Part shown: piece after piece, positions 1 to 64,000 of the stretch
Layout of the letters: each line of letters begins with the position of its first letter
How positions within the stretch are numbered: position 1 is the first letter of the stretch
Assembly (NCBI RefSeq): GCF_006345805.1
Contig: NC_043018.1
Location: 12,772,001 to 12,836,000 of the forward strand
Length of the DNA stretch: 64,000 bases
Source of the DNA: Octopus sinensis
Taxonomy: Eukaryota
Direction: 5' to 3'
Made by a program: the position numbers and the translations under genes
Notes under the pieces: model-generated
Databases searched by the model: none
The model's input: only the letters and a program-made list of their open reading frames with translations
What the model was told of the DNA's origin: nothing

Positions 1-340
1 TGGGGCACCACCTTGAAGAGTTTTTAGTTGAATGAATTGACTCTAGAACTTGTTACTTTTTGTAAAGCCTGGTACTTATTATATTGGTCTCTTTTTGCTG
101 AACCACTAGATTACGGGGAAGTAAACAAACCCACACCAGTTGTCAATTTGTGGTGGTGGGGGACAAGTACAGACATACACATACGACAAGCTTCTTTCAG
201 TTTCCATCTACCAAATCCACTCACAAGGCTTTGGTTGGCCTGAAACTATTGTAGAAGATACTTGCCCAAAGTGCCACGCAGTGGGACTGAACCTGGAACC
301 ATGTGGTTGGGAAGCGAGCTTCTTGCCACACAGCCATACC
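1..340 (-). mobile_element. Octopus-type tRNA-derived SINE, family A (truncated by the window edge)
   Basis: Reverse complement of the GGCTGTGTGG..CACATGGTTCC.GGTTCAGTCCCACTGCGTGGCAC..GGGCAAGT head plus the central domain. Confidence 0.75.
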
Positions 341-418
341 TGTTAAGATAAATACTAAATATTTTGGGAAACATTACCTGTGATAGACTGGCAGGAAATG
401 TATATCTCATTCACTTAC

Positions 419-1622
419 ATTATGAAACCACAGCTTAGCATCAACTCTCGGAGGTTCCTCAAAGCTTAAAATATGTCTATTATGATTGGTCATGAGACAG
501 AAAATGAAAACATCAGCTTTCTCTTCTCCGCAGTTAGAAGAAATAATTTTGTCATGTACAACCATGTAGAAATAAATGTTCTGAGCAGTGATATAACAAC
601 CTACATGTAATAAATTAATAGATATTAATCTAAAATCATCTACGAACACACAACACAACACCCTCATCAACTGAGCCTTTGCAACACACCATGTCATATG
701 TATGTATGTATGTATGTATGCGTGTGTGCGCGTGTGTGTGCGTGCGTGCGTACATGTGTGCATGCGTGTGTGTTCATGTGTGTGTTTGTCTTCCACCACC
801 ACTTGACAAGCCAGTGTTGGCTTGTTTACATCACTGTAGCTTAGCAGTTCAGCTAAAAGAGACCAATAGAATAAGTACCAGACTTCAAAGAAAAAATAAG
901 TATTAGGGGTCAATTCATTCAACTAACATTCTTCAAGGTGGTGCCCCAGCATGGCCGCAGCCTAATGACTGAGACAGATAAAAAAAAGATGGAAAAAGAT
1001 AGATGCCTATATTGTCTAGATGAGTCTTGATTAAGCAAACCTATAAGCAAAGGTGTTCAGATCTTCTTTGTATATGAGGGACTATGCAGTACAATACATT
1101 CTTCCTTTTTCAACCCCTTTACTGTAGAAATCCAATGTAGCCACTCCAAATTTCATTACCCTAAACTATGGAAAGCAGTTTTAATATACCAATCTATCTT
1201 TTGTTGAGGAATGTCACGTTTGAAACCATTTTTTGTTGAGCTATGTCAAGTTTATCATGAGGCAACATGACTCGCAGAACTTACCAATTCTAGTTTTTGA
1301 GAGACATTTAACATCATTACTGGAATAATCATACAATTTAATTTCACAGTCAAAGGATTAAAACAGTATGGTGTGATTTGCTGGAAATTAGGTTGCTATT
1401 TCTAGTAGGTCAAGGTTTATGAGAACCATTGACTAAAGTAAATAGGATGAGATGCTTACCTGTGAGCCAAGCAATAAAAGACCATGATATTTCACATTCA
1501 GTAAGTTTTTCTTTATCTTCAAGACCTAAATGAATTGCTTGAAGAGTTTTTATCTTTGATTCTATGGAATCAGCAGTCAGTTGCGAAAATCCATTAAAAC
1601 CACAAGCCCAAACTTCAGACAT
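419..1622 (-). CDS. RCCD1: RCC1 domain-containing protein 1-like, 5' partial (coding exons 1622-1460 and 600-419; continues beyond the left edge)
   Basis: Exon 1622-1460 encodes MSEVWACGFNGFSQL...EISWSFIAWLT and ends at CAG|gtaagc. This resembles the RCCD1 N-terminus (WFGFGFCGFGQ...SASWSYTAFVT, recalled). The next exon, 600-419 (tag|GT..., 182 nt, phase 1 to 0, ending AAT|gtaagt), stays open: GCYITAQNIYF...DAKLWFHN. The family call rests on the N-terminal motif only. Confidence 0.6.
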
Positions 1623-1779
1623 CCTTATATTTATATATTTAGTTTTACACTTAAAAAAATAGAAAGCAAATATGTTAAATATATAAAGTTAACAAGCACA
1701 AATTTAAGGTTTACTTATTATTATTTTCATATACACTCAACAGATTAGACTGTTGGAAAAGAAAAGAACCCTAACATCT

Positions 1780-2160
1780 TTAGATGCCAAGAACCCTCCT
1801 ATTGGGCTACAACAAGTAACCTTAGATGCCAAAAACCCTCCTAAGTATCTTAACTGTCCCTAATAACACTGTTTTCTGGAGCTGTATTAAACTGGGTTTT
1901 ATGCCTGTTTCCTCTATCCATCTGTTCAGATCTTTAGGGATAGTTCCTAATGTACCTGTAACTACTGGGATACATTTTACCTGTACTTCCCATAGCCTCT
2001 GTAATTCAATGGCTGGGTCCTGGTACTTTGCTATATTTTATATACCTCTCATATTGATTTTTTTCATCATTTGGGACTGTAAAGTCAATTAAATGGCATT
2101 TTCTATTCACTTCATCTACTACTACCAAATCAGGCCTTCTAGCTTCTATTGCTCTGTCAG
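1780..2160 (-). mobile_element. 3' fragment of an RLE-type non-LTR retrotransposon (R4/Dong-like), frameshifted
   Basis: The minus strand encodes ARRPDLVVVDEVNRKCHLIDFTVPND (PD-(D/E)xK restriction-like endonuclease). After a frameshift it reads ...ELQRLWEVQVKCIPVVTGTLG...LQKTVLLGTVKILRRVFGI*. Confidence 0.7.
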
Positions 2161-2800
2161 TCTGTGGCAGATGTGCAGGAACAATAAGTACTAAGAGAAC
2201 ACAGGGCCTAGTCTCTCTCAAATGCTTAGGAGGCTCTCTTGAAGTTGTAGATAGATTCTGTTACCTAGGTGACCAAATCAGCAATGGTGGAGAATGCTCT
2301 GAAAGTATTGTTTCTAGAATACATATAGGACGGAGAAAGTTCAGTGAGCCACTATCTCTGTTGGTAACAAAAGGACTCCCTCTCAGAATGAAAAGTAGAT
2401 AGTATGATGCCTGTGTATGAACAGCTATACTCTATGGTAGTGAGGCATAGGTTCTGAATGCAGAGGACATGCATAGACTAAGGCAGTGCGCTCCACTGGA
2501 TGTGCATGATGAAGCATAAATGTGTTGAGAGAAAAGTTGAACATAAAGAGGAATCACATGCAGCATGCAAGAGAGGAGATTGCATTGGTTTGTACATCTG
2601 ATCCATATGATTGAAGACAGCTGTATAAAGAAGTGCCAGTCACGGAGAGTGGATGACATCTTTGGAAGATGGAGACCCAGGAAGTCATGGGATGAAGTGG
2701 TGAGGACCAATCTCAGGATGTTGGACTTCACAGAAGGAAAAGACAATGGACTAAGATGTCTGGTGATATAAGGTTTTTGAGAAGACCCACCCACATTAGC
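2161..2800 (+). mobile_element. RTE-clade LINE fragment (RT C-terminal region), degraded
   Basis: VVDRFCYLGDQIS and MQERRLHWF motifs; the same family occurs at 15470, 32110 and 51125. Confidence 0.75.
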
Positions 2801-4352
2801 AAACTTGAGTTCTAGAAGTGTTGTGTTCCTTCTACATGTAACAATAAAATTCTCACACAGCCAACCCCCAAAGAACCAAACTACATCCTGCTTTCCCAAA
2901 CCATTTCTCTTCTCTTCCTCACATTTCCTCTTTATACACTATGATCATCTCCCACTCCCCAATCTAGTCCTCACTACCCTCCTCCCTCCCCATATACCCA
3001 GATTCTCACCAGCAACAAATCTGTTTCTGCCCTCATTCTTGACCACTCCCTCTCCCTCCTTCTCTTGCTCTTACCTGTGGCTAGGTGACCATGTATCTCC
3101 TTTACAGCAGCACACCTCTTTCTTTTTAGCTCTCCACCTCTCTTTAGGTAATCACGTCCCTCCTCTTCAGCAGTACACTTGTTTCTGCCCTCATTCTTGT
3201 TAACTCTCGCTCTCTTCCTTCCTCCTCCTCCCTCTCTCTGGCTAGGAACCATGTGTCCCCTCTACAGCAAAACATCTGTTTCTGCCTCTCTGTCACATCA
3301 TCATCTGACACAAGATCACCTCCTCCAATGCCCACTCCCCTCTCAAAGATTCTCTGTTTTGCAAAGTTACTTGGTGACCCTGCCGGTGCAGGTGCCGATT
3401 GAAAAGCACCCAGTCCACACTGTGAAGTGGTTGGCATTCAGCAGGGCACCCAGCTGTAAAAACCATGCCAAAACTGACCTCACCTGTGCGAGTGCGGATT
3501 GGTTGGTGTTAGGAAGGGGACCAAGCCAGAAAAGCCATAGCAAAACAGACACAGAAGCATGGTGCAGGTCCCTGCCTGGCCTGGCCAACTCCTGTCCAAC
3601 CCATGCCAGCATAGAAGGAGGAAGTTAAACGATGATGATGGCGATGATAAATCCTCTAAACTGTTTTTTCACCTAGATTCTTGAGAGCTTAAGTTTCTTT
3701 TCTTTTCTTACCTGGAATTCTTTCTTCTCAATAGTGATTATCAATATACAACAACATTGACTGTAAAATTATTTTTTTCTCTCGACTTCAACAATATCAG
3801 GTATTCGGGATGAGTCGGACGTTACCATCCAGAATGGTTCATATTCTTCAGCTCATCCTAGAATGTGACATTTAAATCAACCAATAAAAATTTCTGTGAA
3901 GAGATATGTTAATTAGTAAATAGAATTTGGTTGTCTCAATGGTTTTAAATGGCAATCACATTTTCGAATCGACGTAAATGACATGAATCGTCTGCAATCC
4001 AAGAACGATTGTAAACAAATCGATCGATATCCGATTTGTTTACTGAATATACGGAACAAGAACAGTTCACGTTGATCAGGTTAAGAAAGCATTATTATAA
4101 TCAATTTTCCAATATGAAATCGTTCGAAGGCAACTACGCAGAAGGACAAATTCTAGAAAAGAGTCTCCACATATTTATTAAATAAATCATTGAAGACTAC
4201 CTGTATCATAAAAAAAAACTATTAAATCTACTTCCTTTTATATATGTCATCAAATGTTAATGAGAAAGGTGTAAACCTCATATAGTTTCGTTTCTAATCT
4301 TATATATATCTGAGGACTTGTGTCATTAAAAGAGAAAATGATTTCAGGTGAA

Positions 4353-4450
4353 ACTTACCGGTGTTAACACGGCAACATTTTCAAGCGGAAGTTTACAATT
4401 CACTGTTGCATGTTCAGCAGTGAAAGGAAATGAGATACGCGATGAAACAC
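4353..4450 (-). other. Probable non-coding first exon of the RCCD1-like gene (donor at 4358; 5' end approximate)
   Basis: Strong minus-strand donor CCG|GTAAGT (exon end 4359). The acceptor just upstream of the RCCD1 ATG is ag|G ATG at 1623. The TSS is not determinable from sequence. Confidence 0.45.
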
Positions 4451-4644
4451 GAATGCTACAATTAAATAATTTAATTTTTATCGAAATTTGCCGAATACTT
4501 CATTAAGTGTATTATACAAATAACAATGAAATTTTTTCTCCAGTTTTGTTTTTTTCCATTACTCGAAAATATATTAATGTATCATATGACCCAAAATATT
4601 TAGAGCGGTACTGTCATTTTAAACAAAAAAAAAAATCCGACAAA
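4359..4644. promoter_or_regulatory. Compact bidirectional promoter between RCCD1-like (-) and PSMD4 (+)
   Basis: Only 285 bp separate the RCCD1 first donor from the PSMD4 ATG. The interval is repeat-free and has an ETS-like GCGGAAGT at 4385-4392. Confidence 0.55.
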
Positions 4645-21704
<17,060 letters not shown>

Positions 21705-22042
21705 CATTTCAAAACAAATATAATCTGTATCTTGTTCTGCCTGAAGTTTCTCATCAGCCATTTAATTTCCTTCAATTTTTTTCTGCCCCTACATTTGAAT
21801 TTTCCTCTTTGTAGGCTCAGTCCCAATCTCAGTACGTAATCTGTGGCCTAGTAATAAAAGAACTGATTTAACTGTTATGTCTTGTTTCTACATTACATAT
21901 AAAATTATATATAATATATATACACACAATAAAATTCATATACGTAATCTTATCTCAGTTCTGTATCTAATAAGTTTTTTTTGTTTTTTTTTCATGGGGG
22001 TGGGAATTTGAAACTTTGGAAAATCACTTAAGTATTTCTATA

Positions 22043-22048
22043 AATAAA
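22043..22048 (+). terminator. Likely PSMD4 polyadenylation signal
   Basis: AATAAA about 340 nt after the stop codon, at the end of a U-rich, repeat-free 3' UTR. Confidence 0.55.
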
Positions 22049-25025
22049 GTTGTATATACTGAAAAGGAACGTTGTTCGGCCTTGACAAATTCCATGTTAC
22101 TAAGACTTATATCACCAGACCTGAGGACATAGAATATTTGGGTCAAACCTTGTTGAAGCTTCTCTCTATCCCATGTGTCTGTACTTCACATTAGAAACTT
22201 TTAGGAAGCAGTAAGCCAACTAATTTCAGCAAAAGTTAATTTTGTCTAATGCCACCCACCCCTCTTGATGAAGAGGATTGTCCTGCAAGAACCGTGTGTC
22301 GGTGCCACATGAAAGCATTTGTGCCAGGATCATGTTTAAAGCACTCAGCCCACTCTGTGAAGTGGTTGGCACCAGGAAGAGCAAATCAGATTGGAACCTG
22401 GTGCAGCTCTGGTCAACCCAGGCCAGAATGGAAAACAGACATTTCAGTTGATAAAATTTCGCCGCCTGTCCTTTAGGAAGAGAGTCCAAAGACTGTTTTA
22501 ATCCCCACTTTGCTCACCATTTGATCACTTGATCCCCATTTCACTCCACTTGTGTTACTTTGGGAAGAGAAATGTCACAACTCACCTAAAACAGAAATTT
22601 CTAGGTTCACAAATAATTCCGTTTTGCTGTGAATTTATAATTGTTGGCATTCGTTCCCTTCTTTTCCCTTTCTGTACTGTATATCTTTTCATCTTATTTC
22701 AGTCATTAGACTGCAGCACCACCATGAGGAATTGTAATCAAACAAATCGACCCCAGGACTTGTTTTCTTTTTAAGCTTGGTACTTATTTTATCAGACCCC
22801 GTTTGCTGAACTGCTAAGTTACAGGGATGTAAGCAAACCAACACCAGGTACCAAGTGGTGGTGGGGAACAAACACACACACACAACAGGCTTCTTTCAGT
22901 TTCCTTCTGCCAAATCCATACCAATGACAAGGTTTTTGTCACCCGATGCTATAGTAGAAGACACTTGCCCAAGGTCATGCAGTGGGACTGAACCCTGAAG
23001 CATGTGGTTGGTAAGTAGACTTCTTACCACGCAGCCACCTCATCGATACTTTGAAAAGTTCAACATCACACTGACTTGTTTCATTCTAGTTGTCCTCCTC
23101 TGCATTAACGTACTCTACCATCATTAAAGTCTCTTGAACATTGTATGTTTCGGCTACCTCTCCCTCCTTAGGATATTACCCCTTTAGTATTTAAACTGGC
23201 CCCATCCGGTCCAAATATTCTACATGTTTTGTGGTCAACCAGATCCAGCCTCTCACACCTACCCAACGTTATTCTAAAATCTTTAAGCTTTGAGATAATG
23301 CGGGATTAAATCGAAACAATGTGAATAAATACATATTAGATATGACTGCTAAAGGATTAAACAGGAGTCTGTTTTTTTCTTCATTTACCATTGTTTGAAT
23401 GTGTTGCTCTGTAAGACTCTTCAGCTTTTTGTAAGTACACATCAGTCTTTATGCTGAGCTCAGAGTTTCTATCAACAATCAAAAAATACACTTTTTTACT
23501 CAATTGTAAGAAAGGCAAACTCAAATACGTTGTCTTTGTTTCGGCTACTTTTAAGAATAATGCAAAATTCAGTAAAACACTCATATTACATAGTTGATAT
23601 TTGGAACATTAAATTAACATGACGTTTTGATGAAGATTTCGATTGCTTTAAAGAAAGTTTATCATAGAACCAGGGACAATCTCAGACAGGTTGGTATCGA
23701 AAGAGTTAACTCTTCTTCAGCATTCAGATTGGTTTCTCAAATGTTCTACTTATTTATTCACATTGTTTTGAATTAATCATGCTTTGAGTTTTTGATTATA
23801 GGATTGTTTACTTTTAGTATGACATTGTAGGGCAGGTGTAAGAAGCTATATTTGGCAAGTTTGAACACAAATAGAATATTTTGACTAGTTTAAATGCTAA
23901 TGGGTTAAAGCTATTAAAATAGGGTTCGGCCAGGATAGTTTCTCCCTTGTGTGCTGTTAACAGTTCAGCATTTATTTGTCATTTGAATGTTCTACTCTTT
24001 GTCTCCAAAATCCACTGACAAGGTTTTGGCTGGCCTGAGGTTATTGCAGAAGACACTTACCAAAGGTATCACGCAGTAGGACTGAACCAGAAACCAGGTG
24101 GTTGGGAAGCAACACTTTTAACCACAGCCATGGCTCTACCTAATTAAGTCAACTTAAAATTCAAACTTGTGCCTCGTTCATTTGTTTGTCTAAGCAAGAA
24201 CATACTTTTTTTTTTTAACATAGTTAAGTTCACTAAAACATTAGTATGGTGTCAAAAGTTTTCACATTTTTGATATTTACTTCTGAGGGTCACATGAACT
24301 ATGTCAATCAGTTTTAAGATCCTGATTTATAAAAGTTTCCACAATTAGAGTCAAATATCGTTTCTTTTAAACTCATCTCTAGACAACCAATTCTGGATCT
24401 TAATTGATAATGATTTCAAATTTTGGCACAAGGCCAGTAATTTCGGAGACGGGGCTAAGTTGATTAGATCGACCCCGGTGTTCACCTGGTATTCATTTTA
24501 TCAACACCAAAGGCAAAGATAATCAAAGCAGAATTTGAACTTAGAATCTAAAGACGGATGAAAGACAGAAACTAAGCATTTTACCTGGACTGCTGATGAC
24601 TCTGCCCTCCCAATTATATTAATAGAATTAAGGTGATATTCTGTATGTATTATAACTATATTAATATTACTAAAATAACTAGGGTGGTGAGCTGGCAGAA
24701 TTATTAGCATGCCTAGCAAAATGCTTTGTGGTATTTCATCCTTTATGTTCTGAATTCAAATTCCACCAGGCAACTTTTTTGCTGGTCAAAATTTGAAACC
24801 AATATTACTAAAATAACTGGAGATAGCTATGGTGTATTTTTATGCACCATACAACCATTTGAGAGTTTTCTCTCTTGGTAAATATTGCTGTGTTTGTGTG
24901 TTCTAATGCAACTTCCACTTTTAAATGGCTGGTCTCAGAACTGTCTTGTTAGACCCTGTAATACAAATCTGATTAAAAAAAAAAGAAAGATTTCAAAGTA
25001 GAAACTTGCTTTCATAAGAAACTAT

Positions 25026-25031
25026 TTTATT
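25026..25031 (-). terminator. Candidate distal polyadenylation signal of RNF103
   Basis: AATAAA on the minus strand near the end of a roughly 2.3 kb stretch with no recognisable TE downstream of the stop. Other candidate signals exist. Confidence 0.3.
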
Positions 25032-27286
25032 TGCAATAGTAGTGATACCACTAGCCATGCTATGTAATAGAAACTGTCAATATCTGTCTTGTCTCTGCCC
25101 AGAAGATATAATTGTTATTTACAGAGTTTGCAATACTGAGAATTCCTGATACACTGAAAAAGGGGAGTGCAGCCATGGTAGGGTATATTACATGATACAA
25201 TATTAAATAATTCATTGCCCTGTTATAGGGGGCCATAAAATTGGCCCTAGTTATGGTGTATAGCATTTGTCAGAAAGTCTCATAATGAGACATCAAAAAT
25301 TATCTTCTCAAGTTTAAATTGTATCCACTATTTACTTAATGGTCACAGACGTTTTTCAGGAATATCACATAAAACAGTTGGGTGATGAGGGCACTATTGT
25401 AGACTTAATCTTCATCAGAATCACAATTTAAAAAAAGAGGACATTGGAACACTAACTTCGTTACTCTCAGATGTTTTGTTGAGCTCAGCACTGCAAGGTA
25501 ACCAAACACTCATGAATTATACTATGCTACCACTGCTAACACTGGTGAATTACCTACACACAAACTCAGCCAGTGATAGATAAGCACTTTTTTTATTTTT
25601 ACCTCCCAGAAACAGAATAGAATAAAATGTCAACACTTTTGGACGGTAGGTCAATAAACTATCACCTTGATAGCTGCAACTCTTTAAAACATTTTTGTTT
25701 GCTTAACTCAGTGTAACTGCTATCCTTTCTCAGACATACATGATCTACAGGGTTTGATGTTTTATCTCCAGATGATGAGGCATGAATTGAATGAAAGAGA
25801 AATCAAATTCCAATCTATTGCAAATAGCTATTCTCACAGGAGGAATTGAATTCAGTGCTGCAAATCCGACAGTTTTATAGTGTGGTTTAGTTATACCATC
25901 ATGCAGTACCTTACTGGAGCAACAGTATAATGTGGCTGTGGTCTATATCCTGCAGTACTTGTTGGAGTTCAGTGGCCAGGGTGAATGAAATGTTTTTGTC
26001 ATAGACAGAATGTAATGCTGTGTCAACACAAACCCCCTGTTAGCTTGCTGCTGTCCTATCGAGTGAAGCCATCCATGCCCTTTAGAAGATGATGGCAGAG
26101 AAGTAAATAAAACCAATTAAATTGTTGATACAGCTTCACTGACACTTTGTAAGAAGAATACTGTCTTTCACAAGAGATATTTTAAGAGGGAAAAGAAGAG
26201 ATAAGATCCTTCTGTAACTAAGTTTTGGAATGTAACAATAACATCCTTTGACATTTGCAAAATTAATTTTAAAAATCCATCTTTAAAAGAAATTATCCAT
26301 CCTTATAACAGCAAAATAAAAAATGGTCACAATAGCATTCTAGTTTGGTCAAAATGGCAAACGGTTTAAATCTGAAAGAAGTAAAAGTTTAACAGTTGAT
26401 AATTAACTAATCTATCTTTATATTTAAAAAAAAAAAGATGCATTCATATTCTTTATACATAATTTCAGTTTTTACCTAAAGAAAGTCTAATATTTAACAA
26501 AATAACATTTCAAAAACGAGGCTGCTGAGAACAAATGTCTTGTGTGTCTAAATTACATTTTTGAGATAAACTATTGGATGTTGTTTCTAAACTAAAACAA
26601 GGTTTTAATATTTTTAACCACAAAATTACTGTTAAATTCTTTGTGTTAGAAGTTAGAGTTCTATTTTGCAACAACCGAAAGAACCTCTTTGATTCTGACA
26701 GGGGAGGGGGAGATACCTAATAACTGCAAATGTTATAAAGCTGAAGAACAACAGAAAGTTCTACGATTGGAAACCGAAATGTTGAAACTGTAGCAAAGCA
26801 AAAATCGTTTTATGAGAAGAAGAAGAAGAAGAGGGACAATAATGTCTAGCTGGTCTCCATGTTTGGTGGATATTTTAAAGAAACAATTGAAGCTTTCAAA
26901 GGCATGCCTTACCGTAGATACGTGGTGAAAGCCCACGACTTGCTTGTTTACTGGAGGAATACAGGCTATTGGAGCTTAACTCTTGATGTTTGAAAGAAAA
27001 AGAAAATAGGCAGGAGTGATAGATCTCAACTATATATTTAGACGAGGACAATTTTGTTTTCTTACTCTTACTTGATAAGAACTCTATTATATTATTGTTG
27101 TTGTTGTTGTTCAAAAGCTGCTGTTCTTTAGCCACTCCTAAGACTAAAGAGAAACCCTGAAAGTAATGAGGATGATTATTATTATTATTATAATAACAGA
27201 AAATAAGAATATACGACCAAAGTCCTTTTGTTTCGCCAAAGTCAAATAGAATAATAGTAAAATGGTAACTGCATTTGTTGTTACAT

Positions 27287-30200
27287 TTAGTTAGGAACTG
27301 CAGAGAAAATTTCACACAAGTCCAAGCCCGGTTTCGGATTATAAGAGAGCCACCGACACATGGGGCATGCATAACTCATTCTATACAACCAACGTAATAT
27401 ACAGCATTCATGAAAGAAATGAGCACAGGGAAGGCCACAAATGTCAGCACCAATTACAAAATCTTCCAAACATATCACACATTGGCTTGTCTGTAGAAAA
27501 CCATCAGGCACCAACTTGTAATTTTCAGAGCAGACAAGATGGTTTGCTTCTCTGGCGTTGGCCTTTGAGGATGCAGAACAGAGAGAATTGTGCTTGCATT
27601 CGTCTGCACTCGAGGCCGAAGAGTGTTTTCTTTTGTGTAAAGGACAGCAGACATCATTCGATTTACGAGACTGCTGCTCTTCTGACAGATCTGGTGGAGG
27701 TGAAGTTGAGACACAAGATTCAGACGAGGCTGCATTCCTTTGCATACAACCACAGCAGTAATTTCCGTCCATCATTTGAATTGCAGGGTTATCCCCGGAT
27801 TCAAAATCTGGTGAACCTGAGCAAAATCCATGATTCGGTGTAGCAATTAAATTTTCAACATCATCTTTATGAGAACATTTTAGCTTTGAATTTTCATTGT
27901 GGTTAAGTACTCTGCCATATTTCCATCGAGGTAGGTGTTTAATGTAATCACTGGAGACCACAGATTGCATCTCGGTGACTACTAAATCAGGAAAGTGTCC
28001 AAACAACATGTCGCTGCTTTCCAGCAGATACATCGCGTACAAGCCCCCTGGATGTACTATTTGGAAAGACGGATTTAACAAGGGGTTAAAGTTTAACAGC
28101 TGAGCAAAGTTGAACCAATCGAATTCATCTTCGGCAATCATACCATTCTTCCGTTTGTACTGGATGTATCCAACCAGTAAAGAATACAAGGAAAATGTCC
28201 CTAATAGTAGATATCGGCTGTTACTGTAAAAAATGAGATCTTTCCGAATGATGCTTCCAATAGACGAGCCGCTGAGGAAATGCAGGGCCAGCAAACCCCA
28301 TTCCAAAAGTATTTCAAAATAAGACAACTGAAAGAGAGCCAGCAAAGGCTGCCACAAAATAATAAGTACAATATTGTATTTAATACAACAGCAGATAAGG
28401 CGGAGCAGTCGGCGAAACAGACTTCCTTGACTGAGAAACAATTCAAACCAACCCATTAAATTGGTAACAATCAAACTTAAAATAAAGAAATCATTCACTT
28501 CAGGATATAAGGACTTGAGAAAATTTTCCATTGATCGAAACGTCAACAATTCACCTGGCCGCGAGCCATAAACAAGGGTTTTGCCGGGGGCTATCACAAA
28601 GCAAGCAGGAGGCTTTAGTTTCAGACGAGCTAGAGTTTCTTTTCCTGATCCAGATTTAGAATTCATAGTCCCAAAACGTACACGACCTGGAAATTTAACA
28701 CTGAGAGCCGAGAATATCAGCGGTATGGATGCCAACTCCGTGAAGAGGACAACCCGGATTTCATATTTTTTTTGGAAAGACAGCCATTCTCGCTTTAACT
28801 CATCGTAGTCGGCAATTTGCTTCACTTTTCGATTCAGTTTATTCTTTACCCATTTAAACATGGAACTGGGTTTGGCAGGTCCATTGTAAACATACATAAC
28901 AACATTGGCTTTAGTTTTGAAGTTCTCAGGGAGGGATAAGATGACTTGGGACGAATACCAACCCTTATTTCTGCATAACCTGAAATGAGAAAGAAAACAA
29001 AAAAGATTAATTTATTTTAAGAACCCAAAAACACATGCAGTGTAAATAGAACAGACGTGTGTGTTTGTGTGGGGTGCATATATACACATATATGTATTCG
29101 TGTGCATGTGTGTATACACATATATATGTATTTGGATGTGTATAAAATGTGTACATTTATTTTTAACTGATATCAGAGGCTTGGCTCAATGTTTCCACAA
29201 ACAAAGACTACAGAGAGAAACATTTTTTTTTTCTGAAATTCTATCCCACAGCTCAGGCCTTTTACGTTCTTGTGAGCTGGAGGGTGATAAAAATAAATGT
29301 GCACATCTTTATTTTGATCCTATCTGCTTATACTAAATACACACACACGTATGCATACATTAGGGGTACCAAAATGTAATATTACATTCAAGTAAGGAGT
29401 TTAAATCAGCATAAAATATTTCATAAATATATTTATTTATTCAAAATATAATTGCTGTTCTTAATAACATTTTCCCACTGAGAAACTAGTTCTCCGATTC
29501 CTTAGGTTCAAAATTCAGGCTCTTTCGATGTTTTAAATGCTGTTTCAGCATTGTCCATTTCTGAATATTTTTCAACTGGTAAAGTTTACGAGTGGCTCAA
29601 ATAAGTGAAAATCTGATGAGGAGAGAACGTGAGGTACAGCTGCCCAACCTGAATGAATTTATCTTCTCTTGGGTTAGCTTTGCAAAATGTGGTCTTGCAT
29701 TATCATAAGGTACCCACTTCTCTATACCCACTTGCCCAATCTGTTTGAGATGATCCTGCACAGTAGGCCACCCTTATAATTTGCCATGGATCCTTTTCAA
29801 TTGCTGTTTTCACTGCATTGTTATTGAGAACAGCTGGTATTCTTGAGTGATAACAAAAGATGGAAATCACAGTTTTTGTCAATTTTGGCATTTCTAAACA
29901 CTCACACCAACAGGATATACAGTATATAATATGTCTTCCCGTGCAAGTGTTGAGTTGTTGCCCTTATGAAATTGATAACGTCCTTGTTTTCCAGACAGAA
30001 CATATTCACATTTGTTTTGTTAACTCTATGCTGATTGGTTGATAGTAAGGACACCTTTCATTGGTTTCTAAGCTATTGGTGGGATGACATCACACTATTT
30101 GCTTGGAACTATATTCCTTTTCGGTACCCTTGATACACATGTGGGAACAGCTCTTACTTCAGCCATTACAAACATGGAGCACTTCTCATTAATTCCCACA

Positions 30201-33200
30201 GCTCTTAGTCTTCAACACACTCTCTTTCTCTTTTATTTGTTTCAGTCATTTGACTTCGGCCATGCTGGAGCACCGCCTTTAGTCGAGCAAATCGACCCCA
30301 GGGCTTATTCCTTGTAAGCCTATTCTATCTGTGTCTTTTTGCCCAACCGCTAAGTTACGGGACGTAAACACACCAACATCGGTTGTCAAGTGATGTTGGG
30401 CGGACAAACACACACATATATATACATATATACGACACGCTTCTTTCAGTTTCTGTCTACCAAATCCACTCACAAGGCTTTGGTCAGCTCGAGGCTATAG
30501 TAGAAGACACTTGACCAAAGTACCACGCAGTGGGACTGAACCTGGAACCATGTGGTTGGTAAGCAAGTTACTTACCACACAGCCACTCCTGTTCATTAAA
30601 TCGTAAAATCTAATTTATTTCAAGTGTATTTGAGAGATCTTATTTGAAATGAATACTGCTAACTGGTTATGGCTCTATTTTGATGCAATTGTAATAGAAT
30701 TATTAATTTTATATAAATTTGACCCTTACTTCCAGTCAAGAGAACAGTCCATCACACCAGCTCTGACCCCAAATTTGGCAACTTTCTTCCGCACAGTTTT
30801 CCAACTTGCATTATTGATAAAGGAGCTATTGTGACCACTAGCAATTACTTGTACTAGCCAAACACTGTCTTTTGTATCTTCAACTTGTTCGTAGAAGTCA
30901 TAACCAGATGTAAAATTGGTCACTTCAGCGGGATCCTCTATTTCACCAACCTCCAGGACTTCATCATCTGTGACGACACCTGAAGAGGAAAAGTAAAAGA
31001 AAATGTTAGGGAGAGGTTTGTTGAGGCACAACGACCCTTATATTTTCAGGAAAGGGAAAATGGGAACTGTGACATTTGTGACTTTCTAAAAAAGTAAAGT
31101 GAACTGGCTTGAATTGAAGACTGAAACTGGTGGGGGTGGGGGTCTTGCTTTGCCAGCAGTTGACAGTGTGTTCTGGTACTTTCCAGTATGCAATAAATGT
31201 TTGGTAAAGGCTCAGTAAATGAGTTGAGGAAGTGACTGGTTGTCAAAGACTTGGACATATACTATATAAGAGATAATACCAGATTGGTAAAGACCTTGAC
31301 ATGCAAAATGAATCGTGGACAGTAGATCTTAAACTTCCAGCTTCCTGTGGAGCACTGGCCATCCAAGTAGGCTTTCTAAATCGTCCGGTAACATGCAGTC
31401 TGTTCTATTTTGCTTCTCTTGAAACCTACTGAGATAATCCTTTGGTCCGCCCGATTCCCTAGAACATAACCCCCCACCCCACCTCACCACCATGTATAAT
31501 TAGACAACATTAGCATAACTCTATGTGAGGTTGATAATCCTCTGTCGAAAGAGTACTCCAACTTCCCTAAAAGCATTAAGATCAGATATCATCAGTCTCT
31601 GAGACAAGGAGGCATCCTTATTTGAGAGGGGTGGGCTTGAAGGGGTCAGATTTCATGTTTAGTAGATTTTATGATCTCATTTGTACATATGCAAGAAGGC
31701 CCACACCTGTACGGACGGGGTGGGGAAGAATAGACATTATATATAAAAATTGGAAAAATTCATACTAATGGGAAAAACTCAAAGTAGAGTTAACGAAGGA
31801 AGATTCAGAAGAGATGCTGAGTTCCATTGATGATGACACAGGATCGAATCTCTTGGGGAACATTTTACAAATTTTTCCAACTTGTTTCAACATGGAAAAC
31901 CAAACATGATAACGTTTGTTTGAATGCCTTTCTTTCCATGCAGCTGCTGCGTACAGGTGAAATGTCTTGCAAAATAAAATTATTTTTTACCTGACTTAGT
32001 GGAAGGGTAAGGGGCCTCAAAAGCTCTCCAACCCCCACACACCGGAGACTGGCAGATGGGGGTGGAGGAGGAGGAGGAGGAATTTAGGTATTTCTGCTGT
32101 AGAAATACCTAAAGGATAAACCTCTGTACTTGGCTTTTGTTTACTTGGAGAAAGCTTTTGACAGAGTCCCCTGATCCCTTATTTGGTATTTAATACAGAA
32201 ACTAGGGATAGACAAGTGGTTGGTGAGAGCTGTTCAAGCTATGTGCAGGGGTGCTACCAGTAAGGTGAGTACAGCAAAGAATTCAGAGTACAAGTAGGGG
32301 TTCACCAAGGATTAGTGCTCAGCCTCTCTTGTTCATCATAGTCTTCCAGGCAATAACAGAATTCAAGACAGGCAACCCCTGAGAGTTCCTCTACGCTGAT
32401 GACCTTACCCTTCTAGCTGAATCACTATCAGAACTAGACAAGTTCCAGGTATGGAAGCAAGGTCTAGAATCAAAGGACTTTAGTGTTAACCTAGCAAAAA
32501 CCCAAGTCATAGTAAGCAGGAAGGCAGACAAATCACAAATCCCCTCGGGTAGATGGCCCAGCTCAATCTGTAGAAAAGCTGTAGGTAGAAACTCCATAAG
32601 ATGTACCTGGTGTAAGTTATGGACACATAAGAGGTACAGCTATATCAGAGGAAGCTTAACAGGGAAAATAGCTTTTGTATGTGAAGATGCACAGGTAGAA
32701 TAGATGCTGAAAATGGACTCCATAAACTGCCAGGGGAACAAGCCAGGGGTAGTAGATAGCTTCTGTTACCCAGGTGACCAAATTAGTAGTGGAGGGATAT
32801 GCTCAGAGAGCGTAGCTGTGAAAATAAGATTAGGCTGGGCAAAGTTCAGAAAGCTCCTACCCCTGCCGGCAACAAAGGGCCTCTCTCTCAGAGTGAAAGC
32901 AGATGGTATGATGCCTGCATGGCAGTGAAACAGGGGCTATGACAGCCGAGGACATGCATAGGCTTGAAAGAAATGAAACCAGAATACTTCGCTGGATGTG
33001 CAATGGCAGAGTGTAAGTGTCTTGAGAGAAAGATGGGCATAAGAGGTAACATGTGGTGTGCAAGAGAGACTGCGCTGGTATGGTCACGTGATGCCTATGG
33101 ACAAGGACAGCTGTGTAAAGGTGGTGAAGCATGATCTTCGAACTTTGAGTCTCACAGAAACAATGACTGGTGACCAAGACCTTTGGCAATGTGCTGTGCT

Positions 33201-33946
33201 TGAGAGGACCTGTCAAGCCAAGAGCACCCATGCTTGTGGCACATAAAGAACATCTTTTGAACACTGGGCCTCACAGATGCAAAGTGGCTGAGTTCCTTTC
33301 AAGCAATGGGCCTGACGGAGGCAAAGTAGCTGAGTTTCTTTTGAGTGTTGGGCTTCACAGAGGCAAAATGCCTGAGTTCCTTTCAAGCATTCAGCCTCAC
33401 ATAGGCAAAGTGGCTGAGTTCCTTTCAAGTGTTGGGCCTCATGGAGGCAATAACCAAGACCTTTGGCATTCTGTCATGCTTGAGAAGAAGACCCATCAAG
33501 CTGAGTAAAATCGCAGTCATGGCAGATATCACTGTCATGTAAATCTGCACCCATGCAGGTGGCACATAAACACACCCCAGTGTCACGCAAATGGCATCTG
33601 TGCCAGTGTGTGTAAAAGCATCCATTGTATCCATCCGTAGAAAACCATGCCAAATCAGACTGGAGTCTGGTGCAGCCTTCCAGTATGCCAACCTAGTCAA
33701 ACCGTCCAACCCATGACAGCATGGACAACGAATGTGAAATGATGATGATGATAGACTATTCGATTAAAACTAAAAAAATTTTTGCCAACTCTTACTCAGT
33801 TTCACGTGACCATTCATCAGACAGTTGTGATAAAACAATTCTTTTTTTATCACAACTTTTTCTTTTTGGCTTCAATAAAATAGTATTTTGCTCTACTTTT
33901 AGCTGAATGCTATTTTTACCACTTTGTTTTGTACCTATGTGCTTAC

Positions 33947-33989
<43 letters not shown>

Positions 33990-36900
33990 CATACATAGAT
34001 GATATAAGGTAAACAACCTTTCTAGTACCATCTGTAAACTGGTTGATGTTAAGAACAACATCCAACGGTTGAAAACGGAACATACAAGCAAGATGTGACA
34101 CTCTGAACCATCTACTAGAACAATAGCTTTGAATAAGGACCGACTCAGATTGGTCCTTATTTTTGTTCTGTCCAACACATGCCAGCATATAAAGCAGTCA
34201 TAAAAATGCTGATGATTACAATGAGATAGATTCACAAATCTCTTTACACAGTTATGTAATAAGTGTTATCAGTGTTTTTTTCTTTACTAAGGGTGGCAGG
34301 GTGGCATTGGCTAATCATTTTGTGACTTGCTATAAAAGCCTAAATTAAACTAGTCCTGTTGCCGCAGTACATGACCCAGAAACAAATATTGGTAGACGCT
34401 TGACACAGAAACTGACTGGACACAAACTAGGCTAACAGTGTCAAGTTACTAAAGGAAGAAGTGATCCTCATTATTTATGCATGTTCTACTATCCAACTAG
34501 TAGAACTACCAGTACTTATTCTACATGTTAGAAACAGTAGCTAAATCTGTATCATATCATATACCCTACAATTTTAAAGAAAAAGTTGCTTCATTTTATT
34601 TTTCCAACTTTAACTATATTCCCTCTCTATTTTCCATTGTTCTGTTAAGAATGTGGTTTTTAATAAACGTATTAATCTATTTTATCTAGAATATATATAT
34701 AAATTACAGTGTATGTATAACGACTAACACATACATTCCCACAATTCTCAACTGATTTTCACCAAACTTTACACACACTTTACTTATGTCCCAAAGATGG
34801 TCATGCACTAAACATTTTGCCCAGAGCTCCCACGTAAATGGACAGAGTATTTTTGTATGTTGGGTCAACCATACTTTTTTAATCAATATCTATAAAGCTG
34901 AAATGCGAAAAAGTTGTTTGATTTCTTGGTTATATGCCTCATTTTGGGATGGGAACGGTTTAAGGGGCGGTAGATGGGGTCGGATTGGCACCAAAATTTA
35001 CACGGGGGGGGGGTTAAAATGGGGTGGGCAATGGTGTGAGGAGAGTTGCAAGTCGCTCGGGGCTACCATTTGGTTGCCATGGTGAGGAATATGGGAAAAA
35101 TTGAGTTTTATGGGATAGACAGGTTGTGCTGTTTGAATAATGGTGGCTTTTCATGTTGCTGCAGGGGCTAGAAGGGGTTATCTTTAATTGTGGGTGTAAA
35201 ACTTTGAGGGATTTAGGAAAAGGGGGGGGGGTAAAGAAGAGGGCAATAAAAAGAAGCAGGCAAAGAAGACAAACAAAAGAAGGGAAAAAGGAGACAACAT
35301 GCACCAAACAACACCACCACCAAAACCCAAGCAAAGCACGGGTCAAAATAGCTAGTCTCTTTATATATATATAAAGCTGAAGTTGTCTGTGTATGCAGCG
35401 CAAGTTGACCAAAATTGAGAGTATGATAGAAGAAGGCTTGCACTTCATTCTGTAGAAGAAAAAATTCAAATTGGACCATGTTAACACCAAAAATTATTTA
35501 CATCAAAAAGGTGCTTTTTTTCTATGAAAATCCTTATTTTTTAACGATTTTTTGGCTGCTGTATCACCATTTTTCGGCGTATTTCAACCAGAAAAATGTT
35601 CACTAAAAGAGAATAACAAGCTACATAATGTAAAATTTTTACTTTTCAAAAATTCCTATTCTAAAAGGTCGAAATAAACCCAAGCAATACTGGGTGATAC
35701 TGCTAGTCTTTTTATAAAAGTGAAAGGATTTTGTCTATATCAACTGTTCACCTGCCATGGTGATTAAATTGATTAGGAACATTGCACACAAGGAATATCC
35801 AATACCAAACAATCTTAATTTCCACATTTAAACTGCATTAAACTTTGGCAAGCTTACCTTTACCTATTCTGAGTTACCTGAAAGGTGAAGTTCTCTTCCC
35901 TCTCTTCTATATTTTGATACCTTTGCTTACCTACCAATGCCTTGTTTCCCCTTAACGATGCTTATTTACCCATCCATTATGATATCTCAACTGTTATCCA
36001 TTGTTTCAAATACGTTTCAGCATTGTTGTTCTAGCCTCAGATATGATTCGTCCCAAAGAATCAACCTTTAAATAAGAGTTTTATTTCCACTAGCGAAAGA
36101 CATGCATGTCTTTCAGAAAGCTCCAAACCAATTTAACCTTATGCAGCATTCACTGCTAGTTTATGCGCAGGCTATGTAGGAAAACAGAAATAAAGGGGCT
36201 TTTGTTAGCTTATCTCTCCGAGAAAAATAGCTCCCTTTGCTGCTGAATAAAATAAACTCGCAGAGGGGCAGTTTCAACGTCTTCCTTCAGTTTCCTTACA
36301 CCATTTATGTTCCGGTTTCTGACAAGAAATTTCGCTTTCATGTAAAACAATCATATTTTGTAGTCATTATCCGTAATCTACTCCCAAAGCACTTCAGTAG
36401 CTCTACTTTGCATCGCTTGCAGACTCATATGTTCTATGATCATTAAAGTGCAACAACCTCCACAATGACCAGCCTTCAGTTTGGTTTTCTGTTCCTTGGT
36501 TAATCAGAAACAGATTGTCATGCTTCTCATAAACCTTCTTTGTAGTTCAATTATTTGGGGAAAATCAAACCACCAAAGCAACTTAGACCATCTAAAGGAC
36601 AGGTGCGTTTGCTAGTTTTACATAGAAATTTTAGACACCATTTCTTTTATAACAAAATGACTTTAGTAAAAGCTGCTTTGAAGAGGCAGATGGCCTAAAC
36701 TTTGGTGAAATGGGTTCTAGTGCTTGACAGTTCCTTGATTTCATTGGTTGCAGGAGGTAAACAAAGCTGATTCCAACAGGATTGGAACTCGGACCCCTCT
36801 GCCCCTTTTGCCAAAACCATTCCTAAGCAAAGAATGGCAGGACTGACGAATGCAGAGTAATCTACCTTGATTCTTCAGTCACGTTGGTTACCAATAAGGT

Positions 36901-39193
36901 CTGAGCCAACGTGGTCCCTTTACTTAATCTTCTAATATTCATACCTTATCGTTGTAAAGAAGGGGCAGACAGCGAAAAACAAATAAAACGCGGCATACCT
37001 ACACAAGTTTTCACCCTCGCCATTCTGTTTCCTCACAACTTTCAGGAAAATGGATATTTTTTAATGAAATTTTCTACAAGTACGCTTAGAATGGCAAAGA
37101 TTTCGATTATATCGAAATCTGTGGTAAAAAAATCTTTTCCGAGGGCAGGGCGAGGAGTTTCGGAAAATACACACCGGTTGGCTTTGTTTCCTCATAACTT
37201 CAGAAAAATGGATATTCTTTCGTAAAATTTCCTTCAAATACTTTCAGGATGTGTAGATTACGATTATATCAAATTTTAGCTCACGTAAACACATATCTAC
37301 AAAATGAAACTTATTTCCAAAGAAAATTGTCATGTGTCAGTCTGTATGTGTACGAGTCCATCATTTTCTTTTTTCCGTATTAAATTCCGATATAATCGTA
37401 ATAGACACACTCTGAAAGGTATTTGTAGGAAATTGCATAAACAAATACCCGTTTTTCTTAAAGTTATGAGGCAACAAAGCCGTCCCGTGTGAATTTTTCT
37501 AAACTCCCCACACCACCCACGAAAATTTTTTTCATATTAAATCCTGAAATAATTGTAATCTGCACCATCTGAAGCGTATTTGCATAAAATTTTATAAGAA
37601 AATATCCATTTTTCTGAAATTATGAGGAAACAAAGTCGAGAGGACATGCTATTTGGTATGGCTACAAATGTGCCACCCCCGAACACTATCTCAAAGGTAT
37701 TTGTATTAAATTTCATGAAAATTATGAGGAAGCAAAACTAAGTTTTGTGAATTTTCAGAGATTCCCCTCCCCACACACGGAAAAATATTTTCACAACAAA
37801 TTCCGAAATGATCACAATCTGCATCATCTGAAGCATTTTTGTAAAATTTCTCTATTTTTCTAGGAGTTGTGAGAAAACAAGGAGGGGGGTGGATCACACT
37901 TGTGTTTACCTTTAATTACAACAAAGTCTTTTTTCTAACGTAAAATGTTGTTTCTTTTCAAAGATTTCCCTGCCAAGTGCACCTATAATTATTTCATCTT
38001 TAGGGCATCCCGAAGTCAACAGAATTCGTATTAAGGGGTATCTAGGATTATTTTAGCTTAAATATTCCCACTTTTCAATGTTGTAGGATGTGGTTTGAGA
38101 GAGATTTGGCTGCTATTTCTGGCAGATCATTGGGAATTCATAAGTTTTCCTGAATTACTTTCGTTTCTCCTTTTTCTTTTTAACTCTGGAGTATTTTATA
38201 TCTCGTTTCATACGATCACTTTGGGAAATACATTTTAGAAATTAAAATTTTATCAAAAGAATTTACTTTAAAACAACATAAAATTAAACTAAGAAACAGT
38301 TTTATACACAACGGTTACTACTTCTAATTAGTTAATTAGCTAATTAACTGCTGGAAAAATTACAAGTTTTGACTTGTAAACTTTTGTTTCAGTAAACAAA
38401 CTGAATATATATATATATATATAATGTCACTATGTCGCGTACACACACACATATATAAATACGAAGGCATGGTATATTTGTTTTATTCTAAAACTTGTCA
38501 TCAAACGAATACAAACAGGTCAATTCTACAAATGTCATGCTATTGACTGTGTATGACTAATATTGCTTTAAATAAAACAACATAGTAAAGCTCCGTAATT
38601 TCTACGTGAAGACGATGGATTAAAGTTTCTTGTCCACTGGAGCATTTAGTTTACCAGTTTAATTCATGTCTAGCAATTAAAACCCAAACATAGGCATCTG
38701 TGCGTGCGCGTGTATATATATATAATCGAAATAAGCAACAAGGATATGCAAGGTAGTGTAGTATAATCACCCCATTTGATTTATAAGGATAATACCAAAC
38801 CAAATTCTGGTGCCTTTAACTGAAGTACCAAATTCATCTGAATCTAAATTTTGCTGAACTTACACACACACACACACACATATATATATACACACACACA
38901 GGTATTAATGAGTCTATTTTGGAAAGGAGATGAGAAGAGTTTACAAAGCAGAGGAACGAGGACCTACCTGTGGCTTCTACTAGACCCGTGAGTTCCTTCT
39001 TCTCCACGATGCCTTCGTATCCGACCCCTCTCTGCTCGAGAAGTGCTTTCAGCTTCTTCACGGACAGAGTCATCGGGTCGAGCAAACGGTGAGCGAGCAG
39101 ACCGGCATCGTACCAAGCGAACGTCTCCAAGAGACGAGCGATGACGAACAGAACGGCAATGTAAATGATGAGCAACACTATCCGTAGCCACAT
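27287..39193 (-). CDS. RNF103: E3 ubiquitin-protein ligase RNF103 (Kf-1), complete, 3 exons, 722 aa
   Basis: Exons 39193-38968 (226 nt), 30979-30730 (250 nt) and 28979-27287 (1693 nt). All are GT-AG with matching phases, total 2169 nt. The N-terminus MWLRIVLLIIYIAVLFVIARLLETFAWYDAG...LSVKKLKALLEQRGVGYEG matches RNF103. It is followed by a thioredoxin-like region, several hydrophobic TM segments and a C-terminal RING-H2 (CVICLEDF...LPCAHFFHECCILRWL...CPMCRW). Confidence 0.95.
29356..29930 (-). mobile_element. Mariner-family DNA transposon relic, internally deleted
   Basis: Minus-strand PAVLNNNAVKTAIEKDP (HTH), KWVP and DNARPH remnants, with a TIR-like end at about 29356. Confidence 0.65.
30230..30595 (-). 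mobile_element. Octopus-type tRNA-derived SINE, family A, near full length
   Basis: Complete head, internal microsatellite and ...CAGCATGGCC..AGTCAAATGACTGAAAC 3' end. Other copies lie at about 700-975, 22700-23037, 50390-50770, 54215-54570, 56035-56160 and 60601-60996. Confidence 0.8.
32110..33750 (+). mobile_element. RTE-clade LINE, 5'-truncated, the longest copy in the window (RT, 3' UTR, (GAT)n tail)
   Basis: AFVYLEKAFDRVP, GVHQG, YADD at 32392-32403, VVDSFCYPGDQIS and RLRWYGHVM motifs, with many stops and frameshifts. Confidence 0.85.
33262..33450. repeat. 42 bp tandem repeat, about 4.5 units, inside an RTE 3' end
   Basis: The CAAAGTGGCTGAGTTCCTTTC core recurs at 33280, 33322, 33364 and 33406. 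Confidence 0.9.
34685..35706 (+). mobile_element. Tandem non-autonomous Helitron-like elements
   Basis: Two 3' ends each consist of an ACCC..GGGT hairpin plus CTAG (35325-35355 and 35678-35706). Each CTAG is directly followed by a TC...TATAAA 5'-type start. Confidence 0.65.
36990..37900. mobile_element. Foldback-like element with modular long inverted repeats
   Basis: Units containing TGTTTCCTCA(C/T)AACTT..AGAAAAATGGATAT occur twice on + (about 37025 and 37185) and as inverted copies at about 37440, 37620, 37720 and 37865. Confidence 0.55.
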
Positions 39194-40262
39194 CTTCTTC
39201 TTCTTCTTCTTCGGTTGTCTTCGGTTCCTCTGGGTTCCCCTCGTTGATCCGTCGCAGCACTCGGATCTTCTTGCTTTCAGCGAGGCCGATTGCAGTCACA
39301 CATTACCTCGCATCACAATTTACGGCTTAGAAACGACACAAAGGCAACTTGTCACAGACGGGGAATCGAATCGGAGGCAAAACACTCGTCTGCTTGGGCC
39401 CACTATTGCAACATACAGCTATTTACCCAGACTTATGTCTTCCCAAATCGCTTCTATGACACGTCACGTCGTCGGGAAGCCATTTTCTTGGCCTTTTTTT
39501 TTTTTTTTTACAAGTTTTAATTGCGATTTCAACAGCTGTCAGCTCTTTTCTTTGCAGCTTTTGGGTGGAGATTGTTTCTTTAGTGTAACCCTTTCATAAG
39601 TGAGCTGCGACGTCAGTTCGGCTCCCTTCGCAACAGCAGATGAAAGGCGACGACCGGAGCAAAACAAACCACAGCAGCCAAACGAGTCGTCTTCCCTCTC
39701 ATCCAACCAACATGGTGGATGTAAATAATGGTCACCTGACTTCAAACAAACATTGCCGCGCCCTAATAGAGTTCTCTCCCTTGCACATATGTGTGCGCGT
39801 GCGTGTGGCTTCTCTCTCTCTCTCTCTCTGAAGATTTCAGCTTTTGACTTGCTTCTACTCAAGGATCCCCGAAATTCCCGCACTTTCTGTAAACACCCAC
39901 ACGCATACGTAACATGTATAGATACACAAACATGCGTATACGTTTACTATTTATCTATCCTCATTATTATCGCTTAACGTCCCATTTCCATGCTGCTCTA
40001 GATTGGATAGTTTGATAGGAGCTGGACGACGAGACAGCGGCGGCACCGTGCCCCTTGTTGTCTCTTTTGGTTTGGTTTCTACGCTCGGATGCCATTTCTA
40101 ACACCAACCACTTTACAAAGTGTACTGGGTGCTTTATAAGTGGCACCAGCATGGCTGCTTCACACATGGTAGGGACACAGGTTCTCCCCACATGGCACCA
40201 GCACAGCTGCATTTTATGTGACACTGGCTCAGGTGCATTTTACATGGCACCAGGATAGGTGG

Positions 40263-40345
<83 letters not shown>

Positions 40346-41249
40346 GAAATTTACAAAAAAACAAAACAAAAGAGGTCATTTAGTTTGACACTTGGGAAGG
40401 TGAGAAAGTCTTTTACGTTTCAAGCCTATGCTCTTCATATATATACATATATATATCATCATCATCATCATCGTTTAACATCCGCTTTCCATGCTAGCAT
40501 GGGTTGGACGATTTGACTGTGGACTGCCAAACCAGATGACTGCACCACACTCCAATCTTGATCTGGCAGAGTTTCTACGGCCAGATGCCCTTCCCAACGC
40601 CAGGGAGAGAGAAAGATATAACAGAACAAAAGCATAAACAAGCAAATCAACCTATTACATCTTTCTATCTCCATGTGTGAGGATGCATGGCTTAGTGGTT
40701 AGGGTGTTGCACTCCCAAATGCAAGATTGTGGTTTCAGTCTCTAGACCACATTGTCATTTTGTGTTCTGGAGCAAAACATTTCGTCACACTTTGCTCTGT
40801 GATCGTTTTGACACCTGGCGCATGGTACACAGGGCCACCTATTCAGGTGACATCAATTTGAACTAATGTGCAGCACAAACATTTGATCACAATAAACAAA
40901 TCCTTTGATCACAAGTCATTCAGTAAAAGCTGGATGCTCATAAGTCATCTTTGATGGGAGAGTCCATCATTAACATAACATATTTGAAGAGGAATTCATA
41001 AATACACACACACATATAGCAGAAAGGCAAGAAGAGTCCAGAACATGAAAAGTTCGTAATAATTCAGGTGTAGGTCAGTACCTGGTGAGGGAGAAAGAAA
41101 GTTCATAATGTTGATGTGACTCAGGTAAGTTGATCAATGGCGTCACAGGTGAAAAAAAAAAACAACTTAAAATTGATGGAAAAGGGGTGTGTAGGTAGAG
41201 CTTTACAGCTGTTTCTAGAATAGCTGCATATTTGGTGCAGATCTGTGAA

Positions 41250-42126
41250 TACGAGGAAGTACCCCCAAATATCTGTAAATGTTCTCTGTGGTACAATCCC
41301 ATTGTAGTTCAGGCTTCCCCCACTGAAGCCACTTGACGAAACCCTCAGGCATCAACCTGCTGACCAGTGCCATGTCATGCACCATTATTTTGCAGTGCTT
41401 TCCTTTTCATTGACTTTTTGTAATGGCTGAAATGAAGGAACTTCCATGAAATTCTGTTTTCTGCTGGGGAAAACAGCAGCCAAAACAGTTGTCATGCTTC
41501 AAATAGCATACAAGGATGCTGCCATGAACAAAACACAAGTTTATGAGTGGTTTTCACACTTTAGGAGTGGTCATGTGTTGCTTGAAGACCAACCTTGTTC
41601 AGGGTGACCATCGACCTCCTGAACAAATGAAAACATCATGAAAATTCATGAGCAGATCTTGAAAGACCAAAACCAAACCATTTACAAAGTTGTTTCTGTG
41701 ACTGGTTGTTGTCCTGAAGTTGCTGCCAACGAATTTTGAGTGAATAATTGCAAATGAAAAGACTTGCAATGAAATTTGTGTCTCGCTTGTTCGTGGAAGA
41801 TTGAAAGCAGTCGTGACTGAATGTGAGTCATGAACTGAAGCTGGAAGTTGATCCAGACCTTTTTTCAAAGGTCATCACTGGTGATGAAAGTTGGTGCTAC
41901 AGAAATTGCAGATGTGGAAGAGGTGAAGAAAAAACAACAGAGGTGTTAAAAGGCATCACTTCGCAGAAGTTCCAGCACTGCTTCCAACAGTGGAAAATGC
42001 ATCTGGAGTGATGCATTTCTTCAAATGGAGAATACTTTGATGATGATACAAGTGTAAACATGTAAAACTAAACGAATAAAATATACTAAAAATGCTGGGG
42101 TTTTTTTTTGAGGTACTCCCTTCAAT
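41250..42126 (+). mobile_element. Mariner-family element, internally deleted, with degenerate TIRs
   Basis: KFCFLLGKTAAKTVVML...TQVYEWFSHF and KVITGDESWCY remnants. The ends TACGAGGAAGTACCC and GAGGTACTCCCTTC are imperfect inverted repeats. Confidence 0.75.
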
Positions 42127-42609
42127 TATCTGTAGCAAAAATGGTTAAATTCTTCATCAGAAGTATAATGACTACAGTAAAAGGAAAATATGAAATCTGA
42201 ATAGAGAAGCAGAACATCAAAGGCCGAAATTGAAAAGGGAAGATATATAAAGAAATGCTTATGTCTGTAGAGGCAAGATATTAAATGATCAGAGTTTAAT
42301 TGTAGTTAGAATAACATTTACAGCTGCCACCAGCATCAGTGAAGCCAGTTTTGGCCTGGTTTTTACAGCTTGAGACCCTTCCAAATGTCAACCACTTTAC
42401 AATGTATACTATATGTCTTTTATGTGGCATCAGCACTGGCAGGGTCATCGAGTAACTCTCAAGACAAAGATCCTTTGTGAAGAGGGCCACTGGAGGAGAT
42501 GGTGCTGTGCTAGGTGATGAGATGTCAGAGTGTAACGAAGGGCTAGAAATACAAATAGATGTCTTGCTGTAGAGGAGACACATGGTTACCTAGTCAGAGG
42601 GAGAGAGGG

Positions 42610-42645
<36 letters not shown>

Positions 42646-43044
42646 CGAGAGAGAGAGAGAGAGAAAGAAATAGAAATAGGTATTTCGTCTGTCTTTACAT
42701 TCAGAGTTCAAATTCTGCAAAGGTCAACTTTGCCTTTCATCCTTTTGGGGGTCAATAAATTAAGTACCAATTGCATACTGGAGTCAATCTAATCGACAAC
42801 CCACCTCCCCCAAAATTGCAGGCCTTGTGCCTACAGTAGAAAAGAATATAATGGCATGTATTAGATTGTCTCCCCCCCCCCCTTTAATTTTCTCTGTTGT
42901 TTGTAGTCTGAGTAAGTTGGATCTATTAATGCAAATATTTACATATTTATACTTAAATATTTATTGTCTGAAAGTCTCCACCTTCGCTTTCTTTTTTTTT
43001 TTTGCATGACTAATTTCATAATTGCATGTTTTAAACTTAAATAA

Positions 43045-43282
43045 TCTTGTTTCTTTACTGCCCACAAGGGGCTAAACATAGAGGGGACAAACAAGGACAG
43101 ACCTACGGATTAAGTCGATTAGATCGACCCCAGTGCATAACTGGTACTTAATTTATCGACCCCAAAAGGATGAAAGGCAAAGTCGACCTTGGCGGATTTG
43201 AACTCAGAACGTAACGGCAGACAAATACCACTAAGCATTTCGCCCAGCATGCTAACATTTCTGCCAACTTGCCGCCTTGAAA
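43045..43282 (-). mobile_element. Octopus-type tRNA-derived SINE, family B
   Basis: GGCGGCAAGTTGGCAGAAATGTTAGC...GAGTTCAAATCCGCC..GGTCGACTTTGCCTTTCATCC. Related copies lie at about 9860-10050, 10090-10290, 24410-24770, 42700-42850 and 56600-56820. Confidence 0.75.
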
Positions 43283-43790
43283 AGACTCCATGCATAAGTT
43301 TATAATGATTGGTCATGTGACCGGTCAGGTGGCATTGAGATTTTTGGTTGAGTCTGACATTTGGATTGGCCCAGTTTTACATGGGATACAGAGCTGGTAT
43401 CCAATTGTGTTGCGCAACAGACCACCAAAATCAGCAAATTAAAAACCTTTGTCTGAGCCTCTGTTTGTTAATAAATATCATGATGTGTTTCATTTTAACC
43501 AGAAGGGTGAGTTTGTTTTCAGGAAGCTATGTCTTTATTTTTGTTCCTGTTGAAGCAGATGTGACCAAGTTCGGCTGAGTTGAAGAGCTTTGTATGATTT
43601 TCCACAGACAGCATTCTTCATGATGCATTAATCTGGTTCGCTGTATAATTTTATTTAGCAAAAGAATTAAGTGTTGCTTGTTAACTGAAAGCTTGTTTCT
43701 GGTATTATTTTCCACTGTTTTATATGTAACTCACGAGAAGCAAAGATTTGTTGTAAGAGGACCAGAGACACTGCTTTCCAGCTAAACATC

Positions 43791-43823
<33 letters not shown>

Positions 43824-43832
43824 TATATATAT

Positions 43833-44119
43833 ATCATCATCATCATCATCATCGTTTAACGTCCGTTCTCCATGCTAGCATGGGTTGGACGGTTTGACCT
43901 GGGATCTGGGAAGCCAGAAGGCTGCACCAGGCTCCGGTCTTATCTGGCAATGTTTCTACAGCTGGATGCCCTTCCTAATGCCAACCACTCCGTGAGTGTA
44001 GTGGGTGCTTTTTACGTGCCACCTGCACTGGAGCCAAGCGAGGCTGGCATCGGCCACGGTCGGATTGGTGCTTTTTACGTGCCACCGACACGGAAGCCAG
44101 TCGAGGCGGCGCTGGCATC
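43833..44119 (-). mobile_element. RTE 3'-UTR/tail element inserted in a (TA)n microsatellite
   Basis: CATCATCATCGTTTAACGTCCG... tail sequence with (TA)n on both sides. Similar tail elements occur near 3380, 6350, 12810, 39970, 40460, 47610, 47941, 53740, 54770, 55490 and 61290. Confidence 0.7.
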
Positions 44120-44354
44120 ATATATATATATATATAGATAGATAGATAAAAATGGTAAGACAACAAAAGAAAGAAAGAGACCTCGATACTATGTAAATAG
44201 AGAAATTTATCTGTGACAATTGTTGGTAGCCATGACAAAACTCCGAGTTTCAGATGCCGAGGTGGAAATCCACACTGCCATCTCTTCAGTTATCCGGCCA
44301 TCTGAAACTCGGAGTTTTATCATGGCTACCAAATAATTATCACATACCACATTT

Positions 44355-44396
<42 letters not shown>

Positions 44397-44650
44397 TGTA
44401 TTTTATACTCAAACTGTCGTAGCTAATATATCTAATTTGATTATCTGCATAATTGCCTCCATGTCAGTTCAACTTGATCTCTCTTATAACCATTCTTTAC
44501 CCTGTGGAACCGATCTTCTGTAAAGACTGTGGAGTCTAAGAATCGTTTGTACACTACAAAATGTCTTTTATACAGAGAACCTCTGGATCTCATCTATTGA
44601 CTATATACACATGCATATGTATACATACATGAAACGTACACACACACACA

Positions 44651-45009
44651 GATCTTTTCGGTTTGAACGGCAGTTTTTTCTAGCAGTGTCATAGGAAATT
44701 GTCACCCATAATTATGACCCTAGTATCGATCTATTGCATTTCAATCTGTTTTAGGGTTAGGGGTGGGGAGAAGGGTATCTTTTTTTCTTCAGAAATGTAA
44801 ATAAACCCAATCTGTTTCTTAAACGAGGGACATATTCATACGGCACAGAAAGTTTTCACCTCAATAGATGTCATTGATTGGTTGAAATTGCAGAAATTGA
44901 AGAAGAAAAAACAACAAATATCTTACAAACTATAGAATTTTCTCGAAGTTTAAAAGTGTTTAGTTACGTGGAAATTATTAAAAAAACTGCCGGTCAAACC
45001 GAAAAGATC
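44651..45009. mobile_element. Non-autonomous DNA transposon/MITE with near-perfect 29 bp TIRs
   Basis: GATCTTTTCGGTTTGAACGGCAGTTTTTT and AAAAAACTGCCGGTCAAACCGAAAAGATC (one mismatch), with an internal TTAGGGTTAGGG. Superfamily not assigned. Confidence 0.8.
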
Positions 45010-45060
45010 CCATAATATACTTATATTTTGAGTCAATTTTTCTTGTTTGTACCACCCAAC

Positions 45061-45163
45061 CTACACACACACACACACACGCGCGCACGCACGCGCGCAC
45101 GCACGCACGCACACACGCACGCACACACACACACGCACACACGCACGCACACACGCACGCACG
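45061..45163. repeat. Alternating purine-pyrimidine (AC/ACGC/GC)n tract directly upstream of the TATA box
   Basis: Seen directly, about 100 bp long. Confidence 0.9.
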
Positions 45164-45164
45164 G

Positions 45165-45174
45165 TATATAAAAG
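45165..45174 (+). promoter_or_regulatory. TATA box of the RNF4-like gene
   Basis: TATATAAAAG immediately after an (AC/ACGC)n tract and about 125 nt upstream of a CGT|GTAAGT donor at 45298. Confidence 0.5.
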
Positions 45175-45194
45175 GAATTGACTTCACACGGGAC

Positions 45195-45297
45195 TTGAAC
45201 TTCTGGACCGGCTTTCGTCCTGGCAACGTTTCATATTGGAATCCCGTTTTGACTTTTAACGGACATTTACAGCAAAAATAACACTTTTAAAAGTCGT
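45195..45297 (+). other. Probable non-coding first exon of the RNF4-like gene (5' end approximate)
   Basis: ATG-free segment about 30 nt downstream of the TATA box, ending at a gtaagt donor (45298). Confidence 0.45.
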
Positions 45298-46835
45298 GTA
45301 AGTATCATATTTTATTATTCTAAATCACTTTTACTTAGGAATTTGTTTTCATTCGGCAGAATCTTTACTCAATTCATTTCGAATGAATTAAACAAAAAGT
45401 TGTATTGTTCTTCGTTTTTGTTCCCAGTTTCATTTTCTTGGAATAATTCTGTCTTTCAGAACCTTTTCTGGGGCAAAACAGGTAGAAACGGAGGAAATTA
45501 ATTGTTTAGTAATTTGTTTTTATTAGTTTATTTAATTGAGAAATTTAAAACTGTTCTTGGCGCCTCATGTCTGGAATATTTAAAAGTTTTCTGTTTATAA
45601 TTCCCTCCACATCTTGGATGCTTCATCACTATATATTGGCATTTTAAGAAGACCTTCTGTCTCACTTTGCCCGGTCTTTGTGGAAGGGATCATAAGGATT
45701 CCGTGGATCCACCGTTCTTATATTTATTTACAAACTGAAGCTGGGATTAAAATACGTTTATTTTGAGGTTGGTGTTTGTCCTGTTCTTTGAGACATTCGT
45801 TTTCAACTCCCTTCATTCCCAGAAATTGGGAATCTCCGTGTTTGCCGGTCCACCTTTACCTTGTTTAGCAATATCTATTATTTTGACCCGGCGAAAATTT
45901 CTATTATTTTTGTAAAGAAGTCCTGCAACGGTCAGGCTTGGGTCTTTTTCGGCATTGTTGTTCATTTGGGGGTTTCTGTTTTTGAATTAGATAAAATAAT
46001 AAATTCTAGGAATATATTGCTCTATATATGACCAAGTAGAATGGATTCTGACTCTCTTGGCAACATCCATGGCAAGGTTGCAAAAGGCAACGAAAATTTC
46101 GGAAGAAAAAATATAAATAAGTAAACGAGTGGAAATCGAACCGGTGAGTGTGTTAAATAATAAGGCATTCGGACAATACGACTCTCCCCACACACAGCAT
46201 TATGGTAAATTTTATTTTGTAGTATTTCTGTCCGTTTACACATGTAATCACCCTCATTTCGAATATATGTGGGTTTTGGGTATTACAAACTTGAGGTTCC
46301 ACCCCTACTTAGTTTTCCCCATGTATAATGTTCGTGACCCAAAGGAGACCCCTAAGCCACCGGGGAGGATTTTACGGTCAAGTCTTACGACTGAAATTTA
46401 TTGAACAAAAAAGAAAGAAAGAAAAAAAGGTAACTGGTCCTCTTACGGATTGTGGTCTCCCAGCTTATAATCTCGGTAACTATGTCCAACATTAATTTGA
46501 TAAATCATCAATTAAACTAATTGTCAGAAGCTAAGAATCTTGTGTTTGGCGCTTGTTTTGTTGGATGGAAGAAGTCACGAGATTCGAGAAATTCATTAGA
46601 AAAAGCGACGTTCGGAATTTGGAGGGAACTCTAAAAACAAACAAATATATAAAAAAATAGGGCTTCAAGCCTGGAACCGTACTTTGAAATCAGCACTATT
46701 GCCAGTTCAGCATTCTTTCGATATAACTCGATAAAATCAAAACACTTTACTTTGGGTATTTCCGTGTTATGGTTTTAGAAAAGCTATCAGTTTGTATGTT
46801 ACACAAATACTGTGTGACCTGCCAGTCAGGAAAAC

Positions 46836-47310
46836 TAACACTGTGTAAACAAAAAAACATTTTTTTTCGTCTTTGGTTAGTGTTATTTCTTATTTGTTTC
46901 TATCTGGAAAACAAAGGAAATGACTACTATTCCCTTCAGACTTTGCTTTTGTGATCTGGCCATCATCGTTTTGAATCTGACCGATTTTCCATTACATTTC
47001 AGACAGATTCAGTGGTGAGTTGCTGAAGCAGGAATATCATTATAGCAAATATTCTTGTTCGGTACTATAGTTTTGCCTGTCAATTGCTTGACCTTAACCA
47101 CTTGAACGTGTCCCTTGGTGGCTGACAATATCTGCATCTCTGGTAACGAGCAGCAGTAGTTGGGAGCCTCCATAGCCATGTGTTGAGAAGGATTTTCTGG
47201 GACTTGAATAAATGTAAGAAAAGCAAAGTTTGAAAGAGATATTAATCATTTTTCCATACTTTCTGGGGGTAAGCAAATAGGAAATGACACTTGCTACCCA
47301 AGGACAAAAG
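46836..47310 (+). repeat. Unclassified interspersed repeat (about 470 bp), copy 2
   Basis: Collinear with 6747-7222. Confidence 0.75.
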
Positions 47311-47867
47311 TTCTGTATAATTTATTGAGGATTTACCTTCATTTTTGCATCCTTTATTCACTTTTCCATACTTTATGGGTCAAGCAGAATTTGTGTGTGG
47401 TAAATTTTCTGTGGTCAACGCTCACCTGTCTTTCCATGTTCAGACCTGTTTTACACAATTAAAAACAACTCATTTACAATCATCATACAATGTTGAGACG
47501 ACCCCTGTTTCTGCCCCCCCCCTGTAGTACTGTAATCTCTCGTATCATCTGGCATAAAACCCCCTCCTCCATTGACCCCCTCCCCTCTCAAAGGATCTTC
47601 GTCTTGCCAGTTACGTGGTGACCTCACTGGTGCCGGTGTGATGCAAAAAGGTCATCCAGTCCACTCTGTAAGGTTGTTGGTGGTTGGAAGAGCATCAAGC
47701 CGTAAAGACTATGCAAAAACAGACCTTGCCAGTGCTAGTCCGATGGAAAAAGCCCTCGTTCCGAAACAGTCTCTGGCACTTGGTGCAGTCCCCTGGCTTG
47801 CCAGCTTCTCTTAAACGGTCTAACCTATGTCAGCATGGAAGGCGGATGTTAAATAATAATGATGATG

Positions 47868-47915
<48 letters not shown>

Positions 47916-49403
47916 TTCATGATAGGTTTCTTTCAGTTTCATCGTCATCATTTAACATCCATTGTCCATGCTGGTATGGGTTGGATGGTTTGATCGGCTG
48001 GCATGCTGGAAGGCTGCACCAGGCTCCAGTCTGATTTGACATGGTTTTCTACGGCTGGATGTCTTTCCTAACGCCAACCACTCCAAGAGTGTAGTGGGTG
48101 CTTTTATGTGACACCAACATGGGTGCCAATTTGTGTGACACTGGTATCTGCCATGACTGCAATTTTGCTCGGCTTCATGAGGCTTCTTCTCAAGCACAAC
48201 ACAATGCCAAACGTCTTGGTCATTGCCTCCATGAGGCCCAACACTTGAAAGGATCTCAGCTAGTTTACCTCCATGAGTTTCCATCTCTCAAATCCATTCT
48301 CAAGTAGAAGACATTTGCCCAAAGTACTTTGCAGTGGGATTGAACTTGAAACCACATGGTTAGGAAGCAGGCTTCTTAACCATGCCTGTGCCTATCGAAA
48401 TATTTATTTTGACCTGAAATTGTTCTGACTCTTTGTTATAATTAAATGATGGATGTGTGTGGACTGTGATGCTGTATGTTAGAGAGATGTGGGCACTGAA
48501 AGTAGAGGATGTATGAAGGTCGGAAAGAAACAAGGTGAGCACTCTCTGTTGGGTGTGGAAGGATGAGGCAGGGATGAGCCGAGAGAGAAACTGAGTTGTG
48601 GTGTGCATGGATAATGACAACTGGTGTGGACAATTAACAGGTATGGATGAAGAGAGGCAGGTGAAGAAGTGCCAAGAGATTCGTTTGTAAGGATCCATGT
48701 GGAAGAGTAAGTTCAAGAAAGACAGCGGCAGAAATGGCAAAAGCTGATCTCAAGAAACCGAACCTTGCAAAAGAGATGACAAAAGAATATAACTAATGGT
48801 TGGATGCTGTGTTGGAGAGGACCGTGGGAAAACGGATGTGAAACTGATAAACGATAGCATTGCAAGAAATAAATGTTCCTTGCAAGTTTAGTTTTGTCTA
48901 AAATAAGTTCAAAGTCAACCCTTTTCTTCCCACATTCCTATATTTGTTTCAATTAATTTTTAAGAAAGAGTTTAAGCTTGAGTTTGCAACAAATTAACAG
49001 GAAATTTTGATAAAAAACTTTTCATTCAGATCACTTTAAACTAAGAAGATTTTATGGTGAAATTGGATGAGTTTGTATCAAAACAGTTATCAATTCTCTG
49101 TTTATCATTTAGAAGTCTGTGGCATTATACCAATGTGAGGAATTATTTAACTCTTTAGCATTTAAACTGACCATATCTGGCCAAAATATTCTAAATATTT
49201 TTTGTTCAAACTCAACAATGACTTTCTAGAAATTAAGTTACATCATCAGATTCTCAAAGCTGGGGCAGAATGCAGGGTTAATTTAAAACGATATCAATAA
49301 ATAAGCATTAAATTTGACCAAGTAATCTGAATGGTAAAAGGTTAAACATTTTCTTCTTATTCAGAGAGCCATTGACTCAACAACTTGGGCTGTTCTTCAT
49401 ACA

Positions 49404-52400
49404 ATGCCAAACTTTGGTTCAAGATATACAGCGAACAGTATGGAACCTACATGTAAGTATCTCTTAAAAGGAGGAAATTTTGAGTATGTGTGAGTGGAGT
49501 GGGGTTATATAGATCAATCCGTAGTAGGACAATCCGGAACCATGTAGTTGGGAAGCAATTTTCTTGCCCTACCTGTTTTATTTTGTTTTTAACCCTTTCG
49601 TTACCAACCCGGCTGAAACCGGCTCTGGCTCTGTAGTACAAATGTCTTGTTTTCATAAGTTTTGAATTAAAATTTTCCACCAAACCTTAGTCACAATTTA
49701 TGTTCCTAACACTAGCTGAATGATAACCAAGTTATTTTAGTAAATTCTTTGTTATATTTAAAGTAATTGAAAGAAACACAAAGCATCCCAAAATAAATAC
49801 AGTAACGAAAGGGTTAAATCTTAAAAATCTATTAAATGAGTCTGTTAAACAGTTTAGTGATGCTGGCAGACATGAGACAGAGGACTGGAAACACGGTCTT
49901 CCTAGCATTGGCTTTCCTCTTCATTTCTACCATTTCTACATTAATTGTTGCCAACACATCACTGGTTTGCCCTTCAACATTTTTTCCATCCAAGGCAATG
50001 TTTAACCCAATGTTCTGCTTGATATTATTCGTAGCTTTATCAGCTTTGAGTTCCATCATTAAGAATAATTTCAATGAAATCATTCTGCATTGCTTATTTG
50101 TTCAGCTTCAACATTGAAACTCTGTCTTTTGTCTGTCCTCCATAAAACCACTCTTGCATAACATCTTTGCATATTGCAGATATTTATGATCTAAGTGATG
50201 ATGATGGTTTGATGTCCGATGCTACAACAATAATCTGTGTAAGTAAACTGAAGCCTTTTCTTGTTTTTGTGTGTTTGTGAGGATTTACCACTTCAATCAT
50301 TTCAAGATTATTTTGTATCTTGAACCAAATTCTTCTATGCAAATTTAACTTTTTGTACCTTTAAGTTTAACACACACACACACACACTTTTCATTCGGTT
50401 TCTGTCTACTAAATCTACTCACAAGGCTTTGGTCAGCCTGGGGCTATATTAGAAGACCCCTCTCCAAAGTAGGACTGATCCCAAGTCAACGTGGTTCCGA
50501 AGCAAACTTTTTTAACCATGTCTGCATAGAATTTTTTTTTTTTTGTTATTTAAAAATAACTTGCACTGGATTCCTAGTTTTATATTGATCTCTTTTGCCA
50601 AACTGCTAAGTTACAGGTACATAAACACACCAACACTGGTTGTGGAGTGATAGTGGTGGTAGGGGACATAGACAGACACACATGGTGGGCTACTTTCAGT
50701 TTGTCACTGTGAGACTAAACCCGGAACCATGTGGTTAGGCAGCAAGCATCTTACCACACAGCCACCCCGATATAAATTTACAGACACCATCTTCAAATTT
50801 GTTTTATTCTTTTCAGGTTTGTTTTCCTTCTTACATTAAATATGTTTTACAATTTCTCATTTCAGGATTCTCTGTCAGAACCTACAACAGGTAAATTTTA
50901 CTGCTTTAGTTATCAAAATATCTTAATCAGTGCATCTCAAACCAGGGTCCATATGGCCCCTGGGGTTCCACATAAGATTTTGTTGCTAGAATTTATATGC
51001 AATACAAGTTATACTTCTACAATGCATGAAATATTTCAATTTTTTTTTTTTTTTTTTACACAATTCCTAATAATATTTAATTATGAAAATATGTTGAGAG
51101 GCAGACAAATCATAAATCCTTTCAGGTAGATGGCCCTACTAGATCTGTAGAAAAGGCATTGGTAGACACTCCATGAGATGTACCTGGTGTAAGCTATGGA
51201 CACATAAGAGGTGCAGCAATATCAAAGGAAGGTTAACTAGGAAGATAGTTTTTGTGTGTGGCAGATGCAGAGGGGCAATAAACCCTGAAGATGTACAGAA
51301 AACAGATTCCATCACACACCAGGGGGAAAAACTTGAAGTAGTTGTTAACTTCCGTTACCTAGGTGACCAAGTCAGTAGCAGGAGTGGATGCTCTGAGAGT
51401 GTAGCTGCTAGAATCAGAATAGGCTGGGCAAAGTTCAGAGAGCTCCTACCTCTGTTGGTAACAAAGGACCTCTTTCTCAGAGTGAAAGGTAGACTGTGAT
51501 GCATGTGTGCGAGCAGGTATGCTACATGGCAGTGAAACATGGGCTGTGATTGCTGAGAACATGCATAGGCTTGAAAGGAATGAAGCTAGTATGCTTCACT
51601 GGATGTGTAATGTCAGTGTGCATATATGACAGAGAGAAAAGTAGGACATGGGAAGCATCAGTTGTGGTGTGCAAGAGAGAGACGACTGTGCTGGTATGGT
51701 CATGTGATGCATATGGATGAGGACAGCTGTGTGAAGGAGTGTTTCACCCTTACAGTGGAGGGAACCTGTGGAAGAGGTAGACCCAGGAAGACATGAGATG
51801 AGCTAGGGAAGCATGACCTTCGAACATTGGGCTTCATAGGCAATGACAAGTGACCTTTGGAGATATGCCATGCTTGAGAAAATCCAGCAAGACAAGTGAG
51901 ATCATAGTCATTGCCCTTTTAAAAGCATCCTTCAATCATTGGGCAATATGCCATGCTTGTGAAGACTGAGCGAAATCGTAGTCGTGGCCGATGCCAGTGC
52001 CGCCTGACTGGCACCTATGCTGGTGGCACGTAAAAAGCACCATTTGAGCGTGGTTGAGGCCGGTGCTGCCTGACCAGCTCCCATGTCGGTGACATGTAAA
52101 AGTACCCACTACACTCCAGAGTGGTTGGTGTTAGGAAGGGCATCCATCTGTTGAAACCTTGCCAAATCAGATTGGAATGTGGTGCAGCCTCCCAGCTTGC
52201 CAGATCTCTGTTAAACCGTCCAACCCATGCCAGCATGGGAAGCGGACATTAAGTGATAACGATGATCATGATGATGACGATCAAATGATTGGGAGGGTCC
52301 AACTGAGCAAAACAAGAATGAAAGGGGTTCCACAGGTAAAAAATGGTTGATGACCACTGACGTAAGTGTAACTATGAGGGATGCGGAAGAGTTCCTGGTT

Positions 52401-55400
52401 TTCAGTGAAAGAAAAAAAAAGGAGGATCAGTTGATTATAATTTTATTTAATATATTCCCCTCTCAGATTCACACACTTAGTGCAGCGGTCCTTCAGTTTT
52501 TCTAAAACCTGCAAAAGAACTCTGAATGTTGGGTCTCCAACCAAGCTTTTTGTGATACCCTTAAAGCCAGGAACTTTTCAGCACTCCCTCACATTTTAGT
52601 CAAATTGTATTTATTATAAAAGCCCTGTTGCACATTCCCAATGTTACAGTATTTATTTGTGCATAATTTGCTCTTTTGTTTGAGATTTTAAACTGTACAA
52701 AGTAAGGATTTATGAGAAATAAATGTTTGCACTTTTCCCACATCTGCATCCTATTGAATGACCATGGCATCAGTTCCTCCTGTGCTCTTGAGTACATTGT
52801 GCAGCACATTAACCCCACTGGCTTCTGTTGGTTTAAAGTTTTCCCTACATCTGGTCATGTGATATTGGCCTTTCTTTCATGAGGCACCTGTGCCAGTGAG
52901 TGATTTCCATGAGGTGCCTGTGCCAGTGAGTGACGCCGGCACTTGGATGCCAAGTTCTGTCAAGAGAGCAACTGTAATGCATCCGTAGGGATGGTGTTCA
53001 TATTTGTGTGATCAGCTGATGAAAGATTCACTGTGATAAAAGCTCCCAATTTAAATTCATTTTAATGAAAATTGGATGGAAACAGAGAGTGATGGGAATC
53101 CATGAAAGCAGCGAAAAAAGACTGGCAAAAAAGTTCCAGAATGCTTCTTACCAATTCCATCAAACGTTGGCCCTCATGCATTTACAGTTGTTGGTGCAGG
53201 CCATCACCAAATGTGACGTTGTCTCTCACCTCTCCACATAATCTGTTAAGGCTTTTATATCCTCTTCTTTTTTTCTATTGAAGATAACCTTCATGACATG
53301 AGCTGCTACATTTCTGATGATGTGGTCAGTGAGGAATCTATTATAATATGTGTAAGTATAAAGGTCTTCCTTCCTGTGAGGGTTCAATCACTTGTCTTTC
53401 TCTTTGCTAACTTGGAATTGTTAACTCTTTTAGCATTCAGGATTACCCTGTCAAATGCAATGCTTATTAATTCACATTATTTTGAATTAATCATGTATTA
53501 TCTCAAAGCTTCAAGATTATGATGATGTGATTGTTTAATTTTAAATAACATTGCAGGGTAGGTGTGACTGGCCAGATCTGGCCAAGTTTAAGCATATGAA
53601 TATGGCCAGTCTAAATGCCAATGGGTTAACCTATCAACAGTGTGTTTGTCTAACCTTTTCTAGGAAGCAATATGTAAATGAAAAATTATTTCTGTTGTAT
53701 GACAATGAGATCTGGAACCATTATTGGTATATTATTCATACGCGTCGCCTTACTAGCACTTGTGCTGGTGGCACGTGAAACATTCGAGCGAGGTTATCGC
53801 CAGTGCCGCTGGACTGGCTCCTGTGCAGGTGGCACATAAAAAGCACAATTTGGGTGTGGCCGTTGCCAGTACCACCTGACTGGCTCTCGTGCCGGTGGCA
53901 CGTAAAAGCACCCACTACACTCTTTGAGTGGTTGGCGTTAGGAAGGGCATCCAGTTGTAGAAACTCTGCCAGATCAGATTGGAGTCTGGTTCGCCAGACC
54001 TCAGTCAAATCGTTCAACCCATGCTAGCATGGAAAGCGGACGTTAAATGATGATGAATATGTCCAGGCAGGTTTAGACACAAAACATGCTGGTTGCTATA
54101 GTGTATGTCATAGGAGAATAACTTCTCCCTTTTACAAGAATATCACTTGGATCATTGGTACATAGGATTCTGGGACACCGTTATTAAATGATTAAAATGA
54201 ATCCAAATTATATGGCTGTGTGGTAAGAAGCTTGCTTACCAATCACATAGTTCCAGTTTCAGTTCCACTGTAATGCACCTTAGGCAAATGTCTTCTTCCA
54301 TAGCTTCAGGCCAGCTAAAGACTTGTGAGGGAATTTGGTAGATGGGAACTGAAAGAAGCCTGTAGTGTGTGTCCGTGTGTCCACCATCACTGGCTGACAA
54401 CTGATGTTGATGTTTTTATGTCCCTACAACTTAGCGGTTTGGTAAAAGTGACTGATAAAATAAGTACTAGGCTTAAAAAAAAAAGTCTTGGGGTCAATTT
54501 GTTCGACTAAAACCCTTCAAGGTGGTGCCCCAGTATGGCCACAGTCAAATGACTGAAACAAGTAAAATAAAAAAAAAACACACACACAAATTCGTTTCAC
54601 AAATTTCCATCTGTTCCTTTGGGGGTTTTATCCAAAATCAATTATATTCATTCTTCTCAGCCCCCAGACGATTGTCCAGTCATATGTTTTCTTTGGTGGT
54701 GGTCAGATTTATGACATTGTTTCAATTACTTTAGTCTTCTCTATTTCACATCTCACCAGGTTCTTCATCATTTAGCATCCATTTTCCATGCTGGCAGACG
54801 TTGGATGGTTTGATTGGAACTGGAACGCCAGACAGTGGCACCAGGCACCAGTCTGTCTGTTTTGGTTTGCTTTCTACGGCTGGATGCCCTTCCCACACTC
54901 CAAGAGTGTAGTGGGAGCCTTATACGTGTCACTGGCACATGTGCCTCATATACACCACTGGCACAAGCACTTTATATGCACCGTGTACTGGCGCAAGTGC
55001 CTCATGTGTCACTCACTGGCACAGGCACCTCATAGGCGTCACTCACTGGCACAGGCGCCTCATAGGCGTCACCTGCTGGTACAGGCGCCTGATATGCGTC
55101 CCCTCTGGCAGAGGCGCCTGATATGCGTCCCCTCTGGCACAGGCGTCTGATATGTGCCACCCGCTAGCATGGGTGCCTGGCACCTGACACGTGCCACCTG
55201 CTGGCATCTCATATGCGACACCGACTGGCACAGGTGCCTTATTTGCATCACTGGCACTGGCCTATTTTCAATCTATTCTCATCGCCAAGTTGAGAGCTAT
55301 GAGTGTGTTTGGAAGCAACCAAGAAGTGCTGTGAGCAAAATATTAAACTCAGTTTGTGAATTTAACCAGTCATGTGCCAACTGTGGACTGAAAACACAAA

Positions 55401-56315
55401 GTCACCTTGAATTTTAGTGCAGCTCATCTGATAAAGAGCCATTCTCATGCAGCCCACATGAAAATCCTTGCCAAAGCTGGAATCCATCATCATCATCATT
55501 TAATGTCTATGTTTCCATGCTGACATAGGTTGGACAGTTTGACAAGGGGCCAACAGGTCCCAAGCACCGCATCATGCTTCAGTGTCTGTTTTGGTATTGT
55601 TTCTTTGACTGGATGCCCTTCCTAATGCTGACCCCTTCACAAAGTGTACTAGATGCATTTTTTTTTTGTGCCACCGACACTAGTGAGCTTGCAAGTCTAT
55701 GAAAACCAAGGGTTTGGGCTTTATGCTAGGCAGATGAGAGGGTCAAGGTGTGAAAGAAGCGAGTGGGGCACAGCAGGTTCTTGTTATAGGGAACTTACAT
55801 GACTACTTACATTTAGGTGAGAGAACTGAAACCAGTTGTAGCTGCTTCGGTCTAATGGAGGTGATGGTCATCTCCTTCACTTCACTCACTTGGTGGCTGG
55901 TGACATTTATTTTTCTACAATTTCTCATTTCAGGACACTCCAAGAAGAATTACAAGAGGTAAATTTTTTCATAATTTTTAAACATTTTAATTCTCACTTT
56001 TTATTTTATTATATTTAAAAAAAGAAATTTATATACATAGGTGCAGGTGTGGCTGTGTGGTAAGAAGATTGCTTCCCAACCACATGGTTCTGGGTTCAGT
56101 CTCACTGCATGGGATCATGGGCTGGCCAAAGCCTTGTGAGTGGATTTCGTAGACGGAAAAGCAATTGTGGTGAAGCAATTAGCTGAACCCTAATTATAAT
56201 TATGTGGATAATTTTACCTATAAAGGTCATTTTAACGTACCGATCTACTTGGTAAAATTATTAATTGATTGATTGATTAATTAATTAATTTGATTAATAA
56301 ATTTTACCCTTCTAT

Positions 56316-56346
<31 letters not shown>

Positions 56347-59300
56347 GTGTATATATATATACATGTATATATATACAGGTGTATATGTATCTATACATGT
56401 GTATATATATATATATATATACACGTGTGTGTGTGTATATATATACATGTATGTATATATGTTTATATATTTGTGTGTATATGTATGTATATGTGTGTTC
56501 TTATATAGTACGTATAGGACTACCTGGTGGTCCCTTCCCCTATCACAGAACTGTGTGAAATCTGTATTGTTGTCTTTGATGTTTGTTTGTATCGGAAGGG
56601 CGGGGAGCTGGAAGAACTGTTGGCATGCCGGGCGAAATGCTTTGCAACATTTCATCCATTGTCACGTTGTGAGTTCAAATTCCGCTGATGTTGACTGTGC
56701 CTTTCATCTTGCCAGGATTGATAAAATAAGGTACCAGTTGAACAGTGGGATCGGTGTAATTGACTTGTCCCTTCCCCTGAAATTGCTGGCCTTGTGTATA
56801 ACACTTGAAACCGATATTTGTTAGTAATTTTACTTGTATATCCTGTTTTAGGTGCTGTACATACACGCAGAACAGCTGCAACAAAAAGATTACGGAAGCA
56901 AAATCGTTCGAAAAATAATGTAAGTAAACAAAATTTGTTTAGTTGACGCCTATAATCTGAAATGTCCATTAGATACTTTGTCCATCTTCTGAAATATCTT
57001 GGCTGGAGTGGATAGCGGCAGTTAAATTTTGAATTCTGATACTTGTTTTTCAAATGAAGCATTTTATATTTCACTATTCTTCACACTCAGTGAAAAGTAA
57101 AATATACATTTCATTGGTTTTATCTTGTATCTGAGAATATAGTTTCTTCTTTGTTGAATGCTTCCTTTATGGTGATAACGTTGATGACTCTGTAGACCAA
57201 TTCTTGCATCGAAGATTTGATGCTATTGACTGAATGGCAATGTTGGTGGAGGACGAGGCTGATTTTGTCAAGCCTTTCTCTCCTGGTAGCATGTACCACG
57301 CTAGGTGCCTGTATAATCACTAGCAGATGCAGACACTCTCTTATATAAGTTATATCCATCGTCACACATATATATATATATCACGTGACCGACCAGGCTA
57401 TCAGATGTTGCTACACATCGCTGGTCACAATGCACTTTGCATTGTTTTAGCCTTCAAATGACGCCACCCTGCTGGCTAAACGAGCAGGCCTACATAAGAA
57501 AGAGTGAGAGAGTACAGCAGGGATCGCCACCACCCCTGGCGGAACCTCGTGGAACTTTAGGTGCTTTCGCTCAATAAAGACTCACAACGCCCGGTCTGGG
57601 AATCGAAAGCGCGATGCTACGACCGCGAGTCCGCTGCCCTAACCACTGGGCCATTGCACCTCCATGTAAGTTATATAATCCCATATTTTTCAATAAAAAC
57701 ATTAACTCAATCCTAATGTTTTCTAGGGCAGCAGAGAAAGCAGGTCAGCCTTGATTGACCAGACTCCTATGATCCATTGTACCTGTGACCACCTGGTCTT
57801 TTCTCTCATAGCTTATCTCAGACTGTATTATTATCAAGTATGTTCACCTTTGTCTTATTTAAAAGATGGTAGGCTGCCATTGATATATTTGGCTATTTCT
57901 AACTGATCGAATGATAAAATAGAGCCTCTTGCAATGGTTTGTATGGAAGTTAGCATTGCAGCCAAGATGTGCAACAGAAAACCTGTTGCCTGGGCTTCAT
58001 GGCAGATCTAGCTTTGATTTCTCTCATATCATTATCAATCAGCTTTCTATGATTGAGTGGATTGGGTACATTTTTTGTTTATTTCCATGGCAACAGCATC
58101 ACCGAGGAGATCATCTAACTCACAAGACTAAAGAGTTCTTGGTATCTGTTTTTCTGCTGATAGCCATAAACAGTTGATTCAAAAGGGCAGAGAACAACCA
58201 GCTGGGAGAGACTTGGTGAATCCTCTGCTATCATTGTTCTCTGCTGGTGACAAGACATTCGGCTTTCAATTTACAGTCCACATTGTATGCAGTTTGATAG
58301 TTTAGAGTGCTGACATCAAATTTGTTTATAGAATGTGTTAACACTGATAGACTAGGATTTAAACTGGCCCCCATATCTGGCCCAAATACTGTACCTATTT
58401 TATGTCCAAAGTAGCAAGATCTGGCCTCTCACACCCACCCTACAATGTTATTCCAAAAAGATAAAATCAAATCACTGTAATCTTGAAGCTTTGATATAAT
58501 GCATGATTAATTGAAAATAATGATTTCAAATTCTGGTACAAGGCCAGCAGGAGGGGGGGGATAACATTTCTCTGTTGAAATATGGTTTCAATTAATTTTG
58601 AAACTAATACTCTCTTACTCTTTTACTTGTTTCAGTCATTTGACTGCGGCCATGCTGGAGCACCGCCTTTAGTCGAGCAAATCGACCCCAGGACTTATTC
58701 TTTGTAAGCCTAGTACTGAGGAATTACAACCAGTTAGGATCCAGTTAGCTCAAGACATCATCAGGAAGAACCATGTCCGGTTTCGGCCCCTACTCCTCTA
58801 CCGTTTTGACGTGGCGGGGCCCCCCCTTTCGGAGGTGTCTTCAGCTCTGGTGTTGGGTGCACGTCTTCTTTTTTCTGTTCCCTGGCATCTTCGATGTATT
58901 GTCAGCCAGTGACTGACTGTCTTGTCAAATTTCTCCCTTTAAATACCTGCCGCATAGGCTCCAGCAGGCAGCCCCAGCAAGTTGTCATGTGACACTGTCT
59001 CACCTTAACTGACTAATGAAAGCACATAGCTTTAGCCCGCGCTTTTTCTAAACGACCGTCACCTGTCAGTCAGCTTGTCTCACCTAATGATGTTATTTCC
59101 CGTCGGCGTGTTTATGACTTTCAAGCCATTTTCGGTCTTCCCGCTTCAGCCATATATAGAAGCTGGCTTTTTCGACCACCTCCTGTACTCTCCTTATTAG
59201 TTTTCGCAGCTCGGGACTAGAAAAGACAAATCTTCTTTTGAAAAGCGTTGTCATTTTCTTTTCAATGAAGCCTCTAGCCCCCACTGCCAGGTGATAATAT

Positions 59301-59805
59301 TCGACATTCCATCCCTGTTCTCTTCGATTAGCTTTTCATACCTCTTCTCTTTCTGTTCTTCTGCATTGCCGATGTTCTCTTCCCAAGGTACTGTCAGTTC
59401 TAGTAAAATTCCCATTCTCTGGTCTCTGTTCCATAGGACTAAATCCGGTCTTTTTGTTGTTTTTATTAGTGGAAATACTAATTGTTTTTCCAAGTCCATG
59501 GCCACCTCCCAGTATCCCTTCCATCTTTCGTCTATCTCGTATACTTTACTTGTAGGCCTGGTTTTATATCCTTTTACCTCCTTGTGGAAGTATACTTTCC
59601 TGCGCTTTTCCACTTTTGGATATTTCTCCCCTATTGTACCTCTCGATCTTCTTGAGTGCTGCGCTTATGACACCGAGGACTTGATTATGCCGCCATGTAT
59701 ATCTTTCAAGTGCTAGTCTGAACCACTAAGTTACGGCGATGTAAACACACCAGCATCGGTTGTCAAACAATGTTGGGGGGACAAACACAGACACACAAAC
59801 ATATA

Positions 59806-59842
<37 letters not shown>

Positions 59843-60751
59843 CGGGCTTCTTTCAGTTTCTGTCTACCAAATCCACTCACAAGGCTTTGGTCAGCCCGAT
59901 GCTATAGTAGAAGACACTTGCCCAAGGTGCCATGCAGTGGGACTGAACACAGACCCATGTGGTTCGTAAGCAAGCTACTTACCACACAGCCACTCCTGTG
60001 CCTAATGAAGAATTTTGTAAAATAACTTCTTATTATTAAACTGCTATTTGGAACTCTATATAATTAACATCAAATTTTAATGGAAGGTTTTAAATTAGAT
60101 AACCTTAGAACACAAAGCACGTATCATAGAGCCAGGACTGATCTCAGTCTAGTTGATATCAAAAGGATTAAACTAGAAAGAAAAACTCAACAACCATTTC
60201 AAGTGTCCACTCAGTCGTATAGTAATAAAGTTCTAAATCAACTTTGGCTAATTTCTTTTCTGCTAATTTTTATTTATTTATTTATTTCCTTTCAGAATAT
60301 TGGCAGTTCAGCAAATGGTAAGAAAACTTCTTTAATTATCAAACTGGGTTGTTTTTATTTGAATAAAATTTTAATGTTTTCATTCAACATCAAATATTTT
60401 CCAGTTTTTGCCCTTTCTGACTTTCGCTTTTTTTCTTTCCTTTTGCCCTTTTGGAGCAACTTTTGTTATCACTATTTAACATTTCTCTCTCTCTCTCTCT
60501 CTCTGCACACTAGGAACAGCATTAGTTTAAAATAAAATATTATATATATTCTTTTATTCTTTTACTTGTTTCAATCATTTGAATGCAGTCATGCTGGAGT
60601 AGCTGTGTAGTAAGTAGCTTGCTTACGAACCACATGGGTCTGGGTTCAGTCCCACTGCATGGCACCTTGGGTAAGTGTCTTCTACTATAGCCTCGGGCCG
60701 ACCAAAGCCTTGTGAGTGGATTTGGTAGACGGAAACTGAAAGAAGCCTGTC

Positions 60752-60791
<40 letters not shown>

Positions 60792-63700
60792 ATGTTTGTG
60801 TGTCCATGTTTGTCCCCTCACATTGCTTGACAACCGATGGTAGTGTATTTACGTCCCCGTAACTTAGCGGTTTGGCCAAAGAGACTGATAGAATAAGTAC
60901 TAGGTTTCCAAAGAATAATTCCTGGGGTTGATTTGCTCGACTAAAGGCAGTCCTCCAGCATGGCCACAGTCAAATGACTGAAACAAGTAAAAGAGTAAAT
61001 CTATAGGGAGAGGAAAATGTGAAATCTATTACATTATTTTAAAATTTTCTTATTTTCCTCTTTTACAGATCCTATATTGATTGCTGATGAACCTATAATT
61101 GAGGTTAGTCGATGACTTTATTTTACCTTCTGTGTTTCCTCCAAACGTTATTGACAAAAAAATTTAGATAATTAGGAAAAACCAACTCAAATTTTTTCAT
61201 ATTAGTTTTGTCTGTTACTGTGCCATGATACTAACCTGTAATTTCTGTGTGAACATTCTGCGAGTCAAGTTGAAAGCAGTGTGTGTTCATCATCATCATC
61301 ATCGTTTAGCGTCCGTTTTCCATGCTAGCATGGGTTGGACGGTTCTACTGGGGTCTGTGAAGCCAGAAGGCTTCATCAGGCCCAGTCTGATCTGGCAATG
61401 TTTCTACGGCTGGATGCCCTTCCTAACGCCAACCACTCCGTGAGTGTAGTGGGTGCTTTTTACGTGCCACCCGCACGTTGCAAATACTAAACGCTAAAAC
61501 ATTACTCACATCTGTAATGTGTTGGTAAATGAATTTTTATCAGTCAACTCAGTGATTCTCAACCACTTTTTACCTTTGATCCCCTTTCATTCCTATTTTT
61601 CTTGGATAGGCTCCCATATACTTTTGATGTTTTAAAAATCCGATTTTCTATTAAATATTAAGAATTGTGTAAAATAAATTGTTACAATATTTTGTGTATT
61701 GAAGAAGTATATATTAGTTTCAAATATATATATATATATAGGTGCATACACACACACACACACATATATATATATAGAGATGTAGAAGTAAATCAGTTAT
61801 ATTAATTTATTGCACATATATTTTAAAATCTTATATAATCCCCTCTGAGGGCCATTTTCTTGTGAGGTGGTCATGGGGAAATCTGACACTGAGGCAGATC
61901 CAGCTGGTTTCCTTGAACATTTCCTCATCCAAGAAGAGGGTTGGCTTCATCGCTTTGAGCCAGAGACAAAAAAACAACCAAGGTTATTTCATTTGCAGGG
62001 AAGGTGATGGCCTCGGTGCTTTTGGGATGCAAAAGGCATTGTGTCTATTGACTATCTTCAAAAGGGTTACACCATAAATGGAGATTACTATAGCAACATG
62101 ATGAGGCAGTTACAGGAGGTTATCAAGAACAATCACTCAGGTAAACTGACGAGAGGGATCTTGCTTCATCAGGTCAATGCTCCAGCATAAAAGCTCTTGC
62201 TTTCAAATGGCTGCTGTGTGACTGTGTCCTTGAATTTGTTGATCAGCCTCCTTATTTTAGTGGTTTGGCTCTATCATCTGTTCCCCAATGTGAAAAACCA
62301 ATTCGCTGGGAACCAGTATCACAGTGATGATGATGATGATGATGTCATATCTGCTGTTGATGGCATTTTTGACCACCAGGATGAAAACTTGTTCACCAAT
62401 GGGATCCAAGCACTGCAACATGGATGAAAGAAGTGTGTGGATCACAAAGGGAACTTTGTTGAAAAATTCACTTCATTTGCTCACATTCCATGAACGTATC
62501 TTGGTCAGCCTATAAACTTTTCAGCTGGCCCTCATATGCAGAAATATTTGCTTAGGAAAATTTTCAATCTTTGGAGTAGGTGTTGCCAGTCCCAACATTT
62601 GCACCTTGGGCAAATGTTTATTCTATAACCTTGGTCCAATCGAAGCCTTGTGAGTGGATTTGGTCGATGGAAACTGAAAGAAGCCCATCATATGATGTGC
62701 GTGTGTTACTGTCTCCTTGCCTTGACTTCATTCATCATCATCATCATTGATAATTGTAAATGAAAGTCGTCGTCATGCAACTGGTGTCCTTCGTTTTCAG
62801 TCTTCTGTTGTAACCAATGTCTGATTATGGGCGATATCACCTTCCTTACAGCATCTGGCCGTAGAAAATCTGCCTCAACAAATTCCATCAGAGCCACACT
62901 AGCATGGACAGAGTGGACATTAAATGATGATGGAGCCTAGATCCATGTTTAATTTAGAAAAGTGAGAGTCATTGGTGTAAATTAGCAAATTTTTCTCAAT
63001 TATTTTTTCACACAATTGAGTAGAATAGAAAAAAAAATTTCAATATTTTTATTGAATTCTAATTTTGCTTTTCTAAATTCTATTTTTACAGAGCAGTTCA
63101 AATAGAGAAAATGTGGCATCGACGTCAGAAACTGAATCAGAGTAGGTTTTCAAAATCTGAATATCTGCCTTTTGTTTTTTTCTAATCTATTTTAATGAAG
63201 AAGGTACAGCATGGGCAAAAGGTTAAGTTTCACAACCACAAAGTCTCAGGTTGGATCCTACCGTGTGGCATTTTGGGCAGATGTCATTTCCTAAAGCCTT
63301 TTGTTGACCCATATCTTGGGACTAAAATTGGGTAGATGGAAACTGTATGCAAGCCTGTCGGGTGGATTGTACTTGTAATACAAAATATATCCAACTGATT
63401 TTATCTGTGAATCACTTTAAGGGTACTCATGTCTGTAGAATGCTTGGCTATGGACATCTTAATTCAGAAAGTAATTCATTTGAACAGCTGAATCCTTATT
63501 GACAAACAGCAAAGATACATGGTTATAATTAATCTTCTTTGAAGGAGATACCCATTTGTATGTCTTGCTCATTTCCCATGTAGCATGTGGTTTAGTGTGC
63601 AATAAAGAATGTTGTACATCTGCTATGAATGTACCCTGTAAACTAAACCAGGGCCAAAACTGGAGTGTGAGGCTTCTTGCTCCAAGTCTACAATAGCCCT

Positions 63701-63984
63701 TACCTATTCTGTCTTCCTTTCTAATTCTGCCAACTATATCTGGCAGTTGGATTGAGCCTGCTGAAAAAGGCCTGCATCATAGCTATGAATAGAGCTTACA
63801 AACCAGAAATCTTTCCAATAAATAACTTTATATCATATATATTAGTCTCAGGTGCAAATATTTTCTCTGTGGTTTTCAAATCATAAATGATTCTAGAATT
63901 TTCCATTTTGTCTTTATTTGTAGATCACAAAGAACCTCCCCAGCAGCTCAGATCTGTCCATTGTGTTTGGAGACATTTGAAAAT
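49404..63984 (+). CDS. RNF4: RNF4-like SUMO-targeted RING E3 ligase, 5' partial (154 aa; the RING continues past the right edge)
   Basis: Exons 49404-49452 (exon acceptor at 49364), 50180-50238, 50866-50890, 53284-53351, 55934-55958, 56852-56919, 60296-60317, 61069-61103, 63092-63141 and 63924-63984. All are GT-AG, in phase and stop-free. Product: MPNFGSRYTANSMEPTYIYDLSDDDGLMSDATTIICDSLSEPTTDNLHDMSCYISDDVVSEESIIICDTPRRITRGAVHTRRTAATKRLRKQNRSKNNNIGSSANDPILIADEPIIESSSNRENVASTSETESESQRTSPAAQICPLCLETFEN. It has several SIM-like motifs, an Arg/Lys-rich segment and a RING start CxxC. The last exon runs phase 2 to 0 and ends just after CxxC, as recalled for human RNF4 (CPICMDGYSE|). Confidence 0.7.
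49589..49817. mobile_element. piggyBac-type MITE, family 2 (221 bp plus TTAA TSDs)
   Basis: TTAA|CCCTTTCGTTAC ... GTAACGAAAGGG|TTAA: a perfect 12 bp TIR with a TTAA duplication. Confidence 0.85.
51125..52270 (+). mobile_element. RTE-clade LINE 3' fragment with (GAT)n tail
   Basis: RCTWCKLWTHKRCS...FVCGRC, FRYLGDQVS and WYGHVMHMD motifs, followed by the family 3' UTR. Confidence 0.8.
52373..52594. mobile_element. Mariner-type MITE (about 220 bp)
   Basis: Imperfect TIRs of about 30 bp: TATGAGGGATGCGGAAGAGTTCCTGGTTT and AAAGCCAGGAACTTTTCAGCACTCCCTCACA. Confidence 0.65.
54930..55260. repeat. About 29-30 bp GC-rich minisatellite built on a CTGGCACAGGCGCCT core
   Basis: Repeated CTGGCAC/AGGCGCCT units attached to a minus-strand RTE tail element. 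Confidence 0.85.
57378..57665 (-). mobile_element. tRNA-derived SINE, family C (GC-rich, little decayed)
   Basis: A-box TGGCCCAGTGG and B-box-like TTCGATTCCC in the head, a non-tRNA body and a (TA)n tail. Confidence 0.7.
58718..59712 (-). mobile_element. HERO-like RLE non-LTR retrotransposon 3' fragment nested in a SINE
   Basis: KRPDLVLWNRDQRMGILLELTVPWEENIGNAEEQKEKRYEKL and GARGF...KASFYIWLKR are typical of the HERO-type RLE C-terminus. A 3' UTR of about 380 nt follows. Confidence 0.75.
60601..60996 (+). mobile_element. Octopus-type tRNA-derived SINE, family A, full length
   Basis: Head with a B-box-like GGGTTCAGTCCC, an internal (TA)n and the 3' tail GAAACAAGTAAAAGAG. Confidence 0.8.
61850..62536 (+). 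mobile_element. Mariner transposase 3' fragment with right TIR
   Basis: GKVMAS...WDAKGI...DYLQKGYTINGDYY and HQVNAPA (HQDNAP) remnants; ends ...AACTTTTCAGCTGGCCCTCATA. Confidence 0.75.
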
Positions 63985-64000
63985 GTAATTATTATTATTT

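Follow-up and report, generated by a model that had tools for sequence, protein, structure and literature searches.

The locus described here raises the question of how an octopus gene came to carry two similar pairs of exons that may encode SIMs. The window (the whole stretch of DNA that was analysed, 64,000 nt from Octopus sinensis, identical in sequence to chromosome CM016880.1) contains a long exon A followed by a microexon B and, further downstream, a long exon A' followed by a microexon B'. A first-pass annotation read these as two copies of one two-exon SIM unit in an RNF4-like gene, gained by duplication in this lineage. We asked whether the exons are real, whether the gene is RNF4, and how old the second unit is.

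Ten short coding exons were found to form a chain at positions 49404 to 63984 on the + strand, the last of which opens a RING finger at the edge of the window. They are listed below, with a slash marking an exon boundary.

49404-49452, + strand: exon e1, first coding exon, found by scan; (MPNFGSRYTANS)MEPT plus 1 nt, donor gtaagt.
50180-50238, + strand: exon A, 59 nt, phase 2 to 0; IYDLSDDDGLMSDATTIIC, 3' end ...SDATTIIC/gtaagt.
50866-50890, + strand: microexon B, 25 nt, phase 0 to 1; DSLSEPTT plus 1 nt, an acidic/Ser linker.
53284-53351, + strand: exon A', 68 nt, phase 2 to 0; NLHDMSCYISDDVVSEESIIIC, 3' end ...SEESIIIC/gtaagt.
55934-55958, + strand: microexon B', 25 nt, phase 0 to 1; DTPRRITR plus 1 nt, one Asp and then the start of a basic patch.
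56852-56919, + strand: basic exon, 68 nt, phase 2 to 0; (G)AVHTRRTAATKRLRKQNRSKNN, a candidate arginine-rich motif.
60296-60317, + strand: third microexon, 22 nt, phase 0 to 1; NIGSSAN.
61069-61103, + strand: exon A3, 35 nt, phase 2 to 0; (D)PILIADEPIIE, a further SIM-like motif.
63092-63141, + strand: predicted Ser/acidic exon, 50 nt, phase 0 to 2; SSSNRENVASTSETES.
63924-63984, + strand: RING-start exon; SQRTSPAAQICPLCLETFEN/gtaatt, with the remaining RING beyond the window end.

The RING portion inside the window reads ...QICPLCLETFEN, C-P-L-C, and thus comprises the first two cysteines only. Exon e1 also holds a candidate alternative start ATG at 49440. The acceptors of A and A' score weakly, that of A' reading AAG/. 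The Ser/acidic exon was predicted from splice scores, phase and length bookkeeping against the annotated products only, and no orthologue of it was seen in the compared octopods. Candidate exons at 57812-57837 (LISDCIII), 46204 and 47399 (G/GTAAATTTT) were dropped for want of an Argonauta counterpart or a usable acceptor. Rfam and tRNA scans of the window were empty.

The chain could be followed across octopods. Every exon from e1 to A3 has an orthologue in Argonauta hians, and every exon from e1 to the basic exon has one in O. bimaculoides, with order and phase unchanged and good splice sites throughout. The orthologues of e1 lie at the annotated CDS start in O. bimaculoides (locus L004, 4797-4749) and, as ATGGAGATGACAT/gtgagt, in Argonauta (locus L002, 6199-6187). 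Exon A measures 71 nt in O. bimaculoides (+12) and 68 nt in Argonauta (+9), both differences being multiples of 3. In the same order of species, microexon B measures 25 nt (DSLSQPTA) and 16 nt (DSSNT), exon A' 65 nt (NIHDMSCFISDVVSAEPITIC) and 68 nt (NVDLSCYISEATPEEVETITIP), microexon B' 25 nt in both (DNPRRIAR and DTPQSSSR), and the basic exon 68 nt and 53 nt. The Argonauta orthologues of the third microexon (22 nt, AISNSPN) and of A3 (35 nt, PILISDEPTRE) have the O. sinensis lengths. Taken together, the interspecies length differences are +12, +9, -9, -3 and -15 nt, all multiples of 3.

Summed as far as ...TFEN, the exon chain amounts to 157 aa in O. bimaculoides and to 137 aa in Argonauta, totals that assume the O. 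sinensis lengths for exons unseen in those two loci. With a 49-aa RING tail, these become exactly the annotated 206 aa and 186 aa. Shared order and phase, length differences in multiples of 3 and matching product lengths thus indicate that the exons are real and that both units are included. Judged by comparison of genome sequences, A, B, A' and B' are genuine conserved coding exons of an RNF4-like RING gene, at the coordinates and with the sequences first proposed for them, all of which proved correct. Conservation and annotated product lengths likewise point to the inclusion of all four exons, and so of both units, in the annotated isoforms. Protein searches with the spliced A-B-A'-B'-basic peptide and with the peptide running from the third microexon through A3 and the Ser/acidic exon to the RING start returned no matches, though the RNF103 proteins of the same genomes were in the database; we did not count these empty searches against the exons. 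The raw RING-start translation, used as a query, matched a single repeat protein, a spurious hit.

The identity of the gene was approached through its neighbourhood and its architecture. RNF103 and a RING gene are arranged head-to-head in O. vulgaris, O. bimaculoides and Argonauta. The RING gene has products of 244, 206 and 186 aa in these species, and the products of the orthologous genes match Pfam zf-RING_5, zf-RING_UBOX and zf-RING_2. A VWA/UIM gene is a further neighbour of the locus. By its position and exon order, the + strand from 49.4 to 64 kb looks like most of the O. sinensis RNF4 orthologue, head-to-head with RNF103. Small size and a RING at the extreme C-terminus, the latter needed for RING dimerisation in RNF4-type ligases, were supported indirectly, the exon chain plus 49 aa being equal to the annotated lengths. 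In human RNF4, a protein of 190 aa, residue 132 is a Cys (PMC12930501). If this is the first RING cysteine, the human and octopod proteins have equal distances from that cysteine to the end, 59 residues, of which 49 come after the tenth residue counted from it.

Upstream of the RING, the exons would encode a disordered, SUMO-binding N-terminus through a chain of very short exons, in which A, B, A' and B' directly follow one another. In exon A, an acidic run comes after the SIM type-b-like core IYDLS; exon A' combines a SIM-b-like LHDMS with a further hydrophobic run, IIIC. The SIM-b-like cores open the two exons at their 5' ends and are conserved in the three species as I[YH]DL[SD]DDD and [LIV](H)D[ML]S. 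PILI[AS]DE is conserved as well, and the run that appears as IIIC, ITIC or ITIP is partly so. The cores deviate from a strict consensus in having Y or H at core position 2, and a Cys ends the IIIC run. Each SIM had been proposed to be assembled across a splice junction, with the hydrophobic core at the exon edge and the acidic residue supplied by the microexon. Hydrophobic and acidic SIM-like motifs are indeed present and the IIC/D arrangement holds loosely, but the best-conserved cores are those at the 5' ends of A and A'. The part assigned to the microexons fits B, which is acidic and Ser-rich, better than B', which contributes one Asp but is otherwise basic (TPRRITR) and provides no acidic flank.

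The IIIC run directly precedes a basic patch, DTPRRITRGAVHTRRTAATKRLRKQNRSK, which is conserved in O. bimaculoides and weaker in Argonauta, and a candidate arginine-rich motif thus stands right after what would be the last N-terminal SIM. In RNF4, the arginine-rich motif (residues 73-82) directly follows SIM4 (PMC8161396), and the VDLT-type SIM2 and SIM3 are the main SUMO-chain binders (PMC3901395). IYDLS and LHDMS may correspond to the [IV]VDLT cores of RNF4 SIM2 and SIM3, and IIIC with the basic patch to SIM4 with the arginine-rich motif. By analogy with RNF4, the protein would read SUMO chains or multi-SUMOylated substrates multivalently, and ubiquitylation by the C-terminal RING would follow. 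A likeness of CESLEP, the RNF4 SIM2-SIM3 linker, to C/DSLSEP at the A/B junction was rejected: the rat RNF4 SIM2,3 peptide aligned locally with the octopus protein no better than shuffled sequences did (1212/5000), and the motif is missing from Argonauta.

Are the two units copies of one another? Along a run of seven exons, the lengths leave remainders of 2 and 1 in turn on division by 3, as 'long' phase 2 to 0 exons (59, 68, 68 and 35 nt) take turns with phase 0 to 1 microexons (25, 25 and 22 nt). A and B together measure 84 nt and A' and B' 93 nt; any two adjacent exons in the chain add up to a multiple of 3, and no single exon has such a length. A unit whose length is a multiple of 3 leaves its copies in frame. 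The putative copies are adjacent, in the same order and with the same intron phases: A and A' share phase 2 to 0, and B and B' phase 0 to 1. Microexons B and B' start with D followed by S, T or N, the splice sites are alike in Octopus, and the phase pattern is conserved across the three species. The alternation of phases hints at growth of the array through joint duplication of a long exon and its microexon, followed by near-complete divergence of the copies, a history read from exon structure.

The evidence from the sequences themselves is faint. Only the 16-nt 3' ends of A and A' are alike (ATAATMTGT/GTAAGTA), 7 nt of which are donor consensus, and in the window self-comparison their similarity fell below BLAST detection. 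Comparison of unit 1 and unit 2 profiles with hhalign gave a probability of 1.2% (P=0.046), so protein homology between the units was not demonstrable by this method. The introns of the units have no remaining similarity, even in O. bimaculoides, whose introns do not carry the O. sinensis A'-B' repeat block, and the unit-to-unit comparison in Argonauta gave nothing but a GAT microsatellite. The description of the pairs as two copies of one unit thus stands for phases, initial D and splice sites, but not for protein homology, and A and A' share just those 16 nt. The introns between the units do hold different multi-copy repeats, as had been noted for transposable elements. One such block was delimited:

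53372-55639, no strand assigned: multi-copy repeat block (2.27 kb) within the A'-B' intron; absent from O. bimaculoides.

The A'-B' intron measures 316 nt in O. bimaculoides and 2582 nt in O. sinensis.

Whatever its origin, the two-unit structure is old. Argonauta hians has one-to-one orthologues of A, B, A' and B', and these are closer to their Octopus orthologues than to the paralogues (SCYIS in A', DDDD in A; 8/9 of the first exon bases identical between Octopus and Argonauta B'). Since both units are present in Argonauta, any duplication predates the Octopus/Argonauta split. Counting A+B units in other octopods, a comparison that the first-pass annotation had proposed, yielded both units in O. 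bimaculoides and in Argonauta, and the results ran against a lineage-specific gain and against recency. From this comparison, the gene has an old and unremarkable structure, rather than one gained recently and in octopus alone. Upstream of RNF103 in the cuttlefish Acanthosepion pharaonis, no RING gene was called, and degenerate PILI[AS]DEP and RING-start patterns found no match.

The strongest likeness between the units lies at the splice sites of the microexons, where two features were delimited.

50848-50867, + strand: microexon B, 3' splice-site module (20 nt), TACAATTTCTCATTTCAG/GA; both B and B' of O. bimaculoides carry it unchanged.
55916-55935, + strand: microexon B', 3' splice-site module (20 nt), with the same sequence as at B.

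The 20-nt run reported to be common to these two 25-nt exons was recovered: the window has exactly two copies of TACAATTTCTCATTTCAGGA, starting at 50848 and 55916, and both donors read AG/GTAAATTTT. None of 100 shuffled windows contained at least two matches to the 20-mer, even with 3 mismatches allowed. In the window self-BLAST, the match of B to B' (60 nt at 78% identity, E=4.5e-5) stood alone, outside any repeat family; the corresponding O. bimaculoides match had E=4.5e-7, and in both species the similarity is limited to the splice sites. The exon bodies are identical at 14 of 25 positions, and flanks past about -22/+11 do not align. The unrelated neighbouring gene RNF103 has 13 of these 20 bases (TTTCTCATTTCAG, then G) at the acceptor of its last exon (28992-28980, minus strand), so the whole-window shuffle overstates the improbability of finding the 20-mer at two acceptors. 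An 11-mer at 20392 was rejected, no open reading frame following it. Across both Octopus species, no copy of the 20-mer at B or B' carries a substitution, vs a background divergence of roughly 11-14%. The intron flanks of Octopus B are ~99% conserved between species vs 89% background, and are more conserved than the exon body. In Argonauta, the B' acceptor differs (...accttctag/) and the 20-mer is absent there, while exon A ends in ...SVSQ and not in ...IIC; Argonauta, as the sole outgroup, does not polarise the changes in the B' acceptor and the 3' end of A. The likeness of the units is not a relic kept in all descendants.

Several readings of this island of identity were weighed. The first-pass model, a recent lineage-specific duplication of a two-exon SIM unit with the 20-nt identity as its remnant, would account for the common length, phase, acceptor and donor of B and B' and for the similar 3' ends of A and A'. 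The one-to-one Argonauta orthologues, the loss of all intronic similarity and the lack of a significant alignment between unit profiles make it very improbable, and we do not favour reading the island as the fossil of a recent duplication. Independent gain by B and B' of the same near-optimal octopus 3' splice site and GTAAAT donor is an appreciably better candidate, though on balance we doubt it. It draws on the last RNF103 exon, whose acceptor carries the same 13-mer in all three Octopus species and agrees with the 24-nt B flank at ~17-18 of 24 positions by hand count, about as well as Argonauta B does (17/24). Against convergence, B and B' share 5 more nucleotides upstream (TACAA), exon length, phase, an initial D codon and the donor, and they are neighbours in one gene. 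The identity, confined to Octopus, is best read as secondary homogenisation by a short gene-conversion tract, as selection for the same strong 3' module, or as both. A bolder form of this reading, in which conversion and selection maintain B and B' as one splice module under common control and skipping of exon pairs serves as a SUMO-chain-length dial, strikes us as unlikely; on this reading, regulated skipping of adjacent pairs, which leaves the frame intact, could yield isoforms that differ in SIM number and spacing.

The same arithmetic bears on the possibility that A+B and A'+B' are alternative cassettes or mutually exclusive units, giving mRNAs with variable SIM number. The weak acceptors of A and A' and the highly conserved B flanks would also suit such regulation, but the annotated 206 aa and 186 aa are the lengths obtained with both units included, and we regard the cassette model as unlikely. 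A further reading concerns the gene itself: it could encode another small RING protein with an acidic disordered N-terminus, its hydrophobic runs not being SIMs. C-P-L-C is all of the RING that the window contains, a PDB sequence search gave no RNF4 match, and the rat peptide did not align significantly; such a lack of similarity is expected of a disordered region when the informative RING lies beyond the window. Size, element order and a C-terminal RING at RNF4 spacing fit RNF4 (PMC8161396, PMC12930501), and the alternative seems improbable to us. The proposal of an RNF4-type RING agrees with size, element order and the Pfam matches of the orthologues, but found no significant sequence match to known RNF4 behind it. 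As a whole, the observations are probably best explained by an RNF4 orthologue with a short-exon SUMO-binding N-terminus, an array older than the split from Argonauta, and later homogenisation or selection at B and B'.

The gene model for a cephalopod RNF4 orthologue, with its SIM array split over unusually short exons, is well supported, and phase and synteny allow microexons as short as 16-25 nt to be followed from one octopod to another. Such tracing helps annotation, as the public O. vulgaris model (244 aa) appears to be over-extended at its 5' end. The octopus exons do not demonstrate a novel route to SIM gain within a lineage. If conversion and selection for co-regulated inclusion did act on B and B', they would provide a small example of concerted evolution of splicing signals and would suggest that SIM valency is tunable by splicing.

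Among known systems, vertebrate RNF4 (SNURF) is the closest in design. It is similarly small (190 aa, vs about 190-206 aa in octopods), and has an N-terminal SIM cluster that includes two VDLT-type (type b) motifs (PMC3901395, PMC4083429), followed, as in octopus, by an arginine-rich patch, a Ser/acidic stretch and a C-terminal RING (PMC8161396, PMC12930501). It differs in the spacing of the two cores (about 10 residues, vs about 29 between IYDLS and LHDMS) and in core positions that are V or L where octopus has Y, H or M; octopus also has the extra PILIADE after the basic patch. A literature search on the exon structure of vertebrate RNF4 gave nothing usable. Drosophila Degringolade (Dgrn) and the yeast STUbLs Slx5, Rfp1 and Rfp2 differ in size and partner requirements. 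They follow the design predicted for the octopus protein, in which a disordered region with several SIMs is joined to a RING (PMC8161396).

As in tandem exon duplication, a source of internal protein repeats, adjacent octopus exons of the same phase class have similar lengths. Here, however, the unit is an exon pair and not a single exon, little similarity is left outside the splice sites, and, from product lengths, the copies seem to be used together and not alternatively. Avian ANP32A gained a SIM-like sequence through an exon duplication, and splicing decides whether that sequence is included (bioRxiv 10.1101/274613). That case concerns another gene and lineage and a single recent duplication, whereas the octopus units are old and both are included. 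Like animal microexons (about 30 nt or less), the octopus microexons are short (25, 25 and 22 nt) and lie in a disordered region, with conserved intron flanks at B. The TGC-type motif, a microexon enhancer, is absent from the 24 nt upstream of B and B'. Unlike in animal microexons, skipping of a single octopus RNF4 microexon would break the reading frame.

The four coding segments assigned by the first-pass annotation to an RNF4-like gene, namely exon A with the 25-nt microexon B (unit 1) and exon A' with the 25-nt microexon B' (unit 2), were read directly, and their coordinates and sequences proved correct throughout. The observation is real, and A, B, A' and B' are real exons. The chain beyond these four was built by a scan with simple splice-site scores and phase consistency.

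Exons of the RNF4-like gene and neighbouring features in the window
17223-22708 (approximate), +, VWA+UIM gene (404-405 aa), on the other side of RNF103, ending near 22708
27287-28979 (last exon) and 38834-39193 (first coding exon), minus, RNF103-like gene, head-to-head with the RNF4-like gene
41137-41190, annotated CDS start exon of the O. vulgaris model, MASQVKKKKQLKIDGKE|gtgtgt
49404 or 49440 to 49452, +, e1, the first coding exon, from the scan
50180-50238, +, exon A, 59 nt, reading IYDLSDDDGLMSDATTIIC, acceptor ...attgcag|, donor |gtaagt
50866-50890, +, microexon B, 25 nt, DSLSEPTT plus one base
53284-53351, +, exon A', 68 nt, NLHDMSCYISDDVVSEESIIIC
55934-55958, +, microexon B', 25 nt, DTPRRITR plus one base
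56852-56919, +, basic exon, from the scan
60296-60317, +, 22-nt microexon, from the scan
61069-61103, +, 35-nt exon, PILIADEPIIE, from the scan
63092-63141, +, predicted 50-nt exon, from the scan
63924-63984, +, RING-start exon, ...QICPLCLETFEN|gtaatt, from the scan

The last of these exons ends 16 bases before the end of the window. In the window self-BLAST, all ten assigned exons were single-copy sequence amid multi-copy repeats. The lengths of seven consecutive exons alternate between 2 and 1 modulo 3. Any adjacent pair could be skipped in frame, which is of some interest, and omission of any one exon in the stretch from A through the 35-nt exon would shift the frame.

The neighbourhood of the gene was assessed via a 536-codon minus-strand ORF (27287-28897), which was 100% identical to an Octopus RNF103-like protein whose cluster has O. 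vulgaris, O. sinensis and O. bimaculoides members. O. sinensis CM016880.1 was identical to the window, and O. vulgaris showed 94-97% identity. Head-to-head with RNF103, a small RING gene is annotated in O. vulgaris (244 aa), O. bimaculoides (206 aa) and Argonauta hians (186 aa), with Pfam matches to zf-RING_5, zf-RING_UBOX and zf-RING_2; this is the RNF4-like gene. Protein database searches did not return the RNF4-like proteins of these three species, whereas the neighbouring RNF103 proteins were easily found; the genes are nonetheless recorded with product lengths and Pfam matches. The VWA+UIM gene probably encodes the proteasome ubiquitin receptor PSMD4/Rpn10. This ubiquitin-system trio is syntenic in O. 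vulgaris, O. bimaculoides and Argonauta. The RNF103/VWA pair was also adjacent in a cuttlefish and present in the fetched O. sinensis locus, whose flank ends before reaching the RNF4-like gene.

In the 244-aa O. vulgaris model the CDS begins at window position 41137, a further 8 kb upstream and alongside a mariner remnant. O. sinensis has one base fewer in the A-run of this start 'exon', and the frame would be lost there; O. bimaculoides and Argonauta have their CDS start in the orthologue of e1 (49404-49452). The 5' end of the model probably reaches too far upstream. Mariner/Mos1-type transposase remnants (Pfam HTH_48, Transposase_1) were found at 41431-41604, upstream of e1 and inside the over-extended model, and at 62008-62424, in the intron preceding the predicted, Ser-rich 50-nt exon. 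The intron between B and A' contains a repeat (51099-51914) with four copies in the window; its ORF fragments include a weak zinc finger of the PHD/C1-like type, and their tail (...RLCWYGHVMHMDED...GRGRPRKT) resembles the C-terminal portion of LINE ORF2.

Both units were recovered outside O. sinensis. The Argonauta locus keeps the exon order with strong splice sites: e1, A (68 nt), B (16 nt), A' (68 nt), B' (25 nt), basic exon (53 nt), a 22-nt microexon and a 35-nt exon. The O. bimaculoides locus has e1, A (71 nt), B (25), A' (65), B' (25) and the basic exon (68). Length differences among the three species are all multiples of three, and the chains read through with no stop codon. With unseen exons set to O. 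sinensis lengths, the chain up to ...TFEN comprises 157 aa in O. bimaculoides and 137 aa in Argonauta. With the same 49 residues added, both totals equal the annotated lengths exactly (206 and 186 aa), and thus both units are in the annotated isoforms. Exon A of O. bimaculoides (positions 4551-4621 of its locus) is 12 nt longer than that of O. sinensis; the additional CAACCAATCATT resembles a local duplication of CAACAATGATC, which comes after it, so that within the genus this exon is structurally unstable in its 3' portion.

As Argonauta hians has orthologues of A, B, A' and B', the proposed lineage-specific gain of SUMO-interacting motif (SIM) units by exon-pair duplication was not supported. 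The array may reasonably be traced to exon-pair duplication as such, but to an old one, which cannot be the proposed lineage-specific event. The A/A' and B/B' pairs have identical phases, three of the four A-type exons in O. sinensis and Argonauta measure 68 nt, a SIM-b-like core lies at an equivalent location in A and A', B-type exons all open with GAY followed by a Ser, Thr or Asn codon, and the splice sites of the two pairs are alike in Octopus. Beyond ATAATMTGT|GTAAGTA, A and A' have little in common. A profile-profile comparison of unit 1 with unit 2 was not significant (probability 1.2%), no intronic similarity between the units is left, even in O. bimaculoides with an A'-B' intron of only 316 nt, and the Argonauta units showed no mutual similarity except a GAT microsatellite.

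The 20-mer TACAATTTCTCATTTCAGGA occurs in the window only at 50848 and 55916, at B and B', and window shuffles never gave two matches, even at three mismatches. In the self-BLAST, B and B' paired uniquely over 60 nt (78% identity, E=4.5e-5) and fell outside any repeat family; the exon bodies are identical at 14/25 positions, and the alignment ends at about -22 and +11. The 20-mer is unchanged at both microexons in O. sinensis and O. bimaculoides, which diverge by roughly 11-14% in aligned non-coding sequence around them. The intron flanks of B (50806-50985) are about 98-100% identical between these two species from about 60 nt upstream to 95 nt downstream, with three changes in the 25 nt of B itself and an average of 89% for the surrounding block; this may indicate constrained splicing signals.

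Part of the B/B' identity may reflect convergence on a favoured acceptor, since in all three Octopus species the last exon of RNF103 has the 13-mer TTTCTCATTTCAG, then G, as its acceptor too (acceptor at 28980-28992, minus); each of the three copies of the 13-mer in the window is a real acceptor (of B, B' and that exon). Specific to B and B' are the additional TACAA, their exon length, the Asp codon and the donor. In Argonauta, the B' acceptor differs (...accttctag|), and both microexons have the donor GTAAGTTT, compared with GTAAAT at both Octopus ones. The 3' end of Octopus A matches Octopus A' at 11/18 positions, Argonauta A' at 9/18 and its own Argonauta orthologue at 3/18. Weighed with Argonauta as the one outgroup, this greater likeness of paralogues than of orthologues points to either homogenisation in the Octopus lineage or loss in Argonauta. 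That two paralogous microexons have identical splice-site modules, specifically in this genus, is mildly interesting.

The first-pass annotation also stated that each putative SIM is assembled across a splice junction, with the acidic residue supplied by the microexon. Assembly across junctions is only loosely true, and completion of every SIM by an acidic microexon is too strong a claim: the IIC|D of unit 1 is not conserved (Argonauta A ends ...DDDSVSQ|DS), that of unit 2 is only loosely conserved, and B' contributes one Asp and then basic residues. Conserved elements are I[YH]DL[SD]DDD at the start of A, [LIV](H)D[ML]SC[YF]IS at the start of A', the opening Asp of B and B', a hydrophobic run (IIIC / ITIC / ITIP) at the end of A' followed by a basic stretch (DTPRRITR-GAVHTRRTAATKRLRK), and NDPILI[AS]DEP. 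The putative SIM region of the octopus gene is made of short exons alternating with microexons.

The rat RNF4 SIM peptide aligned to the octopus protein no better than its shuffles, and a PDB sequence search did not find RNF4. The gene matches RNF4 in its architecture and not in alignable sequence. It is very probably the RNF4 orthologue of octopus. In RNF4, the VDLT-type SIM2 and SIM3 are the main SUMO-chain binders (PMC3901395; peptide TVGDEIVDLTCESLEPVVVDLTHND, PMC4083429), and an arginine-rich motif directly follows SIM4 (PMC8161396). Human RNF4 is a 190-aa protein whose residue 132 is a Cys (PMC12930501). The order of elements in octopus matches that of RNF4: SIM-b-like motif, acidic linker, SIM-b-like motif, hydrophobic run and basic patch, then a further SIM-like motif, a Ser/acidic stretch and a C-terminal RING. 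If Cys132 is the first RING cysteine, as we take it to be, human RNF4 also has 49 residues after the tenth residue from that cysteine.
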